This document shows positions 1 through 64,000 of a DNA stretch of 64,000 bases, one piece after another (position 1 is the stretch's first letter; the number at the start of each line of letters is the position of its first letter). The stretch is from a virus. The notes under the pieces were generated by a model. That model made no database searches, was not told the origin of the DNA, and saw nothing but the letters and a program-made list of their open reading frames with translations. Location of the stretch: the IMG/VR virus record IMGVR_UViG_3300029786_000322. The stretch is one strand, 5' to 3'. The position numbers and the translations under genes are program-made.

Positions 1-297
1 ATGCAACAAATTACATCATATAACCAGCTGTTCACTAATATTTCAGAGCATCCAGAATATCCATACATAATCATTGATTTTCTTGTTGTAAATGATGAGA
101 AAGTAGATCTTTGGTGTTCGCAGCGTACTTCATCATTATTGAAGATTGGAGAACCAAAGCATCGGCTATTGAGAGGAAAAGTAGCTTATGATACCCCGGA
201 AATGAAAAGAATAGGCAGAGAGATAAAGAGAAAACTGCAGAAAGATTTGCGTGGTACTGGTTTTGAAGTGCATAGCAATCTGCGTTTTAGGTTCTGA
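1..297 (+). CDS. hypothetical protein, 3' portion of a gene that starts upstream of the window
   Basis: Open frame running from the window edge to a stop at 297. No recognisable domain. Confidence 0.35.
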   Translation: MQQITSYNQLFTNISEHPEYPYIIIDFLVVNDEKVDLWCSQRTSSLLKIGEPKHRLLRGKVAYDTPEMKRIGREIKRKLQKDLRGTGFEVHSNLRFRF

Positions 298-395
298 CAT
301 TTACAGATGGAATTAAGAAGAGTCTTCTGGCTCTTCTTTTTTTTATTGCATATTAAGGGTGTAAACAAAACATATTTGAAAGGAGAATTGAAACT

Positions 396-890
396 ATGAA
401 AGAGTACAAAGAATTTAAAGATCAGGATGAAATGTATAAAGTAATTACTTTCTGGAGTAATTGCTGCGGTGACCTGCATCACAACGGGGAATACGATGTC
501 AGCGAGGAACAGCTTCCGGAAGAATTGCAAAGGGCATACCGCGAACTGTGGGAAGAAGGCAACGGATGCCTGGAATATCTTCTTGAGTATGGCGGCAGAT
601 ATTACGTTGCGTTGTCTGCGGAATTTGATGGCGATTACGCAGATATGCTTGGTCTTTCCATGGACGAACTGTATGCGGTTGGTAAATGCAATGCACTTAA
701 ACTGTATTGCACGGATCTGTTTAAGGATACACTGCTTCTTATGGCAAAAAAGCCGCTAGATGGAGATTGCCACGAATTCATATTCCTGGTTCCGGCAATG
801 GAGTCGAAGGAAGTTTACGATGAAATCGAGAAGGAAATCAGCGAAAAAATCTGGGATGTCCCGAAGGAAGTTGTGGATAAGAGAAGATAG
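396..890 (+). CDS. hypothetical protein, acidic, 164 aa
   Basis: ATG with a GGAG RBS (gaaaggagaattgaaactATG). Clean 164-codon ORF. Confidence 0.6.
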   Translation: MKEYKEFKDQDEMYKVITFWSNCCGDLHHNGEYDVSEEQLPEELQRAYRELWEEGNGCLEYLLEYGGRYYVALSAEFDGDYADMLGLSMDELYAVGKCNALKLYCTDLFKDTLLLMAKKPLDGDCHEFIFLVPAMESKEVYDEIEKEISEKIWDVPKEVVDKRR

Positions 891-1039
891 CAACAAATCA
901 CTTAAGGGGGAATGGGAAACCGTTCCTTCTTTTTCTGCCTGCAAGCAGACGATGTATACAGTTTATTTCAAAAATTAAAATATGAGGTTTTTCAGTATAC
1001 GGTTGTAAAAATATTTTTAAAAAAACTTTCTAAATTCCT

Positions 1040-1068
1040 TTGACAATTTTCCAGATGGCGCAATATGT
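1040..1068 (+). promoter_or_regulatory. conserved promoter-like element copy 1 (TTGACA-N11-GGCGCAATATGT)
   Basis: One of 12 copies sharing the -35-like TTGACR, an 11-nt AT-rich spacer and an invariant GGCGCAATAT. Lies upstream of leader RNA copy 1 and the helicase gene. Confidence 0.65.
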
Positions 1069-1073
1069 GTATT

Positions 1074-1219
1074 GTAAAGGTCATAAACCGGGCTGCCAGG
1101 GTTACCGGCTGGCAGAAATCCTTTCGATATTTGTTTACGCTTCCGGGGAAACCCGGAAAGGAGCAGGAGGACAGCAGCACATGCTGCTTCCGGGTCCGAT
1201 TCCCGGATGCTTCTTTTAC
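1074..1219 (+). ncRNA. structured leader RNA, copy 1
   Basis: Three hairpins shared with copies at 12637 and 17663. CUGCCAG..CUGGCAG. CCGGGGAAACCCGG, which carries a GNRA loop. CCGGGUCCGAUUCCCGG, which has a tRNA T-loop-like UUCGAUU loop followed by a U-tract. A closing stem AAAGGAGC/GCUUCUUU has G-U covariation between copies. Confidence 0.55.
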
Positions 1220-1280
1220 AAGACCGCACGAAGCGGCGCAAAAACCACATAAACATGACAAAATACAGGGAGATTAAAAA

Positions 1281-3584
1281 ATGAATCAGAATAAGAAGAT
1301 AGCAGAGAAAAAATCAAGACCATACCAGCAGGAATGCATTGATAAGGTAGACAGCTTAAAAGAAGGAAGATTCCTGATTGCTCTTGCAACAGGGCTTGGG
1401 AAGACATGGATCTTCTCCCACTTTAAGAGATACGGAAGGGTACTTATTCTTTCACACAGGGATGAACTGGTCAACCAGCCGAGACGGTATTTCGACTGTA
1501 GTTTTGGCGTAGAAAAGGCAGAAAACCATTCCAATGGGGAAGAGGTAGTATCTGCGAGTGTTCAGACACTCAGCCATGACTCCCGTCTTAAGCAGTATAA
1601 GCCGGACGATTTCCACACGATCATCATTGATGAGGCGCACCACGCTGCCGCACCATCCTATAAGAAGATCTTAAATTATTTTTCCGGCGCTAAGCGTGTA
1701 ATCGGTGTCACGGCAACTCCGAAGCGTGGCGACAACGTCCGGTTAGATGACGTTTTTAACGAGATTATTTATGCAAAGGATCTTCGTTGGGGGATTAAAA
1801 ATAAATATTTAAGTCCGGTGCACTGCCGGGAGGTCCGTGCAAAATATTCCCTGAAAGGCGTAAAAAAATCTATGGGGGATTTTAATGTATCCGATTTGGA
1901 CGGTTGTATTACGGAAGAAGCTGTAATAAGTGTTGCAAAAGTTCTTACAGACTGTCTCCAGGAGAATCGGCATATTCTTATTTATTGTACTACTGTCAGA
2001 ACCTGTAATTTCCTGAAGGCAGTAGTTGACAAACTGCTCCCGGAAAAAGAACGTGGCAGTGTTGCTGTTTTATCAGGGAAAACACAGGAAGAAGATAGAA
2101 AAAATATGCTTGATGGTTTTATGAACGGGAGTGTCCGCGCCATTATTAACTGCATGGTTTTAACAGAAGGTACAGATCTTCCTATTGCGGATACCATTAT
2201 CAACTTCCGGCCGACGTGCAACGCGTCTTTGTATCAGCAGATCATCGGAAGAGGAACCCGGCTCTATGAAGGTAAGGAAAACTGTTTATGCATTGATATT
2301 CTTCCAGATGATGGCAGCGGGACAAGAAATCTGTGTACAGCTCTTACTCTTTTTGGTATAGATGCAAAACTTCTTGGAAAGAAACAGTCTCGAATGCTTG
2401 AAGGTGAGATTGATCCGCTTGAGATTAGCGATGAAATTGCAGGACGATTTGCAGAACTTACAAAGGCGTATGAATATCGGTTGGAGCAGGTTAATCGCTT
2501 TGTGCAGGAGCAGGAAGAAATTATATCTTCTGCGCGGAAGAAACCACATGCAGATTTAAGCGACCTTGCGCATGCAGTAGATAAATATAATTCAAAGAAA
2601 ATGGATGAATTCCAAAATGATTATGATTTTCTTGGAATGGATTACTCACTTATGCCGGATACGGAACATCGTTATTGTATCAAACCTACATGGAATGACC
2701 ATATTTACCTTGCTGATCCAGATGTTATGGGTAATACAACAGTTACGTTTGATCTTACTGCCAGTGTCGGGAAATATTATATCGGTGAAATGAAAATGCA
2801 GGATGCAATTTCATTTGTTCATGATTTTTGTATGGTATCTCCAGATTATATGAAATATTCCTGGAACGTGGCATTACAAGATGAATGGGGGAAAATAAAA
2901 GCAACTGAAAATCAAATTGGACGTCTTATGAATGAGTATGACGGGTTTCACAAAGGAAATATTAACAAACTTCAAGCATCCAGACTGATTGATCTTGCCT
3001 CTCGTATTTCGAAGATGAAGGCAGAGGGGAAAATGATGCTTATTACACCAAGAATGCAGGAAAAAACAATTGATAAAAAAAAGAAAATGTTTAAGGAAAT
3101 ACTCGAAAAGGAACTGAGGGCAAAAGAGCAGGGGCGTAGTGAGTTTGGAGAATTCCAGTCGAAAATCTTTGCTTTGGCAGAAAAAAAGAAAAAAGACGAA
3201 GAGAAATTAAAGAACCAAAAGCCTTTGGAAGAAGAAATGCTCGAAAATGGGGCGATTACAGTTAATATTGCTGTTTTTAGTTCAAAAAAAACAGCAAGCG
3301 ATGCGCAGATAAAATTTCTTGGTAATTTAAAAGATAAATTAAAAAACAGAGGAGTGGCTGTCGATAAAAAAATTCCTTATATAGGAATGGGAGCAGAAGA
3401 GGCAAGTGTATATATTACTATATTAAAAACGCTTGTAGATCGTAACGTAGACCTTATAAAATATGGTAAAAAAATTTATTTTAATCCAAATACAATCATG
3501 AGTGTTGTATTAAAACTAAAGGACACTTCATCCAGAGAAATTAAATGTTGTATCCCGTTCGAAAAAATAGAAGAATTGAGATAA
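1281..3584 (+). CDS. superfamily-2 DEAD/DEAH-box helicase (type III restriction res-like ATPase core) with a long Lys-rich C-terminal extension
   Basis: Walker A ATGLGKT, DEAH box IIIDEAHH, motif III VTATP, motif VI QQIIGRGTR. RBS AGGGAG precedes the ATG. Confidence 0.85.
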   Translation: MNQNKKIAEKKSRPYQQECIDKVDSLKEGRFLIALATGLGKTWIFSHFKRYGRVLILSHRDELVNQPRRYFDCSFGVEKAENHSNGEEVVSASVQTLSHDSRLKQYKPDDFHTIIIDEAHHAAAPSYKKILNYFSGAKRVIGVTATPKRGDNVRLDDVFNEIIYAKDLRWGIKNKYLSPVHCREVRAKYSLKGVKKSMGDFNVSDLDGCITEEAVISVAKVLTDCLQENRHILIYCTTVRTCNFLKAVVDKLLPEKERGSVAVLSGKTQEEDRKNMLDGFMNGSVRAIINCMVLTEGTDLPIADTIINFRPTCNASLYQQIIGRGTRLYEGKENCLCIDILPDDGSGTRNLCTALTLFGIDAKLLGKKQSRMLEGEIDPLEISDEIAGRFAELTKAYEYRLEQVNRFVQEQEEIISSARKKPHADLSDLAHAVDKYNSKKMDEFQNDYDFLGMDYSLMPDTEHRYCIKPTWNDHIYLADPDVMGNTTVTFDLTASVGKYYIGEMKMQDAISFVHDFCMVSPDYMKYSWNVALQDEWGKIKATENQIGRLMNEYDGFHKGNINKLQASRLIDLASRISKMKAEGKMMLITPRMQEKTIDKKKKMFKEILEKELRAKEQGRSEFGEFQSKIFALAEKKKKDEEKLKNQKPLEEEMLENGAITVNIAVFSSKKTASDAQIKFLGNLKDKLKNRGVAVDKKIPYIGMGAEEASVYITILKTLVDRNVDLIKYGKKIYFNPNTIMSVVLKLKDTSSREIKCCIPFEKIEELR

Positions 3585-3653
3585 TAATATTATATTAAAA
3601 TAAAAGTTTGTTACTATGTATAAAAATAAATACAATATTCTTTTAAAATTTTT

Positions 3654-3680
3654 TTGACGTTTGTTTAAATGGCGCAATAT
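3654..3680 (+). promoter_or_regulatory. conserved promoter-like element copy 2
   Basis: TTGACG-N11-GGCGCAATAT, directly upstream of the conserved 55-nt element and mini-array A. Confidence 0.6.
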
Positions 3681-3702
3681 TCATAACGAAGGAAGTAAAC
3701 AG

Positions 3703-3757
3703 TTAAAAATAATCCCACGGGGATAGAGGTTAGTGAATAGCTTTAAGCCACTGTTAT
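3703..3757 (+). ncRNA. conserved 55-nt structured element (leader of mini-array A). A near-identical copy follows the tnpB stop codon at 59021-59073
   Basis: TTAAAAATAATCCCACGGGGATAGAGGTTAGTGAATAGCTTTAAGCCACT versus TTAAAAGTAATCCCACTGGGATAGGGCTTTGTGAATAGCCTTAAGCCACT. Two hairpins, the second with compensatory changes (GGTT/AGCT versus GGCT/AGCC). Confidence 0.5.
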
Positions 3758-3758
3758 A

Positions 3759-3992
3759 GTTGCACCACGCAAGGGTGCAGGGGTGAAATATTATACTGAA
3801 TCGTCGCTGCCTGCATAGATATAGTTGCATCCCTTATGGGATGTATGGGTTGAAATTCAATAGAAACAGATGCATTCGGAGGTGTTACAAGTTGCACCCC
3901 CGCAAGGGGTGCATGGGTTGAAAATAAGAAATGGTAGGAAGGAATTCAGATATGAACATTAGTTGCATCCCGCAAGGGTGCAGGGGTGAAGT
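3759..3992 (+). CRISPR. mini CRISPR array A: 4 type I-C-like repeats, 3 spacers of 33-35 nt
   Basis: Repeats at 3759-3789, 3824-3856, 3891-3925 and 3962-3992. They keep GTTGC...(G/T)GGTTGAAAT ends, but each has a different palindromic stem. Spacer 2 recurs in array D. Confidence 0.7.
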
Positions 3993-4151
3993 AAAAGGAT
4001 GTTGCCAGATATGTCAACCAAACTCGACTATTGAATAAATAACCGAGCATGATTCCTTCGGAACTGCTGAATCATGTAGTCTGACTGGTGAAGCGATGGT
4101 ATACATATTTGAACAAATTAAACAAAAATACAGAATCAGAGGGAAAATAAT

Positions 4152-4799
4152 ATGTCAAAAACAAAAGGACTATCAAAGAAGAAAAAATTACTAAAAACGC
4201 TCATACATAAATACCTTCCATTGCAGGTACTACTTACTGTCTTTTTGTATGCAGTAATTGTATTTATTAACATTCCAATTAATAAATGGCTTACTCTCAA
4301 CTGTCAGAAATGGTCAAGTGGGGAATATCATTTTTATGATGCATTTTTTATTCTTCCATTTGCTGAACTGTTAATTTTTGCCATTATGTCTGCCGTTATT
4401 TGCGCTGTTTATTATTTTGTCAGTGGAATAATCGCATATAGGAATTACTGTTACATTCCACTTACAGAAGATGAAATCAAGAAAAAAGGATTTAAAAATG
4501 CAGATGAGTATTTTGCTTATGTGTGCAACATGTGTTCTTATGGTTTTAAAAATAATAAAGACTACATTCTTGTTGGTGATGAAGACCTCCAAAAAATGTT
4601 AACTACCTGTCTGCAGGTATTTCCTGATAATGGGACAATTTTTGGAATAAACCGCCATATGGTACGAAATATCATATGGGATCCTGATTTTCTTTCCGCA
4701 CTTGCACTAGCCAGTGACCAAAGGGCGGAAATCATCAATGGACGTGTTGTATTGTCTGGCACCACAAAAGATGGTGACAGAAAAGAATATAAGATATAA
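4152..4799 (+). CDS. membrane protein with two N-terminal TM helices, array-linked paralog family (copy 1)
   Basis: RBS GAGGGAAAATAATATG. Paralog of 25498-26145 with shared blocks INIPINKWLT and AYRNYCYIPLTEDEIK. Sits directly downstream of array A. Confidence 0.7.
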   Translation: MSKTKGLSKKKKLLKTLIHKYLPLQVLLTVFLYAVIVFINIPINKWLTLNCQKWSSGEYHFYDAFFILPFAELLIFAIMSAVICAVYYFVSGIIAYRNYCYIPLTEDEIKKKGFKNADEYFAYVCNMCSYGFKNNKDYILVGDEDLQKMLTTCLQVFPDNGTIFGINRHMVRNIIWDPDFLSALALASDQRAEIINGRVVLSGTTKDGDRKEYKI

Positions 4800-4815
4800 A
4801 GCAAGGAGATATAAT

Positions 4816-5034
4816 ATGTCAAAGAAAGCATCAGAAACACCGGAGGTGCCATCATATATCCCTCCGGCAAGTGAAAAGGAAAAGATTATAGAAAAGATCC
4901 GAAAAAAAGGAATTGAATGCAAACCGGATGGTACCGGGATTCCAATATTCTACACAAATGACCCGAAAGTAATGGATATGATCCGAAAAGAGATCAATGA
5001 ACGATTTTCGTTCGGGTTTCATATTCGTCCATAG
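4816..5034 (+). CDS. hypothetical small protein, 72 aa
   Basis: AAGGAG RBS 7 nt upstream of the ATG. In frame with track ORF 4714-5034. Confidence 0.5.
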   Translation: MSKKASETPEVPSYIPPASEKEKIIEKIRKKGIECKPDGTGIPIFYTNDPKVMDMIRKEINERFSFGFHIRP

Positions 5035-5073
5035 GGAAAATAATAGAAAATAAGATTATAGGAGAAATAGTAC

Positions 5074-5406
5074 ATGTCAAAGAAAAAAATATCAAAAAAG
5101 AAAAATGTATTAAAGGTGTTATGGAATGAGTGTATAACATTCAAGGTGTTAATTTTTATCATAGCATATGTAGTGCTTGCGTTTATTAATATGCCATTTG
5201 AAAAATGGCTCTCACTTTATTTCGAATGGGAAAAATTAAAGGATTATCAAGAAGTATTCATGGAGGAGATAACATTATTAGTAATTCTCCCTCTCATGGA
5301 GATAGCTGCTGTTGCATTAATTTGTTTTATTATCTATGAGTTTTTTTGCTCTGTCAGTAAGATGATTGCATCTGATGAAGTAATTTCGATTGAAAAGGAA
5401 GAATGA
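5074..5406 (+). CDS. truncated paralog of the array-linked membrane protein (N-terminal TM part only)
   Basis: MSKKKISKKKNVLKVLWNEC matches the N-terminus of 25498-26145. RBS ATAGGAGAAATAGTACATG. Confidence 0.55.
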   Translation: MSKKKISKKKNVLKVLWNECITFKVLIFIIAYVVLAFINMPFEKWLSLYFEWEKLKDYQEVFMEEITLLVILPLMEIAAVALICFIIYEFFCSVSKMIASDEVISIEKEE

Positions 5407-5474
5407 TACGAAAAGAACACCGCTATTAGGTCAGAAATAAATAGCAGAGGTTTGCAGATATAAGGAGGATCGGA

Positions 5475-5645
5475 ATGTGTACTTTAAAGGATAAGTTAGT
5501 GGAATGTGGAGCATGTGTAGCAGCTGTAATTCTTGTGTTGGCAGTTTGTTATGGACTAAGTTGGATTGTAACATGTGGAGTTATTAAGCTGATTACGATG
5601 TGTTTTGGATTAACATTTAAGTGGTCCATTGCAACCGGTAAATGA
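5475..5645 (+). CDS. small Cys-rich membrane peptide, 56 aa
   Basis: Strong RBS TAAGGAGGATCGGAATG. Hydrophobic core AAVILVLAVCYGLSWIV. Confidence 0.4.
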   Translation: MCTLKDKLVECGACVAAVILVLAVCYGLSWIVTCGVIKLITMCFGLTFKWSIATGK

Positions 5646-5901
5646 GCTATGACAATATTAAATTTTATCATTGAGTGTTGGAAGAATTCTTGCGACGAAA
5701 AAATCAAAAGGAATTATGTTGAATCCCTTGCTAAAGTGGCGGTTTCAGTGGCCATCATTATTATATCTGTTTTATTATATTTGCACATATGAAATGTATA
5801 ACGGAAATGTATATTTTGGGGGAGGAGGGGTAAGTACAAACATAATTTTTAAAAAAGTAGCGCAAAGAAAGAATTCACTAATGCAGAAGGGGCGTAACAA
5901 T

Positions 5902-7725
5902 ATGATCAACGGAGAATTAGTTGTAGATAATTTTGCGGGCGGAGGAGGAGCTTCCACAGGAATTGAACTTGCTACCGGATACAGCGTAGACATAGCTATT
6001 AACCATGATCCGGAGGCCATTAAGATGCATAAAGTAAATCATCCCAATACAAAACACTATTGTGAAAACGTATGGGAGGTTGATCCAGTAAAAGCCTGCA
6101 AGGGGCACCCTGTCGGTCTTGCATGGTTTTCTCCGGACTGTAAGCATTTTTCCAAGGCCAAGGGGGGAAAACCGGTAGAAAAGAATATTCGCGGTCTTGC
6201 GTGGGTTGTGCTTAAATGGGCGGCACTTGTCAGACCAAGAGTTATCATGCTTGAAAATGTGGAAGAATTTCAGACATGGGGACCATGTATTCCTATCAGG
6301 GATAAAGATACAGGACGCGTTATTGTCAGCATGGTAGGAAGGCATGACAGAGAGAAGAACGAGCCGCGTACGAGGGTTGCAGATCCAGGAGAAGTTGTTC
6401 CTGTGGATCGCCAGATATTCCAACCAGATCCTAAAAGGAGCGGCCAGACATACAAAAAATGGAGAAAGCAGCTAGAAGCACTTGGATATGAGATAGATAC
6501 AAAGGAACTTGTAGCAGCTGATTATGGCGCACCTACTATGAGAAAGAGATTCTTTATGATTGCACGGTGTGATGGCAAGCCGATTGTCTGGCCGGAACCA
6601 ACACATGGACCGGCAGATAGTGAAGAGGTAAAGGCAGGACTGTTAAAACCATACGTTGGAGCGTATACGCAATTGGATTTTTCTCTTCCTTGCCCGAGCA
6701 TATTTGATACGGCAGAGGAAATCAAAAGGAAATATGGAATACGCGCTGTACGTCCATTGGCGCAGAAAACAATGGATCGAATCGCAAGAGGATTGAAAAA
6801 GTTCGTATTAGACAATCCGGAGCCGTTTATTATCCAATGCAATCATGGTGGAGAGCGTAGACAAAACGACATCAAAGAGCCTTTACCTACTATTACTGGA
6901 AAACACGGATATGGAATTGTGGAACCTAAGATTGTTCCATATATGGGAACCAATACAACAAATCATCCAGGTGGAAATTGTAAAAATCCTATACATACAA
7001 TTACAACAGGAAATCAACAGTGCCTTATCAGCCCAACGCTGATTCAGTATCATTCCGAAACATCGAAGGATGAAGTCAGAGGCCAATCGATTGAAGATCC
7101 GATAATGACCGTGGATGGTTCGAACCGATACGGATTGGTCACGTCGTTTCTACATAAATATTATGACGGAGGATACACTGGAGCTGGTGATACTGTCGAA
7201 AATCCGTTACCGACAGTAACATCCTGGGATCATAACAGTCTGTGTGCAGTTAATCTGATCCAAATGAATAATCATTGCGATGGAAGGGACGTGAAGGAGC
7301 CAATTCCAACAATCACAGCAGGCGATGGTCATTTCGGAGAGGTTAGAGCATTTCTGATCAAGTATTATGGTCAGGGAACTGGACAGGATGTTAAGGAACC
7401 TTTGGATACGGTTACATCAAGAGATCGATTTGGTTTAGTTACAATTAATGGTACCGACTATAAGATCGTGGATATCGGATTGAGGATGCTTGAACCGAAA
7501 GAACTGTATGGATGCCAGGGATTTCCAGATGATTACATCATAGACCGCGATTACACAGGGAAAAAATACCCAAGAAGCGAGCAGGTACGCAGGTGTGGAA
7601 ATGCTGTATGTCCTCCGATTCCGGCTGCTCTTGTAAAAGCAAATCTTCCGGAATTATGCGTAGCGAAACGCACTGGGAATATGAAAATTCGTGAGGAACA
7701 GACCGGGCAGCTTAGATTTGCATAA
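5902..7725 (+). CDS. DNA (cytosine-5)-methyltransferase, probably multispecific (five tandem target-recognition-like repeats)
   Basis: Motif I FAGGGGAS, PC motif SPDCKHFS, ENV motif MLENVEEF, motif VIII-like QTW. Five repeated blocks KEPLPTITG / EDPIMTVDG / ENPLPTVTS / KEPIPTITAG / KEPLDTVTS. The start is placed at MINGEL, which has an AAGGGG RBS. The track ORF extends to 5671, but the N-terminal extension looks non-coding. Confidence 0.8.
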   Translation: MINGELVVDNFAGGGGASTGIELATGYSVDIAINHDPEAIKMHKVNHPNTKHYCENVWEVDPVKACKGHPVGLAWFSPDCKHFSKAKGGKPVEKNIRGLAWVVLKWAALVRPRVIMLENVEEFQTWGPCIPIRDKDTGRVIVSMVGRHDREKNEPRTRVADPGEVVPVDRQIFQPDPKRSGQTYKKWRKQLEALGYEIDTKELVAADYGAPTMRKRFFMIARCDGKPIVWPEPTHGPADSEEVKAGLLKPYVGAYTQLDFSLPCPSIFDTAEEIKRKYGIRAVRPLAQKTMDRIARGLKKFVLDNPEPFIIQCNHGGERRQNDIKEPLPTITGKHGYGIVEPKIVPYMGTNTTNHPGGNCKNPIHTITTGNQQCLISPTLIQYHSETSKDEVRGQSIEDPIMTVDGSNRYGLVTSFLHKYYDGGYTGAGDTVENPLPTVTSWDHNSLCAVNLIQMNNHCDGRDVKEPIPTITAGDGHFGEVRAFLIKYYGQGTGQDVKEPLDTVTSRDRFGLVTINGTDYKIVDIGLRMLEPKELYGCQGFPDDYIIDRDYTGKKYPRSEQVRRCGNAVCPPIPAALVKANLPELCVAKRTGNMKIREEQTGQLRFA

Positions 7726-7865
7726 ATTGCATAAATTGCTATACTGTAAAAAGAAAATGTAAATATTGCTATCATTTGTATTTTTATAGACGTTCATATG
7801 CGCAATACATAATTCTTTTTGAAAAAGTAATGAGATGGTAACAAAGAAAAAAGGAGAGTGAAAGA

Positions 7866-8324
7866 GTGGTTCAAAATTTTGAGGCGTATGGAGTTGAAAT
7901 TACGGTAGAGAAACCAATTGCTGTATGCGTAGCGTGCTCATTTTGTGTAAACATAGATATGGCGGTGGATAAAAATGTTACTCATTTTTGTGAAATTCTT
8001 GGGAAAGAAATGACTAATCAAGAAGCTGATAATAAACCTTGTTCAGAATGTCCAATTACATATAGAAATAAAGAGTCTTTAAATGAAAAGAAGGAGAAAG
8101 GAAAAATGTTGATAATAAGTATTGTAATTTTATTTATGGGACTTGTATACATGGGGGCTATTGGAGTTGAAACTTTTTCACGCTCATTAATTTTTATTAT
8201 GATTTCCATCGTTGAGCTTTTTCTTATCGTGTATGCGGACCGAAAAGATTTTGAAGAAAAAAGAAAACGTGATCATTCCATAACTCAATATGATCCGGAT
8301 GAAGAAACAATAGAAGAGGATTAA
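7866..8324 (+). CDS. hypothetical Cys-rich protein with a C-terminal TM segment (GTG start)
   Basis: AAGGAGAGTGAAAGAGTG RBS. CxxC...CxxC pairs, then a hydrophobic stretch LIISIVILFMGLVYMGAIGV. Confidence 0.45.
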   Translation: MVQNFEAYGVEITVEKPIAVCVACSFCVNIDMAVDKNVTHFCEILGKEMTNQEADNKPCSECPITYRNKESLNEKKEKGKMLIISIVILFMGLVYMGAIGVETFSRSLIFIMISIVELFLIVYADRKDFEEKRKRDHSITQYDPDEETIEED

Positions 8325-8512
8325 AAAATGGGGGATGAAATTTGCTATTTGCATGCTTCAGAATAGGAAATTAAAAGGATAATGGAGAATAGAAATGGGA
8401 GTTTTTCAAACAAAAGTATACAAGGAATGTTATCCATTTTCGAGAGAGGTTTTGTACAATACAGAAAAACGGAAATTAATAATTCATTTACTAGAAAGGT
8501 GGTGATATAATT

Positions 8513-8782
8513 ATGCATGAAATAGAAAACAAAATTTTAGAAGAATTGCTTGTTGCACCTTTGTGCATTGTTCAAGACCGGTATGGTGGATGTTATTCTG
8601 GAGCAGAATATCTGGCATTTAATATGGAACCGTATTTAGTAACAGAATTGGACGTAGATGCAGGTGATATGAGCTGTCGCGATTTTTGGGAATACGAAGC
8701 GAAAGAGTATATTATTGGAAAAGGAAATACTCCGTTAGAAGCACTATGCGATTTACAAATTAAATTAACTTCAAAGAAGTGA
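8513..8782 (+). CDS. hypothetical protein, 89 aa
   Basis: RBS AAAGGTGGTGATATAATTATG. Confidence 0.5.
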   Translation: MHEIENKILEELLVAPLCIVQDRYGGCYSGAEYLAFNMEPYLVTELDVDAGDMSCRDFWEYEAKEYIIGKGNTPLEALCDLQIKLTSKK

Positions 8783-8976
8783 TTGTGGCAGAAAGAACGG
8801 GTATAAAATGAAAAAGATTCCATGGCTTGTCTTATCTATCAATAACAGCAGAGTACCACTTCCATATGATGCTCCGCATGGGAGTGGTAGTTCATAAAAA
8901 AGCTTCCATCAATGCTTTTGAAAAGCTATAATTATAACGTGTTATGGTCAAGCTTATAATAAGGAGATGAATAAAT

Positions 8977-9192
8977 ATGTACGGTATATCAAGGAAAATC
9001 CATGAGAGATTCATAAATAGAAAGTCAAAGAAACACGATGAAAAATATACAGTCCCATTTCCTACGGACATTCCAAACCCAAATATCGTGGTTTTCGGTA
9101 CTCATGGGAGTGGTAAATGTCGGATGCCTCTTCGCGTTAATGCTCAAATAAAAGAACTGACTACATATGATGGACTGACAGAAAGGAGATAA
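8977..9192 (+). CDS. hypothetical protein, 71 aa
   Basis: RBS ATAAGGAGATGAATAAATATG. Confidence 0.5.
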   Translation: MYGISRKIHERFINRKSKKHDEKYTVPFPTDIPNPNIVVFGTHGSGKCRMPLRVNAQIKELTTYDGLTERR

Positions 9193-9194
9193 AT

Positions 9195-9539
9195 ATGGGA
9201 ACTATTAGAAACAGATTAACGATTGTGAATGATTACAATTTTGATAGAATTACCAACACAAGACAAAATGCGGTTGAATATTTTGGAAAAATCATGCGAG
9301 ATGAATTTGACTTTCCGGATTATGATGTGAACACACAGATGATAAGTCCTATTTTGCCAAGTGTAGTAAACGGCATATACACCTTTGTTATTATGGGAGA
9401 CTGCTCAAAAGACGGATGGGAATTATCTAACGATTTTAAAAAGTACAGAGACGAGTGGATTCGGAAAAATAAGGGTCTAAATATATTGGTTGCAGACTTT
9501 GGAGAGGGAGATGCAGAAGCATATATAAAAGAGTATTAA
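9195..9539 (+). CDS. hypothetical protein, 114 aa
   Basis: RBS GAAAGGAGATAAATATG. Begins 2 nt after the upstream stop. Confidence 0.55.
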   Translation: MGTIRNRLTIVNDYNFDRITNTRQNAVEYFGKIMRDEFDFPDYDVNTQMISPILPSVVNGIYTFVIMGDCSKDGWELSNDFKKYRDEWIRKNKGLNILVADFGEGDAEAYIKEY

Positions 9540-9746
9540 TGCCCGTTTACAGTCTATAAAAGACATATTGTATCCAGAATTAAGCAAACAAGCCGTTTCT
9601 TCTCGCCTGTAGAAGGAAGGTTGAACTGGATGAAGATGTGACAGTAGACAACTGGAAGGCTCGTATAGATATTGATGAATTAGAAGCTACATATCGGGTC
9701 GCAGATTTATATACCGGTTCAATCGAAGCGTGATAGTTAATGTGTA

Positions 9747-9780
9747 AAGAAAGAGTCTTGGAATAAGGCTCTTTTTTTTA
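9747..9780 (+). terminator. rho-independent terminator
   Basis: AAGAGTCTT-GGAATA-AGGCTCTT stem followed by T8. Confidence 0.65.
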
Positions 9781-9815
9781 TTTCAGAAAAATTTTCAAGA
9801 AATTTCTGATTTACT

Positions 9816-9842
9816 TTGACGATTTTTCAAAAGGCGCAATAT
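9816..9842 (+). promoter_or_regulatory. conserved promoter-like element copy 3
   Basis: TTGACG-N11-GGCGCAATAT. Confidence 0.6.
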
Positions 9843-9885
9843 GTGTAATGAAGACGAAAATAAGACGATTTTGGAGGGAGAAAAA

Positions 9886-10215
9886 ATGAAAATTTACTTT
9901 GAGGATGGAAAACTTGTCAATATTAAGCAATTACCGATTGCGCCGGATTATGTGATTGATGCTTCTGATGGAGTAACTGCCTGCATGGATATGCTGGATC
10001 GAATTTACTCGACTAATCGAGATGCAGTTGTATATACAAATTCAATTATTGCATTCAGTAACCGGTATGCATGGAATGAAGAGAAGAAAATTTCGGATGT
10101 TTATATCAGAGATGGAGAGGGTATGGAATTTACCAATATTGCGCTTCTGACAAATAGACAACTTCGGGAGGGGCATAATCTCGCGAAGTTGTATCTTGGC
10201 GGTGAGTTCCGGTAG
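9886..10215 (+). CDS. hypothetical protein, 109 aa
   Basis: Start moved to MKIYFEDG, which has a GGAGGGAG RBS. The track start at 9841 lies inside the promoter element. Confidence 0.55.
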   Translation: MKIYFEDGKLVNIKQLPIAPDYVIDASDGVTACMDMLDRIYSTNRDAVVYTNSIIAFSNRYAWNEEKKISDVYIRDGEGMEFTNIALLTNRQLREGHNLAKLYLGGEFR

Positions 10216-10609
10216 GAAAGAAAGGGAAAAATCATGGACAAAAGTGGAGTAATTAACGGATAGACTTACGAGGAAACAAACCAGACTGCGAAAACTGCAT
10301 GATTGTGGGAAAAAATATGTACAGATAGGATGTCCTACGACAGCTTATGGGATTTGTGTAGGCATACAAAAAGGAAATTGATGAATACTATGCGGTCGGA
10401 GTCCCAGAAGAGCGCCTGGAAAATGCAGAAAAGCAGAGAAAGGAAGAAAAACTTGAGCAAGAATCTAATTTGCATATGAGGGTATAGCAGATTCAAGATC
10501 GGTTGTATGTATTATTTTTGAAAGGGGTGATGCCTATTGAGAGTTAATTTTAAAGAGAGTACATAAATAGCAGTTTAAAAAATCATAAAGAATGTGAGGG
10601 AAAAAATAT

Positions 10610-12394
10610 ATGAGTGGTTTACCATTTGATCCTATTATTATTGCGGTTGTCGCGGTCGTTGTGATCCTTATCGGCATACTTGCCAGCGGGTATGTCAAAG
10701 CGCCGGCAGACAAGGCATACATCATTTCCGGACTTAAGAAAGTTCCGAAGGTGTTAATTGGCCGGGCAGGAATTAAGATTCCTTTTCTGGAAAGAAAAGA
10801 CGAACTTCTGTTAAAGCAGATCGGTATTGATATTAAAACCGGAGGCTATGTTCCAACGAAAGATTTCATCGGTGTTGATATTGATGCGATTGCAAAAATC
10901 CGTCTGATTTCCATGCAGGATGTAGGCAAAGAGAAAACCTATACCAGAACAATCGTTGATGAGATTGTTGACGGCAGCAATACAAAAGATGGAGATAAAG
11001 AATATTCAACTCATACAGAAACTGTTACAATCAAGATTACAGAAGATATGGCGCGTGCGGCAATGCGGAATTTCCTTAATATGAAAGAATCCAACATTGT
11101 TGAAGCTTTACAGGATTCTTTACAGGGAAATATGAGAGAAATCGTTGGTACGCAGACATTGCGTGCTTTGTGCCAGGATCGTAAATCTTTTGGTGATGAG
11201 GTTCAGAGCAAAGCGCAGCCGGATATGAATGCCCTCGGTGTATGGATCGAGTCCTGCAATATTCAGCGTATTGAGGACGAACAGGATCTGATCAATGCTC
11301 TTGGTATGGATAACATGGCTGCTATCCAGAAGAGTGCAAGCATTGCAAAGGCAGAGGCTGACAAAGACGTTGCGATTGCACAGGCGAAGGCAGCAAGAGA
11401 AGCAAATGATGCAAAAGTCGCCGCTGATACGGAAATTGCTGAGAAGCAGAACGAGCTTGCAATCAAAAAGGCAGAATTACAGCAGCTCTCTGACACAAAG
11501 AAGGCGATTGCGGATGCTGCTTATAAGATTCAGGAACAGGAACAGCGTAAAGCGATTGAGACAGCAAAAGTTAATGCAGATATTGCAGAGCAGGAAAGAA
11601 CTGTTGAACTTCGCGAGAAGGAAGCACAGGTTGCAGAACAGACACTTAATGCGACGGTAAAGAAGCAGGCGGATGCAGATAAGTACAGCAGACAGCAGGC
11701 TGCAGAAGCAAATCTGATTGAAAAATCCCGTCAGGCTGATGCAGAAAAATATCAGCAGGAGAAGGAAGCAGAAATCCAAAAGATTAAGGCAGAGGCCGAT
11801 AAGGAAGCGAAGAAAAAAGAAGCAGAAGGTATTCTTGCAATCAAGAGATCAGAAGCAGAAGGTATCGCCGCTGTAGGTAAAGCAGAAGCTCAGGCAATCG
11901 AAGCAAAAGGTATTGCAGAAGCTCAAGCAATGGAGAAAAAAGCAGAAGCTTATTCAAAGTATAACAAGGCTGCTGTTGCAGAAATGACGATCAAAATGCT
12001 TCCAGAGCTTGCAGCCAAAGTTGCTGAGCCGCTTGGACAGATTGACAAAATCACAATCATCGGAGGCGGCGATGGCAGCAATGGTATCGAACAGGTTGCC
12101 GGGAATGTTCCTGTTGTTATGGCGAAGGTCTTTGAGAGTGTCAAAGAAGCTACAGGGATAGATCTGACAAGTATTGTTAATGCTGAGTCTTACGATGCGA
12201 AGGTTAACCGCAATGTTAATTTAACCGGTATCAAAGATACGGTGGCAATTTCCGGCGGATCAAAGAGTGATACTGACGCAGATAAAACCGAGAATTCCGG
12301 CATCGATTCTGATTTATCAGGAGAAAATGCAGAGGTCATCCGTTCTTTGGCAGAAAATGCTAATCAGGAATCAGCTGACAGTAATCTGGACTAA
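10610..12394 (+). CDS. flotillin-like SPFH/band-7 domain membrane protein with a long Ala/Glu/Lys coiled-coil
   Basis: N-terminal TM segment IIIAVVAVVVILIGILASG, an SPFH core, then EA-repeat coiled coil AEAQAIEAKGIAEAQAMEKKAEAY typical of FloT/YqiK-type flotillins. Confidence 0.75.
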   Translation: MSGLPFDPIIIAVVAVVVILIGILASGYVKAPADKAYIISGLKKVPKVLIGRAGIKIPFLERKDELLLKQIGIDIKTGGYVPTKDFIGVDIDAIAKIRLISMQDVGKEKTYTRTIVDEIVDGSNTKDGDKEYSTHTETVTIKITEDMARAAMRNFLNMKESNIVEALQDSLQGNMREIVGTQTLRALCQDRKSFGDEVQSKAQPDMNALGVWIESCNIQRIEDEQDLINALGMDNMAAIQKSASIAKAEADKDVAIAQAKAAREANDAKVAADTEIAEKQNELAIKKAELQQLSDTKKAIADAAYKIQEQEQRKAIETAKVNADIAEQERTVELREKEAQVAEQTLNATVKKQADADKYSRQQAAEANLIEKSRQADAEKYQQEKEAEIQKIKAEADKEAKKKEAEGILAIKRSEAEGIAAVGKAEAQAIEAKGIAEAQAMEKKAEAYSKYNKAAVAEMTIKMLPELAAKVAEPLGQIDKITIIGGGDGSNGIEQVAGNVPVVMAKVFESVKEATGIDLTSIVNAESYDAKVNRNVNLTGIKDTVAISGGSKSDTDADKTENSGIDSDLSGENAEVIRSLAENANQESADSNLD

Positions 12395-12410
12395 CAGAAT
12401 ATGTAATTTA

Positions 12411-12456
12411 AGACATATACCGGGGTACTTGCGTATTCTGGTATATGTCTTTTTAT
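12411..12456 (+). terminator. rho-independent terminator
   Basis: 11-bp stem AGACATATACC / GGTATATGTCT followed by TTTTTAT. Confidence 0.7.
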
Positions 12457-12479
12457 GCTTTTATGGTGAGAGTTTTATT

Positions 12480-12590
12480 TTTGATCATGGCGAAACGATA
12501 CCAAAGAAAGTCCGGTTTGCAGTGTACGAAAAATGCAACCACCGGTGCAATTTTTACTTCGAAAAGATCGGACTGGATATGGCGTAAGTT
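12480..12590 (+). pseudogene. internally deleted remnant of an HNH endonuclease gene (compare 49753-50169)
   Basis: Encodes ...KKVRFAVYEKCNHRC|NFYFEKIGLD, i.e. the N- and C-terminal ends of the HNH protein fused, with the catalytic core missing. Confidence 0.4.
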
Positions 12591-12602
12591 TTCAAAAAAT
12601 CT

Positions 12603-12629
12603 TTGACGATTTTTCAAAAGGCGCAATAT
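12603..12629 (+). promoter_or_regulatory. conserved promoter-like element copy 4
   Basis: TTGACG-N11-GGCGCAATATGTATAGTG. Confidence 0.65.
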
Positions 12630-12636
12630 GTATAGT

Positions 12637-12780
12637 GTAAAGGTCATAAACCGAGCTGCCAGGGTTACCGGCTGGCAGAAAATCCTTTCGAAAAATGTTT
12701 ACGTTCCGGGAAATCCCCGGAAAGGATAGTGGGTACGCAGCGCAAGTTATTCCGGGTTCGACTCCCGGATATCCTTTTTC
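12637..12780 (+). ncRNA. structured leader RNA, copy 2
   Basis: Same three-hairpin architecture and T-loop-like terminal hairpin plus U-tract as copy 1. Closing stem AAAGGAUA/UAUCCUUU. Confidence 0.55.
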
Positions 12781-12812
12781 AAAATTGCAGGAAAAATGTG
12801 GAGGAAAAGAGA

Positions 12813-13118
12813 ATGGATGAACTGATCAAGAAACTTCGGATGTATGCAGACACATACAAAAAAGAACCAGCCGGACGGGAAGTTGAAGGTACCGTGGAAT
12901 TGCTCGAAAATTCTGCAGATGCTTTGCAGGAAGCAGGGGAGGCTGTTCAAAAATTAAAGCAGAGATTTGTGGATGGAATAGATGTCCATTACCAGGGACA
13001 TGATGCCGACGATTACATTGAGTGTCCTTTCTGCGGATACGAGGTTGCAGCGATCGACGATTACTGTGAGCTGCGCCCAAATCATTGTCCGAAATGTGGA
13101 ACAAAGCTGATATACTAG
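12813..13118 (+). CDS. small zinc-ribbon protein, 101 aa
   Basis: GGAGGA RBS. C-terminal CPFCG...CPKCG zinc ribbon. The track ORF start at 12729 overlaps the leader RNA. Confidence 0.6.
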   Translation: MDELIKKLRMYADTYKKEPAGREVEGTVELLENSADALQEAGEAVQKLKQRFVDGIDVHYQGHDADDYIECPFCGYEVAAIDDYCELRPNHCPKCGTKLIY

Positions 13119-13133
13119 ATATAGGAGGCTGGC

Positions 13134-13361
13134 ATGAAAGAATTGAGGAAGTTGTGCATGCACCCATTGTGCGATGCAGAGCCAAAAATGCATACGATTT
13201 ACGAATATATCGGAAAAGCCGGGACGAAAGGTACGACAGTTTTGTGGTTCCTTGAGATCCCAAAAAAGGAGCCAAAGTGTATGGGATCAGTGAGGAAGAC
13301 CATGTTTCTCCGTATATGGAAGGCATGGCATTCCGGTATGCAGAATTCAAACCATACATGA
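13134..13361 (+). CDS. hypothetical protein, 75 aa
   Basis: RBS TATAGGAGGCTGGCATG. Confidence 0.45.
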   Translation: MKELRKLCMHPLCDAEPKMHTIYEYIGKAGTKGTTVLWFLEIPKKEPKCMGSVRKTMFLRIWKAWHSGMQNSNHT

Positions 13362-13470
13362 TTGATGAGATTTACAGCAATGGATTCGTTGTCTGCCACG
13401 AGTGTTAGGATAAGACAAAAATGCGTGTCCAATTAACAAGAAGGAATATGCGGTAAGTAATGGAGATATT

Positions 13471-13950
13471 GTGGATATAAATGCAGAATACCACAAAAGG
13501 GCATCAAATCTTGGCATGGAGAAGCAGAGGACTTACCTTCAGTATGAGATCTCCAAGCCAGATGCCATCAGAAAAGATCTTGAGACCGCAAAAAAGAGGC
13601 TGGAAAAGGCAAAAGAAAGAAATTTTAAAACGTTGGATGAGTGGGAAGAAAAAATTGAAGCTTATACGAAAGTGTTGGAAGACAGCAAAGTATCTTCCTT
13701 GTTTTACAATGATATTTCTAACGCCATTTCGGACGGAACAGCACAGTGCCGTATCTGTACCTTCGTTTGGCAGGGTAAATGGAAATATACGGAAAATATT
13801 TCCCTTGGAGTGTGCGTCGTGATCAAGCACATGGGGTACACCTACATTTTTGGCACAAGTCCAGACAGCCAGTATTCTCCATGTTTTGCAGTATGGGAAA
13901 GCGAAGGAGAACCAGAGCTGGAAGAAGAAAACTACCTTATAGTCAAGTAA
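13471..13950 (+). CDS. hypothetical protein, 159 aa (GTG start)
   Basis: GGAG lies 8 nt upstream of the GTG. Coiled-coil-like N-terminus. Confidence 0.45.
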   Translation: MDINAEYHKRASNLGMEKQRTYLQYEISKPDAIRKDLETAKKRLEKAKERNFKTLDEWEEKIEAYTKVLEDSKVSSLFYNDISNAISDGTAQCRICTFVWQGKWKYTENISLGVCVVIKHMGYTYIFGTSPDSQYSPCFAVWESEGEPELEEENYLIVK

Positions 13951-14002
13951 GAAAGAAGCCGTGGAATCCCGACTTTTCTGCTGCATTGTGTGTATATTTT
14001 AA

Positions 14003-14075
14003 CGCCGCCTGCGGGATTCGAACCCGCGGATAAAGAGTTCAAAGCTCCCTGCGTTAACCTTTTCGCCAAGGCGGA
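14003..14075 (-). tRNA. tRNA-Gln(TTG), provisional
   Basis: T-arm GCGGG-TTCGAAT-CCCGC, anticodon loop CTTTGAA, U1 as in Gln tRNAs. Acceptor pair 1-72 is mismatched. Confidence 0.5.
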
Positions 14076-14076
14076 G

Positions 14077-14144
14077 CACACCCGGAAGGACTCGAACCCT
14101 CGTTACCGGTTTTGGAGACCAGTTTCTGTCCATCAGACAGGTGC
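14077..14144 (-). tRNA. tRNA-Trp(CCA), provisional (short D-arm)
   Basis: Anticodon arm CTGGT-CTCCAAA-ACCGG identical to the canonical Trp arm. T-loop TTCGAGT. Acceptor GCACCTG/CGGGTGT has two G-U pairs. Confidence 0.5.
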
Positions 14145-14148
14145 ATAA

Positions 14149-14219
14149 CAGGCGATAATGGAATCGAACCATTGTTTTCTGAGTCAGAATCAGATGTCTT
14201 ACCATTGAACGAATCGCCC
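14149..14219 (-). tRNA. tRNA-Gln(CTG), provisional
   Basis: Anticodon arm TCTGA-TTCTGAC-TCAGA, T-arm AATGG-TTCGATT-CCATT. Confidence 0.55.
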
Positions 14220-14221
14220 AG

Positions 14222-14295
14222 TATCCCCAAAGGGACTCGAACCCTTAACCGACAGATTAGAAATCTGTTGCTCTTTCCAATTGAGCTATGGGGAT
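14222..14295 (-). tRNA. tRNA-Arg(TCT)
   Basis: Acceptor ATCCCCA/TGGGGAT, D-stem GCTC/GAGC, anticodon arm ACAGA-TTTCTAA-TCTGT, T-arm AAGGG-TTCGAGT-CCCTT. Confidence 0.7.
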
Positions 14296-14301
14296 ATATA
14301 G

Positions 14302-14391
14302 CGCAGACACCGGGGATCGAACCCGGACAGCGGGTGTGCCGCATGCCACATTAGCAGTGTGGAGGGGTACCATTTACCTTTATATGTCTGC
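14302..14391 (-). tRNA. class II tRNA-Ser(GCT), provisional
   Basis: 90 nt. Anticodon arm CCACA-CTGCTAA-TGTGG, long variable arm GCGG..CCGC, T-arm CCGGG-TTCGATC-CCCGG, acceptor GCAGACA/TGTCTGC. Confidence 0.55.
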
Positions 14392-14396
14392 ATAAG

Positions 14397-14468
14397 AGGC
14401 ATCGGAGGGGATCGAACCCTCGCCTTCCGGGTTGCAGCCGGACGCCTTCGCCGTTTGGCTACGATGCC
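14397..14468 (-). tRNA. tRNA-Cys(GCA)
   Basis: Acceptor GGCATCG/CGATGCC, anticodon arm TCCGG-CTGCAAC-CCGGA, T-arm GAGGG-TTCGATC-CCCTC. Confidence 0.7.
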
Positions 14469-14498
14469 ATATAATTCTTCCCGATAAGAGAAGATGAG

Positions 14499-14582
14499 CG
14501 CTGGGGCAGGGAGTCGAACCCTGATATCCTTTCGGAATGACGGTTTTCAGGACCGTTGCTTTACCAGTTGAGCCACCACAGC
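14499..14582 (-). tRNA. class II tRNA-Ser(TGA), provisional (C33, one acceptor mismatch)
   Basis: 84 nt. Anticodon arm ACGGT-CCTGAAA-ACCGT, variable arm TCC-GAAA-GGA, T-arm CAGGG-TTCGACT-CCCTG. Confidence 0.5.
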
Positions 14583-14827
14583 AAAAATAAAAGCATACAC
14601 CTCTCAATCGAAAGATGTATGCTTTGCAATTCCAGGTATTTCCAATATTCTCCCGGAAATTTCCCTACAATGACCACATTTCTTTCAATTTGAGACAATA
14701 TTTATTTGCACGACAACTACGCCAGATACATGACTGCGACTGACTCATACTTGCCTGTGAATATTGTCTCATTACTGCTGTAATCATTGATTTTCCCTTC
14801 CTTTCCTTGGTTTTCTTGAATATTTAG

Positions 14828-14901
14828 TGTGTCTGGTGGGACTTGAACCCGACGACCCCACGATTAAAAGTCGCGTGCTCTGCCAACTGAGCTACAGACA
14901 C
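14828..14901 (-). tRNA. tRNA-Lys(TTT)
   Basis: Acceptor GTGTCTG/CAGACAC, D-arm GCTC-AGTTGGCA-GAGC, anticodon arm CGCGA-CTTTTAA-TCGTG. The T-stem has a 1-nt bulge. Confidence 0.65.
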
Positions 14902-14906
14902 ATAAG

Positions 14907-14978
14907 CGGATCAGGAGGGAATCGAACCCTCATCTTCCGGTAGACAGCCGGATGTACTAGCCGCTATACTACAGATCC
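14907..14978 (-). tRNA. tRNA-Asp(GTC), provisional (U37, one acceptor U-U)
   Basis: Anticodon arm TCCGG-CTGTCTA-CCGGA, T-arm GAGGG-TTCGATT-CCCTC. Confidence 0.55.
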
Positions 14979-14982
14979 ATAA

Positions 14983-15055
14983 AGCTCCCGTCCGGCTTCG
15001 AACCGGAAACCTTCTGATTACAAGTCAGATGCACTACCAGTTGTGCTACAGGAGC
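14983..15055 (-). tRNA. tRNA-Thr(TGT)
   Basis: Acceptor GCTCCTG/CGGGAGC, D-stem GCAC/GTGC, anticodon arm TCTGA-CTTGTAA-TCAGA, T-arm TCCGG-TTCGAAG-CCGGA. Confidence 0.7.
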
Positions 15056-15139
15056 AGGAACACTTCCGACGGGTGCTGCCCCGCTATCTCCGCCGTGACA
15101 GGGCGGTGACTCTGTTGTTTGTCCTCGGAAGTAAATAAG

Positions 15140-15221
15140 TGCGCCGGGGAGGACTCGAACCTCCGGTGTTTCTTTGTGGCTGATTTACAGTCAGCTGCTG
15201 TCGCCTCTGAGCCACCGACGC
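15140..15221 (-). tRNA. class II tRNA-Tyr(GTA)
   Basis: Anticodon arm GCTGA-CTGTAAA-TCAGC, long variable arm, T-arm GGAGG-TTCGAGT-CCTCC, acceptor GCGTCGG/CCGGCGC. Confidence 0.7.
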
Positions 15222-15226
15222 ATAAG

Positions 15227-15298
15227 CTGGTCCGGAGGGTCTCGAACCCTCAACGCCCCGGTTAACAGCCGGGTGCTCTACCATTGAGCTACGGATCA
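15227..15298 (-). tRNA. tRNA-Asn(GTT)
   Basis: D-arm GCTC-AATGGTA-GAGC, anticodon arm CCCGG-CTGTTAA-CCGGG, T-arm GAGGG-TTCGAGA-CCCTC. One A-C acceptor mismatch. Confidence 0.65.
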
Positions 15299-15299
15299 G

Positions 15300-15371
15300 A
15301 GCATGTGACGGGTCTCGAACCCGCCCGTCCTGCTTGGAAGGCAGGTGTGCCGCCAACAACACTTCACATGC
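15300..15371 (-). tRNA. tRNA-Gly(TCC)
   Basis: Acceptor GCATGTG/CACATGC, anticodon arm CCTGC-CTTCCAA-GCAGG, T-arm GCGGG-TTCGAGA-CCCGT. Confidence 0.7.
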
Positions 15372-15436
15372 ATGCGGATAAAAGAAGTGCCTGTTTTCTC
15401 TTATCCATTCAGTTTTTTTACCGCATCGCTGCGGAG

Positions 15437-15508
15437 TGGACAGGAGTGGTAACGATCCACCCTGTAAGGATTTTCAGTCCTTCGCTAATCCATCTCAGCT
15501 ACCTGTCC
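15437..15508 (-). tRNA. tRNA-Phe(GAA) with an atypical T-loop (A54/U58 swapped)
   Basis: Perfect acceptor GGACAGG/CCTGTCC, D-arm GCTG-AGATGGAT-TAGC, anticodon arm AAGGA-CTGAAAA-TCCTT, T-arm GGTGG-ATCGTTA-CCACT. Confidence 0.55.
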
Positions 15509-15880
15509 ATGGCTTTTTCTGCAATAAAAAAGCCGCATCAAGAAATTTCCTCTTCTCTCTGCGGTCATCTGCGTTTTGCAATATTTCGGTTTTAAGTGCC
15601 TGGTTTAAAATCGAAATCGACCGCGGGAAGGTGTATCATAATAGTTCTGTCCCCATGTTTTCCCGGATTTTGAGCATGAGAAACTAAACATATTGCTGAA
15701 ATCGCCGTATGTTCTACAATCATTATTAAAATTTTTACTACTCATCATCTTTAACATGGTTTTCTTTTCCTTTCATTTTAATTAATGCTGGATAAACAAA
15801 AAGCCCGTCACTTAACTCAAAGCTACACACCCAAATAGCTCTGAGTTAAAAGACAGGCACTTCTTTTATCTCATGCACCT

Positions 15881-15909
15881 ATCATATCATACTGATCGTG
15901 AAGTGTCAA
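15881..15909 (-). promoter_or_regulatory. canonical sigma70-type promoter driving the tRNA cluster
   Basis: On the minus strand: TTGACA, a 17-nt spacer, then TATGAT. Confidence 0.6.
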
Positions 15910-15925
15910 CAGGAAATTTAAAAAA

Positions 15926-15994
15926 GGTTATTTTTGGTTATTTTGGTTATTTTTCAAAATAAAACAAAATAAAACAAAATAAAACAAATAAAAA
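15926..15994. repeat. short tandem repeats (GGTTATTTT x3, then AAAACAAAAT x3-4)
   Basis: Direct reading. The two AT-rich blocks are imperfect reverse complements of each other. Confidence 0.6.
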
Positions 15995-16019
15995 TCTCCG
16001 CCAAAATAGACGGAGATTT
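15992..16019. terminator. bidirectional hairpin terminator
   Basis: AAATCTCCG-ccaaaataga-CGGAGATTT, flanked by A/T runs on both sides. Ends the minus-strand gene 16025-16645. Confidence 0.6.
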
Positions 16020-16024
16020 GAAAA

Positions 16025-16645
16025 TTAACAGGTTAATTCGTAGTCGTACAGATCGAGCGGCGTTTTGTTTCCGCTGGACCACTCAAACTCTTCGTTGTCC
16101 CAAATGCTGCGGGCGTTGTTCAGATTGATCTCATCCGTCAATACCTTTTCTTCGATATTAATGAACCGTTCCAAAGATTCTTTGAAGCGGTTGATGACTT
16201 CCTCGGGATTCTTTGAATGCCAGCTGTATTCGTCGAAAAACCTTCCACTGGCGGTAATTGTTAATTTCTCGCCGTTATCCGACAATCCAGATAGTTCAAG
16301 TGTAACCATTCCCTCGGAAATATCGCTATAATATTCGCCTGGTTTGTTGGTATCGTTGATTTTGTTCCCTAGTTCTTCCGCTTTTTCCATCATGCCCCAA
16401 ATTTCCCCTGGAAGCGTAAGGTAGTCTTCTGGATAGTATTCCACGGTTGGGTTGATTTCCTCTTGCAGGAGATCTTCAACAAAATTGTCTCCTTTAAAAA
16501 TAGCAAAAGAGTCGACACCTCTTGCGGAAACCTCAACTTTCCCGCATTTGCATGGGAATATTTTAAAAAGTCTTCTATCTCGAGTGTCATAAGCTACTGA
16601 AAAAATGCCGCATTCTTTGCATTTAAAATTTCTTTGTGTTTTCAT
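16025..16645 (-). CDS. hypothetical protein with an N-terminal C4 zinc ribbon, 206 aa
   Basis: Start at MKTQRNFKCKECG with a GAAGGGAGAAAAATC RBS. The longer track ORF start overlaps the divergent promoter. Confidence 0.6.
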   Translation of the reverse strand: MKTQRNFKCKECGIFSVAYDTRDRRLFKIFPCKCGKVEVSARGVDSFAIFKGDNFVEDLLQEEINPTVEYYPEDYLTLPGEIWGMMEKAEELGNKINDTNKPGEYYSDISEGMVTLELSGLSDNGEKLTITASGRFFDEYSWHSKNPEEVINRFKESLERFINIEEKVLTDEINLNNARSIWDNEEFEWSSGNKTPLDLYDYELTC

Positions 16646-16673
16646 GATTTTTCTCCCTTCATCAATGGTTTTA

Positions 16674-16694
16674 TTTACACTTTTAATATGAAAT
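16674..16694 (-). promoter_or_regulatory. conserved motif GTTTACACTTTTAATATGAAAT upstream of a minus-strand gene (copy 1 of 3)
   Basis: Also found at 17577-17598 and 63823-63844, each 30-50 nt upstream of a minus-strand start codon. Confidence 0.45.
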
Positions 16695-16728
16695 ATTAAA
16701 AATATTTCAAAAAATTTCCCGGAAATTT

Positions 16729-16755
16729 TTGACGAAATTTCAAAAGGCGCAATAT
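16729..16755 (+). promoter_or_regulatory. conserved promoter-like element copy 5
   Basis: TTGACG-N11-GGCGCAATAT. Divergent from the minus-strand motif at 16674. Confidence 0.6.
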
Positions 16756-16783
16756 ATGTAATGAAAGGAGGAGGAAATACAAA

Positions 16784-17116
16784 TTGAAATGTTTGACATG
16801 CAAGAAACACTGGTCGCAGGGAGGCCGCTGTTCAGAGAACGTGAGAAACTGCCTGCATTATGAGGAAGAACCAAGAGGAAAAATGGTCCGCACAGAACTG
16901 TCTTTTCGTATGGATGCAGAGGCGGAAACTCCGGTGGTCAGATTTGGAGAGAAAATACTGGTTTCCGATGGTTCAAAAGCGGTCGAGATGACTGTGGTCA
17001 AGATCAACTGGGTTAATCTTCGGGATATGCTCTGCAATGTATCCGCGGATTATCATGAGAATGAGATGCCGCGATTTGAGAAAGAAAAGAAGTTCAAAGC
17101 ATTACATGGAAAATAG
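16784..17116 (+). CDS. hypothetical protein, 110 aa (TTG start)
   Basis: AAAGGAGGAGG RBS 9 nt upstream of the TTG. The stop codon abuts the first repeat of mini-array B. Confidence 0.5.
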   Translation: MKCLTCKKHWSQGGRCSENVRNCLHYEEEPRGKMVRTELSFRMDAEAETPVVRFGEKILVSDGSKAVEMTVVKINWVNLRDMLCNVSADYHENEMPRFEKEKKFKALHGK

Positions 17117-17222
17117 TTGCATTCCAGTGGAATGCATGGGGTGAAAGAAATAGGCAAATCGCATGACAATTTCTGAAATTAAATTGTTGCGCTCCCGTGG
17201 AGGGGGGCGTATGGATTGAAAT
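17116..17222 (+). CRISPR. mini CRISPR array B: 2 repeats, 1 spacer
   Basis: Repeats GTTGCATTCCAGTGGAATGCATGGGGTGAAA and GTTGCGCTCCCGTGGAGGGGGGCGTATGGATTGAAAT. Begins at the last base of the upstream stop codon. Confidence 0.55.
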
Positions 17223-17275
17223 GTGGAATCCTGTGATTGGCACATACTTGGGTGTAGTGCAGAAAAAGTGACCCA

Positions 17276-17551
17276 TTACAGATCACTTTCGATGAAAATT
17301 TGCTTTGCGATTTTTCCGATCACCCAATTTGGAATGTCGCTGCGGCATCCAGAATGGATTTCTCCGTTTTCAACAAAAAAGAATGCGGATTCTTCCGTTT
17401 TCATGCGGTCTAAAGCTTGCGCAGAAAAATATAAGGAATGGTGGAAGTCGCATCTTTGTGCCTCCTCATATGTATGGACTTCCTCTATTTTCCCATCGAT
17501 CAGGCTGACACAGCCGGACCAGAACTCTTTTCCTTCGAATATTGCTGCCAT
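17276..17551 (-). CDS. hypothetical protein, 91 aa
   Basis: AAGGAG RBS. Preceded on the minus strand by the conserved TTTCATATTGAAAGTGTAAAC motif. Confidence 0.55.
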   Translation of the reverse strand: MAAIFEGKEFWSGCVSLIDGKIEEVHTYEEAQRCDFHHSLYFSAQALDRMKTEESAFFFVENGEIHSGCRSDIPNWVIGKIAKQIFIESDL

Positions 17552-17576
17552 GTTTTGCTCCTTTCAAAATACTTTC

Positions 17577-17598
17577 GTTTACACTTTCAATATGAAAT
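17577..17598 (-). promoter_or_regulatory. conserved minus-strand upstream motif, copy 2
   Basis: GTTTACACTTTCAATATGAAAT. Confidence 0.45.
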
Positions 17599-17628
17599 GA
17601 AAATATTTCAAAACATTTCCAAAAACTT

Positions 17629-17655
17629 TTGACGATTTTTTAAATGGCGCAATAT
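17629..17655 (+). promoter_or_regulatory. conserved promoter-like element copy 6
   Basis: TTGACG-N11-GGCGCAATATGTATCATG. Confidence 0.65.
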
Positions 17656-17662
17656 GTATCAT

Positions 17663-17805
17663 GTAAAGGTCATAAACCGAGCTGCCAGGGTTATCGGCTG
17701 GCAGAAATCTTTTCGATATTTGTTTACACTCCGGGGAAACCCGGAAGGGGTAGTGAGGACGCAGCGTGTGCTGTTTCCGGGTTCGATTCCCGGGTATCCC
17801 TTTTG
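17663..17805 (+). ncRNA. structured leader RNA, copy 3
   Basis: Same architecture as copies 1 and 2. CCGGGUUCGAUUCCCGG T-loop-like hairpin plus U-tract. Closing stem AAGGGGUA/UAUCCCUUUU. Confidence 0.55.
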
Positions 17806-18020
17806 ACTGCCACATACGGTCTTCTCAAAATTCAGCCGTCTGCGGCCTGTGGAACTTTCCACTGGACCAAAATAACGATAACCGCCAGAATAACAGCAGC
17901 GTGCGTTGGCGTGAGAACTATCGGCGCACAGGGATTACTCCTTTCATATTTATCTATCAAACCTTTCCGTACATCGTATGGAAAGGTTATGGGACAGCAG
18001 GTGCATAGACATGAACTATT

Positions 18021-18050
18021 CCGGGATCGTTTCCCGGATGTTCCATTTTT
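18021..18050 (+). terminator. attenuator-like hairpin plus T-run in the long 5' UTR of the 18083 gene
   Basis: CCGGGATCGTTTCCCGG followed by ATGTTCCATTTTT. Confidence 0.4.
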
Positions 18051-18082
18051 AAAACATTAAAACAAATCATAGGAGGGAATTG

Positions 18083-18808
18083 ATGATGGAGAAAGAAGTA
18101 GTATATGTTGCAGAACTGGATTCCGATGTTGATGATGTCGTTGCGGCACATTACTTATTTAACGAGGGTGTGTTAAAGTGTGTAGTATGCGATCCATATC
18201 CAAGAACACCGGAGGGGTTGGCACGAAAGGGAAAGCTGGAAGCGCTTGGCATCGATGTGGTTAAGAAAATGCCACCGGTTGCAAAATATGTGTTTGTTGG
18301 CGGCGCTCTTACGGCTGTTGCTGGCTATATCCGGATGCACCATGTCGACTGGCTGGTAATGAACGGAGGCTTTGTTGGAGCAAATATTGCGACCTTTGAA
18401 CTGGATAAGTTCAAGGGGAAGAACACTGTCCGTACCTTCAATTTCAACTGCGATGTTGTGGCTGCAGATACGGTTTTGAAAACTGATGAGAAGCATATTT
18501 CTCATATTGTTCTTGTCGGAAAAAACGTCTGCCATGACGTCCGAAATACGAAAAATGGTCTCTGGAGTGGCGAGAAATACAAGAAATTGTTCGATGAGTA
18601 CCGGGTTAAGGATGAGAAGCGTCAACACGACTTGCTTGCCTGCCATGAGGGGCTTGCATTTCTGCGGGGAACCAATGCGATCTGTGAGTATGAGATGGTA
18701 AGACCATACAACACAGGCTTGAATGGCAAGCTGACGCAGTGGGGTAGCACAAAAACCATGGAAACACCATATCGCGAAGTGCTTGCTGCTGTTGGCTACC
18801 AGAATTAA
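18083..18808 (+). CDS. hypothetical protein, about 241 aa
   Basis: GGAGGG RBS. ATG at 18083; the track gives a TTG at 18080. Confidence 0.6.
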   Translation: MMEKEVVYVAELDSDVDDVVAAHYLFNEGVLKCVVCDPYPRTPEGLARKGKLEALGIDVVKKMPPVAKYVFVGGALTAVAGYIRMHHVDWLVMNGGFVGANIATFELDKFKGKNTVRTFNFNCDVVAADTVLKTDEKHISHIVLVGKNVCHDVRNTKNGLWSGEKYKKLFDEYRVKDEKRQHDLLACHEGLAFLRGTNAICEYEMVRPYNTGLNGKLTQWGSTKTMETPYREVLAAVGYQN

Positions 18809-18810
18809 AA

Positions 18811-18915
18811 GCTGCATCATGTGCGGGGGTGTATGGATTGAAATGTCGGAGTATGGTGTAAGAATCATATATATTCCTACGTTGTGCTCCTCCCGGTTGG
18901 TGCACGGGTTGAAAT
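18811..18915 (+). CRISPR. mini CRISPR array C: 2 repeats, 1 spacer
   Basis: GCTGCATCATGTGCGGGGGTGTATGGATTGAAAT, a 35-nt spacer, then GTTGTGCTCCTCCCGGTTGGTGCACGGGTTGAAAT. Starts 2 nt after the upstream stop codon. Confidence 0.55.
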
Positions 18916-19613
18916 ATAGTTCTAAAAATGGTTGGAAGACCTGTTTTTTGGTTACACCCATTGTCAGCTGTAAACCACAGTTAAGGCTTTCGGATGCGGT
19001 TAAAGTTTAAAAAGGCAACACCGCCAGATGGCTGTTCCTTTCGCGCCCTGAGATCAAGAAATCATTATGGGGCGGGCACTTACCAAATGAACTTGAAAGA
19101 AAGATCTACGTGGAATCCATGATCCACAGGACAAAGGATAATCCCATTGTCCTTTATGACTTTGATGACAGGTTTTACCAGTGCATGTACATGCTCCACT
19201 ATGCGTGAAGATGGCACAGTCGCTGAAAGACGGTTCTTAAAACTCCCGGCAGAATACGACTCTCTGCAACATAAGATCGATCATATCAAACGTGCACGGC
19301 ACCATGGTTCCAGACGTGTTTCAAACCTCTGGGCATATGCAGACGACGTCAATAAAGACATTGTTGTAAAAACAGCCCAGTTTGTTACGGATACTGCCGT
19401 GCTGCATGTTAACAGCATGCAGTTGCGGTGTTATCACTGTGTCCTCAGTCAGCGAGTCCATACGGGAAAACAGGTATGGAAGCACGCGAATTTAGTCATG
19501 TGAGACTTCACGGCCGGCCGCCGAAAGGACGTACACTACAAAAGCCTTTTGCACCTGACTTTTCTGTGGTATACTGAAAATATAAAAGATATTTCAAGGA
19601 GAAGGCAGAGAAA

Positions 19614-20486
19614 ATGAGAAAAAGTGTGAAAGATTTTGGAAATTTTGTAAGAAAAGACAATTACCCGGAGCTTCCAGAAGAATTGAAAGAATTTAACTAT
19701 TTTTTGAGTGATGGCGAGACGGGACATGTGATCATGGCTGTGCCTGAGCACACTTTGAATAAAGCAGAAGAAAATGTGGATGAACTGGATGATTACGAAT
19801 GTCCAGTTCCAGTGGCATATGTTCTTAAGAATGGCTATCGGCTGTATAAGAACCATGTAATATGCCAGGTTCCGTACGATGAGAAACTGGGGGTGCGTAT
19901 TCCGGAAGAATATTACGAACCGTCGATTATTTCTACAGATGCCGGGGAAGCAGAGAATCCGGTGTCCGGAGAGTTCCCTTATGAGAAAAGGAAATGCTAT
20001 CCAGAATTTGCAAACCATGCAGAAGCTGTAGTTGCGGATATCGTTAAGGATTACGTGCAGATCCGCGTATTTTTTAAAAATCCTACAGAAAACGAGATTG
20101 CACAGTTTTCTCCGGATGCCAGACTGAAAATTCGTTTTACGGAGATGGATGGAACCTGTCTGTTTACCGTTAAAGCTGGTGATTTGTCATGGATGGATGC
20201 ACCATACCATGCAAAACTTGCAAAAGATTTGTCTGGATTCGACTTTACAGGTGAAAGTGAGATTCCGTTATATCTCCTCCTGATCGACTCATCGAATGGT
20301 GAGGTCAAAGCGGTTCGAAATGTCCAGTTGTCAGAAGAGTTTTCCAGCAAATTGAGAAATCTGGTGGATCGTCAGGTCAACTCTGATTTTGATAAAAAGA
20401 AATATGCGGATATATTGTCCAACATTTATCTCCTTTTTTCATCGGATGAGCTGGCGGATGCCAGCACCATTAAGTGTCAGTGGTAG
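19614..20486 (+). CDS. hypothetical protein, 290 aa
   Basis: RBS GGAGAAGGCAGAGAAAATG. Confidence 0.65.
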   Translation: MRKSVKDFGNFVRKDNYPELPEELKEFNYFLSDGETGHVIMAVPEHTLNKAEENVDELDDYECPVPVAYVLKNGYRLYKNHVICQVPYDEKLGVRIPEEYYEPSIISTDAGEAENPVSGEFPYEKRKCYPEFANHAEAVVADIVKDYVQIRVFFKNPTENEIAQFSPDARLKIRFTEMDGTCLFTVKAGDLSWMDAPYHAKLAKDLSGFDFTGESEIPLYLLLIDSSNGEVKAVRNVQLSEEFSSKLRNLVDRQVNSDFDKKKYADILSNIYLLFSSDELADASTIKCQW

Positions 20487-20506
20487 GTAAGAAGATATAC
20501 TTTACT

Positions 20507-20724
20507 GTTGCGCCCCATTGGGTGCATGGGTTGAAATCTTTATGACCTTCTGAAAAGTGAGGGCATCTTAGTTGCACCCCCGCAAGGGATGTATGGGTTG
20601 AAATTCAATAGAAACAGATGCATTCGAAGGCGTTACAAGTTGCACCCCGCGAGGGGTGTATGGGTTGAAATTGCAGAAAGCTCAGGATTGGAAGGTTGCA
20701 TCCTATGGGATGCATGGATTGAAA
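20507..20724 (+). CRISPR. mini CRISPR array D: 4 repeats, 3 spacers
   Basis: Repeats at 20507-20537, 20571-20604, 20639-20671 and 20695-20724 with divergent stems. Spacer 2 (20605-20637) is near-identical to spacer 2 of array A. Starts 20 nt after the upstream stop. Confidence 0.7.
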
Positions 20725-20764
20725 CGAACATATTTGTTATTATTTATTATTGAGATCAGAAAGG

Positions 20765-20800
20765 TCTGCAGTCAGTTAATCTGGCTGCAGATTTTTTTTG
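20765..20800 (+). terminator. rho-independent terminator
   Basis: TCTGCAGTCAG-ttaat-CTGGCTGCAGA followed by T8. Confidence 0.7.
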
Positions 20801-20828
20801 CAATTTTTTAAAAATTTTCCAAAATCTT

Positions 20829-20855
20829 TTGACGATTTTTTAAAAGGCGCAATAT
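20829..20855 (+). promoter_or_regulatory. conserved promoter-like element copy 7
   Basis: TTGACG-N11-GGCGCAATAT. Its flank CCAAAATCTTTTGAC matches spacer 3 of the main array. Confidence 0.6.
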
Positions 20856-20863
20856 ACATATTG

Positions 20864-21085
20864 AAGGGATAAACAGGGGCTTACCGTTTGTTTCTTCAAT
20901 AAGAGTTTTTCTCTTATATGCCTCCTTAAGTTTCCTGCGCTGCATTTACAGCATTTTGGCAGCGCAGGGGGAATCCACAGGACTGCATTTGACGTTGTGT
21001 GGCGGCCTGCTCATCCGGTTCAACCCCGGAGGATTCCCTTACCGCTTATTTTTGCGGAGACAAAAATTTTAAAAAATATTCAAAA
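20864..21085 (+). ncRNA. candidate small structured RNA between promoter copies 7 and 8
   Basis: No ORF with an RBS. Several strong hairpins, including CCTGCGCTGC...GCAGCGCAGG, GGGAATCC...GGATTCCC and CCGC-ttattttt-GCGG. Confidence 0.35.
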
Positions 21086-21090
21086 ATTCT

Positions 21091-21117
21091 TTGACGATTT
21101 TTTAAAAGGCGCAATAT
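21091..21117 (+). promoter_or_regulatory. conserved promoter-like element copy 8 (cas operon promoter)
   Basis: TTGACG-N11-GGCGCAATAT, 95 nt upstream of cas5. Confidence 0.65.
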
Positions 21118-21170
21118 GTGTATTGAAGGAATAAACAGGGGCTTGCCGCTGTTGATTACCAGAGTTAAAA

Positions 21171-21200
21171 GTTGTGCCCCTATGGGGTGCATGGGTAATA
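21171..21200 (+). CRISPR. solitary degenerate CRISPR repeat in the cas5 5' UTR
   Basis: GTTGTGCCCCTATGGGGTGCATGGGTAATA has the repeat 5' end and hairpin but a degenerate 3' handle. Confidence 0.35.
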
Positions 21201-21210
21201 AGAGAAAGGA

Positions 21211-21885
21211 ATGGAAAAAGAAAAAATGGGAGTGAAACTAAAAGTCTGGGGAGATTACGCATTGTTCACCAGACCAGAACTGAAAACTGAACGGTATACA
21301 TACGATGTGATGACACCGTCGGCGGCTAGAGGAATTCTGGAATCTATCTACTGGCATCCGGGACTTCGGTGGTATGTAGACAAGATTCATGTATTAAATC
21401 CGATTGCCACTACGAGCGTGAGAAGAAATGAACTTCTCAGTAAGATACCAAAGTCAAATATGCTGCAGGCATACAACGGCGGGGATGTGAAACTGTATAA
21501 CTCGTCAAGAGACGATATTATCCAGAGGGCATCTGTTATTCTCCGGGATGTCTGCTATGTGATTGAGGCGCATTTTGAAATGACAGGGAAAGCGAGCCCA
21601 ACAGACAGCCCGGCAAAGTTTATAAGTATCTTTAACAACAGGGCAAGAAAAGGGGCATGTTATTCGATGCCGTATTTTGGTGTAAGGGAATTCCCGGCAC
21701 ACTTTGAACTCTGCGAAGGAGATGAAAAGATCCCATCCTACTATGAAGGACTTCCGGATAAAGATCTCGGGCTGATGCTTTATGATCTGGATTACTCCTG
21801 CGGTAGAGATATCCAGCCAATGTATTATCATGCGATTATGAAAAACGGCGTTATTGACGTTGGGAACAGTGAGGTGCTTCGATGA
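21211..21885 (+). CDS. cas5: Cas5 (type I-C Cas5d, crRNA-processing subunit)
   Basis: N-terminal LKVWGDYALFTRPE...SAARGILESIYWHPG is the Cas5d signature. The stop overlaps the cas8c start (ATGA). Confidence 0.9.
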   Translation: MEKEKMGVKLKVWGDYALFTRPELKTERYTYDVMTPSAARGILESIYWHPGLRWYVDKIHVLNPIATTSVRRNELLSKIPKSNMLQAYNGGDVKLYNSSRDDIIQRASVILRDVCYVIEAHFEMTGKASPTDSPAKFISIFNNRARKGACYSMPYFGVREFPAHFELCEGDEKIPSYYEGLPDKDLGLMLYDLDYSCGRDIQPMYYHAIMKNGVIDVGNSEVLR

Positions 21886-23621
21886 TCCTTCAGTCACTTG
21901 TGAAATTATATGAAACACTTGCGGATCAGGGAAAAGTGTCCCGTCCTGGCTGGTGTAATGCAAAGGTATCCTATGCGGTGGTTTTAAACCATGATGGGAC
22001 GATTAAAGATATTGTTTCCGTGAAACAGAAAGTGAAGAGAGGAAAGAAGACTGTTGAAATTCCAATAATTATGCAGGTTCCAGAGATGGTCACCCGCGCT
22101 AACAACATTGCCTCCAGCTTTCTCTGCGAAAATGCAAAGTATCTCTTTGGGATTGACGAAAAGATGAGTTTGCGTACACTGGAATGTTTTAAGGCGGCAA
22201 AGAAAAAACATCTTGATATTCTTGATGTTGTGGATTCACCTGTAGCACAGACGGTATGTAACTTTTTCCGTTCATGGGATCCGGAACAGGCGTTGGATCA
22301 ACCGGCTGTTGCAAAACTTGCAGAAGAGTTTTATAAAGGCGGAAACCTCGTTTTTGAAGTAGATGGGGAATATGTGCATGATAATGAAGAAGTCCGCAGG
22401 GCATGGATGGATTACAGCAGTGTACCATATGAAATGGTAACTGGAAGATGCCTTATTACTGGAGAGGAAGCGGAGATTGCCCGCACGCACGGGAAAATCA
22501 AAGGAGTTCCGGGAGCACAGTCATCTGGCGCGTCGCTTGTATCATTTAACGGAGCATCCCTTGAGTCTTATGAAAAAACACAGAGCTACAACGCGCCGAT
22601 TAGCACCTATGCGGCGTATGCATATGTGACCGCGCTGAATTACTTGCTTTCTACGGACGGGTATCACAGCAAGGTAGGAGATTCCATGGTGGTTTTCTGG
22701 ACAGATTCCGGGGATGTGGATGATGTGAGCAGACTGCGGAAGATGATGGGAAGCATCAATGAAAAGGATCACACCCCTACAGATACGGATGAAAAACTGT
22801 ACGTCCTCTGCCTTGCACCAAATGCCGGGCGAATTGCAGTCCGGTTCTTCTATGAGGATGCGATCGGGGTAATCTGGGAAAACCTGTCCGAACATGCCAG
22901 TCGGATGAAGATTGTAAAACCAGTATTTGAGGATCAAGAATTTATCAATATCTGGCAGATGCTCATGGAGACAGTCAACCAGAATCTTACAGATAAAACA
23001 CCTGTCCCGCATATGTCAGCAATGACGTTACAGTCAGTCATTTCGGATACACCGTATCCGCAGAGTCTGTATGCAGGTGTGTTATCTCGTATCCGCGCGG
23101 AGCACAAAGGTGTTACTTACAGAAAAGCATCGATTATTAAAGCTTTTTTAATAAAGAACTACAAATGGGAGGAAGGAAAAAATATGGAAGCATTAAATGA
23201 AGGCTGTAAGGATCGGGCATATATCCTTGGAAGACTGTTTGCGGTTATGGAAAAGGCACAGAAAGAAGCAGTTGGCAATATCAACCAGACAATTTGTGAT
23301 AAGTTTTACAATTCCGCGTGCACAACACCAAGATCGATCTTTCCAGTACTGATCAGGCTATCTAACAGTCATTTAAGTAAGTTGAAACGGACAAAACCGG
23401 GGAGAGGATATTATTTTACAGCTAAAATGCAGGATTTAATGGATAAAATTCCGGTAACAGATGATGATCCGGGATTCCCGCGGCGTTTCTCATATGAGGA
23501 TCAGGGTAAGTTTGCACTTGGTTATTATCATCAGATGCGGGCGGAATATACAAGCAGTAAGTTAAAAGATAATGATTCAGAAGGTGATCAGACAAATGCA
23601 GAGAATATGGAGGAAAACTAA
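21882..23621 (+). CDS. cas8c: Cas8c (Csd1), type I-C large subunit
   Basis: 579 aa. Its position between cas5 and cas7 and its size fit Csd1. N-terminal MILQSLVKLYETL. Confidence 0.85.
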   Translation: MILQSLVKLYETLADQGKVSRPGWCNAKVSYAVVLNHDGTIKDIVSVKQKVKRGKKTVEIPIIMQVPEMVTRANNIASSFLCENAKYLFGIDEKMSLRTLECFKAAKKKHLDILDVVDSPVAQTVCNFFRSWDPEQALDQPAVAKLAEEFYKGGNLVFEVDGEYVHDNEEVRRAWMDYSSVPYEMVTGRCLITGEEAEIARTHGKIKGVPGAQSSGASLVSFNGASLESYEKTQSYNAPISTYAAYAYVTALNYLLSTDGYHSKVGDSMVVFWTDSGDVDDVSRLRKMMGSINEKDHTPTDTDEKLYVLCLAPNAGRIAVRFFYEDAIGVIWENLSEHASRMKIVKPVFEDQEFINIWQMLMETVNQNLTDKTPVPHMSAMTLQSVISDTPYPQSLYAGVLSRIRAEHKGVTYRKASIIKAFLIKNYKWEEGKNMEALNEGCKDRAYILGRLFAVMEKAQKEAVGNINQTICDKFYNSACTTPRSIFPVLIRLSNSHLSKLKRTKPGRGYYFTAKMQDLMDKIPVTDDDPGFPRRFSYEDQGKFALGYYHQMRAEYTSSKLKDNDSEGDQTNAENMEEN

Positions 23622-23622
23622 G

Positions 23623-24534
23623 ATGAGCACACCAATTAAGAACAGATATGATTTCGTAGTATTATTCGACGTAGAGAATGGAAATCCGAACGGTGATCCG
23701 GATGCCGGAAATATGCCGAGAGTTGATCCAGAGACTGGCATCGGGCTTGTGACAGATGCCTGCATAAAGCGCAAGATCCGTAATTATGTGGAAACTGTAA
23801 AAGAAGATGCAGCCGGGTTCAAGATCTATATTAAAGAGGGGGTCCCGCTGAACCGGAGTGACCTTAAGGCAGTCGAAAGTCTTGGTATTGACGTCGGTGA
23901 CGACAAAAATGCACTTGAAGATGTAAAGAAGCTGAAAAAGACAGATGAAGATGTGGATCTTAAGCTCCGTGACTATATGTGTAGTAATTTCTATGATATC
24001 CGTACATTTGGTGCTGTCTTGACTACCTTTACAAAGGCGGCATTAAACTGTGGGCAGGTACGTGGCCCGGTACAGATTGGTTTTGCAAAAAGTATTGATC
24101 CTGTTTTCAGCCAGGATATTACTGTAACCAGAGTTGCAATCACAACGGAAAAGGATGCGGAAAAGAAAAATACAGAAATGGGAAGAAAGAGTATTATTCC
24201 TTATGGACTTTACCGTGTGGAGGGATATATTTCTGCTAATCTTGCCCGTAAGACCACCGGCTTTTCTGAAGACGATCTGGAACTGCTTTGGGAAGCAATC
24301 ATTAACATGTTTGAGAATGACCATTCCGCAGCACGCGGGAAGATGGCAGTGCGTGAGCTCATCGTATTCAAGCATAACAGCGAGCTTGGCAATTGTCCAT
24401 CGTACAAACTGTTTGAAACTGTTGATGTTAAGAAGAATGATGGTGTTGAGTTTCCTCGTAAATATTCCGATTATGCAGTGACTATTCATGAGGATGCGAT
24501 TCCGGATGGCGTGACAATGACTCGCAAAATCTAA
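23623..24534 (+). CDS. cas7: Cas7 (Csd2), type I-C backbone subunit
   Basis: Start at MSTPIKNRYDF with a GGAGGA RBS. DVENGNPNGDPDAGNMPR is the Csd2 signature. Confidence 0.9.
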   Translation: MSTPIKNRYDFVVLFDVENGNPNGDPDAGNMPRVDPETGIGLVTDACIKRKIRNYVETVKEDAAGFKIYIKEGVPLNRSDLKAVESLGIDVGDDKNALEDVKKLKKTDEDVDLKLRDYMCSNFYDIRTFGAVLTTFTKAALNCGQVRGPVQIGFAKSIDPVFSQDITVTRVAITTEKDAEKKNTEMGRKSIIPYGLYRVEGYISANLARKTTGFSEDDLELLWEAIINMFENDHSAARGKMAVRELIVFKHNSELGNCPSYKLFETVDVKKNDGVEFPRKYSDYAVTIHEDAIPDGVTMTRKI

Positions 24535-24784
24535 AAAGATTTCCAGAGATTACAAGGCAACCCGCGTTTTGCGGGCTGCATCTGCTTGGGTTATGCCGAA
24601 ATGTAGAATTCCGGTGCGAACTGAAAGCTTACATAGCTTCTCTGGGAGACTCGCACCGGAAATGGAGGTATTAGTGTACAAAAAGAACACAAAACCCAAC
24701 TGTATAAGGCCGTTTGAGAACAATTAATTAGAGGAATTGTTTATATTTTGGCGATCGGGAGAGTTGTTTCTGTTCACTTTTACA

Positions 24785-25482
24785 GCTACGCCCCATGGAG
24801 GGGCGTATGGATTGAAAATGATTGTTATTGTTTTTTATTCATGGAGAGGAAAGCTACGCCCCATGGAGGGGCGTATGGATTGAAAAGTAAGGTTTCGTCT
24901 CGAAGCCTTTATTCTGTTTTGCTACGCCCCATGGAGGGGCGTATGGATTGAAATACCAAAATCTTTTGACATTCTTATAAATGGTAACAGCTACGTCTTA
25001 TGGGGTACGTATGGATTGAAATCATAATAATTGTAGAGATCTCAATACAAAATAAAGCTGCGTCTCATGGAATACGTATGGATTGAAATGAAAAGGCGAG
25101 TTTGCGAAAGCAGATATTGGAATGTTGCGTCTCGTGGAGTACGTATGGATTGAAATTCCAACTTTAACTACATAACTATCCTGATAAACTTGCTGCACCC
25201 CATGGAGAGTGTATGGATTGAAATTTAAAAAATCATGGATAACATCTGCGATAAGACGTTGCACCTCGCTAGGGGTGTATGGGTTGAAATTTCCATAATC
25301 GGTAGCCAATTATTATCATTAGGTGTTGCACCCCATAGAGGGTGTATGGATTGAAATTATATAAAAATGATGAATATGTAAAAAAAATAAAAGAGTTACG
25401 CTCCATGGAGTGCGTATGGCTTGAAACCTCTTATTTTTTTAAAGATATCACAATTACGCCCAAAGTGGGCTTACGTAAATTT
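24785..25482 (+). CRISPR. main CRISPR array: 10 repeats of 33 nt plus a degenerate terminal repeat, spacers of 33-37 nt
   Basis: Repeats at 24785, 24853, 24921, 24990, 25057, 25124, 25192, 25258, 25325 and 25395. A degenerate eleventh sits at 25454-25482. The first three are identical (GCTACGCCCCATGGAGGGGCGTATGGATTGAAA). Later ones keep the GYTRC 5' end and TATGGATTGAAAT 3' handle but have different, internally complementary stems. Confidence 0.85.
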
Positions 25483-25497
25483 AAAGGAGAAAAGTAC

Positions 25498-26145
25498 ATG
25501 TCAAAAACAAAAGGAATATCAAAAAAGAAAGATATATTAAAGGTATTTTGGAATGAGTGTGCAGTATTTAAGGTAGTTGTTTGTATTCTTGCGTATGTGA
25601 TACTCGGCTTTATCAATATACCAATTAACAGGTGGCTTACATTTCATGTACCTAAATGGTCAGATGGGAAACTACATGATATAACAGGATCATTTTTTGT
25701 TCTTCCTATCCTTGAAGTATTAGCGGTCACTTTAATTTATCTTATCGCTAATGGATGCTTTTATTTCATCAGCAAGATGATCGCGTACAGGAATTACTGT
25801 TACATTCCGCTTACGGAAGATGAAATTAAAGGAAAGAAATTTAAGAATGCAAATGAGTATTTTTCCTATGTCCTCAATGTCCTTTCCTATGGTTTTAAGA
25901 ATGAAAAAGAAAATCTCCAGGTTAGTGATGATGATCTTCGAGAAATGCTTATAACTTGTCTGATTGTATTCCCTGATAATGGGACAATATTTCAGATAAA
26001 ACCAGAAACTGCGTGGAATGTTTCAGACGACATCCTTTTCTCCGAAGCCGTTGAATTGAATTGCGGAAAAGCAGAAATAATTGATAAGCATGTTGTATTG
26101 TCTGGTGATAATAGAAACGGCAAAAGAGAAGAATATACAGTGTGA
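25498..26145 (+). CDS. membrane protein with two N-terminal TM helices, array-linked paralog family (copy 2)
   Basis: Paralog of 4152-4799. RBS AAAGGAGAAAAGTACATG. Starts 16 nt after the terminal degenerate repeat. Confidence 0.7.
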   Translation: MSKTKGISKKKDILKVFWNECAVFKVVVCILAYVILGFINIPINRWLTFHVPKWSDGKLHDITGSFFVLPILEVLAVTLIYLIANGCFYFISKMIAYRNYCYIPLTEDEIKGKKFKNANEYFSYVLNVLSYGFKNEKENLQVSDDDLREMLITCLIVFPDNGTIFQIKPETAWNVSDDILFSEAVELNCGKAEIIDKHVVLSGDNRNGKREEYTV

Positions 26146-26196
26146 AAGTTGATAGGTCCTCATTCGAATTTTTTATCAAATTATGGAGGAATGGCA

Positions 26197-26721
26197 ATGG
26201 AAACAATAAGAGATTACGAAGCAATGGTATACGTACTTGAACATAACCGGAAAAGTGCCGGAACAGGTGAAAATATCAGTTGGAAGAAAATATCATATGA
26301 AAAGTTAAGTAAAGAGATGAAAAGCTATACCGGACGGATTAAGCGTATGCTTGGAGAACTTATATTAAACGGACGGATAGAGATTAAAACAGAACGTCCT
26401 TTTGTTTACCGTGTTCTTATTAAATCCGTGTTTACAGAAGAAGAATTTAAGGAATACCAGGATACCCGTCTTCTTGGAAAATTCCATGACTCATTATCAA
26501 AATTAACTGATACTGTGGAAACTGCTTCCGAAACAGTACAAGCTGTTTGGCGTCCAAGTGAAGCTATGCAGAAACGCCAGACGGGTGCGGGGAATACGTT
26601 TGTGTATAGCAAAGGGAATTCTTTAAGCGTGCATGAGAGTTTTGAACGGTCAAAACAGAACCGGGAATACCGGCCGGCAGGAGAAAAGGCAGGAAAGAGA
26701 AAAGCTGTAACGATATGGTAA
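26197..26721 (+). CDS. hypothetical protein (possible DNA-binding regulator)
   Basis: GGAGGA RBS with 6-nt spacing to the second ATG. Confidence 0.45.
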   Translation: METIRDYEAMVYVLEHNRKSAGTGENISWKKISYEKLSKEMKSYTGRIKRMLGELILNGRIEIKTERPFVYRVLIKSVFTEEEFKEYQDTRLLGKFHDSLSKLTDTVETASETVQAVWRPSEAMQKRQTGAGNTFVYSKGNSLSVHESFERSKQNREYRPAGEKAGKRKAVTIW

Positions 26722-26749
26722 TTAAAAAGTAGGAAGGAAGTGAAGCGGA

Positions 26750-27214
26750 ATGTATGGTCTTATTATTAAGAAAAAATGGTTGGATTTAATCATGAGCGGG
26801 CAGAAGACTCTGGAGATCCGCGGAAGCAGGACTTCCCATGCAGGAGAAGAGATTGCGCTTCTCGAAAGCGGATCACAGAAGATCCGTGGTTTTTGTACGA
26901 TTAAAGAAGTAACGGCCTTGGATAAAGGAAAATGGGAAGCACACAGGGATCGCCATTGCGTGGATGTGCCGTGGGAAAATCTTATTAAACGATATAAGAC
27001 GCCATATGCGTGGCACTTATCTTCAATCACACCAACGGAGGAACTTACATATGAGCATCCAAAGGGTGCCGTGATCTGGGTTAACCTGGATCATGTTCCT
27101 GTATTTAAAAAAATGAACAATAAAGGAAGAAATTGTCATGAACAAATCAAGGGAACCAGCTTGCACAAATATTTCATCTCGGGAGGGTTCTATGGAAAAT
27201 ATCATAACTTATAA
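26750..27214 (+). CDS. ASCH-domain (PUA-like) protein
   Basis: KKKWLDLIMSGQKTLEIRGSRTSH matches the ASCH N-terminal beta-barrel motif. Confidence 0.55.
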   Translation: MYGLIIKKKWLDLIMSGQKTLEIRGSRTSHAGEEIALLESGSQKIRGFCTIKEVTALDKGKWEAHRDRHCVDVPWENLIKRYKTPYAWHLSSITPTEELTYEHPKGAVIWVNLDHVPVFKKMNNKGRNCHEQIKGTSLHKYFISGGFYGKYHNL

Positions 27215-27596
27215 AACGACAAACTTATTTTCAACACCAGATCTGGTTTCTCTTTTCACATCTGTTGGATGGGTTAATGAAAGTGCAGAATATCCTAATC
27301 GATTGGAAAATGCAATGTATCATTCAGATATTGTTTTTAGCGCATGGGACGGAGATAAGCTTGTTGGTTTATTAAGTACCATAAGTGATACAATGCATGT
27401 TTATATAACATATCTTCTAGTCGATCCATCTTATCAAAATAGAAAGATAGGTACTAAATTGTTAAATATGTTTGAAAAACATTATGTTAATTACAAAAAA
27501 GAACTTAAAACGGAGAAAGCATCAGATTATTATAAACGCTTTGGGTGGCATTCGGATTCTGTGGGGATGGTTAAGAATGATCTTCCCCCTTTATGA
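27192..27596 (+). CDS. GNAT-family N-acetyltransferase
   Basis: GGGAGGG RBS. Motif A QNRKIGTKLL plus YYKRFGW. Confidence 0.65.
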   Translation: MENIITYKTTNLFSTPDLVSLFTSVGWVNESAEYPNRLENAMYHSDIVFSAWDGDKLVGLLSTISDTMHVYITYLLVDPSYQNRKIGTKLLNMFEKHYVNYKKELKTEKASDYYKRFGWHSDSVGMVKNDLPPL

Positions 27597-27751
27597 TTAT
27601 TGATTCTTAACAAATGCACCAATTGCGAAGTAGAAGGAGACGCAAATGTCATATATGAGTGAGTGGATTTATTCCGAAGAAGATGCATATTTTATTATTT
27701 TAGCAGTTGCTGATATTGTAACAGGGATTTCAACACTTGGAGGTTTTAACC

Positions 27752-28177
27752 ATGAATAACGTTGTATTGATAATTATAGCTATTGCCACAACATTTGTAA
27801 TTGATAAAGTATTTGATGATGTTCTAAGTCCTGCTGCAAAGTTTATTGTGACATTGTTGACGATATTGTTTTTCGTTTTTATTTATGTTTTTGGACAGTA
27901 TGCAGCGGGTTCTGCCACTGCTGAACTACACAAATTTGTAGAACAACTTGATACGGAACAGCAGAATCAGGTAGTTGAGACAGAAAAACAAGCTAATCCA
28001 AAAAAGCAAACAAGAAAAGAGCAGGAAGAGAAATTACATAAACTTGCCGCATCTGGTAAAGCGAAGATTGTAATAGATGGTGAACCGACAAGTGATGAGT
28101 TTGATATTGATGGCATTAAATTAAAAGATTATGATATCAAATTTAAGAATGGAAAAGTCTATTTGATATCAAAATAG
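27752..28177 (+). CDS. membrane protein. C-terminal domain is paralogous to 37364-37699
   Basis: GGAGG RBS. Two TM helices. C-terminal DIDGIKLKDYDIKFKNGKVYLISK matches DIDINGINLDRYNIKIKEGKIYLIDK. Confidence 0.5.
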   Translation: MNNVVLIIIAIATTFVIDKVFDDVLSPAAKFIVTLLTILFFVFIYVFGQYAAGSATAELHKFVEQLDTEQQNQVVETEKQANPKKQTRKEQEEKLHKLAASGKAKIVIDGEPTSDEFDIDGIKLKDYDIKFKNGKVYLISK

Positions 28178-28414
28178 GAAGCTATTACTATGTATTTCAT
28201 TACTCTTATCTAAGTTTTGTTAGAATTAAAGAGGTTTGTCATGCTTATTGTTTTGAGCGTCATTATAGTATTTATGGGTAATTCAGAATGGGTATCCTGC
28301 AAGAATTGTAATAGAAAAATCTGAGGCTATTAATTCATTATTCTTTCCTAAAAATACAGAAGCCAAAGATTAGATTATTCTTGCAAAAATGCATTTAAGG
28401 AGGAACAAATTTTA

Positions 28415-28903
28415 ATGAATACGTTGGAAAATTTAGAAATGGTATTGTTTGACTTTGATGATACGCTGTGTATACATAGTCATCGCTCAGATTCTTATGA
28501 GGAACTGATGGAATATTTGTCATATATTCATTCAGGTGAAACATTTCCAAAATCATGGAATAAATCAAAACCGAATTTGCAGTTAAAGAAATTCATGGAT
28601 TATCTTGCTTATAAGAATATCCCTATGGGTTTAATTAGCGGAGTGCGTGATTGTAAGACTGCGGAAAGAAAGATCAAATGGGTTAAAGAAAATTACGGTT
28701 ACTTACTGGAAAATTACTGTGTATCCAGTCAGGAACAGAAGATTATTGAACTTAAGGTCCTTGCAAAGGTTAACAGGCTTCATGAAAACCAGATTGCTAT
28801 TATCGACGATTTATATCCCAATCTTGAAAAAGCAGAAAGTGAAGGTTTCGTTGCTCTTTCCCCAATGCAGGTTGTCAATTTATTTAATGAAATATCTAAA
28901 TAG
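28415..28903 (+). CDS. HAD-superfamily phosphatase (nucleotidase-like)
   Basis: Motif I LFDFDDTL (DxDxT). AAGGAGG RBS. Confidence 0.7.
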   Translation: MNTLENLEMVLFDFDDTLCIHSHRSDSYEELMEYLSYIHSGETFPKSWNKSKPNLQLKKFMDYLAYKNIPMGLISGVRDCKTAERKIKWVKENYGYLLENYCVSSQEQKIIELKVLAKVNRLHENQIAIIDDLYPNLEKAESEGFVALSPMQVVNLFNEISK

Positions 28904-29092
28904 AGACCTACTGATACTGCCGAGATTGCACAAGATTACGATTTTCCATTGCAGGATATGTGAGAGATAATTTGTTGAATTAGAGGTGATTATATTGGAT
29001 TTATTTGGAAGAGATTTATGGACCCAAGCAGATGAAGATTTTTTAGGTAGAAAGTGTTATTTGTTGCAAAGTACGGTTGGAAGGGGATTTTA

Positions 29093-30088
29093 ATGAATAA
29101 GTTGGAAAATTTAAAAATGGTGCTGTTTGACTTTGATGATACATTGGCTGTGCATAGTCAAGGACATCGCATAAGCGATCATCTGATGAAATATATGATA
29201 AACGTGCATTCTGGAAGTAAAGAATTATGGAATACCTCGAAACCGAATTTACAATTAAAGAAATTCATGGATTATCTCGCCTGTAAGAACATTTCTATGG
29301 GATTGATTAGTGGAGTACATGATTGTAAAGCCGCGGAAAGAAAAATCGAATGGGTCAAAGAAAACTATGGGTATTCATTAGAGAATTATTGTGTATCCAG
29401 TCAAGAACAGAAGATGATTGAATTATCAACCATTGCAGAGGTTAATGGATTTCATGAAAGCCAGATTGCTCTTGTTGATGACTACTATGAAAATCTCGGA
29501 AATGCTGAAAAAATGGGATTTACAACATTTTCTCCTATGGAAATTGTTAATTTGGTTAATTGCTTTCAAAATACAGATTTGGAAAAAATGTTGATCAGCC
29601 CTGATCCTGGGTGGGGGATAAATTTACGAAATAAATACATATTCTGGGATATAGACGGCACTTTAGCGGAATACCGGTTTAACGGGCATGTTTCAGATCC
29701 GGAAGGTACTGATAACGGTATGAGTTTAAAAGAAATTGAGGATGGGGTTTTTCTCAAGAGAAAACCATCTTATCATATGCAGATGGTATTGTCTACATGT
29801 GGCGCGAAGCAGAACATTGTAATGGGGCACTGCCAGGTACAGAAAGAAATGGATGATAAACAGCTCTGGCTGGACAAGTATTATCCAAGTATCACAGAAC
29901 GTTTACTTGTGTCGGAAGATAAATCGAAAGCAGATACCATTTTGCAATACTGTAAGGATCATGATATTAGCTTGCAAGATGTGGTATTTGTTGATGACAC
30001 GATTCCATTTCTCCGCGAAGCAGAGCGAAAAGGGATTAAATCATTTCATATCAGCAGTTTTTTGGATTGGGATTTCGAAAGGAGGTAA
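29093..30088 (+). CDS. tandem HAD-domain phosphatase
   Basis: The N-terminal domain is paralogous to 28415-28903 (LFDFDDTL). A second DxDGT motif sits at IFWDIDGTLAEY. Start taken at MNKLENLK. Confidence 0.7.
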   Translation: MNKLENLKMVLFDFDDTLAVHSQGHRISDHLMKYMINVHSGSKELWNTSKPNLQLKKFMDYLACKNISMGLISGVHDCKAAERKIEWVKENYGYSLENYCVSSQEQKMIELSTIAEVNGFHESQIALVDDYYENLGNAEKMGFTTFSPMEIVNLVNCFQNTDLEKMLISPDPGWGINLRNKYIFWDIDGTLAEYRFNGHVSDPEGTDNGMSLKEIEDGVFLKRKPSYHMQMVLSTCGAKQNIVMGHCQVQKEMDDKQLWLDKYYPSITERLLVSEDKSKADTILQYCKDHDISLQDVVFVDDTIPFLREAERKGIKSFHISSFLDWDFERR

Positions 30089-30092
30089 CATA

Positions 30093-31160
30093 ATGGATTT
30101 ATGTATTGACTACAACTTGTTGTTTGCAGAATTAAAGAAACATGGTTTCTGCCTTGGTTTTTCAACAATTGAGAATGTTGCGCTTTCAAAGGATCAGGTG
30201 GATTACTGGCATCGTGGCAATTTCATTTGTTGTGTAAAATCAAAGGGATTAATTGCAACTTATGTATGCTTTATTACTGGTGATGAATTGAAAGATGAAT
30301 TCTCTACTTATAAGAGTGTTCATGAGTATTTGAATTTCACAGATACTATAGAAGCTCAGCGGAGACCATCAATCATTAAAGCATTTGAAAACGTTTTATT
30401 TGCCAGTTATTCTGATGCAGTTGCTAAATATAATCAGATGCTTGCTGTTTTTCCAAAATTTACACCAGCATTTAAAGAATTGTTTGCAGAAGAAATGGAT
30501 GCTCTTGCAGTATCTAATACGTCAATTCAGGTTAAACCTGATTTGTCTAAAATTTATATAAATAAAGAGCATGAATATTGTTACATCTCAGCTGTTACAC
30601 CGGATAGTGTTTGTGTTAACCGGCTCACCGCTGTATCTTTTGAAAAAGAGCTGGATTATCGTGAATTGCAGCAATACACTGCCGTTCCAGAAGTTTTTGA
30701 CGAATTACGTTCACTTCTGTTAACAGTATTACACGGTCTTTCTTCTGTTATCAAGATAAATAATCTGCCTGAAGATAACAGTGTTTCTTTGAAATATTAT
30801 AATGAAACCGATGAATTCCGTGATACAAGATATACTGCAGTTGGTCAAAATTTCGAATTGATACTTATCAATATGCTTGGTGCTTCCTGTTATTTGAGTG
30901 ATAAGTCTCGTACACATGATTCAGATAATAAGTGTCACGCATACGATATTGCTGATGTTTTTTCAGCAAATGCTAAAGCCAAACGTATTCATGATTTTCT
31001 TGTAAAACTCATGAAAGAGTTTGCGCCTATTTTAGCAGGTGACCTGGCATTGCGGAAGCAGCTTTTCGATTATTTGTATACACTTGAGGATGGTGATAAT
31101 TCCGTTAATGCGCAGCAACCAGGGTTGCCAGATAATACGGATTCTTTGCCTCATAAATAG
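30093..31160 (+). CDS. hypothetical protein, 355 aa
   Basis: AGGAGGTAACATAATG RBS. The track ORF 29853-31160 has a spurious N-terminal extension overlapping the previous gene. Confidence 0.6.
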   Translation: MDLCIDYNLLFAELKKHGFCLGFSTIENVALSKDQVDYWHRGNFICCVKSKGLIATYVCFITGDELKDEFSTYKSVHEYLNFTDTIEAQRRPSIIKAFENVLFASYSDAVAKYNQMLAVFPKFTPAFKELFAEEMDALAVSNTSIQVKPDLSKIYINKEHEYCYISAVTPDSVCVNRLTAVSFEKELDYRELQQYTAVPEVFDELRSLLLTVLHGLSSVIKINNLPEDNSVSLKYYNETDEFRDTRYTAVGQNFELILINMLGASCYLSDKSRTHDSDNKCHAYDIADVFSANAKAKRIHDFLVKLMKEFAPILAGDLALRKQLFDYLYTLEDGDNSVNAQQPGLPDNTDSLPHK

Positions 31161-31188
31161 GAAGAAAAAGGAGGAAAATAATTGCGAT

Positions 31189-31971
31189 ATGTATACTAAA
31201 ATATATGCTATTTTTACGACAGTGGTTAAATATTTTATTCTGGCGTGTGGTATATCCTTATTACTATTTTTCTTTTATGATAATGAATTAGAACCAACAA
31301 AAGACAATATTAAATGTGTAGTTAGCATAATATATATGAATTTATTAACTGCAGTAGTAATTACATATTTATTTAAAAAATTAATTGGTAGTATTAAGGA
31401 AGACGTTGTAAATGCAAAGCCGTATGGAAAAGCGCAAATAGGAAATAAAGAAAAAACGTATGAGAATATAAGAGAAATAATTACTGTTCACGAAGCAGGT
31501 CATGCAGTAATGTCTTATTTAAAAAATGCAGATACAATTATTGTGAATGCTTCTCTTTGCGAACCCAATGTAGTATCGGGATATGATAGCGTAGTAAATG
31601 CAGAAGTTGTGAAAAGCATGATACTTATTAAATACGCAGGAGCAATAGCAGAAGAATTAATATTTGGACATTATGATGCAGGTTCTTTTCTCGGATCTAA
31701 TTCAGATTTTAAAAATGCGACGGAATTAATTAAGGGCTACATTACTATGATTGATCCAGAACGGAGCAAAACACTATTAGATGACGAACTGAAAGATCAA
31801 CTTATAGATATATCAAAAACTTTTTATCAAGAATGCAAAGAATTACTTAGCTGTAATATAAAATTAGTTGAACATTTATCTAATGTATTGACATACAAAG
31901 AAAGATTAACCACAGAAGAAGTACTTGAGATAATAAATGCTTTCAAGGAGAGCAAAGAAATAAATACTTAA
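31189..31971 (+). CDS. membrane-anchored M41 (FtsH-like) zinc metalloprotease domain protein with no AAA module
   Basis: Two N-terminal TM helices. TVHEAGHAVMSY is the FtsH HEAGH zinc-binding motif. Downstream helical region resembles the FtsH peptidase domain. Confidence 0.65.
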   Translation: MYTKIYAIFTTVVKYFILACGISLLLFFFYDNELEPTKDNIKCVVSIIYMNLLTAVVITYLFKKLIGSIKEDVVNAKPYGKAQIGNKEKTYENIREIITVHEAGHAVMSYLKNADTIIVNASLCEPNVVSGYDSVVNAEVVKSMILIKYAGAIAEELIFGHYDAGSFLGSNSDFKNATELIKGYITMIDPERSKTLLDDELKDQLIDISKTFYQECKELLSCNIKLVEHLSNVLTYKERLTTEEVLEIINAFKESKEINT

Positions 31972-32131
31972 ATTTTTATCATTTCCGGATGTCACGATTA
32001 TCTGCAATGATTGCCACGGCAGAGGCTTTGCGGTTGTTGCAGAGAGTATTCGTGAACTGTCCGACAATATAAAGCAGCTGATTGAACAGAACAATAAGGA
32101 TTGAAGATGATATTCTGTATTTAATGTCAAA

Positions 32132-32332
32132 GTGAAAGGAGAATTGTATATGGTTGTTATTATTGGAGCAATAATTGTTTTTTGCCTTTTCATGGGAGTT
32201 ATTCTTATAATTTCCGGATGTCACGATTATAACGAAGCAAACAGAGGAATGGAGATTGGCATTGGTATTTCTCTTATCCTCGCCCCAATTGTTGTTACGT
32301 TGACATATCTGGCTTTTGGAGGTGTGTTGTAA
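32132..32332 (+). CDS. small membrane protein, 66 aa
   Basis: RBS GAAAGGAGAATTGTATATG. Two hydrophobic segments. Confidence 0.45.
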   Translation: MKGELYMVVIIGAIIVFCLFMGVILIISGCHDYNEANRGMEIGIGISLILAPIVVTLTYLAFGGVL

Positions 32333-32524
32333 TTTCTTGCGGAGCAGAGCAGAGGAAGGCTCACCGGGCTCATGACCTGGGTGTCGGATGTTCGATTCCT
32401 TTCTCCGCAATTAATTTTAAAAAAGGGAGGTTATAACATGTTCTAACTGATTAGAAAACATAAACAAGCATTCGTTCAAAAGAAAGATTCGTATGTGAAA
32501 AAAGGATGGGAGGAAAAGAAAATC

Positions 32525-33490
32525 ATGGGAATGGATGTAAACATGCTTGCCTGCGTGCGGGCACTTGCAGAAAACAGAATACAGGATGCGAAGAAATACG
32601 CGGTCTGCTGTTGTGCCAATGACAATACGAAGAAAAATGAGAGCCAAGTCAGAAGATGTAAAAATCTTCTGCTCAACGGTCCAAATATGATCGAGCTGCC
32701 AGCAAATCTTAACGGGCTCCTACGTATGGAAGATGTGTCCAGCTTTCATGCCGAGCGGTACTACCTTGGGAAAACCCAGTGGGATCTTTTTGAAAAGATT
32801 AAACGTGGTGTGGCGGTCACGCTTAAATTAATGGAGTATGGGATTCCCTACAAAAACAGCACCCTCATATACGGCGTGCCCGGCACTGGGAAAACGGAGT
32901 TTGCCAGATATGTGGCGTATTCCCTGGGTATTCCTTATGCATATATTAATTTTTCCTTCCTGATCGACTCATTCATGGGGAATACATCGAAGAATATCCA
33001 GCGTGTGTTTGATTTCTGCAAAGGGCAGAAATGTGTCCTGATGCTTGATGAGATCGACTGTATCGGATTAAAGCGCGGCATAGGAGGAAATGGGGGACCA
33101 GATGGGGAAATATCAAGAACGACCATTTCTCTTATGCAGGCATTGGACGATCTGACAGACGGGCAGATCATCATTGCTGCCACGAACCGGTACGACCTGC
33201 TTGATCCCGCTTTGTCCAGACGGTTCCAGAACCATGTGGAATTCCGTCCATTCAATTTTGAAGAAAACAGGGAGATGATGGAAAAATTCCTGGCGGCAGT
33301 GGACGAGTCTTTGCTGAGTGTTATGGAAATTGTAACGTATGCAAGAGAAAACCATACGCAGGCAGAGGTAACCGGGCATCTCATTGAAGTACTGACGCGC
33401 AAGGTATCGCAGGAAGTGGATGTGGAAGCGGCGCTGGAAGCACTAAAAAGTGGGAATGGAAGAACAGATGACTGGGAAAAGCTTTTCTAA
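32525..33490 (+). CDS. AAA+ ATPase of the FtsH/Cdc48 clade
   Basis: Walker A GVPGTGKTEF, Walker B VLMLDEID, sensor/second region IIIAATNRYDLLDPALSRRF. GGGAGG RBS. Confidence 0.75.
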   Translation: MGMDVNMLACVRALAENRIQDAKKYAVCCCANDNTKKNESQVRRCKNLLLNGPNMIELPANLNGLLRMEDVSSFHAERYYLGKTQWDLFEKIKRGVAVTLKLMEYGIPYKNSTLIYGVPGTGKTEFARYVAYSLGIPYAYINFSFLIDSFMGNTSKNIQRVFDFCKGQKCVLMLDEIDCIGLKRGIGGNGGPDGEISRTTISLMQALDDLTDGQIIIAATNRYDLLDPALSRRFQNHVEFRPFNFEENREMMEKFLAAVDESLLSVMEIVTYARENHTQAEVTGHLIEVLTRKVSQEVDVEAALEALKSGNGRTDDWEKLF

Positions 33491-33520
33491 CCGGTATTAA
33501 TGGCAATAAGGAGGAAAATC

Positions 33521-34444
33521 ATGGACAATCAGATTAACATTAAATATATGTTCACTGTGATCGGTGGAGGCTGGGAGCGTGTATCGAGGGCGTATTTTAT
33601 TGCTGATGATAGGGTTTATTTTTTAAATAAGTTTTCACCAGATGATTTAAAAATGTTGGAGAATCATTTTGATGATATCACAGCTACACTTGCTTCCGTG
33701 AATTTTGATACAACCGGGCTGGATTTTGTGAATCATGGCACGAATGTAGGGTTTGATATGCCGACAATTACCATGTACCGGTATGAGGATGGGAAATACA
33801 AAAAATTGTGGTCAGAAGGGGATTATCGAAATTCAGAAGCTGTCGATACAATCCAGAGCATTTTTCAGGATTCCGGCTACCTGGCAAAAGGGGGAAACCC
33901 GGTCTGCAAATACCGCTACTTCATGAGTGGGATGTTTTACCCGACTGACGGAAACGAATACGAGATCAATATTCCATCTCCAGTGATACATGACTCTGAA
34001 GAAGAAGCTATGGCTGATGGAAACTTTGGTTACCGCTTTATACAGATAGATAGATCGGTTGGACCGGTAATCGTTATATTTGAAAATGAAAATTTCAAAG
34101 TCACAACTGATGAAAAAGGTCAGTCCTGTTTAGAACAATGGGTTGAAGGGAAAATCGTCGGTACTTATACGTTTGAACAATTCAAAAAATCGGGCGGATA
34201 CATTCGAATGCTTAAACCGGAATGCAAAGGGAGAGGTTTCATTGATGGAAATACCGATTTTGTTCCAACGGAGAAAACGTTTGCGGACATATTCCCGGAT
34301 ATTCAGCCGCAAAAGCTTTATTACATTGATAACGAAGCATATTGGATTGGTGAATTAAAGAGAAATAAGGAAGAAACTCCGGATGGAAAGCCGAAGCTGT
34401 ATACCGGGGATATTAACGAGCTGATCAAGAAGTTCCAAAAGTAA
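33521..34444 (+). CDS. hypothetical protein, 307 aa
   Basis: AAGGAGG RBS. The C-terminal 22 aa and the downstream hairpin are shared with 48041-48427. Confidence 0.55.
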   Translation: MDNQINIKYMFTVIGGGWERVSRAYFIADDRVYFLNKFSPDDLKMLENHFDDITATLASVNFDTTGLDFVNHGTNVGFDMPTITMYRYEDGKYKKLWSEGDYRNSEAVDTIQSIFQDSGYLAKGGNPVCKYRYFMSGMFYPTDGNEYEINIPSPVIHDSEEEAMADGNFGYRFIQIDRSVGPVIVIFENENFKVTTDEKGQSCLEQWVEGKIVGTYTFEQFKKSGGYIRMLKPECKGRGFIDGNTDFVPTEKTFADIFPDIQPQKLYYIDNEAYWIGELKRNKEETPDGKPKLYTGDINELIKKFQK

Positions 34445-34515
34445 TCAGATCCGCAAAGTTGCCTCATGCCGGGGCAGTTTCTTATCGTCAAATACGGATA
34501 CACAGAGGTTTAAAT

Positions 34516-35256
34516 ATGTTGGAAAAATACAGTTATGAATTGTGGAATGGAAATTGTCTGGAATTAATGAAATCTATTCCTGATAAATCAATAGATATGA
34601 TTTTATGTGATCTGCCATATGGGACAACTAAGTGCAAATGGGATATCGTAATACCATTTAAACCAATGTGGGATCAATATAGTCGTATTGCAAAAGATAA
34701 TGCTGCAATCGTATTGTTTGGACAGGAGCCATTTTCTTCTTTATTAAGGGTAAGCAATATCAGCGATTACAAGTATGATATTTACTGGGAAAAAGAGCGG
34801 TTAACAAATATTAATCAGGTTAAACGGAGAGTTGGGAAAACTGTAGAGACAATATCTGTATTTTATAAAAAACAATGTACATATAATCCTCAAATGGTTA
34901 AGCATGAAGGGAAACTAAGGAAAAACAGGGTAAAAAATGGTAAACTCGGAAAACTTACAGATGAAAATGAAAAAAAAGTAATTGAGTATAATGATACTGG
35001 GTGGCGTTACCCTACGCAAGTTTGGAAATTCCAAAGAGATTGTCTGACTTCAAATTTGCATCCAACCCAAAAACCATTGCTTTTATGTGAGACACTTGTC
35101 AAAACATTTTCCAATGAAGGCGATATTGTCCTGGATAATTGTATGGGGTCTGGAACAGTTGGTGTAGCATGCAAACTTCTAAACCGTAAATTTATTGGTA
35201 TAGAACTTGAAGAGAACTATTTCAAAATTGCAAAGGAAAGGATTAGCCAAAATTGA
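34516..35256 (+). CDS. DNA N6-adenine / N4-cytosine methyltransferase (beta class)
   Basis: DLPYG (DPPY-type catalytic motif) comes early. The SAM-binding FxGSG motif comes late (NCMGSGTVGVA). Confidence 0.7.
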   Translation: MLEKYSYELWNGNCLELMKSIPDKSIDMILCDLPYGTTKCKWDIVIPFKPMWDQYSRIAKDNAAIVLFGQEPFSSLLRVSNISDYKYDIYWEKERLTNINQVKRRVGKTVETISVFYKKQCTYNPQMVKHEGKLRKNRVKNGKLGKLTDENEKKVIEYNDTGWRYPTQVWKFQRDCLTSNLHPTQKPLLLCETLVKTFSNEGDIVLDNCMGSGTVGVACKLLNRKFIGIELEENYFKIAKERISQN

Positions 35257-37073
35257 GAAAAGGACAGATTAAATTACTGGAAAAAGCAGAAAAAGAAGGA
35301 TTTACAGAAGAACAGCTGGCTGTATTACGTGGTAATCAGATGTTATACACTTTAGATTATTATTACTTTTTGCTGAAGCGTGGTGTTTCTGCTTCTGTAA
35401 TTAATGCAATCATCAAAGCTGGTGAAGGATGGGGAATGCATTCGTTTGGATTCCAGTTGATGGAATGTGGTTATTCATTGGAGGATATCCTTACATATAT
35501 TGAGAAAAGCAAAAAGCTGTTACTTAATCATAATTATTTTTACGAAGAGATCATGACAGGGAAAAGTAAAAATGAAACTGATGTGTCTTTGCGTAAAAGC
35601 TATGCAGAAACACTTATACAGATTCCCGAATTATTGAGTTGCCATGATCAATATATTACAAGGGCTGTCGAATTTGCAATCAATTCACGAATTTCAGTGA
35701 AAGATTTTATTGAGGAATTTTTCCCAAAGGAAGAGGATAGCTGGAAGGTCTTTAGAAACGGAAATTATAAAGATAGCCAGTATACCGCTTTACTTTCGTT
35801 TTGGCGTAACCATATTCCACATTTATCAGACTTGTTATTGCCCAATGACAACAGTTTGTTTTACGAGCAGAAAGAAGTAGCTTTGGAAGATCAGATGAAA
35901 CTTTTTATGGAAGCATGGAAAGCCCTTAACCATGTAACAGGGAAAGAACATTTCATTAAAATAAAAGACTGCCCCATGTACTACAGGAGTATTGACATTA
36001 ATAAGTCAGCAGTTAATATTGATCTGGCTTCGTCTTCTTATACAAATATTAACAATGGCGAATTCCATTTTGATGCACCGGAAGTATCTATGAAACTGGT
36101 CATTTTTCATTCCGGTGGATATTACTATAAGGGTTTCAAAGACCGGCTGTTTCCGCTTTCCTTAAAGAAATTAAGTTCCATATGGAATGATTATGGAAAT
36201 CTTGGAAAACAGGTGGTTGCATTCATCCTTGGACATGCAATGGAAAAATTAAATGCCCCGGTCATGAAGGATATCCTGCGAACATTTGAAAAAGATAATT
36301 TTATGCTGCTTCCAATCAGACTTATCGACTGCCGAGATTCGTATAATTACAATCATCTGCTTCAGAAGAGGTGGGTTGCTGCGGATAAGATCAACTGGAG
36401 CAGGACAGACGTCAACCTTGCTTACCTCGTAATTAAAAGTCTTCCGTACCTGGGACGTGAAATCGATAAAAAACGATTATTACAGACAAAAGATGCATCC
36501 CTGCTTGATGTGGTGGATTCTTCCTTCTGGAAGAGGAGATGGAACAACAAATGTATTTCCACTTTCCTCGGATGCTTTATTGCAGACGGTATCAGTGATG
36601 TGCCTGAAGACGGCGGTCTGAATAAGGTCAGAACCACAGCGGATGATTACATAAAAATGGCACACGAGATGCACCAAAAGGTTAAGCTTGGGTTCCGTAG
36701 CTGGAAGAAACTTAAGGATGCGCATGACAAAATATCAAAGAAATACAAAAATCGACTTCACCGGGTGCATGTTCCAAAGAACAGCAAGTTCAACCATCTG
36801 AGGGAACTGCTCCCGGAATCCTATGAATGGATCCGTACAGGCAGCCGTCTCCGCATGGAAGGTATTGAGATGGGACACTGTGTGAATTCTTACTGGCAAT
36901 ACATAAACCAGGATACCTGTGCCATATATTCCTTTACAGCAGGAGAAAAACGCTACACTGCAGAATTCCGTGTTGGCAGTAACGGGAAATATACGGTCCG
37001 GCAGATCCAGTCAAAGTATGACAGGGGATGTCCGGCTTCTGTCCGGAAACAGGTGGGTAAGTTGATTTCCTAA
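35253..37073 (+). CDS. hypothetical large protein, 606 aa (TTG start)
   Basis: Long clean ORF. A PcfJ-like assignment for the C-terminal region is possible but uncertain. Confidence 0.55.
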   Translation: MRKGQIKLLEKAEKEGFTEEQLAVLRGNQMLYTLDYYYFLLKRGVSASVINAIIKAGEGWGMHSFGFQLMECGYSLEDILTYIEKSKKLLLNHNYFYEEIMTGKSKNETDVSLRKSYAETLIQIPELLSCHDQYITRAVEFAINSRISVKDFIEEFFPKEEDSWKVFRNGNYKDSQYTALLSFWRNHIPHLSDLLLPNDNSLFYEQKEVALEDQMKLFMEAWKALNHVTGKEHFIKIKDCPMYYRSIDINKSAVNIDLASSSYTNINNGEFHFDAPEVSMKLVIFHSGGYYYKGFKDRLFPLSLKKLSSIWNDYGNLGKQVVAFILGHAMEKLNAPVMKDILRTFEKDNFMLLPIRLIDCRDSYNYNHLLQKRWVAADKINWSRTDVNLAYLVIKSLPYLGREIDKKRLLQTKDASLLDVVDSSFWKRRWNNKCISTFLGCFIADGISDVPEDGGLNKVRTTADDYIKMAHEMHQKVKLGFRSWKKLKDAHDKISKKYKNRLHRVHVPKNSKFNHLRELLPESYEWIRTGSRLRMEGIEMGHCVNSYWQYINQDTCAIYSFTAGEKRYTAEFRVGSNGKYTVRQIQSKYDRGCPASVRKQVGKLIS

Positions 37074-37172
37074 TCGGTACCGGAAACAAAACTGCCGTAA
37101 GGAAAACATGACATGCGGATTTTTATGTCATCCTTTAAATACGGAATAAGATCGGAGATTCGATAATAAATC

Positions 37173-37367
37173 ATGGGTTTTAAATTTGAAGAAAAAAACG
37201 TCAGCTTAAAATGCACTGAGTGCGGTCAGGATTACGAAGATACGCAGATAATTGTGAATGGTGTTCCGAGCTGCAAATTCCACATATGTCCGGAATGTAA
37301 AAGAAAAGTAATTGAAAAAGCTTTTGGAAAGATCAACGAAGTTAATAAGAAAGGTGATAGGAAATGA
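37173..37367 (+). CDS. small zinc-ribbon protein, 64 aa
   Basis: CTECG...CPECK. A pseudogene copy lies at 44845-44980. Confidence 0.5.
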   Translation: MGFKFEEKNVSLKCTECGQDYEDTQIIVNGVPSCKFHICPECKRKVIEKAFGKINEVNKKGDRK

Positions 37368-37699
37368 ATACATGTTTTTTGATTTTTGGAATTATTTTTA
37401 TAGTTGCTGGAATACTTCTCGAAATATACGGATTGGGTAGTCATAATAAGAGGCCTATTGCGGTTTGCGAAGGTATTACGCTTGTATTATTAGGTATTGG
37501 TATGTTCATAGAACGGAATGAAAAATCGCCTTATGAAATACAGGCAGAACTTGAGTCGGAAGCTATTGAAAACTATGATAACGGTTCAGAAGTTTATATC
37601 AATGGCAAGAAAACCGATGACATAGACATTAACGGTATTAATCTTGATAGATACAATATTAAAATCAAGGAAGGAAAAATTTACCTGATTGATAAATAA
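37364..37699 (+). CDS. membrane protein, paralog of the 27752 gene's C-terminal domain
   Basis: Overlapping ATGA start, two TM helices, shared C-terminal motif. Confidence 0.5.
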   Translation: MNTCFLIFGIIFIVAGILLEIYGLGSHNKRPIAVCEGITLVLLGIGMFIERNEKSPYEIQAELESEAIENYDNGSEVYINGKKTDDIDINGINLDRYNIKIKEGKIYLIDK

Positions 37700-37707
37700 G
37701 CAGCCAA

Positions 37708-37750
37708 AACACAGTTCCATATTCATGATATAGGACTGTGGTTTTTTTTG
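37708..37750 (+). terminator. rho-independent terminator
   Basis: CACAGTTCC...GGACTGTG followed by T8. Confidence 0.7.
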
Positions 37751-37780
37751 TAAGAAAATAAATAAAATTTTAAATTTCCT

Positions 37781-37807
37781 TTGACGAATTTTGAGATGGA
37801 TAAATAT
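37781..37807 (+). promoter_or_regulatory. conserved promoter-like element copy 9 (degenerate: GGATAAATAT)
   Basis: TTGACG with the same 11-nt spacing, but the downstream box is diverged. Confidence 0.4.
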
Positions 37808-37902
37808 ATATACAGAAGATAAAAATTGCCATACAGGAGACAGAACGCATAGAATTTTCTGCCATCCTTTAAATATCAGAAAATTAAAGGAGAATAATTT
37901 CC

Positions 37903-39348
37903 ATGAAAGAAAAATTTTTCCACCAGCTTCTTTCCATGTTTAGGGTAACACCGGAATATCCGGAAACGCTTATCCCGTCCGTAGAGGAAACCGCAAGAAT
38001 TTTAAAAACAAACCCGGAAATATATAAGAGATTTGAGAATGCCTACCAGACTTCAGATGCTATAGGTATTCCCGGCTATCCCGTAAATGCAAAACAGGCT
38101 GCCAGAGAAAAAGAGGGAGTGGATACATCTGCTCCGGATCTTTCCTCTCTTATGAACAGGATCGTTAGAGAGTTGGAAAACGATACTTTTATCTGGCAGT
38201 ACACGGATGGAACTGTTTCCCCATTTAGTATCAACATTCCGGAAATAACAGAAATACCGGAACCTGTAACGGTGGAAGAGTTAAACATTGTTCCAAGGGA
38301 ATACCGCCCACAGCTTGCCGGGAATATCGTCTGCAGGGGCTGGAATGACCATGCAGGGCGGCAGGCTGCATACTGGTATAATCTTGCAGTTAGTGAAAAA
38401 TCAGAAAAGAAAAGGGAAGAAGCTTATTCCATGTTCCGGAAAAGTCTGGATATCCTTAACCCTGATCCTGTTACATACAAAATGATCGGGATGCATGTCA
38501 ATTCCATGGGTTACTGGCTTCCAAAGATGGTGAATGCCATAAAGGAAGACGGCTTCTTTAAAATTCCAGACACAACAATCATTAAAATCCCGCTTCCTCT
38601 GTTACAGCTCACATTTCTGGAATACAGCGACATTAACCGTACAACCCTTGATATCGTTGATGATTACTGCAGGAAGGTTTTTTCGTTGGACGAGACAAAG
38701 GAATACTTCATTAAAACCGGAGTTTTTTCATCCAAATATGATTTCAGAAATGCCCGTGTAAGTGGGTCAAAGGAAGTCCGTGAACTTGGCGAATACCTGC
38801 TGTATATCCATGGATTTTCAAGGGTTGTTGGTGGCCCAACATCCTATGGTGCTGCCACAACTAACGAGTGGGTGGTTCGTGACTTTATTCCGGACACAGA
38901 GAATAACCCAACGATCTACCATGGTCTGCCGCTCCATACGGAATACCGGGTATTTGTGGATTTTAATGCTACAGATCCCTTTGAGCAGGTGCTTGGTATC
39001 AGTCCGTATTGGGAACCAAAAACCATGAAAAATCATTTCATGCCTCTTGTAGAAGGTCGCAGTGGAATGAATCCGGATGCATACCATGACTACTGCACGT
39101 ATTCCGTTGCCGAGGAAAAACTGATGAAGAGGTACGAAGAAAACAAGGAGAGAGTTCTGGATCATGTTTTGAATATCGTCCGCTGCAATGAACAGATGCA
39201 CGGACAGTGGTCCATGGATATTATGCAGAATGGAAATGATTTCTGGTTTATCGACATGGCAACAGCAAGTGAATCTGCATTAAAAGAATGTATTCCGAAA
39301 GGAAAATTAAAAAAGATGAAAGAAAACTGGATTCCGGAGATCAGATAG
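37903..39348 (+). CDS. hypothetical protein, 481 aa
   Basis: RBS AAAGGAGAATAATTTCCATG. Confidence 0.65.
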   Translation: MKEKFFHQLLSMFRVTPEYPETLIPSVEETARILKTNPEIYKRFENAYQTSDAIGIPGYPVNAKQAAREKEGVDTSAPDLSSLMNRIVRELENDTFIWQYTDGTVSPFSINIPEITEIPEPVTVEELNIVPREYRPQLAGNIVCRGWNDHAGRQAAYWYNLAVSEKSEKKREEAYSMFRKSLDILNPDPVTYKMIGMHVNSMGYWLPKMVNAIKEDGFFKIPDTTIIKIPLPLLQLTFLEYSDINRTTLDIVDDYCRKVFSLDETKEYFIKTGVFSSKYDFRNARVSGSKEVRELGEYLLYIHGFSRVVGGPTSYGAATTNEWVVRDFIPDTENNPTIYHGLPLHTEYRVFVDFNATDPFEQVLGISPYWEPKTMKNHFMPLVEGRSGMNPDAYHDYCTYSVAEEKLMKRYEENKERVLDHVLNIVRCNEQMHGQWSMDIMQNGNDFWFIDMATASESALKECIPKGKLKKMKENWIPEIR

Positions 39349-39357
39349 GGGGAAACT

Positions 39358-40059
39358 ATGAAAATTATTTATTCTAAATATACATTTGAAGAAGTCCACA
39401 ATACAAGAAGAAAATGGTTATCTGATGAACCTGGTACTTCGCATGAAAAAATAAAAATTGTATTACGATCCTTTCCATTTTTAGTTTATTTTTTATTTTG
39501 TGAGTATATCCTTCTCAAGTATACCCTTCTCATTAACATATTTGATTATTCACAGCCGCTGGCTTATAGAAATGTTATGAGGAAAATAATGAACCTTGAT
39601 ATTTATAAAAACGCAGGGGTTTATACGAAGTTTTCAATCGATATACTATCGTACATATGTTATATGAGCGCTATTGGCATTGCATTATGTCTAATAGCGA
39701 TACTAATTTGCAAAATATATAAAAATATTGTATGCAGAATTATACCAATCAGTACGCCATGTATAGATAGAAATAAGAAAAATCGATACGGGTATGATAA
39801 AACAATTGATATTGAAAAATTACTTGAAAGACAGAAAATGTTAAAAGAATTTATCAGTGATCACAATGCAGTATTTGTTCTAACAGGGAACGTGTTAAAA
39901 GTGACAATTTGTGAAGATGGATATTGCGAAGAAAAGTCTTTCCAGTTATCAGAGACAGAAGCAGAAAACATTCGGGAAAATGGGACATTTGATTTTTCTT
40001 ATCTTGATGAAGAATGGGAAAAAATAATGTCGTACATACGAGGAGAAGAGAAAATATGA
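39358..40059 (+). CDS. membrane protein, 233 aa
   Basis: Several hydrophobic helices. Confidence 0.5.
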   Translation: MKIIYSKYTFEEVHNTRRKWLSDEPGTSHEKIKIVLRSFPFLVYFLFCEYILLKYTLLINIFDYSQPLAYRNVMRKIMNLDIYKNAGVYTKFSIDILSYICYMSAIGIALCLIAILICKIYKNIVCRIIPISTPCIDRNKKNRYGYDKTIDIEKLLERQKMLKEFISDHNAVFVLTGNVLKVTICEDGYCEEKSFQLSETEAENIRENGTFDFSYLDEEWEKIMSYIRGEEKI

Positions 40060-40634
40060 ACAGTGAAATATTTAGAGTAGGTCAAACCTACAGTTTCATG
40101 GGTTACGATTGGACGGCCTGTGAGCTGATCAATAAAGGTAAAACCCTTGTGATTCAGTCCCATGGTGTAACCCATGGGGAATGGCCGGGCTTTGTAATGC
40201 CACAGTTTGGCAATGGTAATTACTATGCTGATTCCATTGATGGACAGGATATCAGTGCCTATGACAACAAGATGCAGGCACTCTACGATGCCATCAAGGA
40301 TGCTGAGGATTCATCCACTTCCTATGGTAAGGGATTGTTTCTTATTAGCAAAGAAAAAGTCGGTTTTACGGAATGGGGTAAATCTGGTTCCGGAAATTAC
40401 TGGCAGGCTTTGAAAAAAACAGCGGAAAACGCCTGTTCGTTCGGGTCTCCCGACAACTATGCGTGGCTTGGTACCGTCTACGGTAGCGGCGGCGCGTGGT
40501 ATGTCAACTCGAATGGCGGCGTCTCCTACAACGATCAGAGCGACGACTATGTGGTCGCGCCCGCTTTTAATCTCGACTTATCCAAAGTTGAGGTTGTTGA
40601 AAATCAAATTGTCAAAATAAGGTTAGAAAGGTGA
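40056..40634 (+). CDS. hypothetical protein, tandem paralog A
   Basis: About 60% identical to 40631-41257 (WTACELINKGKTLVIQSHGVTHG...VAPAFNLDLSK). GGAGAAG RBS. Confidence 0.6.
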   Translation: MNSEIFRVGQTYSFMGYDWTACELINKGKTLVIQSHGVTHGEWPGFVMPQFGNGNYYADSIDGQDISAYDNKMQALYDAIKDAEDSSTSYGKGLFLISKEKVGFTEWGKSGSGNYWQALKKTAENACSFGSPDNYAWLGTVYGSGGAWYVNSNGGVSYNDQSDDYVVAPAFNLDLSKVEVVENQIVKIRLER

Positions 40635-41257
40635 AAAATATGAATAGTCAAATTACAAAAAATAACAATGTTTTAGAACTCGGAAAAACATACCAATTTG
40701 CCGGTTATAAATGGACAGCCTGTGAACTGATCAATAAAGGTAAAACTCTTGTGATCCAGTCCCATGGTGTAACCCATGGCGCATGGCCGGGATATGTAAT
40801 GCCGCAGTTCGGCAACGGGAATTTTTATGCAGCAGATATTGATGGCGAGGATATTAGTGCCTACGATGACAAGATGCAGACACTCTACGATGCCATCAAG
40901 GAGGCTGAGGATTCATCCGCTTCCTATAGTAAGGGATTGTTTCTTATTAGCAAAGAAAAAGCCGGTTTTACGGAATGGCGTGAACCCGGCTCTGGAAATT
41001 ACTGGCAGGCTTTGAAAGAGGCTGCGATGAATTATCAGTCGTTCGGGGCTGCCGACGGCATCGCGTCGCTCGGTACTGTCAACGGCAGCAACAACGCGTG
41101 GTATGTCTACTCGGATGGCTACGTCTACAACGACGAAAATCAGGACTACGACTTTGTTGTCGCGCCCGCTTTTAATCTCGATTTATCCAAAATAGAGATT
41201 GTTGGGGACGAGATTATCATTATGCATAAAGAAAATTTTAAAGATGAAGAAAAATAA
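40631..41257 (+). CDS. hypothetical protein, tandem paralog B
   Basis: See paralog A. Confidence 0.6.
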   Translation: MKNMNSQITKNNNVLELGKTYQFAGYKWTACELINKGKTLVIQSHGVTHGAWPGYVMPQFGNGNFYAADIDGEDISAYDDKMQTLYDAIKEAEDSSASYSKGLFLISKEKAGFTEWREPGSGNYWQALKEAAMNYQSFGAADGIASLGTVNGSNNAWYVYSDGYVYNDENQDYDFVVAPAFNLDLSKIEIVGDEIIIMHKENFKDEEK

Positions 41258-41402
41258 TATAATGAATTACGTTTTAAATTTATGGCGAAAAATCCACAGG
41301 CTTGCCTGTGGGATGAAAGCTACATTTTTCACTTACTTGTTTCAACAGTTGGACACATAAGTGAAACTACAGTGATCAAATACATTGAGGAGCAGAAAAC
41401 AC

Positions 41403-42791
41403 ATGGATGCTGACGAGTACAAAAAACTTCTGAAAAAATTTCATAAACTTTCTGACAGGCATATCCTGGTCGCTGAGACGGATATGTCTTATCCTGATGT
41501 GCAGAAGGTCGTAAATTTCTCCGGCAGGATCCGGAAAGCTGGCAATGAGCTTGTTGGTGTCATGAAAAAGAATTATGAACAGCTCATGCGTACCAAAAAG
41601 TACCGCAAGATGCTCCAGCTGTATGGCTCCACTGAGGACAAAAACAAACGCAAAACATATGCCGGACAGCTCAACGAAATGCAGGAACAGTATAATCTCA
41701 CAAAGGAGTCCTGCCGGACGTTGATGATACCCATTGGCAAGAAGTACGGCATTGATGCCATATTTGCCCTCGCGAAAGCCGAGGACGTGTGGCGAGGTGT
41801 TGAAAAATGCCTTTACGGGAATGGAAGGATGCTTCATTTCTCCAGATATGGAGACTTTCCATGCATCAGGGCAAAGCAGATCAACCGCGGCGTCCCGATG
41901 CCCGTAAAAAACGATGAACTGAAGTTTAAGCTGGGAAAATTAGTTTTCGGGATACAGGTCAAAGACCGGTTCCAGACAGACGAAGTCAATGCCGTCCTGG
42001 ATTATCTGGCACAGCCGGAAGTCATAGACAACAAGGCAGTAAAGACTCTTCAGGATGAAGCGTGCTGTATCAGCACGTACCGGCCTTGCTACGCAACGCT
42101 CGTACCGAAATTCATCCGTGGGAAATACAGGGTGTACCTGCATCTCGTCATCGAAGGAAAGGCAAAACCGAAGTACGACAGTTCCGGCAATCCGCGGCAT
42201 AAATACGGCAGGGGCGTCGTTGGTGCGGACATTGGCACACAGACGATAGCCTATACTTCCGATACAGAGACAGGACTTAAAAACTTATCGGAAAGAGGCA
42301 ACAGCATACAGAAATCCGAACGTCTGGAAAGACTGTATTACCGCGCCATGGACCGAAGCAGACGTGCCACGAATCCGGAGAATTACAACGCCGATGGCAC
42401 CATTAAGAAAGGGAAGAAGAAGTGGACTTACTCCAGGCATTACAAAAAGCTGAAGGCAAAACATGCGGAACTCTGCCGCATAAATGCCACAAACAGGCAG
42501 CTTGCCATAAATGAGGATGTAAACCACCTGCGTTGTCTCGGAGATACATTTGTCACGGAACCTAAAAATGCAGCCAGGCTCATGAAACGGGCGAAAGAGA
42601 CAACTGTTAATAACAAAGGCAAGATCAACAGGAAGAAACGTTTTGGAAAGTCGGTAAAGAACCGGTGCCCGGGCGGTTTCCAGGCTGCCGTGGAAAATAA
42701 GTTCAAAACATCCGGCGGTACATATATAGAAGTACCCAATAATTACAGGGCAAGCCAGTATGACCACACGGCAGATGATTACATAAATTAG
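41403..42791 (+). CDS. tnpB: TnpB-like RuvC-fold protein, truncated by an insertion (lacks RuvC-III and the C-terminus)
   Basis: RuvC-I VVGADIGTQTIAYTSD and the central region FQAAVENKFKTSGGTYIEVPNNYRASQYDH. The frame stops right after a 217-bp segment that is repeated at 43153-43370. Confidence 0.6.
   Translation: MDADEYKKLLKKFHKLSDRHILVAETDMSYPDVQKVVNFSGRIRKAGNELVGVMKKNYEQLMRTKKYRKMLQLYGSTEDKNKRKTYAGQLNEMQEQYNLTKESCRTLMIPIGKKYGIDAIFALAKAEDVWRGVEKCLYGNGRMLHFSRYGDFPCIRAKQINRGVPMPVKNDELKFKLGKLVFGIQVKDRFQTDEVNAVLDYLAQPEVIDNKAVKTLQDEACCISTYRPCYATLVPKFIRGKYRVYLHLVIEGKAKPKYDSSGNPRHKYGRGVVGADIGTQTIAYTSDTETGLKNLSERGNSIQKSERLERLYYRAMDRSRRATNPENYNADGTIKKGKKKWTYSRHYKKLKAKHAELCRINATNRQLAINEDVNHLRCLGDTFVTEPKNAARLMKRAKETTVNNKGKINRKKRFGKSVKNRCPGGFQAAVENKFKTSGGTYIEVPNNYRASQYDHTADDYIN
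42570..42788 (+). repeat. direct repeat copy 1 (about 217 bp, tnpB internal segment)
   Basis: Near-identical to 43153-43370. The two copies flank a roughly 365-bp insert. Confidence 0.7.
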
Positions 42792-42812
42792 AGTTGTAGA
42801 AAGGATATATGA

Positions 42813-43193
42813 ATGATTCTAACAGAACATGAACAGGTAATTATTAACAATATGAGACACCCATCAATTCGTACAGTAACGGCGAGCAAATCGTATAAAG
42901 ATTTATCCGATGAAGAGCTTACTTCACTAATTGGCAAAATAGATGACTATGTGAATGAAATTGGTGAAACACAGAGAGCTTTCGGTAATTATGATGAATT
43001 TTACGTATTAGAATTTGATTCGATTAAGGCTCATCTAGTAGATGAATGTCAACGCAGAAAAATTATGCTTAGAATGCAAGGCGATAAATTTGACGTTTAT
43101 CGAAAAGAATATAATGAAATAGTAAATAGCGCAATGAATCATCCTGTTGGATGCAGCCAGACTCATGAAACGGGCGAAAGAGACAACTGTTAA
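42813..43193 (+). CDS. hypothetical ORF inside the insert that splits tnpB
   Basis: 126 aa, RBS AAAGGATATATGAATG. Its end runs into repeat copy 2. Confidence 0.35.
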   Translation: MILTEHEQVIINNMRHPSIRTVTASKSYKDLSDEELTSLIGKIDDYVNEIGETQRAFGNYDEFYVLEFDSIKAHLVDECQRRKIMLRMQGDKFDVYRKEYNEIVNSAMNHPVGCSQTHETGERDNC

Positions 43194-43596
43194 TAACAAA
43201 GGCAAGATCAACAGGAAGAAACGTTTTGGAAAGTCGGTAAAGAACCGGTGCCCGGGCGGTTTCCAGGCTGCCGTGGAAAATAAGTTCAAAACATCCGGCG
43301 GTACATATATAGAAGTACCCAATAATTACAGGGCAAGCCAGTATGACCACACGGCAGATGATTACATAAAAAAGAAGCTGTCCGACAGGATGTATAAACT
43401 TACAGACGGGACACTGGTACAAAGGGACTGGTACTCATCATTCCTGTTGTACTGCTACAATTACAGAACCAATGATATAGATAAAAAGAAATGTGCTGCA
43501 GAATTTAAAAAATGCTACAGCATGGAAAAGGAATTAATTGAATGGATCAAAAAACATAAGATCAAAGTGCTGAACAGCGGAATTAAAACCGCTTGA
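43147..43596 (+). pseudogene. tnpB: displaced C-terminal fragment of tnpB, including the RuvC-III-like QRDWYSSF region
   Basis: In frame with the repeat. Continues ...HTADDYIKKKLSDRMYKLTDGTLVQRDWYSSF, which aligns to the TnpB C-terminus. Confidence 0.5.
43153..43370 (+). repeat. direct repeat copy 2
   Basis: See copy 1. Confidence 0.7.
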
Positions 43597-44023
43597 CTAT
43601 ATGTTCGTAGGGAGACTGACTATGCTTCCTTGTCGCCAGACAGAAATTTACTGAAAAACAACTAGCTTTCTTTACATAATAATGTGGCCGTAGGGCTGCA
43701 TGGTAATAAAGTCCTTGCTTGAAATAGACTTATACCTGTATTCCAAAGCCTGCAAATGGTGTACGATTACAGGCAAAACTTGAGAGCAAGAACCCCACAG
43801 GCTTGCCTGTGGAAGTAGTCAGTTATGCCGTATTAAACGATTGTCCTCCTGGAACAACGACATATTTTTTTGTTGAAAAAATGTTCAGAAGAAAAATCAA
43901 ATGAGAATATTAGAGATAACATTCTTAAATCAAGTAACACTTATAGTTTCATGGAGAGATAGGTTAACTACTCCTGACAATGCAGGAGACTTTTTCTTAG
44001 ATATTTTATTAAATAAATGACCG

Positions 44024-44059
44024 ATAGCCTTGTGTTTTTTACACAGGGCTATTTTTTTC
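44024..44059 (+). terminator. rho-independent terminator
   Basis: ATAGCCTTGTGT-tttttt-ACACAGGGCTAT followed by T7. Confidence 0.6.
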
Positions 44060-44098
44060 TAATTTCGCAAAAATTTTTAAAAACTTTTCAAGATTTCT

Positions 44099-44125
44099 TT
44101 GACGATTTTTCAAATGACGCAATAT
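44099..44125 (+). promoter_or_regulatory. conserved promoter-like element copy 10
   Basis: TTGACG-N11-GACGCAATAT. Confidence 0.55.
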
Positions 44126-44168
44126 CTATAGTGTAAGGATAAAAATGCGAAGTACAAGGAGGAAAAAT

Positions 44169-44801
44169 ATGGGAAAATTAAAGAAAATTGTTGTATCAGC
44201 ACTGATTGTCGGCATGTTGTGCGCATGTACCGGGTGCGGGTTGTTTGATAGTGAGGTTAATGAGTTGAACGGAACGATAAAAGGAAATACCTATAATATT
44301 TCCTTTTATTCCAATGAAGGAGAGAAATTCATGGAAATGTCCGGTCAGAAGATTGACATGAATTCGAATACTGTTGAAGAACCTACATATACGGATAGCG
44401 GGTGGGGATATACCCAGACTCTTTCCAGTGTAGTCACAATTACTGTAGATGGCAAGGAAGTTGAAAGTTGTGGAACTACAATGTTGTTTGCAGAAAATGG
44501 CCTGTCGCCGGATGTTGATTTTACACAGCCGGATAAAATTAACAGTAAGACGGATGGGAAGCTGTCTGATAATACTATCATTGCCAAGACGGTAAATAAA
44601 TATAAAAACTATTTTGGAAAGTCTAGGATTGTAGTCATTCAATCACAGCTTGGAGATCCAATCTGCGCATATTCCGGGGATGAAGTGTATTGGAAAGTGT
44701 GCAAGGACCTACCAAAGACAACAAAACTGATGGTTGATGGAAGGGCGTTGTATATCCACCGTGCGAATTTCCAGATCATCGACAAAGCACTTCTTAAATA
44801 A
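44169..44801 (+). CDS. lipoprotein, about 210 aa
   Basis: AAGGAGG RBS. Signal peptide with a lipobox-like LCACTGC. Confidence 0.6.
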   Translation: MGKLKKIVVSALIVGMLCACTGCGLFDSEVNELNGTIKGNTYNISFYSNEGEKFMEMSGQKIDMNSNTVEEPTYTDSGWGYTQTLSSVVTITVDGKEVESCGTTMLFAENGLSPDVDFTQPDKINSKTDGKLSDNTIIAKTVNKYKNYFGKSRIVVIQSQLGDPICAYSGDEVYWKVCKDLPKTTKLMVDGRALYIHRANFQIIDKALLK

Positions 44802-44844
44802 CGGGAGAAAAATAATGGAAATTCATAAAAGAAACGTTGTGATC

Positions 44845-44980
44845 AAATGTCATGAGTGAGGTCGGGATTACGAAGATACGCAGATAATTGTGAATGGTAT
44901 TCCGTGCTGCAAATTTCATGTATGTCCGGAATGTAAAAGAAAATTAGTTGAGGCAGTTTTTGGGAACCACGGAAATAACA
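44845..44980 (+). pseudogene. zinc-ribbon gene copy with a premature TGA (paralog of 37173-37367)
   Basis: AAATGTCATGAGTGAGGTCGG versus AAATGCACTGAGTGCGGTCAGG. A TGC to TGA change creates a stop. Confidence 0.5.
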
Positions 44981-45005
44981 TAAAATAACATAAGGAAGTG
45001 AATGT

Positions 45006-45761
45006 ATGAAAAAAATAATAAAGCGTATGCTTCAGGCAAAAACAAAAGAAGAACTTTTGACATGCGAGGTAGATCTGCAGATTCAATACAATCATCTTTC
45101 AGAAGAATTGTTGGAGGATGGTGCGATAAGTGAAAAGGATTACGAGGGAATTTTGACGTTTTACCGTTCCTCTCGAGAATTGTTGGTGGATATTAATGAG
45201 AAAGCAGAAAATTTACAAAAAAAATTTCCGAGAGCCATTGAGATTTTACAGCTTGCGATTTTGTACTATTCCCGAGAAATTCTGCATTTGTTGTATTCGG
45301 GATATTGGGATAATCTGCTTGTGATGAAGGGTAAGAAAAAAGAGCGGTTTGTTAATCTGGTTGAAGAACTTGAAAAAAGCCAGATGGGATTATTCCTTGG
45401 TCTGTGGCAGTGCTTTTCTTTTACAATCATCGGTATTGGGGATTACAAAAAGAGGTCAGAAAGCCGGAATCGCAAAAGGTGGACTGAATATTGTACTGTA
45501 TTAGAGTTGGATCAGCCAGAGGAAATTACTATTTATAACAATGATTATGAAGAGCTTTTGAATCATTCTTTAACTTCCTTTGGTGGAAGCCTGTTTTCGC
45601 AAATTGTAGACAGGTGTCTCGGGCAATACATTGCTTATTTTACAAAGATCGAATACATACTCAATTATCAGCCGATTTTCGTAGGTGCGGCATTTACATT
45701 GTTAAAAATTATAGCAGAAGAAAAGAGAAAATCGCAGAAAACGGAGGTGCAAAAGATGTAA
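45006..45761 (+). CDS. hypothetical protein, 251 aa
   Basis: RBS AAGGAAGTGAATGTATG. Confidence 0.55.
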   Translation: MKKIIKRMLQAKTKEELLTCEVDLQIQYNHLSEELLEDGAISEKDYEGILTFYRSSRELLVDINEKAENLQKKFPRAIEILQLAILYYSREILHLLYSGYWDNLLVMKGKKKERFVNLVEELEKSQMGLFLGLWQCFSFTIIGIGDYKKRSESRNRKRWTEYCTVLELDQPEEITIYNNDYEELLNHSLTSFGGSLFSQIVDRCLGQYIAYFTKIEYILNYQPIFVGAAFTLLKIIAEEKRKSQKTEVQKM

Positions 45762-45941
45762 AGTAAGGTCAGAAAATTAAAATAGATTAATGCGGCGGTA
45801 AAGATTGCAGCAATCATTGTAATTTTTTTGTTTCTCTGATTGTTTTTGGAATCGGATTTGCAGATTTGTCATTTTACACAAAAATCGGGGGAAGACAGCA
45901 TTGGTACAATCTATCTCTATTTGTCCATCATCGTGACAAAT

Positions 45942-46040
45942 GTTGCACTCCCGCGGAGGGGGTGCATGGATTGAAATCGACTTTCGAAACGGTAATTGGA
46001 TTTTACTACGCTGCGTCCCCGCGAGGGGCGCATGGATAAA
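45942..46040 (+). CRISPR. mini CRISPR array G: 2 repeats, 1 spacer
   Basis: GTTGCACTCCCGCGGAGGGGGTGCATGGATTGAAAT, a 32-nt spacer, then GCTGCGTCCCCGCGAGGGGCGCATGGATAAA. Confidence 0.5.
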
Positions 46041-46064
46041 GAAACAGGGAAAGGGAGGGAACGT

Positions 46065-46463
46065 ATGAGTATATTACAAAATGTTGTCGATGAGTATACA
46101 AAAGATTACCATCCGACGGAGAAGCAATTGGATACGGTGGACGAACTTTATACAAACAATAGGGAATTGGATGTTGGTAAGTATTACGGTGATGCCTCAA
46201 TGGTTATCGGTGGAGCAAGAGGAGATATAGCTGCAATGGAAACGATCGCAGGTGTTTGCGCCCGCCTTTGTACAAAACCAGAGGAGGATATGACGGCGGC
46301 TCCGCAGATTGCGGCAGGTGTGCATGCCCGCTGGCCTGACGAGCAAATGGTTCTTTCAAAGGCGGACGGCGGGATGTCGTTTTCTACAAAAATGGATGTT
46401 GTTCGGACGTGTTTTAACGAGAATGACGTGCAGGTTGTGATTGATCCGAAGAGGGAGGTTTGA
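46065..46463 (+). CDS. hypothetical protein, 132 aa
   Basis: GGGAGGGAACGTATG RBS. Lies 25 nt downstream of mini-array G. Confidence 0.5.
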   Translation: MSILQNVVDEYTKDYHPTEKQLDTVDELYTNNRELDVGKYYGDASMVIGGARGDIAAMETIAGVCARLCTKPEEDMTAAPQIAAGVHARWPDEQMVLSKADGGMSFSTKMDVVRTCFNENDVQVVIDPKREV

Positions 46464-46467
46464 AAAA

Positions 46468-47004
46468 ATGAGAAAAAATAAGATTCTTGGAAGAGTAGCA
46501 GCGTGCGTAGCTGCAGGCGTGCTTGTACTTTCAAGTTGCACAGCTTGTGGCGTCAATATATACAGCACTATGGATGACAAAATTGATCTTGTGATTGAAG
46601 GGGAGAAGAACATTGCGCAAATTTCATCCATTGTCGGATCACCGGTGGCATCATTGACTTCAAAAGATAATGTATTGGTAGTCAGGTATAAAAATGGCGC
46701 ATCTTACACATCTGGAATAAAACGTGACGGATGTAAGCTGATTTTTACAAATAAGGTTACAAATACAAGCAATGTCCTTTCAGATCAGCAAGTTAAGGAC
46801 GTCATCTGTTACTCATTTGAAGACTATATGGATAACCAGGATGTGCAAAAAGTAGTAGATGAGATCTGCCATGCGTATAAAGAGGACATGCTTTACAACG
46901 GTTCGTTTAAAGACGAGGGCATAAAATACGATGTATTGTTTGTTACGAGTGATCGAGGTGAAGAGTTGAGGGACGTTACCCTGCAGATAACTGCAAAACA
47001 TTAA
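46468..47004 (+). CDS. lipoprotein
   Basis: GGAGG RBS. Signal peptide ...VLVLSSCTAC. Confidence 0.55.
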   Translation: MRKNKILGRVAACVAAGVLVLSSCTACGVNIYSTMDDKIDLVIEGEKNIAQISSIVGSPVASLTSKDNVLVVRYKNGASYTSGIKRDGCKLIFTNKVTNTSNVLSDQQVKDVICYSFEDYMDNQDVQKVVDEICHAYKEDMLYNGSFKDEGIKYDVLFVTSDRGEELRDVTLQITAKH

Positions 47005-47024
47005 CAATAGGAAGGAGAAAATTA

Positions 47025-47792
47025 TTGAAGAAGAGAATAGTAGTTTCGGTGATTGAAATTCTGCTGGCATGTCTGGTTATTGTTGCAATGCTTTTTGGTA
47101 CTTTTTATGTCAGCCGGAAAATTGATCAAAGATTTTTTACAGGTAAGTCCTACATATATTTGTATCCAGAAGAAGATAACACACCTATTTCTGTTAGTCT
47201 TTCTGATGATACGGTGTATGCGTCAGAAGATCCTTATCCAACATTCAGTCATGAAAGCACATGGAATGTCAAGGGAGACCATGATGGTTTTATTGAGTGT
47301 AATGGAGAATATTATAACAAATTGGGACGAAAAGTGGAGGGATTTGATTGGAAATGGGATTTCCGTAAGGGATACTGTGTTTCAAAGGAAGAAACATATT
47401 CGTTTATATATAAATCATTGAAACAGCTTGGCGTGAATGATTTTGAGGCAAGGAAATTCCTACATGACTTACCATGGATGGATCGTTCTCCATATAATGT
47501 TATTTCGTTTCAGTCAGATATATATCAGGACCATGTGAAGCTGAAAACGGAACCGGAGTCTGATACCGTGAACCGTATATTTATGGTTTGGTATCCGTCA
47601 AAAAAGAAAATTAATATTGAACCTCAGAAGCTTGCTACTTTGAAAAGAAAAGATTTTGATGTTCTTGAACTAGGTTATACGGAAACGGAAAAATGGATGT
47701 GCGTTTTTTCAAAGGAAGATCGATTTTATCCAAGACCGTTTTTGTCTTTTCATCCTGAAATAAGAAAAATAATGGATAATATCAGGAAATAG
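47025..47792 (+). CDS. membrane-anchored protein, 255 aa (TTG start)
   Basis: RBS GGAAGGAGAAAATTATTG. N-terminal TM helix. Confidence 0.5.
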   Translation: MKKRIVVSVIEILLACLVIVAMLFGTFYVSRKIDQRFFTGKSYIYLYPEEDNTPISVSLSDDTVYASEDPYPTFSHESTWNVKGDHDGFIECNGEYYNKLGRKVEGFDWKWDFRKGYCVSKEETYSFIYKSLKQLGVNDFEARKFLHDLPWMDRSPYNVISFQSDIYQDHVKLKTEPESDTVNRIFMVWYPSKKKINIEPQKLATLKRKDFDVLELGYTETEKWMCVFSKEDRFYPRPFLSFHPEIRKIMDNIRK

Positions 47793-47817
47793 ACGATTTT
47801 AGGAGAAAAATTGATTT

Positions 47818-48018
47818 ATGGGATCAAAGGATTTTATTTTTTATTATTACATAGTTTGCGGAATATTATTTATGGTATATGGATTCGTGTTGATTGGCGG
47901 TTTTCTTAAAATGAAAAGCAACGATACTGGTGTGCCTTATCTAATAGTAGGTATTGTTGAAATTTTTTTAGGTATTTTATTGATGTTTTTGTTGTGGAAA
48001 ACAAAATTTGCTTATTAA
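47818..48018 (+). CDS. small membrane protein, 66 aa
   Basis: Two TM helices. Confidence 0.4.
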   Translation: MGSKDFIFYYYIVCGILFMVYGFVLIGGFLKMKSNDTGVPYLIVGIVEIFLGILLMFLLWKTKFAY

Positions 48019-48040
48019 AAAAGTGATGGAGGAAAGATTA

Positions 48041-48427
48041 TTGAAGAAGAGAATAGGAATGCTTACAGTAATTGGATGTATTTTTTTTAGTGGAATGTTT
48101 GTCGGTGGATGCAGAATGCCGGATACGGTTAAAGGAACATTGTCGTCAGATGGAACTATCTATGATGTTGAGTCGTACAAGTTGAGTGGAGACGTTACGT
48201 TTCTTCCAATTTCTGTACAGAAGATTGATAACCACAGTGCAGAGTCGACTGTGATTACAGAATTTGTTAATATCAAGGATAAGACGGTGTGGATGCAGTC
48301 GTACAAAGGATATTATCGGGCAGACAGTGGTGTTGGGCAGAGCATGGTTCAAGAACTTGATCCGGATGGAAAACCGAAGCTGTACTCCGGGGATATTAAC
48401 GAACTGATCAAAAAATTTCAGAAATAA
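48041..48427 (+). CDS. putative lipoprotein (TTG start). Its C-terminal 22 aa are shared with 33521-34444
   Basis: GATGGAGGAAAG RBS. Start context paralogous to 47025. C-terminus DPDGKPKLYSGDINELIKKFQK. Confidence 0.45.
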   Translation: MKKRIGMLTVIGCIFFSGMFVGGCRMPDTVKGTLSSDGTIYDVESYKLSGDVTFLPISVQKIDNHSAESTVITEFVNIKDKTVWMQSYKGYYRADSGVGQSMVQELDPDGKPKLYSGDINELIKKFQK

Positions 48428-48445
48428 TAAGGTTACTTTATAAAA

Positions 48446-48472
48446 CTGCCTCGTTTTGGGGCAGTTTTTGTT
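48446..48472 (+). terminator. rho-independent terminator
   Basis: CTGCCTCG-tttt-GGGGCAG followed by TTTTTG. Confidence 0.65.
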
Positions 48473-48509
48473 TAAAATTTAAAAAATGAAAGAAAATACA
48501 GATTTGACT

Positions 48510-48536
48510 TTGACGATTTTATAAATGGCGCAATAT
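48510..48536 (+). promoter_or_regulatory. conserved promoter-like element copy 11
   Basis: TTGACG-N11-GGCGCAATATGTATAGTG. Confidence 0.65.
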
Positions 48537-48818
48537 GTATAGTGAATGGAGAAATAGGGGTTCTCTTAAATCTTAACTTAGCCAATTCAAGGCTTAAAAA
48601 ACATTACAATAACAGAAACGGAGGAAAAATTATGAAGAAAAGAACAAAATTAGTAGGATTGATCCTTTTGGCAGCACTTTTGACGGCCACTTTTTCTGGG
48701 TGTTCCTATGAAGAGGAATATGTTCCAGTAGATACACAGACTGATGTTTTACAAAATACCGAAAACAGCAATGGCACTGTAAGTATTCCAAACTTAATAT
48801 GATACGGGAAAGTATTCT

Positions 48819-49307
48819 TTGAAAAACTGGCATGTAACGGATACAAAGTCGATCAACATGAATGTGCATACCAAAAATTTGCTGGATGGGTATGATGTCA
48901 TGGTGGAGCATATGCATGCAGACATCTCACTTGTAAGCACATCTCCGCAGATTAACGGTATTACACAAGATTCCATGGATAATTCTTTCCACGGAAACAC
49001 CCAGGACGGTTTTGTAATTGATAATAAAACAAGCTATTACCGGACTTTCGCAATAGAAGGATACACGGATCAGTTTTACCAGTTATGGGGGTGTGCATTC
49101 GGAGATTTCGGAACTCTAAGCAGTACTTATAAACGTTTGACAGAACTCAATATTATTAAAGTTGGGACATATGCTGAACGCTTATCAGTTGTTTATGATC
49201 TTGCCATCAAGGCTCCAGGCGATAAGAAATACCATTCCACTTCTGTAAAGAGTGAGATTTTAATCCCCGTCAGCCAGAATGTCAAAACAAGAACCGTGGA
49301 ATATTAG
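48819..49307 (+). CDS. hypothetical protein, 162 aa
   Basis: Clean ORF. May be fused by a frameshift with the small lipoprotein-like ORF at 48632-48802. Confidence 0.4.
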   Translation: MKNWHVTDTKSINMNVHTKNLLDGYDVMVEHMHADISLVSTSPQINGITQDSMDNSFHGNTQDGFVIDNKTSYYRTFAIEGYTDQFYQLWGCAFGDFGTLSSTYKRLTELNIIKVGTYAERLSVVYDLAIKAPGDKKYHSTSVKSEILIPVSQNVKTRTVEY

Positions 49308-49318
49308 GAGGTCAGGTC

Positions 49319-49600
49319 TTGAGGATTTATATAAAGAATAAAAATAACTTTGGAGATTTTCTGATTCTTATTTTTGTCATCATTTTTCTAATCTTGTCAA
49401 TTATTCTTTCTATTGTATATGGTATAGATGCCCTTATAGCTATTACTGCACTTTTAACAATATGTTTTTGCGGAATAATTGCCGTTATGCTTATCATTTT
49501 GGCAATTTATGGCATGGTTATTCTTATAAAAAATACATTCGGGATAAAATTTGACAGGTCAGAGGGGAAAGATAAAAATGGGAAAAAGAAGAAAAAATAA
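49319..49600 (+). CDS. membrane protein, 93 aa (TTG start)
   Basis: TAGGAGG RBS. Three hydrophobic helices. Confidence 0.45.
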   Translation: MRIYIKNKNNFGDFLILIFVIIFLILSIILSIVYGIDALIAITALLTICFCGIIAVMLIILAIYGMVILIKNTFGIKFDRSEGKDKNGKKKKK

Positions 49601-49748
49601 GGAAATTCCAAAATACGCAAATCGAACAGGGTGGACCCAGCCGGTATATGCCTGTCCGACATGCGGGGCGCGTTTGATCAGTCCTGATACCTGTATTGAA
49701 TGCGGCCAGCGAATTCGATGGACGGATCCAAAAAATGAAGGATGGTGA
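49578..49748 (+). CDS. small zinc-ribbon protein
   Basis: CPTCGARLISPDTCIECG. Confidence 0.4.
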   Translation: MGKRRKNKEIPKYANRTGWTQPVYACPTCGARLISPDTCIECGQRIRWTDPKNEGW

Positions 49749-49752
49749 AATA

Positions 49753-50169
49753 ATGTCAGCACATAAAAAGATACCCAAGAAAATCCGGCTTCTGGTGTAT
49801 GAAAAATGCAACCACCGGTGTGCATACTGTGGATGTGAGCTGGAATACAAGGATATGCAGGTGGATCATGTAAAGTCTGTTTTTGCCAATACCGATGTCA
49901 GCCATACAATGACAGAAGAGGAAATGTATTCGGAAAAGAACTTTCTTCCGGCATGCCGGCAGTGTAACTTTTATAAGTCATGTGGTAACCTGGAGTCTTT
50001 CCGGGAAGCATTAACAAGCACACTAATGAGAAATCTGCAGAAAACATTTCAGTATCGTCTGGCAATTAAGTATGGACTCATACAGGAACATATTGAGCCG
50101 GTGCAATTTTATTTTGAAAAAATTGGCATTAACATAGATGCCTCAGATTGCGGTCAAAAGGAGGAATAA
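49753..50169 (+). CDS. HNH endonuclease
   Basis: YEKCNHRCAYCGCEL...VDHVKSV...ACRQCN. Contains the HNH His-Asn-His and Cys ligands. Confidence 0.75.
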   Translation: MSAHKKIPKKIRLLVYEKCNHRCAYCGCELEYKDMQVDHVKSVFANTDVSHTMTEEEMYSEKNFLPACRQCNFYKSCGNLESFREALTSTLMRNLQKTFQYRLAIKYGLIQEHIEPVQFYFEKIGINIDASDCGQKEE

Positions 50170-50193
50170 CATGGAAGATAGATATTTATTGCG
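49997..50193 (+). repeat. direct repeat copy 1 (HNH 3' end plus the start of the next gene)
   Basis: Repeated at 50671-50866. The copies flank a roughly 480-bp insert carrying two small ORFs. Confidence 0.7.
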
Positions 50194-50460
50194 GTCAGAA
50201 ATTGGAAATGAAATTTAACTTTCTTTGGTGTGGAAGAGAATTAACTAAAGAAAATTTTGGTGGAGTTTTTAATGATAAGTCAGATACGAAAGAGAGGATA
50301 AATTATGAAAAATAGTATCAATAATTGGTTCAAAAAGAATACTAAAGAAGAAGAAAAAATATTTAGACAAGGGTTACTTGCTTTTTTAATATTTATTATT
50401 GTAGTGATACTCTTAAAAGTATTTAGATTGGGAATTTTTTATGGGTAAAGGGAGAGAACA

Positions 50461-50655
50461 ATGAAAGTAATAACTGCAAGCACAATTGGAAATCTTATCT
50501 CAGCACACATAGAAGGGGATGAGAAAAAATTTCTCGCATATGCAAATTTTATTGCAGATGCATATGACGAAGCAGGAGAAGAGCGTAGTGCTAGAATTAT
50601 TAGAAAAAGGATAGACGGTACATATAAAAATGAACCACAAGTTACTTTGGATTAG
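50461..50655 (+). CDS. hypothetical protein, 64 aa, inside the insert
   Basis: RBS AAGGGAGAGAACAATG. Confidence 0.45.
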   Translation: MKVITASTIGNLISAHIEGDEKKFLAYANFIADAYDEAGEERSARIIRKRIDGTYKNEPQVTLD

Positions 50656-50670
50656 AACGATAAACTGACA

Positions 50671-50866
50671 CTTTCCGGGAAGCATTAACAAGCACACTAA
50701 TGAGAAATCTGCAGAAAACATTTCAGTATCGTTTGGCAATTAAGTATGGACTCATACAGGAACATATTGAACCGGTTAAATTTTATTTTGAAAAAATTGG
50801 AATTAACATAGATGCCTCAGATTGCGGTCAAAAGGAGGAACAACATGGAAAATAGATACTTATTCC
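50671..50866 (+). repeat. direct repeat copy 2 (includes a pseudo-3' end of HNH and supplies the RBS and start of the 50845 gene)
   Basis: See copy 1. Confidence 0.7.
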
Positions 50867-51279
50867 GTGGCAAGCGGATCGACAATGGTGAATGGGTGGA
50901 AGGATATCTGTCATACCCATTTTGCACGAAAAAGGGCAACGAAAGTTATTATTTCTACGCAAAGGATAGTTTGGGTTTCTTCTGTCGTTGTGTTGTAGAT
51001 GCATCTACTATCTGCCGGTGCACAGGATGTGAGGACATGAACGGTAAGCTTATTTTTGAGAATGATATTCTACACAATGGAAATTATTTTGTTGTTAAAT
51101 GGAATGCACCTTGTGCAAGATTTGACATTGTATTAAATAATTCACATAACATTCCAATAGGAAAATGGGAACCAATGATTTGTGATTGGGAAACCAATGA
51201 TTTTAAGGAATATAGAAAATCCGTTGATTATGAAGTTATCGGCAACATCTTTGACAACCCGGAATTATTGGAGGTGTAG
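50845..51279 (+). CDS. hypothetical phage protein (possibly YopX-like)
   Basis: AAAAGGAGG RBS. N-terminal RYLFRGKRIDNGEWVEGY loosely resembles YopX-family starts. Confidence 0.45.
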   Translation: MENRYLFRGKRIDNGEWVEGYLSYPFCTKKGNESYYFYAKDSLGFFCRCVVDASTICRCTGCEDMNGKLIFENDILHNGNYFVVKWNAPCARFDIVLNNSHNIPIGKWEPMICDWETNDFKEYRKSVDYEVIGNIFDNPELLEV

Positions 51280-51393
51280 GCATGATTAAAGGAAGAAAAG
51301 TATATGATCCGCTGACAAAAACATGGAGCACCGGATATTGGATTATGGATAATAAGGGTAATTATTATCCTGTGTGGTCGGAAAGGAATAGCC

Positions 51394-51588
51394 ATGACGA
51401 TTGATGAAGCAATTATCATCATGATTGTTCTAGGAATTATTTTAGTTGTTAATTCATTTAAACTTAAAGATGATGAGGATGATTGGTGGGTTGGTCTAAT
51501 AGGCGGTATTGTCGTATTTTTTTTGGGTGTTTTAACGATGATATTGGCATACAAATATCCGTCAATAATTCATTTATTGGAGGTGTAG
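51394..51588 (+). CDS. small membrane protein. Paralog at 56728-56949
   Basis: Shared block IVLGIILVVNSFKLKDDEDDWWVGLIGGIVVFF. Confidence 0.45.
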   Translation: MTIDEAIIIMIVLGIILVVNSFKLKDDEDDWWVGLIGGIVVFFLGVLTMILAYKYPSIIHLLEV

Positions 51589-51590
51589 GC

Positions 51591-51899
51591 ATGATTAAAG
51601 GAAGAAAAGTATATGAGGCGGCTGTGGAACGAAACAATGAAAAAACTCGGATAATTGATGGAGTTACAGAGTGTTGCGGATATTATGTTGGACCAGGTGT
51701 GTTTCAAGTGGAACTGTTAAATCCTGCCCTATTTGCGGAAGGAAAATTGAAAGGAGCAATGAAGAATGAGATTATATGCGGTAAATGCGGATGTGCTGGT
51801 CCGTATGTAAAAATTAAAGAATTTCCTAACAAGATGGACGCGCAGGGAAAAGCAAAGAAAACATGGAACAGGAGGGTAAATGATGGGAAGATTGATTGA
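51591..51899 (+). CDS. Cys-rich small protein. The N-terminal module MIKGRKVY recurs at 51282 and 52223
   Basis: GGAGGTGTAGGCATG context repeated three times. CGKCGCAGPY motif. Confidence 0.5.
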   Translation: MIKGRKVYEAAVERNNEKTRIIDGVTECCGYYVGPGVFQVELLNPALFAEGKLKGAMKNEIICGKCGCAGPYVKIKEFPNKMDAQGKAKKTWNRRVNDGKID

Positions 51900-52131
51900 T
51901 GCAGATGATGTAATATCATTGCTTGCCAATCATCATTTTGATGACAGCAAGGAAAATACGAAGATATTGAACGGCAGGGGTTGCTTCTGCGGTTGCCAAT
52001 CAGTGAAGATGCACCAGTGTATTCCATCGAGTATTGTTGCGGGAAAAACAAAAGTAATCGGTCTGGAATGTGTTTTAGAGGATTTTGCGAGAATTGTAGT
52101 GATAAGGCGTACTACATACGTGAAAGCGTAG
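51880..52131 (+). CDS. hypothetical protein. The N-terminal 26 aa are identical to 52392-52688
   Basis: MMGRLIDADDVISLLANHHFDDSKENT is duplicated. Confidence 0.45.
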   Translation: MMGRLIDADDVISLLANHHFDDSKENTKILNGRGCFCGCQSVKMHQCIPSSIVAGKTKVIGLECVLEDFARIVVIRRTTYVKA

Positions 52132-52222
52132 CTAAACAATGCAGCATTTGCGAAATTAATAAATCAGTATTCTTTACTCGTGAGGAAACAGAAACTAAGC
52201 TGAAAGAAATGGAGGAAAATCA

Positions 52223-52411
52223 ATGATTAAAGGAAAGAAAGTAGTAATAAACGACAAATACTATGTGTCAGAGAAAAATAAAGGCAAGATTTTTGAAGTT
52301 ACAAGTGAGCCGTATAGTGTATGCGGAACCGTAGTTGTAAAGCTGAAAGGCTTAAGCGGCTGTTATGCGTTGGATGGATTAGATGAGGTGAATGATGGGA
52401 AGACTGATTGA
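52223..52411 (+). CDS. hypothetical small protein
   Basis: RBS GGAGGAAAATCAATG. Confidence 0.45.
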   Translation: MIKGKKVVINDKYYVSEKNKGKIFEVTSEPYSVCGTVVVKLKGLSGCYALDGLDEVNDGKTD

Positions 52412-52688
52412 TGCAGATGATGTAATATCATTGCTTGCCAATCATCATTTTGATGACAGCAAGGAAAATACTGATTTGTTGATACACAATTTATGCAAGG
52501 AAGTAAAGAGTGTTCCAACCGCCTACGATGTGGATGCAGTTGTGGATAAATTAAAGCAGCGAAGCAAAGAATATAATTCTGGCGTTAGGCTTCATGGGAA
52601 ACCAGAAGAAATGATTACCACTGAAGCAATCGAGATTGTTAAAAGCGGTGGCGGTGGTGTAGATGCAATTAGATCTGTCGGCAATTGA
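52392..52688 (+). CDS. hypothetical protein, paralog of 51880
   Basis: See 51880. Confidence 0.45.
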   Translation: MMGRLIDADDVISLLANHHFDDSKENTDLLIHNLCKEVKSVPTAYDVDAVVDKLKQRSKEYNSGVRLHGKPEEMITTEAIEIVKSGGGGVDAIRSVGN

Positions 52689-53030
52689 GAATAGAAAACA
52701 GTTGGTGACTATGAGAGAAATCATACCGATCAATATCATGAATGTCCTTATTCCGACAAAGACGATGTAGACGATTGTATGGATTATTTTATGGGTGAAT
52801 GCCAGAACACATGCAGTTTCTGCCCTATGGAAGACAAATATGGAGTGATCTGGTAAATTACTTGTTGAGGGGAAAATAAGAATTTATTTTAAAAGGGAAA
52901 GGAAAAAAAATTATGGATCAAAATACTAAAGTGGTAGTTTCAGCAGCTATTATTGTTTACTGTATTTTCCGTATATTCCAATTCTTTCATATGAGATAGT
53001 GATACAGGTTGTAAAGGAGTGGTGATAAAG

Positions 53031-53657
53031 ATGGCAATAAAAGCGATTTTATTCGATACAGAGATGGTCAGGGCAATTCTGGAAGGTAGAAAGAGTTGCA
53101 CTAGAAGAATTGTGAAACCACAACAGCTCATAGGGATGTTGCCGGATAAATGCAAAAATGGAGCACCTGAAAAATTCTTGAAAGAAAAGAAACTCATGTT
53201 CAAACCATATTGCGATATGACAGATATAGAACTGATAAATACTGCATACAAAGCTCCATATCAGCCGGGCGATATTCTTTATGTCCGGGAAACATGGAAA
53301 AAGGCGCCGAACGGATACTATTACTACGAAGATTGGCAAAGGAATGACATTGCCGATGTTACAAAGTGGAAACCATCCATCCGCATGCCGAAAGAAGCAG
53401 CGCGTATCTGGCTGAAGGTTACGGATGTGAGAGTGGAGCGGTTGCAGGAGATCAGCGCAGAAAGTGCGTTGGCAGAAGGAGCAGATAAGTATATCCACAC
53501 AAATGGAGGACTTGATGAAAACATGACAATTACATCGTTTATAGGGATTTGGAACAGCACCATTAAAAAATCCGACATTGATCGTTATGGTTGGGATGCA
53601 AACCCCTATGTGTGGATTATCGAGTTTGAGCGGTGTGAAAAGCCGGAGGGAGTGTGA
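53031..53657 (+). CDS. hypothetical protein, 208 aa
   Basis: AAAGGAGTGGTGATAAAGATG RBS. Confidence 0.55.
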   Translation: MAIKAILFDTEMVRAILEGRKSCTRRIVKPQQLIGMLPDKCKNGAPEKFLKEKKLMFKPYCDMTDIELINTAYKAPYQPGDILYVRETWKKAPNGYYYYEDWQRNDIADVTKWKPSIRMPKEAARIWLKVTDVRVERLQEISAESALAEGADKYIHTNGGLDENMTITSFIGIWNSTIKKSDIDRYGWDANPYVWIIEFERCEKPEGV

Positions 53658-53661
53658 TGGT

Positions 53662-53955
53662 ATGTGTACAATGAAGTGGAAAGAAGTTGTCCCAGAACAA
53701 GATGACTGGGAAAAGCAAATAGACATCGTTGCCTATTATGGTAGTATCACCGTAGGAAGCATTGTTTATTGTGGCGAAGAGATAGGATGGCAGTCAGTGA
53801 TTGATGGCCACATGAATTTTATGCAAGCAGAATCCTTAGAGGATGCCAAAAGGGAAATGATTGATATATTGGAGGAGCACTGTACCGACCAAATCAACTA
53901 TTATAAGGAGTTACAGGGATATCTTGAAGAATTAAATGCAGCGGAGGTGAACTGA
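53662..53955 (+). CDS. hypothetical protein, 98 aa
   Basis: GGAGGGAG RBS. A 56-nt piece of this gene is duplicated at 54770-54826. Confidence 0.45.
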   Translation: MCTMKWKEVVPEQDDWEKQIDIVAYYGSITVGSIVYCGEEIGWQSVIDGHMNFMQAESLEDAKREMIDILEEHCTDQINYYKELQGYLEELNAAEVN

Positions 53956-54140
53956 TGGTTAAAGCAGTATTGATTATGGATATGCCGGAATCGTGCGATA
54001 TGTGCGATTTTGCAGACGATACACAGCCACCAAGGTATGGAGAGCGAACGTTGTATTGCAATGCTCCAGGTATTGGAGATGATGTGACAGATTATATTGC
54101 GTGCAGACCAGATTGGTGTCCGCTCCGGGAACTGCCATAG
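53955..54140 (+). CDS. small Cys-rich protein, 61 aa
   Basis: Overlapping ATGA start. CDMCDF...CNAPG...C. Confidence 0.4.
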   Translation: MVKAVLIMDMPESCDMCDFADDTQPPRYGERTLYCNAPGIGDDVTDYIACRPDWCPLRELP

Positions 54141-54233
54141 AAACAGTAAGTGAATATGCAAATCTTGTCTGGAAAATTGCAGGTTGGAATGTGTGCCTGG
54201 ATGAAATCTTAAAGTGAATGGGAGTAGAATTGT

Positions 54234-54464
54234 ATGAATAAACGAATTGCGAAAAAGAAATATAAGAAAGCTGTTGAGATCATAAAAAATCCTAAAGCAC
54301 ATGGATTAGCTTCAGTAATGATTATCAACCAAGCTTGTGTTGATACAAATGGGCAGCCGTGTGATCCGAGGGAAAAACCGGATTCAAGGATAATTCGCCT
54401 TAAACGTCCAAAGATCATCTATATTCGCGATTGCAAAACCGATAAGGAAAAGTGGAAGTGGTGA
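54234..54464 (+). CDS. hypothetical protein, 76 aa
   Basis: RBS GGGAGTAGAATTGTATG. Confidence 0.45.
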   Translation: MNKRIAKKKYKKAVEIIKNPKAHGLASVMIINQACVDTNGQPCDPREKPDSRIIRLKRPKIIYIRDCKTDKEKWKW

Positions 54465-55643
54465 TTGAAGGAAGTGTGTTTCCGCCTATGACAAACGAAA
54501 GGATTTTGATTATGAAACGTATTTTATTTTGTATATCACTAAGGTTTATTATGGCGTCTTTTTTTGTCCATGTAACTTTATCAGAGCCGGTAGTTAAATT
54601 CTTTATGAAATTTTCAAATAATATAGAGGAAGTGGCTTGGTTCCTTATAGTATGGTTTTTAATAGTGGAATGGTTTTTTACTCTGGTTGTAACAACAGAT
54701 TTGGCAAGTTTGTTTTTCAAAAACGATTCTGAAAACAATGAACCGAAGTATCAGGCAAGTGGAAAGAAGTTACCCCAGAACAAGATGTCTGGGAAAAGCA
54801 AATAGACATCGTTGCCTATTATGGCACTTAATTTTGTAATCCATGACAAAATTGATAACGAAGAAATTGCTGGATTATGGATATCCTCACAGAAGAAAGC
54901 GTCGTCGATACTATCTTGGAAGCAAGTTGTTTTGCAAATTAAAGAAGGTATACTTAATCTAACCGGCATTCCTCAAATCCATATCAGAAATAAATTAGAG
55001 CAAAAACTAATTGATTTCATATTAACAGAATTCAACGCTATAAAATTACTAAAATTTCAGTGTAGCTGCAACACCTACATCGCAGTTATCCTAACAGACT
55101 TTAGGTGTTGCAATAATTTTAAAAAAAATGGAGATACAGAAATGAAATATGATAATATTAAATACCATCTAATCAATACTATCAATGAAGTAACTAAAGA
55201 AATTAATTCTTTAGATGAATTTTCTCAAAATCAAATATTCAATGAAGATATCATTCCAGATGAGCCAACTTTATTATTTTTAAATAATAGCTACTATTGT
55301 TTAAACGAATTACTCTTAAGCCTTAATAACCTATGATTTTTTGGTGATACCTGGCGTATGGATCTTTCTATTCACCAAAATAATAAAATTTAGGATGCCA
55401 ATCGGGAATCCTCTGCTATTCAAATATGCTATTTTTTTCAGTTCTTTTCATTGCATTCCATTCCTGCTTATTGGTTTATGCCATCAGTCACGAAACGAGA
55501 AGAAAAAAGTATCCGTGCCACTGGTATATGTCAGGGAGCCGACTTTGGACGAAGTAAGGGAAAAGATAAATGATGTGATTGGTTTTACGAGAGTTCAGTT
55601 TACTTATTTAATTTAAAACGATATCTAAAAGGAAGATTCTAAA

Positions 55644-55931
55644 ATGTCATACAGGACTTACATCAACAATACGCAGGTGTTTGGTAATAACGAATGTTAC
55701 CCAGAATGGATCAAGTACGTTGAAAGCAAGGGTATTACAGTCGGTGAAGACGGAGATTATGAGGGAGAACTTGACGATTTCATGGAAGCTCTGGATGTCG
55801 TCGAGTCGATCGTAATGCGGCTTGAATCAGAAAGGCGGGAGAGGAAAAAGAAGGGAGAAAAGTTCTTCTTTATAAATGGGTACATATATAATATGAAGAT
55901 TCGAAATAATCATAAGAAAGGAAATTTTTGA
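55644..55931 (+). CDS. hypothetical protein, 95 aa
   Basis: RBS AAAGGAAGATTCTAAAATG. Confidence 0.5.
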   Translation: MSYRTYINNTQVFGNNECYPEWIKYVESKGITVGEDGDYEGELDDFMEALDVVESIVMRLESERRERKKKGEKFFFINGYIYNMKIRNNHKKGNF

Positions 55932-56263
55932 TGTACAGAAAAATAATTTTGGGAATAATGCTATTTTTTATGGCACGTTTGTTGTATTTGTATATAGCAT
56001 GGTGGGTGTGCGGAAGCTCAAAAAAACTAATGCATGCTTTGCGTGCACTGTGGTATTTATTCCTGGCTGCTCTTGCTCTTTACTTCCGGTATCAGGGTAA
56101 TTTTTGGGAGAAAGCGACAGAGTTTTCATTTACGAATTGGAAAGATATTGTGTTTCTTGTGATGTATGCGATCCCTATTGTGTTAACAGTTGCAGATGTC
56201 GTGCTTACAAGGAAATACGATAAGAAAGAGAAAAATAAGGAGGATTCAAAATGTACAGAGTGA
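55928..56263 (+). CDS. membrane protein, 111 aa
   Basis: Overlapping ATGA start. Three TM helices. Confidence 0.45.
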   Translation: MMYRKIILGIMLFFMARLLYLYIAWWVCGSSKKLMHALRALWYLFLAALALYFRYQGNFWEKATEFSFTNWKDIVFLVMYAIPIVLTVADVVLTRKYDKKEKNKEDSKCTE

Positions 56264-56727
56264 TCATCTTGGCTTTGCTATTTGCTTTGCTTGCGAGATT
56301 CGCATATAAGCTTGGAGTGTCGAATAAAGTTCTTCAGCCAGAGTATTTTTGATCTGGGGGATATTTACAATGAAGTTGTTGAAGATCCGGAAGAAGAAAG
56401 CTTGCGAAGACATCCTCGAATACAAAGGTCATTCCTGGAGGGGGGAAACATACAAAAATTTTCAAGTTAAAGGAAGGCTGCAAGATCAAAGTAAGTGCCT
56501 GTTAATGGTGAGGTGTGTATGTCTAAATATTACGGGGATATTCCATGTGTGAAACTAAATGGAATTGTACATATAACTAAGTGTGCGACAGAATGCCTGT
56601 GTGGTCAAAAATGGAGTTACTCGCGATCTTCAAATAGAGAAGATTTTAAAACAGAGAATATAATTTGGAGAAGTCTGAATGCGGTAACCTGTGAAAAATG
56701 TAAAGAACTAGGAGTTAAAAAGGGAAA

Positions 56728-56949
56728 ATGAATCAAATCGAAAAATGCAATAAATTTGCAGAAAATTTCTTTTCTTCCTTATGGAAACCTCATGGAATCA
56801 TCATGATTGTTCTAGGAGTTATTTTAGTTGTTAATTCATTTAAACTTAAAGACGATGAGGATGATTCTTGGTGGGCTGGTCTAATAGGCGGTATTGTCGT
56901 AATTTTTTGGGGTGTTTTAACGATTATATTGGGACACAATTATTCGTAA
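56728..56949 (+). CDS. small membrane protein, paralog of 51394-51588
   Basis: Shared block listed at 51394. Confidence 0.45.
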   Translation: MNQIEKCNKFAENFFSSLWKPHGIIMIVLGVILVVNSFKLKDDEDDSWWAGLIGGIVVIFWGVLTIILGHNYS

Positions 56950-56976
56950 AACAAAAATAAGAAAGGATCAGAGAAA

Positions 56977-57285
56977 ATGGGATTACAAATGAGAAAAATA
57001 CCATATGGCTACACATTTTACCCGGTGTTGTGGAAAGGAGAAGCGTATGCTGTTGATCTTCTTTGGAGTAGAGATGGAATCGTGTCCGGGTACGTTATGG
57101 TGCACATATGCCAGTACATAGAGAAAAAAATATTTTTGTACGGATATTCTGGTAAACGGCTGTTCAATGCAGGGAAAATCTACAATGAGCACAGAGTGCC
57201 CCTTCTGACCTACTGGATCAGGAGGTTACCAGTGATACTTCTTCGAAGTACCACAACGGGTGAAAGCACAGAGGATCAAAGATAA
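56977..57285 (+). CDS. hypothetical protein, 102 aa
   Basis: RBS AAAGGATCAGAGAAAATG. Confidence 0.45.
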   Translation: MGLQMRKIPYGYTFYPVLWKGEAYAVDLLWSRDGIVSGYVMVHICQYIEKKIFLYGYSGKRLFNAGKIYNEHRVPLLTYWIRRLPVILLRSTTTGESTEDQR

Positions 57286-57411
57286 TCAATGGCATTATCA
57301 GAGATTATTTATTTTTCTGATTATTGATATACTTCTCAACTGCATCTGCTGTACGGTCACTTACAGTTTTATTCTCTGTAAAAATAAAATTTAAAAAGTT
57401 TCCAAAATCCT

Positions 57412-57438
57412 TTGACAAAATCACAAAAGGCGCAATAT
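57412..57438 (+). promoter_or_regulatory. conserved promoter-like element copy 12 (drives tnpB)
   Basis: TTGACA-N11-GGCGCAATATGTATACCG. Confidence 0.65.
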
Positions 57439-57485
57439 GTATACCGTAAAGGTAAAAATACCACAATGGAAAGGAGACAACTGAT

Positions 57486-59015
57486 ATGGGTTACATGCGT
57501 ACTGCAACTGTATATATCAATGAGGGACACCCTCTGTTCAAATATGCAGACAACTTAACAGCACTGACCAACAACCTCAGTAACGCGGCACGTTTCCGTC
57601 AGCGGCAGGTGCTCTCAGCTGTCTCCAAAGAGGAAGCTGACTGGACAGCCAACGAGCGCGAGGTTATGGAGGAAATCCGTAAAACAGTCCCTCTGAGGGA
57701 AAAGGCATCCATGCCGACCAAAGGAAAACATTTCCTCGGATATATGTTTCTTGAGGGGATCTTGCGGGTGAACCATAACCCGGATTTTTACGCTGAAGGA
57801 CTGCCTCGCCAGACAGCACAGCATGTCTTAAAGACTGCAGTGAAAGACATGAAGAGTTTTTATAAAGCCATTAAGGAATACAATAAAAACCCTGACCGTT
57901 TCACCGGACAGCCAGAACTTCCAGGCTACAAACGCAAGGGAGGCCATTCCACTGCGCTGATCACCAACCAGGACTGCACAATCAAAACCTGTGACGGCAA
58001 GTGGTATGCGTACTTTCCTCACGCAAAGGATAAACCCGTGTGCCTTGGATATCCGATACCGAATGCAAGACTTAAACAGGCATGCATCACTCCGAACAAC
58101 GGACGGTATAAGTTGTCCTTTCAGTTTGAAGTAGATGCAGATATCCCGGAAATCCCAGAGGATATCCGTCCAGAGCGTATCTGTGCCATTGACTTTGGTG
58201 TGGACAACCTTATGTCGGTCACAAACAACTGCGGTCTGCCATCCCTGATTTATAAAGGCGGTGTGGCAAAGTCCGTCAACCAGAAATACAACAAAACGAT
58301 AGCTGCACTCGTGAGCGAGCAGACCCTCCGTACCGGGGAAAAGTTTGTCCCAGATGCAGCGTATCACGCTGCAACAAACAGAAGAAACGACCAGATCTCT
58401 GATTTCATGCGAAAGTGCGCAAAACACTTCGTGGCATGGTGCATAGAAAACCGTATCGACACCGTTGTCATGGGTATAAACAAGTACTGGAAGCAGGAAG
58501 CAGGCCTCGGCAAAAGAAACAACCAGAACTTTGTGCAGCTCCCGTTTGACAGGCTGCGTAACATCATCCGCTATCTCTGCGTATGGGAAGGCATCTTCTG
58601 TCTGGATCAGGAGGAAAGCTATACTTCAAAAGCAAGCTTTCCGGACAGGGACTTTATCCCTGTATACGGTAATGAGAAAGGAAAACCCTCCTTCTCCAGA
58701 CAGCGGAGACCTGTACATTACAAGGGAATGTACAAAAAGGATGGCTTCCGCGGGCTTTATACAACAAAATCCGGCGATATCATCAACTCCGACCTGAATG
58801 GATCTGCAAATATCCTGCGGAAAGCATTCCCAAACGCTTTCACAGAAAAACCTGCGCCTGATTTTAACAGTGTGGTAATTATCCGCCATCCGGATGAAGA
58901 AAAAGTCAAAAATAACCGGAAGAAACAGACGGCAGTGCAAAAACAGGACAGCCATGCAAAAATCAAACGGCAGCGCAAAAAGGATGCAAAGCGTAAAAAA
59001 CATCCGGCTGCGTAA
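57486..59015 (+). CDS. tnpB: TnpB-like RNA-guided-nuclease-family protein (RuvC-I/II/III present, zinc finger degenerate). No tnpA present
   Basis: RuvC-I ICAIDFGVDNLMSVT, RuvC-II region VAWCIENRIDTVVMGINKYWKQ, EESYTSK, RuvC-III INSDLNGSANILRK. AAAGGAGACAACTGATATG RBS. Confidence 0.85.
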   Translation: MGYMRTATVYINEGHPLFKYADNLTALTNNLSNAARFRQRQVLSAVSKEEADWTANEREVMEEIRKTVPLREKASMPTKGKHFLGYMFLEGILRVNHNPDFYAEGLPRQTAQHVLKTAVKDMKSFYKAIKEYNKNPDRFTGQPELPGYKRKGGHSTALITNQDCTIKTCDGKWYAYFPHAKDKPVCLGYPIPNARLKQACITPNNGRYKLSFQFEVDADIPEIPEDIRPERICAIDFGVDNLMSVTNNCGLPSLIYKGGVAKSVNQKYNKTIAALVSEQTLRTGEKFVPDAAYHAATNRRNDQISDFMRKCAKHFVAWCIENRIDTVVMGINKYWKQEAGLGKRNNQNFVQLPFDRLRNIIRYLCVWEGIFCLDQEESYTSKASFPDRDFIPVYGNEKGKPSFSRQRRPVHYKGMYKKDGFRGLYTTKSGDIINSDLNGSANILRKAFPNAFTEKPAPDFNSVVIIRHPDEEKVKNNRKKQTAVQKQDSHAKIKRQRKKDAKRKKHPAA

Positions 59016-59020
59016 ATACA

Positions 59021-59073
59021 TTAAAAGTAATCCCACTGGGATAGGGCTTTGTGAATAGCCTTAAGCCACTTAT
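59021..59073 (+). ncRNA. conserved 55-nt structured element immediately 3' of tnpB (candidate omega-RNA terminal scaffold). Near-identical copy at 3703-3757
   Basis: See 3703-3757. Confidence 0.5.
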
Positions 59074-59092
59074 GTTACTCTAACTCCCGAAA

Positions 59093-59133
59093 CCACGCCT
59101 GATGGCGGAGCGGAGCGAAGGTTTCAGGCGTGG
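59093..59133 (+). terminator. long hairpin 3' of the tnpB locus (terminator-like, weak U-tract)
   Basis: CCACGCCTGA, a 20-nt loop, then TCAGGCGTGG, followed by TAATTCATTTT. Confidence 0.4.
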
Positions 59134-59581
59134 TAATTCATTTTAAATCTGTAATGGATCCATCCGTTTCATTCCATAATATCAGTTACAATCAGATGTT
59201 ATTAGCTCTTTATCCGGATATTATAAAGAAGGCATTCGCTGAATATGAGAAGAGATTGTTTGAACAGACTTTGCAGAATGAAATGGAAAAGAAAGCTGCT
59301 GAATGGGATGGGGTTATAGATGCCGTTCAAGATTCTTCCAGCAGACGAGAAAGGTTAGAAAAACGACTCATATATTTAAAGGATTATTTACAAAAGTACG
59401 ATGGTGTGAGTGAACAGATTTATAATAGTTTTAGCAAAGAAATTACAGAAATAGAAGAAGAACTGGGGAAGCTTGGAGGTTGATACATATCCGCAACTTT
59501 TTAGGGTGTTTCGTTATTTCTTAGCTGATAAGATATTTTGGAGACATAAGATTTACGTTTGATAAAAAGGAGAGAAGTGAT

Positions 59582-60325
59582 ATGTTTAACAATTACGTGG
59601 AAATGCTTAAGAAGGCAACGGAAGCAATGACAAGTTTGCACCACACAGAGGCAGGCCCTGCGGAGTACTTCAGCGCAGTAGGATATGAATTTGCGGTAAT
59701 AGGACTTGGGATTCTTTGGTTAGCCATTATTGTTGCTGTTATTGCAATTCCCATAGTGATTACTAAATGGGTATTAAATGGAAAATTTGCAACCAGAAAA
59801 TGGAAAAAATTTTGCAGCATATGGAAAGATGCAAAAGCTATTATTAAACAGAGAAATGATTTGGAAGTTGATTTTCGCTTTTCGATATTACACGATGTGA
59901 ATGATGTTGTTAATACAATCTTTTCGTTTTATCAGCAGCACTGTGGAAAGGATCGGGTAAAACCGTTTATAGACGCTGCTGCTAAACTTTCAGCAAAAAA
60001 ACTTTGGAAATACATACAGTTTGAAGATCTAACAAATCTGTACTCTAAGAGTTGGGAAAAGAGTGGTGTTTTTATAGATAAAAAAGATAAAATAAATATT
60101 TTTATGACGGGTTTAGGAGTAGAAAAACCAGATGATCATGATTATGATTTAATCGTAAATTCCGATTATATTGATTTGAAAGAAGATGCAAAAAAAATAT
60201 TTACAGATGTAGGTGAATATAAAAAAGAGAAAAAGATAAACCATATTATGACCAATGTGTATTTGATCTTGTTATATGCAGTATATGCAATATTTCTGAT
60301 TCCTTTAATTTTGATTTTCATTTAA
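59582..60325 (+). CDS. membrane protein, 247 aa
   Basis: AAAGGAGAGAAGTGATATG RBS. TM helices at both ends. Confidence 0.55.
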   Translation: MFNNYVEMLKKATEAMTSLHHTEAGPAEYFSAVGYEFAVIGLGILWLAIIVAVIAIPIVITKWVLNGKFATRKWKKFCSIWKDAKAIIKQRNDLEVDFRFSILHDVNDVVNTIFSFYQQHCGKDRVKPFIDAAAKLSAKKLWKYIQFEDLTNLYSKSWEKSGVFIDKKDKINIFMTGLGVEKPDDHDYDLIVNSDYIDLKEDAKKIFTDVGEYKKEKKINHIMTNVYLILLYAVYAIFLIPLILIFI

Positions 60326-60370
60326 GATTTGCAAATTGGAGAGTACAATACTGTTTTTAAGGAGAGATTT

Positions 60371-61111
60371 ATGTTAGTAAAACTTGTACCAGGATTAGAA
60401 AAATATGCTATGGATTCATCAAACGTAACGCTTTTACTTCTTGTAGTATTTGCGTCAATTGTTATCAAGGATATTTTTGAGCAGAAAAAACTGTTGAAGG
60501 AGTATGAGGCTTTTTGGATATACCCTATTATAAGTGTTATATTGTTGATTGGCATTGCTCTAAGTCCGGATATAACATCAGATTTATTTATGATACTTGA
60601 ACTTCTCTGTAGTGTAAAGATGGGGGCGCTCCAATACGAGCTGAATAAGAAATCAAGGAACAGAATGGGGTCATGTGCGATTTATATACTCATATTGCCG
60701 GATAATACGGTAATTGTTGAAAAACCCATGTATGAAAATGAAATGCAGTTGTCAGGATGTATATTTTATAATCCAGAATCCAAGAAATATGAAACTTATG
60801 GGACTGTATCGGATAAAACACTTGCAAAAGTCAGAAATAATGAACCCGATCTATATAAAAAGATAGTCAATAATGAGCCGGTCAATGCGCAGGATTATCC
60901 TTTATCATGTGTATGGGAAAGTAATATCCCAAAGGAACATGATGAGCTGCTGCAATACATAATCGAAGAGTGTGTTTATCTGTATTCAGATCAGCTTATA
61001 GAGTTTGGAGAGTACATGGATAAAGAGACAAATATTATTTTCCAACTTTACGGGAAAAGAAATGATGCAGTCAGCATAACACTTAATGAGTATTTTCAGC
61101 ATTACCGATAA
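60371..61111 (+). CDS. hypothetical protein with N-terminal TM helices
   Basis: AAGGAGAGATTTATG RBS. Confidence 0.55.
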   Translation: MLVKLVPGLEKYAMDSSNVTLLLLVVFASIVIKDIFEQKKLLKEYEAFWIYPIISVILLIGIALSPDITSDLFMILELLCSVKMGALQYELNKKSRNRMGSCAIYILILPDNTVIVEKPMYENEMQLSGCIFYNPESKKYETYGTVSDKTLAKVRNNEPDLYKKIVNNEPVNAQDYPLSCVWESNIPKEHDELLQYIIEECVYLYSDQLIEFGEYMDKETNIIFQLYGKRNDAVSITLNEYFQHYR

Positions 61112-61186
61112 ATGAAATTATAGACAAGATTAAGGCAGAGTTGAATAAACAGTCCTCAGAGAAAGACACATAGGTTATAAAATAAA

Positions 61187-61762
61187 TTGGAATATATCTG
61201 CCGTTGGGCGGGGCTTGTGAAACCGAGAGTGATCATGTTGGAAAACGTAGAAGAATTTAAAACATGGGGACCATTGAACCGGCGGCATCATCCAATTAAG
61301 GCAAAACAGGATAAGACATTTGAGCGGTTTGTGCAACAACTTCGGGAGCTTGGCTATGAAGTGGAGCTCCGTGAGCTGATTGCTGCCGATTATGGTGCGC
61401 CGACTATGCGCAAACGATTCTTTATGATCGCGCGGTGTGACGGCAAGCCGATTGTATGACCAGAGCCAACACACGGACCGGCAGACAAGTGAATAGGTAA
61501 AAGCCGGACTGTTAAAACCATACGTTGGAACATACACACAGATTGATTTCAGCCGGCCGTGTCCTTCGATTTTTGATACATCAGAGGAGATCAAAGAAAA
61601 GTACGGCATCCGGGCAGTACGTCCGTTGGCTCCGAAAACAATGGATCGGATCGCAAGAGGTTTGAAAAAGTTTGTACTCGACAATCCGGAACCATTTATC
61701 ATTCGGTGTAACCACGGCGGCGAGCGCAGACCGAACGATATCCGGGAACCAATACAACAAAT
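61187..61762 (+). pseudogene. decayed second copy of the C5 methyltransferase (frameshifts and stops), 5' and middle part
   Basis: RVIMLENVEEFKTWGP...ADYGAPTMRKRFFMIARCDGKPIV parallels 6240-6600. Downstream, homology continues in other frames (KAGLLKPYVG, IRCNHGGER). Confidence 0.6.
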
Positions 61763-61798
61763 CAAATGTTAAATGCCTCACAAAAAAGGAGAAAAAAT

Positions 61799-62218
61799 AT
61801 GTTAGAAATGATCGAAAAAGTTATTAGAGATGGAGGAAATCTGCATATTGAACCTGCATTATACGGAGGAGATATCTTTGTCTGCATTGATTTCCCGTGT
61901 TATTTTGGTTTAAACAATGCAACTGAGTTGTCAGACGCTACTATTGTTTACGAAGGAACAGAACTAAAAGACACCATTGTCGACATCTGCTCACCTGGAG
62001 ATATACGTGCGATAGCAGTTGAAGATTTTTTAACGGATTATGCAGTCAAAGATCCGGCTTTGTTGGTTGCAAGAGCAGAAAATTTACAGACGGCATTAAA
62101 CCATCTCGAAGAGCGTCTGGCAGAATGGTACCATCTGACAGACGCTCAACAGAAAACAATACTGCTCTCTTTTGCAGCAGAACGGAAAAAATACCTCGAA
62201 AATGTAGTACAATATTGA
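61799..62218 (+). CDS. hypothetical protein, 139 aa, inserted within the decayed methyltransferase copy
   Basis: AAAAGGAGAAAAAATATG RBS. Confidence 0.5.
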   Translation: MLEMIEKVIRDGGNLHIEPALYGGDIFVCIDFPCYFGLNNATELSDATIVYEGTELKDTIVDICSPGDIRAIAVEDFLTDYAVKDPALLVARAENLQTALNHLEERLAEWYHLTDAQQKTILLSFAAERKKYLENVVQY

Positions 62219-62469
62219 AAACTATCATGACTTAAAGGGAAATACCCTATACCCACCCACCATCACAAGAAAGGATTTTTTATGAGACAAAATAGATTGA
62301 CAAAACAGAAGATTCTTTTGTTTACCTTGATGTTTGCAATGGCCGTAGAATATATTCCGCAGCCCTCTTCTGCAACAAACTCCACGACCATCGTGACATC
62401 TGAGGCTAAAGAAAAATTTTCATTATCGGATGTCCCGAAGTACAAAGACCAGGCGGTTGCCAGGGCTTT

Positions 62470-62669
62470 CCAGATGATTACATCATAGACCACGATTACA
62501 CAGGAAAAAATACCCAAGAAGCGAGCAGGTACGCAGGTGTGGAAATGCTGTATGTCCTCCGATTCCGGCTGCTCTTGTAAAAGCAAATCTTCCGGAATTA
62601 TGCGTAGCGAAACGCACTGGGAATATGAAAATTCGTGAGGAACAGACCGGGCAGCTTAGGTTTGCTTAA
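62470..62669 (+). pseudogene. 3' terminal fragment of the decayed methyltransferase copy
   Basis: About 95% identical to 7515-7725, including the stop codon. Confidence 0.6.
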
Positions 62670-62780
62670 ATTTTGGAAAATGATGGTAGGAAATTTAAAG
62701 AGCATGATTAAAAATGAATAGAAGAAAAGCCAAAAAGTGAAAGAATAACACCTATCTTTTATGTAGTAAGTATATTTACA

Positions 62781-62872
62781 GTTGCATCCCTTATGGGATG
62801 TATGGGTTGAAATGCAATCAGGCTGCGGATGCTACCGGCTTGTTGCGCTTTATGAGGCGCATGGATGGAAAT
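62781..62872 (+). CRISPR. mini CRISPR array H: 2 repeats, 1 spacer
   Basis: The first repeat, GTTGCATCCCTTATGGGATGTATGGGTTGAAAT, is identical to repeat 2 of array A. The second is GTTGCGCTTTATGAGGCGCATGGATGGAAAT. Confidence 0.55.
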
Positions 62873-62948
62873 TGCAGAAAAAAAGTGGGAAAAGACAGAC
62901 AGTAAAAAAAGAGCTGCAGATTTTTGCAGCTCTTTTGCGTGTCCGCGG

Positions 62949-63791
62949 TTAAGCGTACATTTTCTCCATGATTTTTCTGATATTTTCCTTCTTCTTCCCG
63001 GATACTCCAGGGAGTCCGGTCATCAGGAAATCAAACATCTCATCCTGACAGCCGCCTGTGGAATAGAGCATGTATCCAACCAGTTCCTCTTCTTTTGCGG
63101 TTTCGAGGAATTTCTGGAGGGCAAGTGCACCTGCATTTTCTCCAGTTTCCGCTTCTGCTTCAAGTACATACTCGTTGCAGGAGCCATACCAGTTGATGTA
63201 AAGCCGGACGAAAGTATCTGGTGTTTGATACAAGAGGACTTCCATCTGGCTGATCGCCTCCTGGCAGGTAATATTACGTCCAGAGTCAGTGTCAGCGAAA
63301 AAGTACCAGTTTCCGCGATATTTGAATTCGTTAGTGGAGAGGTCGTAACCTTGGATAAGCTTTTGGCCTTTCCTTGGTCCATCAAGATACCCGGACCCAT
63401 CTGGGAACTTGTGCCAGATGCAGTTCGGGAAAATCTCAGATACAGAGTCTGTTGCCCTCATATCTTCCGGAATTTCCTCTGGATCCATATGGCGGAATAC
63501 CAGCACCTTAAGATCTCCCAGCTCGAATTCGTCATACGAACTGCACCTGGAATCGGAGCGGGTGTTGAAGATGAGAAAACTCAGCTTGTCAAGCAGCTCC
63601 TTGTTTGATAGGTTGTATCCGAGAGCTTTCGCTCCCTGAAAGTTCATGTAACCGGAAACTTTTTCCTTTCGGTCATGTGACAGCAGCTCAAGCGGGATCG
63701 CACCGGATGCCTCACTGTTGTCAATTCTGATTAAAAGATCCTCGTTTACTTCCTTTTCCTGGAGGATAATATCATATCTTGCGTATTTCAT
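62949..63791 (-). CDS. hypothetical protein, 280 aa
   Basis: GAAAGGAGAAAAACCATG RBS on the minus strand. Preceded by the conserved minus-strand motif. Confidence 0.6.
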   Translation of the reverse strand: MKYARYDIILQEKEVNEDLLIRIDNSEASGAIPLELLSHDRKEKVSGYMNFQGAKALGYNLSNKELLDKLSFLIFNTRSDSRCSSYDEFELGDLKVLVFRHMDPEEIPEDMRATDSVSEIFPNCIWHKFPDGSGYLDGPRKGQKLIQGYDLSTNEFKYRGNWYFFADTDSGRNITCQEAISQMEVLLYQTPDTFVRLYINWYGSCNEYVLEAEAETGENAGALALQKFLETAKEEELVGYMLYSTGGCQDEMFDFLMTGLPGVSGKKKENIRKIMEKMYA

Positions 63792-63822
63792 GGTTTTTCT
63801 CCTTTCGATGTTTAAAAAATCG

Positions 63823-63844
63823 GTTTACATCTTCAATATGAAAT
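63823..63844 (-). promoter_or_regulatory. conserved minus-strand upstream motif, copy 3
   Basis: GTTTACATCTTCAATATGAAAT. Confidence 0.45.
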
Positions 63845-64000
63845 AAAAAAAAGACACGGACAAAGCCGCGCCATGAGTTGATTTTGTATGTGTGATGGAT
63901 TTTTATCCGGATTACCTGGTGGTGCCAGATTGGGAAACTTTTTGCACTTCTTCGAATGTCACGCTTGGGAAAGATGCAAAACAGGTTGTTGGCAGAGCGT

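Follow-up and report, generated by a model that had tools for sequence, protein, structure and literature searches.

Type I-C CRISPR repeats directly behind three stop codons in a giant phage of the human gut

In a giant phage that is very common in the human gut and carries its own type I-C CRISPR machinery, the first repeats of three small arrays (B, C and D) come directly after the stop codons of three neighbouring genes, and the conserved element at these stop codons is the repeat and not the guide, which is the new observation made here. The best overall explanation, which we hold with moderate confidence, is that B, C and D are pieces of the type I-C system that the phage itself encodes, lacking leader and promoter and lodged in the 3' untranslated ends of mRNAs. 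The features of the window, i.e. of the whole 64,000-nt stretch that was analysed (IMG/VR record IMGVR_UViG_3300029786_000322), are collected in Table 1, and the related loci compared with it include lineages at 82-88% nucleotide identity (12-18% diverged).

Table 1. Repeat arrays, genes and transcription signals in the window
Feature	Coordinates	Strand	Remarks
Satellite array A	3759..3991	+	4 repeats (3759, 3824, 3891, 3961); own phage promoter motif at 3654-3680
Phage promoter motif (TTGAC-N12-GGCGCAATAT)	16729..16755	+	serves the unit of ORF110 and array B
ORF110	16784..17116	+	110 aa; Cys-rich motif at N-terminus; without Pfam, PHROG or PDB match
Satellite array B	17116..17221	+	repeat B1 17116-17146, spacer 17147-17185 (39 nt), repeat B2 17186-17221; both hairpins fold
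Phage promoter motif	17629..17655	+	unit ending in array C
ORF242	18080..18808	+	weak nucleoside-hydrolase-like match (PF01156, E=8.5e-6, below curated cut-off)
Satellite array C	18811..18914	+	repeat C1 18811-18843, spacer 18844-18880 (37 nt), repeat C2 18881-18914
Sigma-70-like promoter, TG-extended -10 (TTTGCA-16-TATACT)	19548..19575	+	upstream of ORF290; counterpart in L031
ORF290	19614..20486	+	PHROG 12389, no function attached
Satellite array D	20507..20724	+	repeats 20507-20536, 20571-20603, 20639-20670, 20695-20724; spacers 34, 35, 24 nt
Intrinsic terminator	20758..20798	+	18-bp stem and T8; closes ORF290/array D unit; kept in L031
Phage promoter motif of cas operon	21091..21117	+	second copy 20829-20855
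Solitary repeat-like hairpin	21172..21201	+	degenerate handle (ATGGGTAATAAG); cas5 5' UTR, directly before ribosome-binding site
cas5d	21211-21885	+	PF09704, 2.5e-38
cas8c	21882-23621	+	PF09709, 3e-165
cas7	23623-24534	+	PF05107, 1e-107
Main array E	24785..25426	+	10 repeats, behind cas7 and a 250-nt leader
Satellite array F	45944..46042	+	2 repeats; second with degenerate handle, adjoining next gene's ribosome-binding site (ATG 46066)
Satellite array G	62781..62871	+	2 repeats; spacer ~27 nt

Results

Repeats and hairpins

The 3' motif of the repeat, GYRYATGGRTTGAAA, is found 25 times in the window, against 2.9 matches expected, and all 27 repeat units found lie on the plus strand, as the earlier note had described. 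Its solitary repeat is also recovered, but its series of mini-arrays A to H is not: seven arrays are counted, A to G, and E among them is the main array and not a mini-array.

The repeats have the anatomy of type I-C repeats, with a length of about 32-33 nt, a GC-rich hairpin of 7-8 bp and, behind it, a handle of 11 nt that ends in ATTGAAA(C/T). When the 37 distinct units are compared, 91.5% of the cells of the hairpin are paired and double changes are seen at 7 of the 8 pairs; none of 500 shuffles reaches such a pairing score, and the register controls give 32-65%. The repeats of B, C and D are type I-C hairpins with compensatory stem changes, the weak stems being those of the array C repeats, C1 and C2 both being partly degraded, and that of the C-site repeat in lineage L031. 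The handle, TGG(A/G)TTGAAAT, is identical to that of a type I-C array of Roseburia (Lachnospiraceae). An attempt to assign the host through the 80 spacers of that array gave no match to the phage.

Arrays B, C and D behind their stop codons

The start offsets of 0, 2 and 20 nt that had been noted for B, C and D hold. The first base of B1 is the G of the ORF110 stop codon (TAG, 17114-17116), C1 follows the ORF242 stop codon (TAA, 18806-18808) after a 2-nt gap, and D1 follows that of ORF290 (TAG, 20484-20486) after 20 nt. With random placement within each intergenic gap, the chance of three such offsets is about 1e-4, i.e. (1/54)(3/233)(21/53), a rough and post hoc figure. The gaps around the three arrays are tight on the 5' side only, and the number of genes with 3' repeats is small, only about 4 in 64 kb.

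These positions leave B, C and D without a leader. Neither a leader or promoter, nor gain of leader-end spacers, nor identical repeats, as expected of type I-C arrays, are found in them, all their repeats differing from each other, whereas array E has a leader and differs between strains by 1-2 extra leader-end spacers. Their spacer lengths (39, 37, 34, 35 and 24 nt) do not keep to the 33-36 nt of type I-C either.

The phage promoter motif, TTGAC-N12-GRCGCAATAT, has 11 exact copies, each on the plus strand, in the window, where 0.31 would be expected. None of the 11 lies between one of the three genes and its array, in agreement with the earlier claim that these arrays have no promoter of their own; for B and C, there is no space for a promoter between stop codon and repeat. 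Ahead of D, there is a weak sigma-70-like match (GTGTCA-16-TATACT, 20474-20501, 9/12) of a kind found at chance frequency and missing from lineages L031 and L032; a generic sigma-70 scan was uninformative (22 matches for 22.5 expected). The units ending in B, C and D would be three consecutive transcription units just upstream of cas5d-cas8c-cas7. Array G is followed by a terminator-like hairpin and T-run, spotted by eye at ~62906-62936. The repeats themselves were rejected as intrinsic terminators, the next bases being ATGGRTTGAAA and not a U-tract, and an Rfam search over 16700-21300 gave nothing beyond a chance miRNA match on the terminator.

Upstream genes and cas operon

ORF110 was rejected as a known Acr, as it has no Pfam, PHROG or PDB sequence match and no Acr-like fold or family; its AlphaFold model (all-beta, pLDDT 66.8) gave nothing at E<0.001 with Foldseek. 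Its homologues in other, small phages sit near Lar anti-restriction genes and have no repeat beside them. The counterpart of ORF242 is annotated as a 240-aa gene in related contigs, and the N-terminal homologues of ORF290 in 160-kb IMG/VR phages have neither repeats nor phage promoter motif.

The cas operon (21211..24534, plus strand) begins 0.5 kb from array D, B, C and D lying 0.5-4 kb upstream of it and of its 10-repeat array. The full-length Cas5d closely resembles pre-crRNA endonucleases of solved structure (E=2e-65 to 8DEX). No Pfam match for cas3, cas1, cas2 or cas4 was obtained among the ~50 ORFs of the window, which covers 64 kb of a ~280-kb genome. In L031 and L032, the hairpin of the cas5 5' UTR is kept but has another stem, and it is also found in the divergent module of a related phage, L054.

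Conservation of the repeat at the three sites

A repeat lies 0-20 nt after the stop codon in all related loci that have the gene in question: 20 of 20 for ORF110, 21 of 21 for ORF242 and 23 of 23 for ORF290, representing 4, 4 and 5 junction haplotypes, respectively. At each of the three sites, the repeat is retained in every lineage. Lineages L031 and L032 have a single repeat at each of B, C and D, still next to the cas genes, and the stretch from the stop codon to the following promoter contains there, at the B and C sites, a repeat but no terminator. Stems differ between lineages through compensatory changes; the solitary repeat of the B site has a perfect handle and an intact stem, with about 62% identity between lineages versus 87% for the adjoining ORF (rough count). 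As the same three stop codons are always trailed by a repeat, often a single one, the conserved element is the repeat and not the guide.

Two D units are lost in L021, and array E is fused to G in L034 and to A in L052. L054 has a full six-repeat array at the D position, directly abutting cas5, with spacer D2 in common; it carries a different type I-C module, whose Cas8c is 37% identical, and the satellite repeats A1 and G1 are of its native repeat type.

Public assemblies contain the exact Cas8c protein in 1584 indexed blocks, and 16 source contigs above 100 kb (125-332 kb) were retrieved through Cas8c variants. No Cas8c relative between 52% and 88% identity was found, and the comparison is therefore limited to one phage group plus L054; no close relative was found in IMG/VR or INPHARED. 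Within-strain polymorphism amounts to ~35 variable sites in 4.5 kb, too few for a selection test on spacers.

Spacers and their targets

Among 10 strains whose array E differs by 1-2 leader-end spacers, no variation is seen in the spacers of B, C and D. Spacer content varies between lineages. The second D spacer is a spacer of array A with 2 differences. One spacer is common to two arrays of the window, and is 100% identical in L054 despite its Cas8c being only 37% identical.

Approximate matching of 32 spacers to the window and 6 related loci gave no target, nor did the satellite spacers, concatenated for a BLAST search of INPHARED, give any match. Exact scans of IMG/VR with D2/A1, D1, C1 and one recent E spacer, and of GTDB genomes with D2/A1, were equally negative; in JGI metagenomes, D2/A1 had 22 matches, all of them in arrays and none a protospacer. 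Combinations of a TTC motif with a seed of at least 9 nt were at chance level in the window (64 kb of ~280 kb), the related loci and one candidate host locus, a Roseburia cas locus.

Discussion

The mechanism that we favour would start with read-through transcription of each array, initiated at the promoter of the preceding gene. Such a co-transcription is very likely in view of the anatomy and of a published precedent, the repeats being most likely copied as mRNA tails since they lie directly behind stop codons. Cas5d of the phage, and possibly also that of the host, would then cut every repeat hairpin at its 3' base, with cuts predicted at about 17136/17137, 18833/18834 and 20526/20527, and we regard cleavage of these repeats as likely. 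Where at least two repeats flank a spacer, fixed, non-updating crRNAs would be released and could be loaded into the phage Cascade, and the upstream mRNA would be left with a repeat hairpin as its end. The stop-adjacent repeat would stay, its spacers coming and going by repeat-repeat recombination. At B or C, a terminating ribosome would mask the 5' arm of the hairpin, so that translation and cleavage would compete.

The earlier note had suggested that the arrays are transcribed as 3' extensions of mRNAs, and the anatomy agrees with it (no leader or promoter, arrays flush with the stop codons, promoters upstream, terminators after D and G). Its further proposal, that cleavage serves to define or stabilise mRNA 3' ends, is not supported as a selected function: only about 4 genes are concerned, the stems of C are degraded and a neutral collapse suffices. 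The shaping or stabilising of mRNA ends as what is selected is speculative and rather doubtful, and a genome-wide strategy is excluded by the small number of genes bearing such repeats. The polycistronic delivery of guides that had also been put forward is weakened by the lineages where B, C and D are single repeats, as a lone repeat cannot yield a crRNA.

The arrays could alternatively be neutral debris, an explanation that we consider unlikely but serious. An ancestral array beside cas5 would have been split by gene insertions and repeat-repeat recombination, and compaction would have pushed genes against the repeats, their transcription and even their cutting being unselected. This fits, because repeat-repeat recombination removes spacers yet always leaves one repeat; such recombination is directly seen in the D loss of L021 and the fusions of L034 and L052, L054 has its six-repeat array abutting cas5 and sharing spacer D2, the C-site repeats are decaying and spacer content is lineage-specific. 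Against it, the solitary B-site repeat keeps its handle and, by compensatory change, its stem at such a low identity, a repeat is retained at all three sites in every lineage, and the gaps are tight on the 5' side only. It is improbable, in our opinion, that Cas5d is instead a general RNA-processing enzyme, for which the hairpins at gene ends (B, C, D and G) would be 3'-end-forming or insulating signals replacing terminators, those in 5' UTRs (cas5 and the gene after F) would allow feedback of Cascade proteins on the translation of their own mRNA, and guides would be a by-product.

Two further explanations concern decoys and regulatory guides. The satellites could be RNA anti-CRISPR decoys of the Racr type, the tails of anti-defence transcripts absorbing Cas5d, Cas7 or Cas8c that belong either to a host type I-C system or to a related phage in competition with this one. 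The architecture resembles acrIC5-racrIC1, solitary repeats exist in several lineages, the handle is that of a Lachnospiraceae repeat (even though its 80 Roseburia spacers do not match the phage), A1 and G1 are of the type native to the different module of L054, and the homologues of ORF110 neighbour Lar genes. The phage's own Cascade uses the same repeats, however, and decoys would therefore poison it too; together with the proximity of the satellites to cas genes (within 5 kb), which sets them apart from described Racrs, and the features of ORF110 (no repeat beside its homologues elsewhere, no Acr-like fold or family), this makes decoys decidedly improbable. Regulatory guides of the CreR/Cracr type are hardly more convincing: fixed guides and divergent pseudo-repeats would steer a nuclease-less Cascade to repress host or phage promoters, different promoters giving different timing. 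Fixed satellite spacers, no cas3, cas1, cas2 or cas4 in the window, short spacers (24 nt in D, ~27 nt in G), non-identical repeats and the spacer common to two arrays and to L054 would all be in agreement with it, as would the description of phage arrays of such RNAs (bioRxiv 10.1101/2024.10.29.618823), but the TTC-flanked seed matches do not exceed chance in the loci searched and the single-repeat lineages have no guide at all.

Since this phage is very common, it offers a convenient natural case of a virus running a type I-C Cascade that lacks a nuclease and is accompanied by many scattered guide genes. Should the repeats be processing sites, they would be a natural counterpart of the engineered cutting of operon transcripts by CRISPR endoribonucleases, and Cas5d would have a post-transcriptional role. 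If they are decoys or regulators, Racr or Cracr biology would reach phages that encode Cas proteins themselves. As debris, they would record an array fragmentation that seeds solitary repeats, which bears on the origin of Racrs.

Comparison with known systems

The closest precedent is acrIC5-racrIC1 of a Bifidobacterium pseudocatenulatum prophage, where acrIC5 and, 11 nt behind it, RacrIC1 are transcribed as a single bicistronic RNA (Camara-Wilpert et al., 2023; PMC10651486). As here, a type I-C repeat without its own promoter stands a few nt behind the stop codon of a small phage gene. That element consists, however, of one repeat only, its prophage has no cas genes, and inhibition of the host type I-C system was shown for it, whereas the present phage has three such junctions plus others, several with spacers, and its own Cascade 0.5-4 kb away. 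Racrs are moreover solitary and away from cas genes, and each of B, C and D comprises 2-4 repeats and is found no more than 5 kb from cas genes. CreR/CreA and viral Cracr RNAs share with our arrays the small size, divergent pseudo-repeats, fixed spacers, sometimes multiplexed, and phage location (bioRxiv 10.1101/2024.10.29.618823), but the defining feature of those RNAs is a partial match to the promoter of a cas or toxin gene, and no such target was found here in the searches above.

A type I-C variant without Cas1, Cas2 and Cas3, having Cas5d-type processing and Cascade genes as here, is described for huge phages by Al-Shayeb et al. (2020; PMC7162821), whose retrieved passages contain no mention of satellite arrays abutting stop codons; in the present phage, the absence of cas3 and cas1/2/4 applies to the 64-kb window only. 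Viral mini-arrays and solitary repeat units likewise include arrays of 1-2 spacers and single repeats matching a type I system (PMC11656645). As a rule, those are preceded by a leader or promoter, rely on Cas proteins of the host and have spacers that match related viruses (PMC11656645), whereas the arrays of this phage have no leader, no target found, and Cas5d, Cas8c and Cas7 of its own. B, C and D are thus a variant of the known phage mini-arrays and solitary repeats.

Repeat units and cas genes

All 27 repeat units of the window are on the plus strand, the strand also given in the earlier note. They are arranged as the main array E, the satellites A, B, C, D, F and G, and a solitary degenerate repeat. 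In each unit, the handle comes immediately after a hairpin of 7-8 bp. Among 37 distinct units of this phage group, 91.5% of the hairpin cells are paired and 7 of the 8 pairs have changed on both sides; these values are reached by 0 of 500 shuffles, and shifted registers pair only at 32-65%. The repeat of a Roseburia type I-C array (GTCGCTCCCCTTGTGGGAGCGTGGATTGAAAT) resembles those of the phage, with a hairpin and then the 11-nt handle TGG(A/G)TTGAAAT. The distances of 0, 2 and 20 nt between arrays B, C and D and the upstream stop codons, also put forward earlier, are exact: the TAG of ORF110 shares its G with the first repeat of B, while 2 nt separate the TAA of ORF242 from C and 20 nt the TAG of ORF290 from D.

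The window is phage DNA. Its genes show a strong plus-strand bias, and its 13 tRNA genes form a single cluster on the minus strand (14002-15508), opposite to almost all protein-coding genes. No near match was found in INPHARED. An index of public assemblies lists the exact Cas8c in 1584 blocks, and the ten contigs retrieved with it are human-gut metagenome scaffolds of 200-332 kb. The closest non-phage Cas8c proteins, from Roseburia and Eubacterium, are about 50% identical. Pfam scores are very strong for cas5d, cas8c and cas7, and Pfam scans of about 50 ORFs in the window detected no cas3, cas1, cas2 or cas4. A 509-aa ORF (57486-59015), directly behind the phage promoter motif at 57412, gives weak matches to OrfB_IS605 and to a Cas12f-like TNB domain (TnpB or Cas12-like).

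Features of the window and of related loci
Feature	Position	Strand	Remarks
Array A	3759-3991	+	4 repeats
Array B	17116-17221	+	2 repeats
Array C	18811-18914	+	2 repeats
Array D	20507-20724	+	4 repeats
Array E (main)	24785-25426	+	10 repeats; after 250-nt leader
Array F	45944-46042	+	2 repeats
Array G	62781-62871	+	2 repeats
Solitary degenerate repeat (cas5-preceding hairpin)	21172-21201	+	L031 about 9297-9330; L054 2141-2172
ORF110	16784-17116		before array B
ORF242	18080-18808		before array C
ORF290	19614-20486		before array D
cas5d	21211-21885		
cas8c	21882-23621		
cas7	23623-24534		
Promoter motif (starts)	1040, 3654, 9816, 12603, 16729, 17629, 20829, 21091, 44099, 48510, 57412	+	
Sigma-70-like site	19548-19575		TG-extended -10; upstream of ORF290, replacing phage motif
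Terminator	20758-20798		after array D; 18-bp stem and T8 run
Leader-end gain, array E	24785-24953		versus L021, L022, L030 at 12904-13142
215-aa paralogues	4152-4799, 25498-26145		after arrays A and E
C5-cytosine methylase copies	6505-6886 and 7559-7728 versus 61373-61755 and 62503-62672		
B site, diverged lineages			...GAAAATAGTTGTACC...; TAG overlaps repeat; perfect handle; compensatory changes have restored the stem
C site, diverged lineages			TAA, 2 nt, degenerate repeat
D site, diverged lineages			TAG, 8 nt, repeat with intact stem and degenerate handle; terminator as in window

Probable expression of the satellite arrays

A promoter-like motif, TTGAC-N12-G(G/A)CGCAATAT, occurs in 11 exact copies (0.31 expected), all on the plus strand. 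Those at 16729, 17629, 20829 and 21091 precede genes; in no case is a copy placed between a gene and its array. B, C and D themselves have no leader, nor, as the earlier note had put it, a promoter of their own; array A, in contrast, has its own motif (3654-3680), and array E has a leader. Sigma-70-like matches are no commoner than chance would give (22 found, 22.5 expected); a weak one within the end of ORF290 (20474-20501) could conceivably serve array D, but it is not conserved. The related locus L031 has a counterpart of the site upstream of ORF290. Array B ends next to a convergent gene, and a terminator-like hairpin, identified by eye only, comes after array G.

As B, C and D have neither leader nor promoter, no expression route is evident other than read-through from the gene in front, and we infer that they are expressed in this way. 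Their co-transcription as 3' extensions of mRNAs, proposed in the earlier note, is well supported by the anatomy of the units and by the precedent of a type I-C solitary repeat that lies 11 nt after acrIC5, shares its transcript and works as an RNA anti-CRISPR (PMC10651486).

The motif appears to define a phage-specific promoter class, its invariant GGCGCAATAT being unlike a plain sigma-70 -10 element. The cas promoter is present in two copies 262 nt apart (20829-21090), the first driving some 200 nt of GC-rich sequence in which no plus-strand ORF reaches 60 aa; L031 and L032 have a single cas promoter and lack this stretch. The promoter and a leader of about 100 nt are found in three copies, 69-81% identical (1004-1153, 12567-12716 and 17593-17742), with two perfect hairpins (CTGCCAG...CTGGCAG and CCGGG-GAAA-CCCGG). 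A tRNA T-arm-like GGTTCGATTCCCGG lies downstream of the third copy (17776-17794), and the 138-aa ORF called at 17644-18060, which overlaps that copy, may not be a real gene.

Conservation of the repeats behind three stop codons

Across the ten contigs with identical Cas8c, whose identity to the window exceeds 99%, the spacers of B, C and D are constant. Array E differs between near-identical strains by one or two extra leader-end spacers, each with an identical new repeat; it therefore acquires spacers, and satellites B, C and D are frozen. Cas1, Cas2 and Cas4 for array E are presumably provided in trans, by the host or from elsewhere in the phage. In array E, the third spacer, TACCAAAATCTTTTGACATTCTTATAAATGGTAAC (24954-24988), resembles the upstream half of the phage's own promoter motif, with matches at 24 of 34 bases to the copies at 17618 and 20818. 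This spacer may be directed against promoters of a related phage, or it may be an internal promoter.

More diverged lineages were reached through those members of the same 90% Cas8c cluster that carry 34-71 substitutions. In these lineages the flanking genes have a nucleotide identity of 82-88%, and all three stop codons still have a repeat behind them, often a single one. In all loci compared, the repeat lies 0-20 nt after the stop in every copy of ORF110 (20), ORF242 (21) and ORF290 (23), which represent 4, 4 and 5 junction haplotypes, respectively. For L031 and L032, the repeats of the B and C sites are found after the stop codon and ahead of the following promoter; a terminator was not detected at either site. 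As a repeat, often single, follows every stop, the conserved feature is the repeat hairpin at the gene end and not the guide. The B-C (17222-18810; 1589 nt) and C-D (18915-20506; 1592 nt) segments are nearly equal in length and share no sequence similarity; this is probably a coincidence, because the B-to-C length varies in other lineages.

Origin of the satellites

Recombination and duplication connect the satellites with one another. Spacers A1 (3856-3890) and D2 (20604-20638) are identical except for 2 differences; for this spacer (TTCAATAGAAACAGATGCATTCG..., also at 1973-2007 of the related phage L054), four collections yielded no protospacer. Array A and the following 215-aa putative membrane-protein gene are paralogous to the end of array E and its following gene, indicating that array and gene were duplicated as a module. 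The 215-aa paralogues have no Pfam match; by eye, their N-terminal half contains two hydrophobic, transmembrane-helix-like stretches, and a third, N-terminal-only copy lies at 5074-5406. The C5-cytosine methylase gene has a second, apparently fragmented copy, its final 170 nt being 99% identical to the intact one, and array G begins about 110 nt past the stop-equivalent position of a methylase copy. Repeat-repeat recombination reshapes the genome: L021 has lost two D units (about 8756-8842), arrays E and A are contiguous in L052 (reverse complement 6686-6856), and the end of E is fused to G in L034 (13164-13255), with different downstream genes.

L054 is 92% identical to L032 and L037 at its 3' end, and its type I-C module differs from that of the window (Cas8c 37% and Cas5d 51% identical) and is ordered cas7, leader, array, cas5, cas8c. 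Its six-repeat array includes spacer D2 (35/35 bases), with a repeat one base different from A1 and G1; the array closes with a degenerate repeat (...ATGGGTAATAAGA) directly against the ribosome-binding site of cas5. From this layout, array D and the cas5 5' UTR hairpin seem to be opposite ends of what was once a single array beside cas5, which a terminator and promoters later divided.

That repeat-like hairpin, with the degenerate handle ATGG(G/A)TAAT(A/G)AG, directly precedes the cas5 ribosome-binding site in the window. It is kept in L031 and L032 with a different, compensated stem, and also in L054, where it forms the array's terminal repeat. This conservation suggests that Cas5d or Cascade could feed back on the cas5 mRNA.

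Proposed function and known systems

It is established that, in type I-C repeats, the cut by Cas5d falls at the hairpin's 3' base and leaves an 11-nt 5' handle (Nam 2012 and Garside 2012, cited as references 78 and 79 in PMC10651486). Because of this activity, and because the phage Cas5d is full length and has a close relative of solved structure in the D. vulgaris pre-crRNA endonuclease (E=2e-65), the read-through transcripts of B, C and D are likely cut at their repeats. The phage Cascade would then receive fixed crRNAs from units with 2-4 repeats, and the hairpin would become the end of the upstream mRNA. No regulatory or interference target was found in any collection searched. Homologues of ORF110 lie near Lar anti-restriction genes in small phages, with no repeats beside them, and the ORF110 model matched no known fold.

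That the cut was selected because it shapes the mRNA is one possibility, which seems unlikely to us. Against it speak the small number of genes with such repeats, the decay of the C repeats, and the fact that repeat-repeat recombination leaves a solitary repeat behind even without selection. In favour of some constraint are the B-site hairpin, maintained by compensation despite sequence turnover, the absence of repeat loss in any lineage at the three sites, and gaps that are tight on the 5' side only. A role in mRNA processing may legitimately be proposed, but a neutral origin of the repeats is a credible alternative.

Mini-arrays and solitary repeats of phages have already been established (PMC11656645), crRNA-like regulators have been described in phage arrays (bioRxiv 10.1101/2024.10.29.618823), and huge phages with a type I-C variant without Cas1, Cas2 and Cas3 are known (PMC7162821). 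B, C and D differ from canonical arrays in having no leader and non-identical repeats, and from described RNA anti-CRISPRs in being, in the window, not solitary and next to cas genes. Their stop-codon repeats are a variant of the known mini-arrays and solitary repeats, from which they are distinguished in that (i) this phage carries its own Cascade, (ii) repeats are found at several gene ends, and (iii) their position is conserved while their content is variable.

Follow-up and report, generated by a model that had tools for sequence, protein, structure and literature searches.

A Cas3-less type I-C CRISPR module with a growing main array on a large mobile element from the human gut

Main finding

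A very large mobile element of the human gut encodes only that part of a type I-C CRISPR system which binds DNA, together with a main array that, as read from related strains, is still growing; the missing enzymes must come from elsewhere. The window, that is, the whole stretch of DNA analysed here (64,000 nucleotides of IMGVR_UViG_3300029786_000322), was combined with 10 kb of upstream and ~8 kb of downstream flank, which gave ~82 kb of a 200–376 kb replicon. Besides a Cas3-less set of cas genes, the analysis revealed seven arrays, ongoing polarized acquisition, and two spacers with TTC-flanked targets in other gut mobile elements. With moderate confidence, we consider it a working, trans-dependent type I-C module of effector plus memory for conflicts between mobile elements.

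The cas operon and its products

The operon and its upstream region comprise the following features.

21064..21148, + strand: conserved promoter-like element, the second copy of an 85-nt duplicate, with the core TTGACG-N17-GCAATAT at 21091-21117
21171..21202, + strand: solitary, degenerate hairpin of repeat type within the cas5 5'UTR (GTTGTGCCCCTATGGGGTGCATGGGTAATAAG; covariance model 28.5 bits, E 2e-6)
21226..21885, + strand: cas5c, for the Cas5d-family pre-crRNA endonuclease subunit (219 aa; TIGR01876 and PF09704)
21882..23621, + strand: cas8c/csd1, for the large subunit (579 aa; TIGR01863; PF09709 over residues 6-554)
23184..23621, + strand: internal cas11c reading frame, inside cas8c (145 aa; GGGAGG Shine-Dalgarno at 23167)
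23623..24534, + strand: cas7/csd2, for the backbone subunit (303 aa; TIGR02589 and PF05107)

A preliminary description of this DNA had proposed an operon of only three Cascade genes, and NCBIfam profile searches bear this out with scores far above the cut-offs: 176 bits versus 85 for Cas5c (TIGR01876), 400 versus 219 for Cas8c/Csd1 (TIGR01863), and 342 versus 182 for Cas7/Csd2 (TIGR02589). The start of cas5c at 21226 agrees with the gene calls; the ATG at 21211 is an unlikely start, because a divergent lineage has indels of 1 and 4 nt between the two ATGs. Cas5c aligns with the D. vulgaris enzyme (8dex_A) at E 2e-65, and the EAHFE motif is found in both. No Cas6 occurs among the best 25 of the 28 Pfam families matched by the 125 window ORFs, the other three families ranking below a best E-value of ~1.5e-4. 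The same description had named the Cas5d-family protein as the crRNA processor, and its closeness to the active D. vulgaris enzyme makes pre-crRNA processing by Cas5c likely.

Identity to the Roseburia homologues is 62% for Cas5c, 78% for Cas7 and ~50% for Cas8c, the last being also the level reached by the closest bacterial homologues of Cas8c. Bacterial pairs of Cas8c/Cas5/Cas7 share ~65/80/88%, as against 50/62/78% between the element and Roseburia, and by this comparison Cas8c has not diverged out of line with Cas5 and Cas7. Cas8c residues 439-559 can be aligned to residues 4-120 of 7kha_K, a Cas11c chain deposited separately, with M435 falling at the start of the chain, and a GGGAGG Shine-Dalgarno stands 11 nt upstream of the internal ATG; Cas11c is probably translated from this conserved internal start, as in type I-C systems. 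An identical Cas8c protein is encoded by 889 contigs, the longest of 375,736 bp, and the 3.3-kb cas region of 11 strains has only four variable sites, all synonymous. Judged by these comparisons, the cas genes are intact and highly conserved.

It had also been suggested that the operon is driven by a promoter of the element's own, and a repeated promoter-like unit does precede it. This element is 87% identical to the copy at 20802-20886, its core (TTGACGATTTTTTAAAAGGCGCAATAT) has 11 copies in the window, each of them on the + strand, versus 0 expected, and it is kept upstream of cas5 in the divergent lineage. A generic sigma-70 scan made no call at 21064..21148, which we presume to be the promoter of the cas operon. 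The hairpin in the cas5 5'UTR lies at the same position in 10 strains; in the divergent lineage the stem is retained with changed base pairs (GCATC..GATGT). It is a candidate binding or processing site for Cas5c.

Genes missing from the locus

In the 64-kb window, tblastn with the Roseburia type I-C Cas3, Cas4, Cas1 and Cas2 proteins gave a best E of 0.36, and HD/Cas3, Cas1, Cas2 and Cas4 families are missing from the same best 25 of 28 Pfam families of the 125 ORFs. The absence of these genes from locus and window, as first described, is thus upheld, and none was found in the 10-kb upstream and ~8-kb downstream flanks either. No HD, helicase or HNH fusion was found in Cas5c and Cas8c, which are fully covered by their own models; an HD or helicase domain fused to cas8c had been named as evidence that would overturn the proposal, and the profile search shows Cas8c covered end to end. 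The sole large helicase of the window is RadD/phrog_16-like, has no HD domain and lies 17.6 kb from the operon, and no DinG or other accessory helicase is linked to the cas module. In all six bacterial relatives inspected, cas3 is directly upstream and cas4-cas1-cas2 directly downstream of the Cascade genes, and the locus of the element therefore looks like a clean deletion derivative. The four genes may lie elsewhere on the replicon, beyond the ~82 kb read.

Leader, repeats and arrays

The leader and the seven arrays are located as follows.

24535..24784, + strand: leader, 250 nt, with the hairpin GGTGCGA..TCGCACC at 24613-24657
24785..25427, + strand: main CRISPR array F, 10 repeats of 33–34 nt and 9 spacers (F1-F9)
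3759..3992, + strand: mini-array A, 4 repeats, the outer two degenerate
17116..17222, + strand: mini-array B, 2 repeats and 1 spacer
18811..18915, + strand: mini-array C, 2 repeats and 1 spacer
20507..20725, + strand: mini-array D, 4 repeats and 3 spacers, the last spacer of only 23 nt
45942..46043, + strand: mini-array G, 2 repeats and 1 spacer
62781..62872, + strand: mini-array H, 2 repeats and one 28-nt spacer, followed by a hairpin and a T-run

The leader folds moderately better than shuffled sequences (z -2.6). The arms of its hairpin are invariant in 3 complete bacterial type I-C loci, in which the distance to the first repeat is similar. A terminator scan found no terminator-like site in the interval from cas7 to the array. 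The structured leader announced in the preliminary description is therefore there, with a length of 250 nt and not 245; its single array is real too, but understates the total, which amounts in the window to 27 repeats in seven arrays plus the lone 5'UTR hairpin, all on the + strand and with the arrays spread over at least 59 kb of the element.

A covariance model search of the window fits all 27 repeats to a single hairpin model (E 3e-6 to 4e-13). Covariation is seen in the stem, with 90.8% of cells paired and double changes in 21 cells versus 7.9 in shuffles. As far as such covariation can tell, the variants of the repeat hairpin are maintained through compensatory changes. In array F the three repeats at the leader end are identical, and the older ones are each different. 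The Roseburia repeat (GTCGCTCCCCTTGTGGGAGCGTGGATTGAAAT) has the same handle-forming 3' end as the repeats of the element.

The six mini-arrays are fixed among strains, except that mini-array D has lost two units in one strain. Mini-array D directly follows a 290-aa ORF and is itself followed by a terminator-like hairpin (20758-20798); its spacer 2 is nearly copied as spacer 2 of mini-array A. The second repeat of mini-array G is degenerate in its 3' part and precedes the Shine-Dalgarno of a gene starting at 46065.

Spacer acquisition and targets

Relative to the spacers F1-F9 of the window, eight strains have an extra spacer, N0, at the leader end of array F, and two lineages bearing N0 have one further leader-end spacer each, different from one another. 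Every unit so added among near-identical strains has an identical repeat. A more divergent lineage has only the trailer spacer in common, with four leader-end units that carry a uniform repeat of their own. Read across these strains, array F is gaining spacers in a polarized, leader-end fashion, and type I-C adaptation proteins would therefore act in trans or from a distant site of the replicon. The label 'adaptation-less' hence suits the gene content but not the behaviour of the array. For the adaptation step, borrowing is favoured over transcriptional interference, the other option that had been raised.

Spacer F2 (24887-24920) matches IMGVR_UViG_3300011989_000479 over 34/34 positions beside a 5'-TTC PAM; the search imposed no PAM, which makes F2 the sole independent PAM observation. 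Its protospacer lies ~100 bp upstream of a replication-initiator gene, and integrases are encoded on the same target element. For N0, two metagenome contigs gave 35/35 matches after TTC, the TTC here being imposed by the search pattern. Both known targets are on other gut mobile elements, within or between ORFs; one of them is in the middle of an ORF of unassigned function, and the two are on opposite strands relative to their genes, with no promoter enrichment. Six of the eight spacers scanned in public collections had no target: the viral contigs gave none for F3, F5, N1, N2 and P1, and the genome collection none for the A2/D2 spacer of the mini-arrays. Seed-plus-PAM matches did not exceed chance, either within the element or across five type I-C loci of Roseburia type. 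Taken together, these matches speak neither for nor against the transcriptional interference that had been proposed. On the evidence of these matches, array F gains TTC-flanked spacers against other mobile elements.

The carrier element

Carrier contigs reach 376 kb (375,736 bp) and are binned with Roseburia faecis. The carrier is taken to be an extrachromosomal element of 200–376 kb, and this MAG binning and the similarity of the Cas proteins point to human-gut Lachnospiraceae as its probable hosts. No host type I-C locus with leader-end repeats matching those of the element was found.

The carrier had been called phage-like, a view that the sequence at hand does not bear out. Terminase, major capsid, portal and tail genes were not found in the ~82 kb, about a quarter of the replicon, and no structural genes occur among the 25 listed of 53 PHROG families (125 ORFs) or the ten largest ORFs of 29-46 kb; over this quarter, nothing marks the carrier as a tailed (jumbo) phage. 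The window encodes a PcfJ-like protein, and a Mob_Pre relaxase follows shortly after its downstream end. Among the families listed, the only transposases of the window are IS605 OrfB/TnpB-like and far from the cas operon.

The carrier may be a 'Hodor' megaplasmid. Hodors are human-gut conjugative megaplasmids of 211-389 kb that were first mistaken for huge phages and commonly carry TnpB; their description mentions, without analysing it, a type I-C system whose array is called 'degraded' (Yuan et al. 2026 preprint, PMC12934698). Size range, gut habitat and TnpB content agree, and a 'degraded' array would fit the diversified repeats of the element, although the latter keep their hairpins by covariation and are not degraded. 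The window differs in GC content (39.5% vs 44.6-47.1% for Hodors), and the Mob_Pre relaxase downstream of it contrasts with the reported lack of canonical relaxases in Hodors. None of Rep_3, ParA/ParB/ParM, VirB4/VirD4/VirB6 (T4SS), sortases or giant surface proteins was found in the 82 kb seen.

Comparison with known systems

Type I-C is indicated by Cas5c, Cas8c/Csd1 and Cas7/Csd2 being encoded together, by ~32-nt hairpin repeats ending in ATTGAAA(T/C) with 33-37-nt spacers, and by the 5'-TTC motif adjacent to the F2 protospacer; the Cas3 HD-helicase and the Cas4-Cas1-Cas2 adaptation module of a type I-C locus were not found in the ~82 kb searched. Canonical systems (Desulfovibrio/Nitratidesulfovibrio vulgaris; Roseburia and other Lachnospiraceae) carry these three effector genes in an identical order, and share the internal Cas11c start, a Cas5c that probably stands in for Cas6, the TTC PAM, the conserved leader hairpin and a hairpin repeat of 32-34 nt with the ATTGAAA(T/C) end. 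Unlike them, the element has no upstream cas3 and no downstream cas4-cas1-cas2, its repeats are individually diversified where canonical ones are uniform, and it has a 5'UTR repeat and six additional mini-arrays dispersed along its length; its module is also borne by a mobile element, whose own repeated promoter-like unit precedes the operon.

Huge phages have CRISPR-Cas systems without adaptation and/or interference genes, including a type I-C variant of Biggiephage with a helicase replacing Cas3 (Al-Shayeb et al. 2020, PMC7162821). Those systems resemble the present one in their metagenomic carriers of >200 kb, the lack of Cas1, Cas2, Cas4 and a recognizable nuclease, the compact arrays, the spacers against competing elements, and the two modes of action proposed, in which either host Cas proteins are used or targets are repressed. 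The element differs in that no replacement helicase is linked to its operon (the RadD-like one is 17.6 kb away), no phage structural genes occur in ~82 kb, and there is direct evidence of ongoing polarized acquisition.

Plasmid type IV-A3 systems acquire spacers in trans through host Cas1/2e (Benz et al., bioRxiv 10.1101/2023.06.23.546257). They too combine effector and array on a large mobile element without adaptation genes and have spacers against rival elements, and their array is updated by the adaptation complex of a host type I system, as that of the element would be; the likeness in trans acquisition is functional and not a claim of family. The element has a type I-C Cascade, no Csf proteins and no DinG that could be found, and repression, demonstrated for IV-A3, is conjectured for it. 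Haloarchaeal proviruses carry type I-B systems without adaptation genes, a case of 'adaptive outsourcing' (Naki and Gophna 2025, PMC12596717); they lack cas1, cas2 and cas4 and are believed to depend on a complete system of their own subtype present in the same cell, but they retain the Cas3 that is missing here and differ in subtype and domain of life.

Among type I derivatives that have no Cas3 but another output are CASTs (I-F3, I-B2, I-C, I-D) and the HNH-fused I-E2/I-F4 (PMC12669027, PMC11656645), which likewise place a Cas3-less Cascade on a mobile element. A type I-C CAST was rejected: no TnsA, TnsB, TnsC or TniQ occurs among the 25 of 28 Pfam families listed, no rve-family transposase is near the operon, and, unlike in CASTs, the spacers point to other mobile elements and not to attachment sites. 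The HNH-fused types were rejected as well, Cas5c (219 aa) and Cas8c (579 aa) being fully explained by their own models.

Proposed function and alternatives

What follows on expression, crRNA processing, the origin of the adaptation proteins and the way interference works is inferred from sequence. Under the trans-dependent reading favoured above, the element would supply the effector (Cas5c, Cas8c with the internal Cas11c, and Cas7) and the memory (the evolving array and six fixed mini-arrays). Cas5c would cleave the repeat hairpins into crRNAs with a canonical 5' handle (...AUUGAAAU), and Cascade would bind TTC-flanked protospacers of rival mobile elements that enter or share the cell. Spacers would be inserted at the leader end by type I-C Cas1-Cas2-Cas4 encoded away from the module, most probably by a host chromosomal type I-C system with the same repeat 3' end and leader hairpin. 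For the killing step, Cas3 of the same host may be recruited, which we propose with modest confidence; in hosts without a compatible Cas3, the bound complex would be a roadblock only. As Cas8c is only ~50% identical to Roseburia Cas8c, compatibility with the host Cas3 is not assured. Moreover, in a host with a full type I-C system the element could make do with arrays, so that its keeping a Cascade of its own points to a function independent of Cas3 or to hosts without such a system.

One alternative is natural CRISPRi, in which Cascade never recruits Cas3, its stable R-loop silences rivals or blocks their replication and transcription, as in type IV-A3 plasmid systems, and acquisition alone is borrowed from the host. 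No cas3 within ~82 kb, the retention of a Cascade of its own rather than arrays alone, and the position of the F2 target just upstream of a replication-initiator gene, a core function of the sort that type IV-A3 represses (10.1101/2023.06.23.546257), would all suit binding-only interference; repression was proposed by Al-Shayeb et al. for nuclease-less huge-phage systems (PMC7162821), and nuclease loss is recurrent in CRISPR systems captured by mobile elements (PMC11656645). We nevertheless regard it as somewhat doubtful: only two targets are known, one in mid-ORF, on opposite strands relative to their genes and without promoter enrichment, no DinG-type helicase is linked to the module, and Cas8c is not unusually diverged relative to Cas5 and Cas7. 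Should cas3 and cas4-cas1-cas2 instead be encoded over 10 kb away from the operon, but still within the 200-376 kb of the replicon, the system would be complete but split. About a quarter of the replicon is visible, the scatter of arrays over at least 59 kb suggests that dispersal of components is habitual in this element, and polarized acquisition means that adaptation proteins are available; should the carrier be a Hodor, the neighbourhood of its conjugation genes would encode an HD-domain protein and, separately from it, a helicase, which in Hodors were read as a MOBH-like relaxase module (PMC12934698). Such a split is nonetheless unlikely, given that neither window nor flanks contain the four genes, that these are contiguous with the Cascade genes in 6/6 bacterial relatives, and that the one large helicase of the window resembles RadD/phrog_16 and lacks an HD domain.

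Phages and plasmids are known to counter host defence with lone repeats and mini-arrays that imitate the repeats of the host, the Racr and Cracr RNAs, which act via host Cas proteins and of which Cracr spacers partly match promoters of host cas or toxin genes (PMC10651486; 10.1101/2024.10.29.618823). The repeats of the element might similarly titrate or reprogramme host type I-C Cas proteins and so shield the element, its cas genes being secondary. The fixation of six mini-arrays among strains and the short spacers of two of them (23 and 28 nt) are in keeping with such decoys, but the element encodes a conserved Cascade of its own, its main array gains TTC-flanked spacers against other elements, and neither the five Roseburia-type cas loci nor the element itself has a seed-plus-PAM match above chance, which makes this account highly improbable.

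A more specific conjecture, which we put forward as rather unlikely, is a Cas3-free type I-C 'programmable repressor' that borrows only host Cas1-Cas2-Cas4. The hairpins within its own transcription units (the operon-end mini-arrays and the cas5 5'UTR) would double as processing or feedback sites for Cas5c, through which genes of the element are controlled, or as fixed guides against conserved host targets. If true, the module would be a type I counterpart of type IV-A3.

An intact effector module and its promoter

The element carries intact and conserved type I-C effector genes, constrained repeats and an array with polarized acquisition; perfect TTC-flanked targets of its spacers exist in other mobile elements, and no cas3, cas4, cas1 or cas2 was found in ~82 kb. 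The three effector genes, cas5c, cas8c and cas7, are co-directional, overlap or abut, and together span 21226-24534; they are followed by a leader and ten repeats ending at 25427. The cas5-cas8c-cas7 operon with array put forward in the preliminary description is thus real, as all three products lie far over their NCBIfam cut-offs: Cas5c (TIGR01876, 176 bits, cut-off 85), Cas8c/Csd1 (TIGR01863, 400 bits, cut-off 219; PF09709 over residues 6-554 of 579) and Cas7/Csd2 (TIGR02589, 342 bits, cut-off 182). Cas5c can be aligned from end to end with 8dex_A, the pre-crRNA-processing enzyme of D. vulgaris (E 2e-65). Separately deposited Cas11c chains align with the C-terminal 145 residues of Cas8c, and since their start corresponds to Met435, with a GGGAGG Shine-Dalgarno sequence 11 nt 5' of this codon, the small subunit Cas11c probably arises through internal initiation, like its counterparts elsewhere in type I-C. 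Most gene callers start cas5 at ATG 21226, and in a divergent lineage indels of 1 and 4 nt fall between this codon and ATG 21211, which is therefore an unlikely start. The leader after cas7 was correctly described as structured (fold z -2.6), but it measures 250 nt, not 245.

Across the 3.3 kb of cas genes, the window and ten near-identical strains differ at only four sites, all synonymous. Decay or artefact was rejected, given that the genes are intact and identical over hundreds of samples and that the repeat hairpins are kept by compensatory change. At only 3.3 kb of protein-coding DNA, the module has practical appeal as a basis for compact type I-C tools.

The operon had been attributed to one of the element's own promoters, and a predicted promoter of this type indeed lies upstream of cas5, at 21091. 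It is one of eleven that the window holds, each on the + strand and in the same direction as the genes, with a common layout of an A-rich tract, TTGACG, 17 nt, GCAATATGT and a conserved initial transcribed stretch. None of the eleven was called by a generic sigma-70 scan, and they may be read by an element-specific factor.

Promoter-like element, starts of the TTGAC core (+)
1040, 3654, 9816, 12603, 16729, 17629, 20829, 21091, 44099, 48510, 57412

Between the two copies upstream of cas5, a stretch of ~200 nt (20860-21070, +) folds at -79 kcal/mol (z -4.98 against shuffles) and ends in a weak hairpin and T-run. Rfam gave no match for it, finding only tRNAs across the window; on its predicted fold it is a candidate small RNA beside the cas operon.

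Absence of cas3, cas4, cas1 and cas2

The proteins of a complete Roseburia type I-C locus (L011; gene order cas3, two small ORFs, cas5, cas8c, cas7, cas4, cas1, cas2, array) were used as tblastn queries against the window. Its Cas5, Cas8c and Cas7 matched at 62%, 50% and 78% identity, respectively; for its Cas3, Cas4, Cas1 and Cas2 the best E was only 0.36. A Pfam run on 125 ORFs (+ strand, at least 75 aa; - strand, at least 105 aa) returned no HD/Cas3, Cas1, Cas2, Cas4, Cas6, Tn7-type or DinG family among the best 25 of 28 families, the other three ranking lower, with best E values weaker than ~1.5e-4. Neither the 10 kb upstream (L015) nor the ~8 kb downstream (L020) yielded cas3, cas4, cas1 or cas2, and the absence of these genes asserted for locus and window was borne out over the ~82 kb that include the flanks. 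In all six bacterial relatives inspected, cas3 lies just upstream and cas4-cas1-cas2 just downstream, so the reduction is specific to this element. Two other apparent parallels were dismissed: the GenBank phage MT836695.1 has an ordinary complete type I-C locus, cas3 through cas2, and two Cas8c homologues on long contigs (P0117, P0077) belong to ordinary chromosomal loci with the full gene set.

Other candidates for the missing nuclease also fell away. Among the operon neighbours, five ORFs (290, 118, 242, 215 and 174 aa) were checked for a hidden effector; none emerged, and no nuclease domain was recognized at E up to 0.1. An SF2 helicase of 767 aa (1281-3584, +) has ResIII and Helicase_C domains, with phrog_16 'DNA helicase' (2.5e-77) as its best match and RadD (6jde) at the top among solved structures; its C-terminal part of 430 aa is unassigned, and Pfam found nothing in the last 394 aa. 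It was rejected as a Cas3 substitute because it is without HD and Cas3 models match it at the generic SF2 level only. The helicase gene is followed by a promoter-like element and then by mini-array A (3759), an adjacency that may be coincidence.

Structured repeats scattered through the element

A single array had been described. The main array, F, stands, but the repeat system is much larger: a covariance model derived from the element's own repeats detected 27 copies (E 3e-6 down to 4e-13) across the window, without exception on the + strand, distributed over F, six mini-arrays and one lone copy.

Repeat arrays found with the covariance model
3759-3992 (+), array A
17116-17222 (+), array B
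18811-18915 (+), array C
20507-20725 (+), array D
21171-21202 (+), lone degenerate repeat copy
24785-25427 (+), main array F
45942-46043 (+), array G
62781-62872 (+), array H

The stems vary between copies yet stay paired (90.8% of cells, against at most 70% in slid controls), with 21 cells changed on both sides versus 7.9 +/- 2.8 in shuffles, and the 3' end ATGG(A/G)TTGAAA(T/A/C) is nearly invariant. 'Degraded' is therefore the wrong word for these repeats, whose hairpin and handle are constrained. The mini-arrays are positioned at transcription-unit ends and are the same in ten strains, the sole exception being one strain that has two units of D fewer. Spacers A2 (3857-3890) and D2 (20605-20638), 16.7 kb apart, are the same spacer with 2 mismatches; GTDB genomes yielded no target for it.

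The lone copy stands 24 nt upstream of the cas5 start. In the divergent lineage it is kept in position with a different but still paired stem, and this conservation suggests a Cas5c binding or cleavage site in the gene's own 5'UTR. The lone copy and the copy at 46010-46043 have intact hairpins and altered 3' parts (ATGGGTAATAAG and ATGGATAAAGAA, respectively), and both stand directly before ribosome-binding sites, of cas5 and of a gene starting at 46065. Their placement hints that Cas5c cleavage or binding might shape mRNA 5' ends.

Directly 3' of arrays A and F lie genes for ~215-aa membrane-protein paralogues (4152-4799 and 25498-26145, +) that are 51% identical, with a third, shorter paralogue at 5074-5406 (+); none of the three has a Pfam family. 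Array and membrane-protein gene could represent a duplicated 'array plus gene' unit.

Leader-end growth of the main array

Array F exists in four states among the window and the ten strains. The window has spacers F1-F9; in eight strains a single spacer, N0, is added at the leader end, and in two N0 is joined by a further spacer, a different one in each. Every added unit has the same repeat, GCTACGCCCCATGGAGGGGCGTATGGATTGAAAA; the older repeats all differ. In the divergent lineage, marked by the Cas8c variant P0125, the only shared spacer is the trailer-end F9, with 4 mismatches, and four leader-end units combine unrelated spacers with the lineage's own uniform repeat. Variation at the leader end only, duplication of the first repeat and a common trailer are, as read from these arrays, the signature of Cas1-Cas2 integration. 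If loss alone were assumed, the number of events would be higher, and the array would still have had to acquire spacers earlier. The term 'adaptation-less' thus holds for gene content in ~82 kb but not for the array, which has gained spacers in a polarized manner at its leader end, between strains and between lineages.

The leader contains a hairpin (24613-24657, GGTGCGA ... TCGCACC). The leaders of three complete bacterial type I-C loci have the hairpin with unchanged arms (L011, at about 14665-14710; L013; L017), and across loci it precedes the first repeat by about 130-170 nt. We know of no description of this hairpin, which in Lachnospiraceae may represent a conserved motif of type I-C leaders. 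The handle-forming repeat end is common to the Roseburia repeat and the element's repeats. On account of these two shared features, the module appears to derive by deletion from a Lachnospiraceae type I-C locus, retaining what an adaptation complex would need.

Spacer targets

Spacer F2 (24887-24920) matches an IMG/VR contig (IMGVR_UViG_3300011989_000479) at 34 of 34 positions, directly 3' of 5'-TTC; the site is in a small ORF ~100 bp upstream of the replication-initiator gene of an element that also carries integrases. N0 matches two metagenome contigs at 35 of 35 positions after a TTC that was imposed by the search pattern, inside a 227-aa ORF without known function. As neither target locus has repeats, both sites are protospacers, not arrays; they lie on opposite strands relative to the local genes. 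BLAST of all 19 window spacers against GenBank phages gave no match, nor did searches of viral contigs for N0, the F3 core, N1, N2, F5 and P1, or of GTDB genomes for F2. Conversely, of 111 spacers in three bacterial type I-C arrays, none matched the element beyond short stretches expected by chance. Nothing spoke for Cracr-type targeting of host cas promoters: in five Roseburia-type loci, seed matches reached 10 nt at most, which is chance level.

Spacer F3 (24955-24989) apparently covers the upstream tract, -35 box and spacer region of an element-family promoter. It shares 15 identical bases (CCAAAATCTTTTGAC) with the promoter-like copy at 20829 and differs in its 3' half. Self-regulation by F3 is a weak proposition: each of the element's 11 copies has at least 10 mismatches to it and is flanked by TTT, ATT or CTT instead of TTC, and in a PAM-plus-seed scan of ~82 kb of the element, matches were no more numerous than with shuffled spacers. 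Given these mismatches and flanks, a related element is the more likely donor, although the donor was not found. The spacer record could serve to map conflicts between gut mobile elements.

What supplies the missing steps

Array transcripts would be processed by Cas5c, crRNAs with an 11-nt ...AUUGAAAU 5' handle would be expected, and Cascade would bind the targets. The array would be serviced by a type I-C Cas1-Cas2-Cas4, encoded on the host chromosome or at a distance on the replicon. Identical Cas8c occurs on many 200-330 kb contigs, and the missing cas genes may lie elsewhere on the replicon, outside the roughly one quarter (~82 kb) that was read. Cells supplying type I-C adaptation proteins normally have Cas3 too. 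Because of this, and because the targets show no promoter bias, we lean towards Cas3 acting in trans, from the host, as the final step. Interference by binding only, without recruitment of Cas3, is well alive: the absence of promoter bias speaks against it, while the element retains its own Cascade and type IV-A3 offers a precedent (10.1101/2023.06.23.546257). The element thereby raises two testable questions: whether a chromosomal type I-C adaptation complex services a foreign leader and repeat, and whether a diverged Cascade recruits the resident Cas3 or acts as natural CRISPRi.

Relation to known systems

Mobile-element CRISPR modules without nuclease and adaptation genes are known in outline, and to our knowledge clear natural evidence of ongoing updating in them is rare outside type IV-A3. 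What this module adds is that adaptation can be read clearly from natural arrays although adaptation genes are lacking locally, together with the unusual dispersal of structured repeats over the element. CRISPR systems of huge phages that lack adaptation genes, and often a nuclease as well, were described in 2020 with both modes proposed (PMC7162821). Acquisition in trans has been demonstrated for type IV-A3 (10.1101/2023.06.23.546257) and proposed for a haloarchaeal provirus type I-B system (PMC12596717). Cas3-less Cascades also occur in CASTs and HNH-fused variants (PMC12669027), neither of which applies to this module.

The carrier element

The exact Cas8c is present on 889 contigs of up to 375,736 bp, labelled at NCBI as Roseburia faecis and Lachnospiraceae MAGs. 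The element is very common in the human gut, and its type I-C history can be read from the trailer spacer that lineages share, the leader-end spacers that set them apart, and perfect matches, flanked by TTC, in other gut elements. That it is 'phage-like' is unproven. Phage structural genes were not found in the window (125 ORFs; best 25 of 28 Pfam and best 25 of 53 PHROG families), and just downstream (L020 15378-19981, ~3-8 kb past the window's 3' end) are a Mob_Pre (MobV-type) relaxase, a 547-aa ORF and a RecJ-like DHH/DHHA1 protein. The predicted relaxase speaks for a plasmid-like or mobilizable nature. Similarity search found no close relatives in GenBank phages, PLSDB plasmids or IMG/VR. 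Hodors are human-gut conjugative megaplasmids of 211-389 kb, first collected as huge phages, in which TnpB is common; the 2026 preprint on them also mentions a type I-C system whose array it calls 'degraded' (PMC12934698). This element is possibly a Hodor or a close relative, though its window GC of 39.5% is lower than reported for them. The module is of a kind already known in outline, possibly sighted in the Hodor preprint, and is here well documented.

The window also holds several DNA methyltransferases, TnpB-like ORFs, and YopX and PcfJ domains. IS605 OrfB/TnpB-like ORFs lie at 41385-42791 and 57486-59015 (+); in the window as a whole three ORFs match phrog_506, and PF01385 and a Cas12f1-like TNB domain are present. 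These relatives of RNA-guided nucleases are dispersed over the element and show no linkage to the type I-C module. There are about 13 tRNA genes, comprising a cluster at 14002-15508 (- strand) and a lone tRNA-Met at 32337-32411 (+), the cluster being oriented against nearly all protein-coding genes.

Follow-up and report, generated by a model that had tools for sequence, protein, structure and literature searches.

Type I-C CRISPR-Cas systems, as described from D. vulgaris, B. halodurans, S. mutans, and the Lachnospiraceae, have cas genes in the order cas5c-cas8c-cas7, a TTC protospacer-adjacent motif (PAM), repeats 32-34 nt in length whose parts are a 5' tail of 2 nt, a stem of 7-8 bp and a loop of 4-5 nt, the handle UGGAUUGAAAY, and addition of spacers at the leader end. 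All of these features are shared by the locus described here, which lies in a stretch of 64,000 nt of DNA (IMG/VR record IMGVR_UViG_3300029786_000322) that was analysed as a whole and is called the window below. It departs from the canonical systems in that the locus is without cas3 and cas4-cas1-cas2, its Cas8c shares only about 50% identity with any Cas8c protein beyond its own cluster, its repeat stem is closed by U-A rather than C-G, seven of the ten repeats in its array are distinct, and its repeats are spread over seven loci. The system is thus an unusual variant of type I-C and not a new kind.

Several described systems resemble parts of this locus. Type I-C variants of huge phages lack Cas1, Cas2, and Cas3, and either host Cas proteins or transcriptional silencing have been proposed to account for their function (Al-Shayeb et al., 2020, PMC7162821). 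Like our locus, these are reduced systems with compact arrays on large mobile elements, but they have a helicase in the place of Cas3 beside the cas genes, whereas the only helicase here is 18 kb away, and heterogeneity among their repeats is unreported (PMC7162821). Mini-arrays, solitary repeats, and Racr RNAs are already known as well (PMC10651486; PMC10120712). They share with the dispersed units found here a short repeat-spacer-repeat form, a degenerate distal repeat, and a place on a mobile element away from the main array. The units here differ in that there are many on one replicon that has its own Cascade genes, each with a different stem, and in that at least one set of them is a detached piece of the main array. 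Compensatory changes between CRISPR repeat families have been reported (Kunin et al., 2007, PMC1896005), but these are between the arrays of different organisms, whereas here they are found within one array and one replicon. The trailer ends of ordinary arrays also degenerate, with divergence growing away from the leader as it does here, and three chromosomal arrays in our comparison (L019, L059, and L079) likewise had compensated or foreign-type trailer repeats. Ordinary degeneration, however, is limited to the final 1-3 repeats in arrays of tens, whereas here it extends to 70% of the array and to all mini-array units, with the basal stem kept (23-24 of 24 units per pair). The combination of structure-preserving diversification within an array, an active head, targets with correct PAMs, and mobile array pieces appears to be undescribed.

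The carrier is a very prevalent extrachromosomal element of the human gut of roughly 220-360 kb. The exact Cas8c sequence was found in 1584 data blocks of human gut metagenomes, on contigs that reach 357 kb, and contigs of the element (217-357 kb, human gut samples) carry TnpB-like ORFs, the type I-C locus, and its odd array. It is probably one of the recently named Hodor elements, conjugative megaplasmids of 211-389 kb from the human gut (bioRxiv 2026, PMC12934698), with which it has in common the habitat, the size range, the TnpB genes, and a type I-C locus with an odd array. The window encodes methyltransferases, a restriction-type helicase, a flotillin, a PcfJ-like protein, YopX, two TnpB-like proteins, and 13 tRNAs, and a Mob_Pre relaxase and LPD1 and LRR_5 proteins are encoded just outside it. 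Its GC content of 39.5% is below the 44.6-47.1% reported for Hodor, and no Rep_3, ParA/B/M, VirB4/VirD4, T4SS, sortase, or giant surface protein was found in the about 80 kb of the element seen. A megablast search with positions 20000-28000 found no match among GenBank phages and PLSDB plasmids. The Hodor preprint gives the system one main-text clause, on an "apparently degraded repeat array", and makes no mention of covariation, live acquisition, PAM-flanked targets, or mini-arrays (PMC12934698). If the element is indeed a Hodor megaplasmid, our results refine this sole published remark on the array.

The cas genes and the main array

Assignments of the cas genes were made with the NCBIfam models TIGR01876, TIGR01863, and TIGR02589, all of which scored above their curated cut-offs. 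In type I-C order on the plus strand, these genes are cas5c, for the Cas5d-type pre-crRNA endonuclease (21211-21885; TIGR01876, 176 bits against a cut-off of 85 bits), cas8c, for the large subunit (21882-23621; TIGR01863, 400 bits), and cas7 (23572-24534; TIGR02589, 342 bits). The closest chromosomal proteins are about 79% identical for Cas7 (Lachnospiraceae), 63% for Cas5c, and 50% for Cas8c. Cas5c of the element is closely related to D. vulgaris Cas5c (8DEX; E-value of 2e-65). Of the catalytic residues, a Tyr, an invariant Lys, and a His, it has Tyr47 and Lys136, with Phe137 where the D. vulgaris protein has His. Among 79 chromosomal relatives whose arrays are long, 78 have this Lys-Phe configuration too, and the His of Cas5c is reported to be replaceable (PMC8524198).

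In the chromosomal relatives, cas3 is upstream and the array begins about 2.2 kb after cas7, with cas4-cas1-cas2 in between. Here the array starts 250 nt after cas7, and the place of that roughly 2.2-kb block is occupied by the leader (24535-24784, plus strand), which contains an inverted repeat (24609-24619 and 24651-24661). Families for Cas1, Cas2, Cas3, and Cas4 had no match among the 72 other ORFs of the 64-kb window or in the roughly 20 kb of flanks, and no Cas3 or HD family matched any ORF of the window or the same flanks. Because the portion seen is about 80 kb of 220-360 kb, genes for Cas3 and Cas1-Cas2 may be present in the rest of the element. The helicase at 1281-3584 was considered as a substitute for Cas3 and rejected, as its best scores were to restriction-type helicases, it reached only 6.6e-07 against a model for a possible alternative Cas3, and it is 18 kb from the cas genes. 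A 744-aa Cas8c with 44% identity (P0002) was likewise set aside as a diverged second lineage, since its locus is chromosomal and of the ordinary kind, complete with cas3 and cas4-cas1-cas2.

The main array (24785-25427, plus strand) consists of 10 repeats of 33 nt separated by spacers of 33-37 nt. The repeats, numbered M1 to M10, start at 24785, 24853, 24921, 24990, 25057, 25124, 25192, 25258, 25325, and 25395. Its head (24785-24954) comprises two spacers and the three repeats M1-M3, which share the sequence GCTACGCCCCATGGAGGGGCGTATGGATTGAAA and are identical, as originally predicted. The tail (24990-25427) comprises M4-M10, each different, and their spacers. The prediction that the tail repeats share their ends also holds, with 5' GYTRC in all and the 3' end TATGGNTTGAAA, except that the variable handle position is G in M8 and C in M10 and that the final base of M10 is C. 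One arm pair quoted as an example from this array, TGCACCCC/GGGGTGCA, belongs instead to unit A2 of a mini-array, at 3891. The array had also been taken to run to 25482, but it can be followed to 25427. Beyond this, a possible terminal unit, ATTACGCCCAAAGTGGGCTTACGTAAATTTAAAGG (25453-25485, plus strand), was read by eye and is speculative; it overlaps the ribosome-binding site belonging to the gene that follows, whose ATG is at 25498, was not detected by the covariance model of the units, and is at most a decayed remnant.

Repeats M4-M10 differ from one another at 3-11 of about 33 positions. The mean pairwise repeat distance of the array is 6.07 nt, compared with a median of 0.08 nt in 62 control arrays drawn from 80 chromosomal type I-C relatives, an extreme value for a type of system in which the repeats of an array are normally near-identical. 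A single control (L081) had comparable heterogeneity, and its array is directly 3' of cas7 without cas4, cas1, or cas2. The arrays of two other chromosomal loci (L070 and L087) are also directly 3' of cas7, yet their repeats are uniform. This rules out an array abutting cas7 as the sole explanation of the heterogeneity, and it follows that the loss of adjacent adaptation genes is not sufficient for it.

Repeat structure and Cas5c processing

Twenty-seven units of the window, 24 of them distinct, were identified by the covariance model, every one on the plus strand. Ten form the main array, and the remaining 17 form six mini-arrays (A to F) and one solitary unit. A repeat-spacer-repeat arrangement was found for 26 of the 27, the exception being the solitary unit at 21171-21201. 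No CRISPR-DR family of Rfam matched the repeats, even at E-values up to 1.

The mini-arrays, all located with the covariance model and all on the plus strand, are scattered over the window. Mini-array A (3759-3992) has four units and three spacers and is about 85 nt downstream of one copy of a recurring promoter-like motif (3647-3690). Mini-array B (17116-17222) has two units, the first of which begins at the final base of the stop codon of the upstream gene, a 110-aa ORF. Mini-array C (18811-18915), with two units and one spacer, is conserved in a related contig (L095). Mini-array D (20507-20725) has four units and is followed by a terminator-like hairpin at 20758-20798; its middle spacer is identical at 32 of 34 positions to a spacer of mini-array A, and its units D2 and D3 are missing from L001 and L095. 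The solitary unit (21171-21201, plus strand; 27.6 bits) has a degenerate handle, is 10-25 nt upstream of the cas5c start, and is conserved in L001, L002, L005, and L095. Mini-array E (45942-46045) has two units, the second of which is degenerate and just 5' of a ribosome-binding site and an ATG at 46066. Mini-array F (62781-62872) has two units followed by a terminator-like hairpin, and its first unit is identical to A1 and to a main-array tail repeat of other lineages.

The original prediction held that the two arms of each repeat change together, so that structure is conserved while sequence drifts. Over an 8-pair stem, 90.4% of stem cells are paired in the 24 distinct units of the window, and 19 cells over four pairs are changed on both sides. 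None of 500 shuffles matched the observed pairing or covariation, a comparison that the original prediction had set as its own refuting condition and that it withstood, though this control ignores relatedness among the units, so the shuffle figures are not probabilities. Registers slid from this one pair at 29-70% in the same units. For 48 distinct units from several lineages, the corresponding values were 92.7% paired and 32 double-sided cells, again with 0 of 500 shuffles matching. Of these pairs, the five closest to the cleavage site form in 24, 24, 24, 24, and 23 of the 24 units of the window, while the three upper pairs are formed in 18 of 24, 21 of 24, and 11 of 19. Swaps at the basal pairs are of the types G-C/A-U and C-G/U-A. 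The pair-type spectra (GC 27, GU 17, AU 4; AU 30, GC 12, GU 6; CG 29, UA 11, UG 6) are those of compensatory evolution via wobble intermediates.

Folding individual repeats with RNAfold gave a more divided result. M1-M3 fold at -15.3 kcal/mol, and only M8 (-11.7) and M9 (-10.3) among M4-M10 resemble them. M6 is weak, and M4, M5, M7, and M10, at -2.7 to -5.3 kcal/mol, fold no better than shuffled sequences, which suggests that part of the tail may no longer be functional. Four of the seven divergent array repeats have a broken upper stem, and the double-sided changes within the main array amount to two blocks, U-A in M4-M6 and A-U in M7-M9. Joint change of the arms and conservation of structure are therefore borne out for the five basal pairs, and sequence is also kept in the handle, but the claim was overstated for the upper stem. 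The mini-array units behave as the array repeats do, as originally predicted.

What is conserved coincides with what the processing enzyme is known to require. Cas5c is reported to cut at the base of a 7-bp stem, on its 3' side, and to require U22-G23-G24 together with the stem base and the 3' overhang, whereas it does not depend on the loop or 5' tail (PMC8524198). The repeats here have the stem-loop, a predicted cleavage site at the stem's 3' base, and an 11-nt handle, UGGAUUGAAAY, by sequence and predicted structure. The last base of the stem is A in 48 of 48 distinct units, and the next three are U (42 of 46), G (46 of 46), and G (46 of 46); in the 24 distinct units of the window, A followed by UGG is invariant. 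The base after UGG varies freely and the following UUGAAA is mostly kept. Since these positions match the known needs of Cas5c, the pattern is the one expected from selection for Cas5c processing. At least 48 repeat variants presumably serve one Cas5c and Cascade, a natural mutational scan of what type I-C crRNA biogenesis tolerates, and this set of variants would be useful for designing non-repetitive, recombination-proof multiplex arrays.

The 11-nt handle, UGGNUUGAAAN, is the same as in chromosomal arrays of Lachnospiraceae. The closing pair, in contrast, is U-A in 47 of 48 units of the element and C-G in 65 of 66 chromosomal arrays. This difference may make the crRNAs private to the diverged Cas5c and Cas8c of the element.

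Spacers, lineages, and the origin of the repeat diversity

We compared the arrays of related contigs to follow the gain of spacers. Relative to the window, which has none, one extra spacer is present at the leader end in L002-L006, two in L001, and three in L097, each with a copy of the head repeat. The four newest repeats of L097 share a 1-nt deletion (GGGCG) that older repeats are without, which indicates that a mutation in the leader repeat was propagated to later acquisitions. This is direct evidence that a mutated leader repeat passes to later units, and it makes the array a time series of repeat evolution of a kind usually erased by fast turnover. The seven-repeat tail and its spacers, by comparison, recur without change in at least 11 independent assemblies (L001-L006, L097, L101, L103, L104, and L124), and variation between assemblies is confined to the leader end and a few single bases. 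Old units thus persist unchanged over many samples.

Several spacers have targets beside the expected PAM. The head spacer at 24887-24920 matches an IMG/VR contig (L090) at 34 of 34 positions directly after TTC, and its protospacer adjoins a replication-initiator gene. The tail spacer at 25090-25123 matches a gut contig at 30 of 34 positions with a TTC PAM. The terminal spacer (25358-25394) is ancient and common to several lineages and has a TTC-flanked protospacer, as does the head spacer of another lineage (34 of 34). A 5'-TTC PAM thus accompanies three spacers of the window and one from another lineage, and we conclude that the spacers are immune memories taken beside TTC PAMs. The targets of the tail spacer, the terminal spacer, and the other-lineage head spacer are within 830 bp of one 323-aa gene on gut contigs; this ORF matched no Pfam or PHROG family. 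Variants of the target with a mutated PAM exist, in which ATC or TTT replaces TTC. By analogy, the clustering of protospacers resembles primed adaptation. Primed adaptation in type I systems needs Cas3 and Cas1-Cas2. With its head still gaining spacers and its targets flanked by PAMs, the array is, on comparison of these contigs, live. A locus with neither Cas3 nor adaptation genes still gains spacers and repeatedly targets one locus, which raises the question of whether host Cas3 and Cas1-Cas2 are borrowed or the targets are silenced.

Other searches for targets gave few matches. Comparison of all spacers with GenBank phages and PLSDB plasmids gave chance-level matches only; scans of IMG/VR found nothing for the head repeat or in four of five spacer scans, with one matching. 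Within the window, no spacer self-match was found beyond a duplicated spacer and one 15-nt match to a promoter-like motif, between main-array spacer 3 and 20819-20833 (15 of 15 nt), where the flanking triplet is TTT and not TTC. Mini-array spacers had no self-match in the element sequence examined; a regulatory mini-array of the CreR or CreTA type would have a spacer partly complementary to a cas or toxin promoter beside a PAM. In the other direction, a set of 1336 spacers taken from the type I-C loci of chromosomes (80 loci) gave no full-length match to the element.

Other lineages of the element show how its repeats change. Cas8c variants 88-94% identical to that of the window are found in the same gene neighbourhood, and these lineages have a different head repeat, GTTGCACCCCGCGAGGGTGCATGGATTGAAAT; the array of one contig (L092) has no uniform head. 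The leader repeat therefore changes both over time and between lineages. The ancient spacer, TAT[A/G]TAAAAATGATGAATATGTAAAAATAAAAGA, is common to the window and other lineages but is situated between different repeats, and the copy in the window carries an insertion of 3 nt, all of them A, when set against the target. The unit at the stop codon in mini-array B can be compared as an ortholog, and one of its pairs is C-G in the window, U.G in L093 and L095, and U-A in L092, with U-A against C-G at two further pairs. Read from these sequences, the changes in this unit are in-place compensation.

Arrays and mini-arrays are also connected by rearrangement. The main array of L109 runs into DNA 93% identical to positions 3823-4440 of the window, which hold mini-array A and its downstream gene, and the array of L117 is followed by a homologue of 48267-50381. 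Within the window, the D2-spacer-D3 block duplicates A1-spacer-A2, and D2 is a chimera with its 5' half from A2 and its 3' half from A1, which explains its C.A mismatch. These junctions and the duplication indicate that arrays are recombination junctions, or rearrangement breakpoints, and that mini-arrays are detached array pieces. The suggestion that units were acquired from different sources is directly supported by the D2 chimera, the D2-D3 duplication, and the L109 fusion. The other suggestion, that each unit is maintained individually, fared less well: in-place compensation in the B unit agrees with it, but drift of the leader repeat explains much of the diversity, and four of seven tail repeats have lost the upper stem.

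Taken together, we consider it likely that this is a genuine type I-C array with dispersed array fragments, in which turnover is slow, units are layered and then reshuffled, and the limits of change are set by Cas5c. The element's type I-C locus would have lost its adjacent adaptation and Cas3 genes, and adaptation, with probably Cas3 as well, may be supplied by a host type I-C system, whose repeats have the same 11-nt handle, or by an unseen part of the element. Acquisition would then be rare, as adaptation comes from elsewhere, and each rare event would freeze the leader repeat of its time. As the leader repeat drifted by structure-preserving steps, the array would come to be a stratigraphic record in which old units persist, partly decaying in the upper stem. 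Recombination between arrays and lineages would mix these layers and scatter pieces as mini-arrays. Every unit would retain what Cas5c needs, namely the base of the stem, the A|UGG at which it cuts, and the 3' handle from which the 5' tag of the crRNA is made, while drift or decay would be open to the loop and upper stem. The gradient of similarity along the array is marginal (adjacent-distance p of about 0.05; Mantel-type r of 0.21, p of 0.16), and the order ACGC, GCAC, GCGT, ACGT, ACGC is no simple path, so recombination may outweigh stratigraphy.

An unlikely alternative is plain decay, in which the array is a dying CRISPR remnant and the complementarity of the arms is a residue of an original perfect palindrome. 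The weak hairpins of four of the seven tail repeats, the degenerate handles of terminal units, the damage to the ancient spacer in the window lineage, the failure to find cas1, cas2, cas3, and cas4 in the window, and the wording of the Hodor preprint (PMC12934698) would all fit such a history. Random decay breaks pairs, however, while each of the five basal pairs is intact in 23 or 24 of the 24 units and there are 19 double-sided cells, and the orthologous unit passes through C-G, U.G, and U-A. Invariance of A|UGG in the window units, the gain of spacers at the leader end in nature, and cas genes that are intact and identical over hundreds of samples also argue against it.

We think it doubtful that selection for non-repetitiveness drives the divergence, such that diverged repeats prevent loss of spacers or rearrangement of the plasmid and units between dissimilar repeats survive. 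Spacers between the identical head repeats vary while the heterogeneous tail is fixed, D2-D3 is present or absent between copies, and arrays join different gene blocks in L109 and L117, as this explanation would have it; but a fixed tail is equally expected from recent common ancestry, and the chimeric repeats show that divergence does not stop recombination. Such selection would be a contributing factor rather than an alternative identity for the array.

Beyond being remains of immune memory, the dispersed units might, with the Cas3-less Cascade, serve the megaplasmid for RNA punctuation or regulation, a reading we hold to be improbable. The units are co-oriented with genes and located at gene ends and at the junctions where lineages exchange gene blocks, and three degenerate units are just upstream of ribosome-binding sites, that of cas5c included. 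If this were so, cleavage by Cas5c at the units would divide polycistronic transcripts into defined mRNAs and crRNAs, the cas genes could come under autoregulation, and the repeats would double as sites of recombination for cassette shuffling, structure-conserved and in this loosely like integron attC.

It is very unlikely that the units in general are Racr-like decoys, which would mimic host type I-C repeats, titrate host Cas5c and Cas7, and so protect the plasmid in a new host. A validated type I-C Racr is known from elsewhere (PMC10651486), the handle is shared with Lachnospiraceae chromosomal arrays, methyltransferases and a helicase are nearby as in anti-defence regions, and there are solitary units, at 21171-21201 and as the B unit in L092, L093, and L095. 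But 26 of 27 units in the window are in repeat-spacer-repeat arrangement with gaps of spacer length, several spacers have PAM-flanked targets, the element has its own Cascade genes, and the closing pair is unlike that of host repeats. A decoy role could apply to the few solitary units. An artefact of collapsed or mis-joined arrays, which the original prediction had named as a risk, can practically be dismissed, as the seven repeats and their spacers recur in the same order in the assemblies listed above, which come from different samples and assemblers.

A second heterogeneous array and divergence of the Cascade proteins

A second case of a heterogeneous array is found in an unrelated genome, on an Angelakisella MAG contig (CAKSYU010000019.1, L081). 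Its six-unit array (6923-7286) directly follows cas3-cas5-cas8c-cas7, all six repeats differ from one another, and the locus contains no cas4-cas1-cas2 genes. The Cascade proteins of the window are very unevenly similar to their chromosomal relatives, with identities of about 79% for Cas7 (cas7, 23572-24534), about 63% for Cas5c, and about 50% for Cas8c (cas8c, 21882-23621). No Cas8c relatives were intermediate between its own cluster, at 88-100% identity, and those at 52%.

Spacer targets and recurrent acquisition

Three spacers that differ in age and lineage matched a single 830-bp stretch of the target contig L116 (2391-3220), which is also present in contigs L100, L113, L115, L120, and L121. 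The stretch lies within and just upstream of a gene encoding a 323-aa protein, for which no known family was found, with transposase genes on either side. Some copies of this target carry ATC or TTT in place of the TTC PAM, a change that would be expected of escape mutants. The spacer (A)TACCGCAACAATTAAAGGCAATGAAAATCTTGTAC was common to arrays of several copies or lineages of the element (L002-L006, L097, and L109). Because this same spacer occurs in three array contexts with differing neighboring spacers, our data suggest that it was acquired repeatedly and independently from one invader; in L109 its flanking repeats differ as well. The chromosomal array of L033 carries a partial match to it (18/19 nt).

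Promoter-like motif, array leader, and units at gene boundaries

A roughly 35-nt promoter-like motif, AAAATCTTTGACGATTTTTTAAAAGGCGCAATATGTAT, recurs on the plus strand of the window, where it precedes many gene blocks (copies at 1033, 3647, 9809, 12596, 17622, 20822, 21084, 44092, and 57402). Thirteen matches were found with up to three mismatches, compared to 1.2 expected. Two copies occur upstream of cas5c within a duplicated segment of about 90 nt (20800-20890 and 21060-21150), and one lies ahead of mini-array A. Spacer 3 of the main array (24955-24989) has 15 nt in common with the motif, and no copy of the motif was found in the main-array leader. This leader contains a short GC-rich hairpin right behind cas7 (24560-24577), with no T-run after it, and an 11-bp inverted repeat whose arms (24609-24619 and 24651-24661) are 31 nt apart.

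Degenerate terminal units are positioned immediately 5' of a ribosome binding site and start codon at cas5c (unit 21171-21201; start 21211/21226) and at the gene starting at 46066 (unit 46010-46045), and a possible one (25453-25485) has the same placement before the gene starting at 25498. Unit B0 of mini-array B has its first base (17116) in the stop codon that closes the gene before it.

Other genes of the element

The window encodes two TnpB-like proteins on the plus strand (41385-42791 and 57486-59015, the latter directly 3' of a promoter-like motif copy), with matches to a PHROG transposase and to the OrfB_IS605 and Cas12f1-like TNB domains. A restriction-type helicase and a 684-aa Dcm-like methyltransferase (1281-7725), a second methyltransferase with a PcfJ-like protein (34459-37073), and an LPD1-domain protein upstream of the window (L126 4938-6854) are genes of the kinds that conjugative elements typically carry in their anti-restriction or leading regions. 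Thirteen clustered tRNA genes (14002-15508; two Gln and one each of Trp, Arg, Cys, Ser, Lys, Asp, Thr, Tyr, Asn, Gly, and Phe) are on the minus strand, whereas almost all protein genes are on the plus strand, and Rfam made a weak additional tRNA call on the plus strand (32338-32410).
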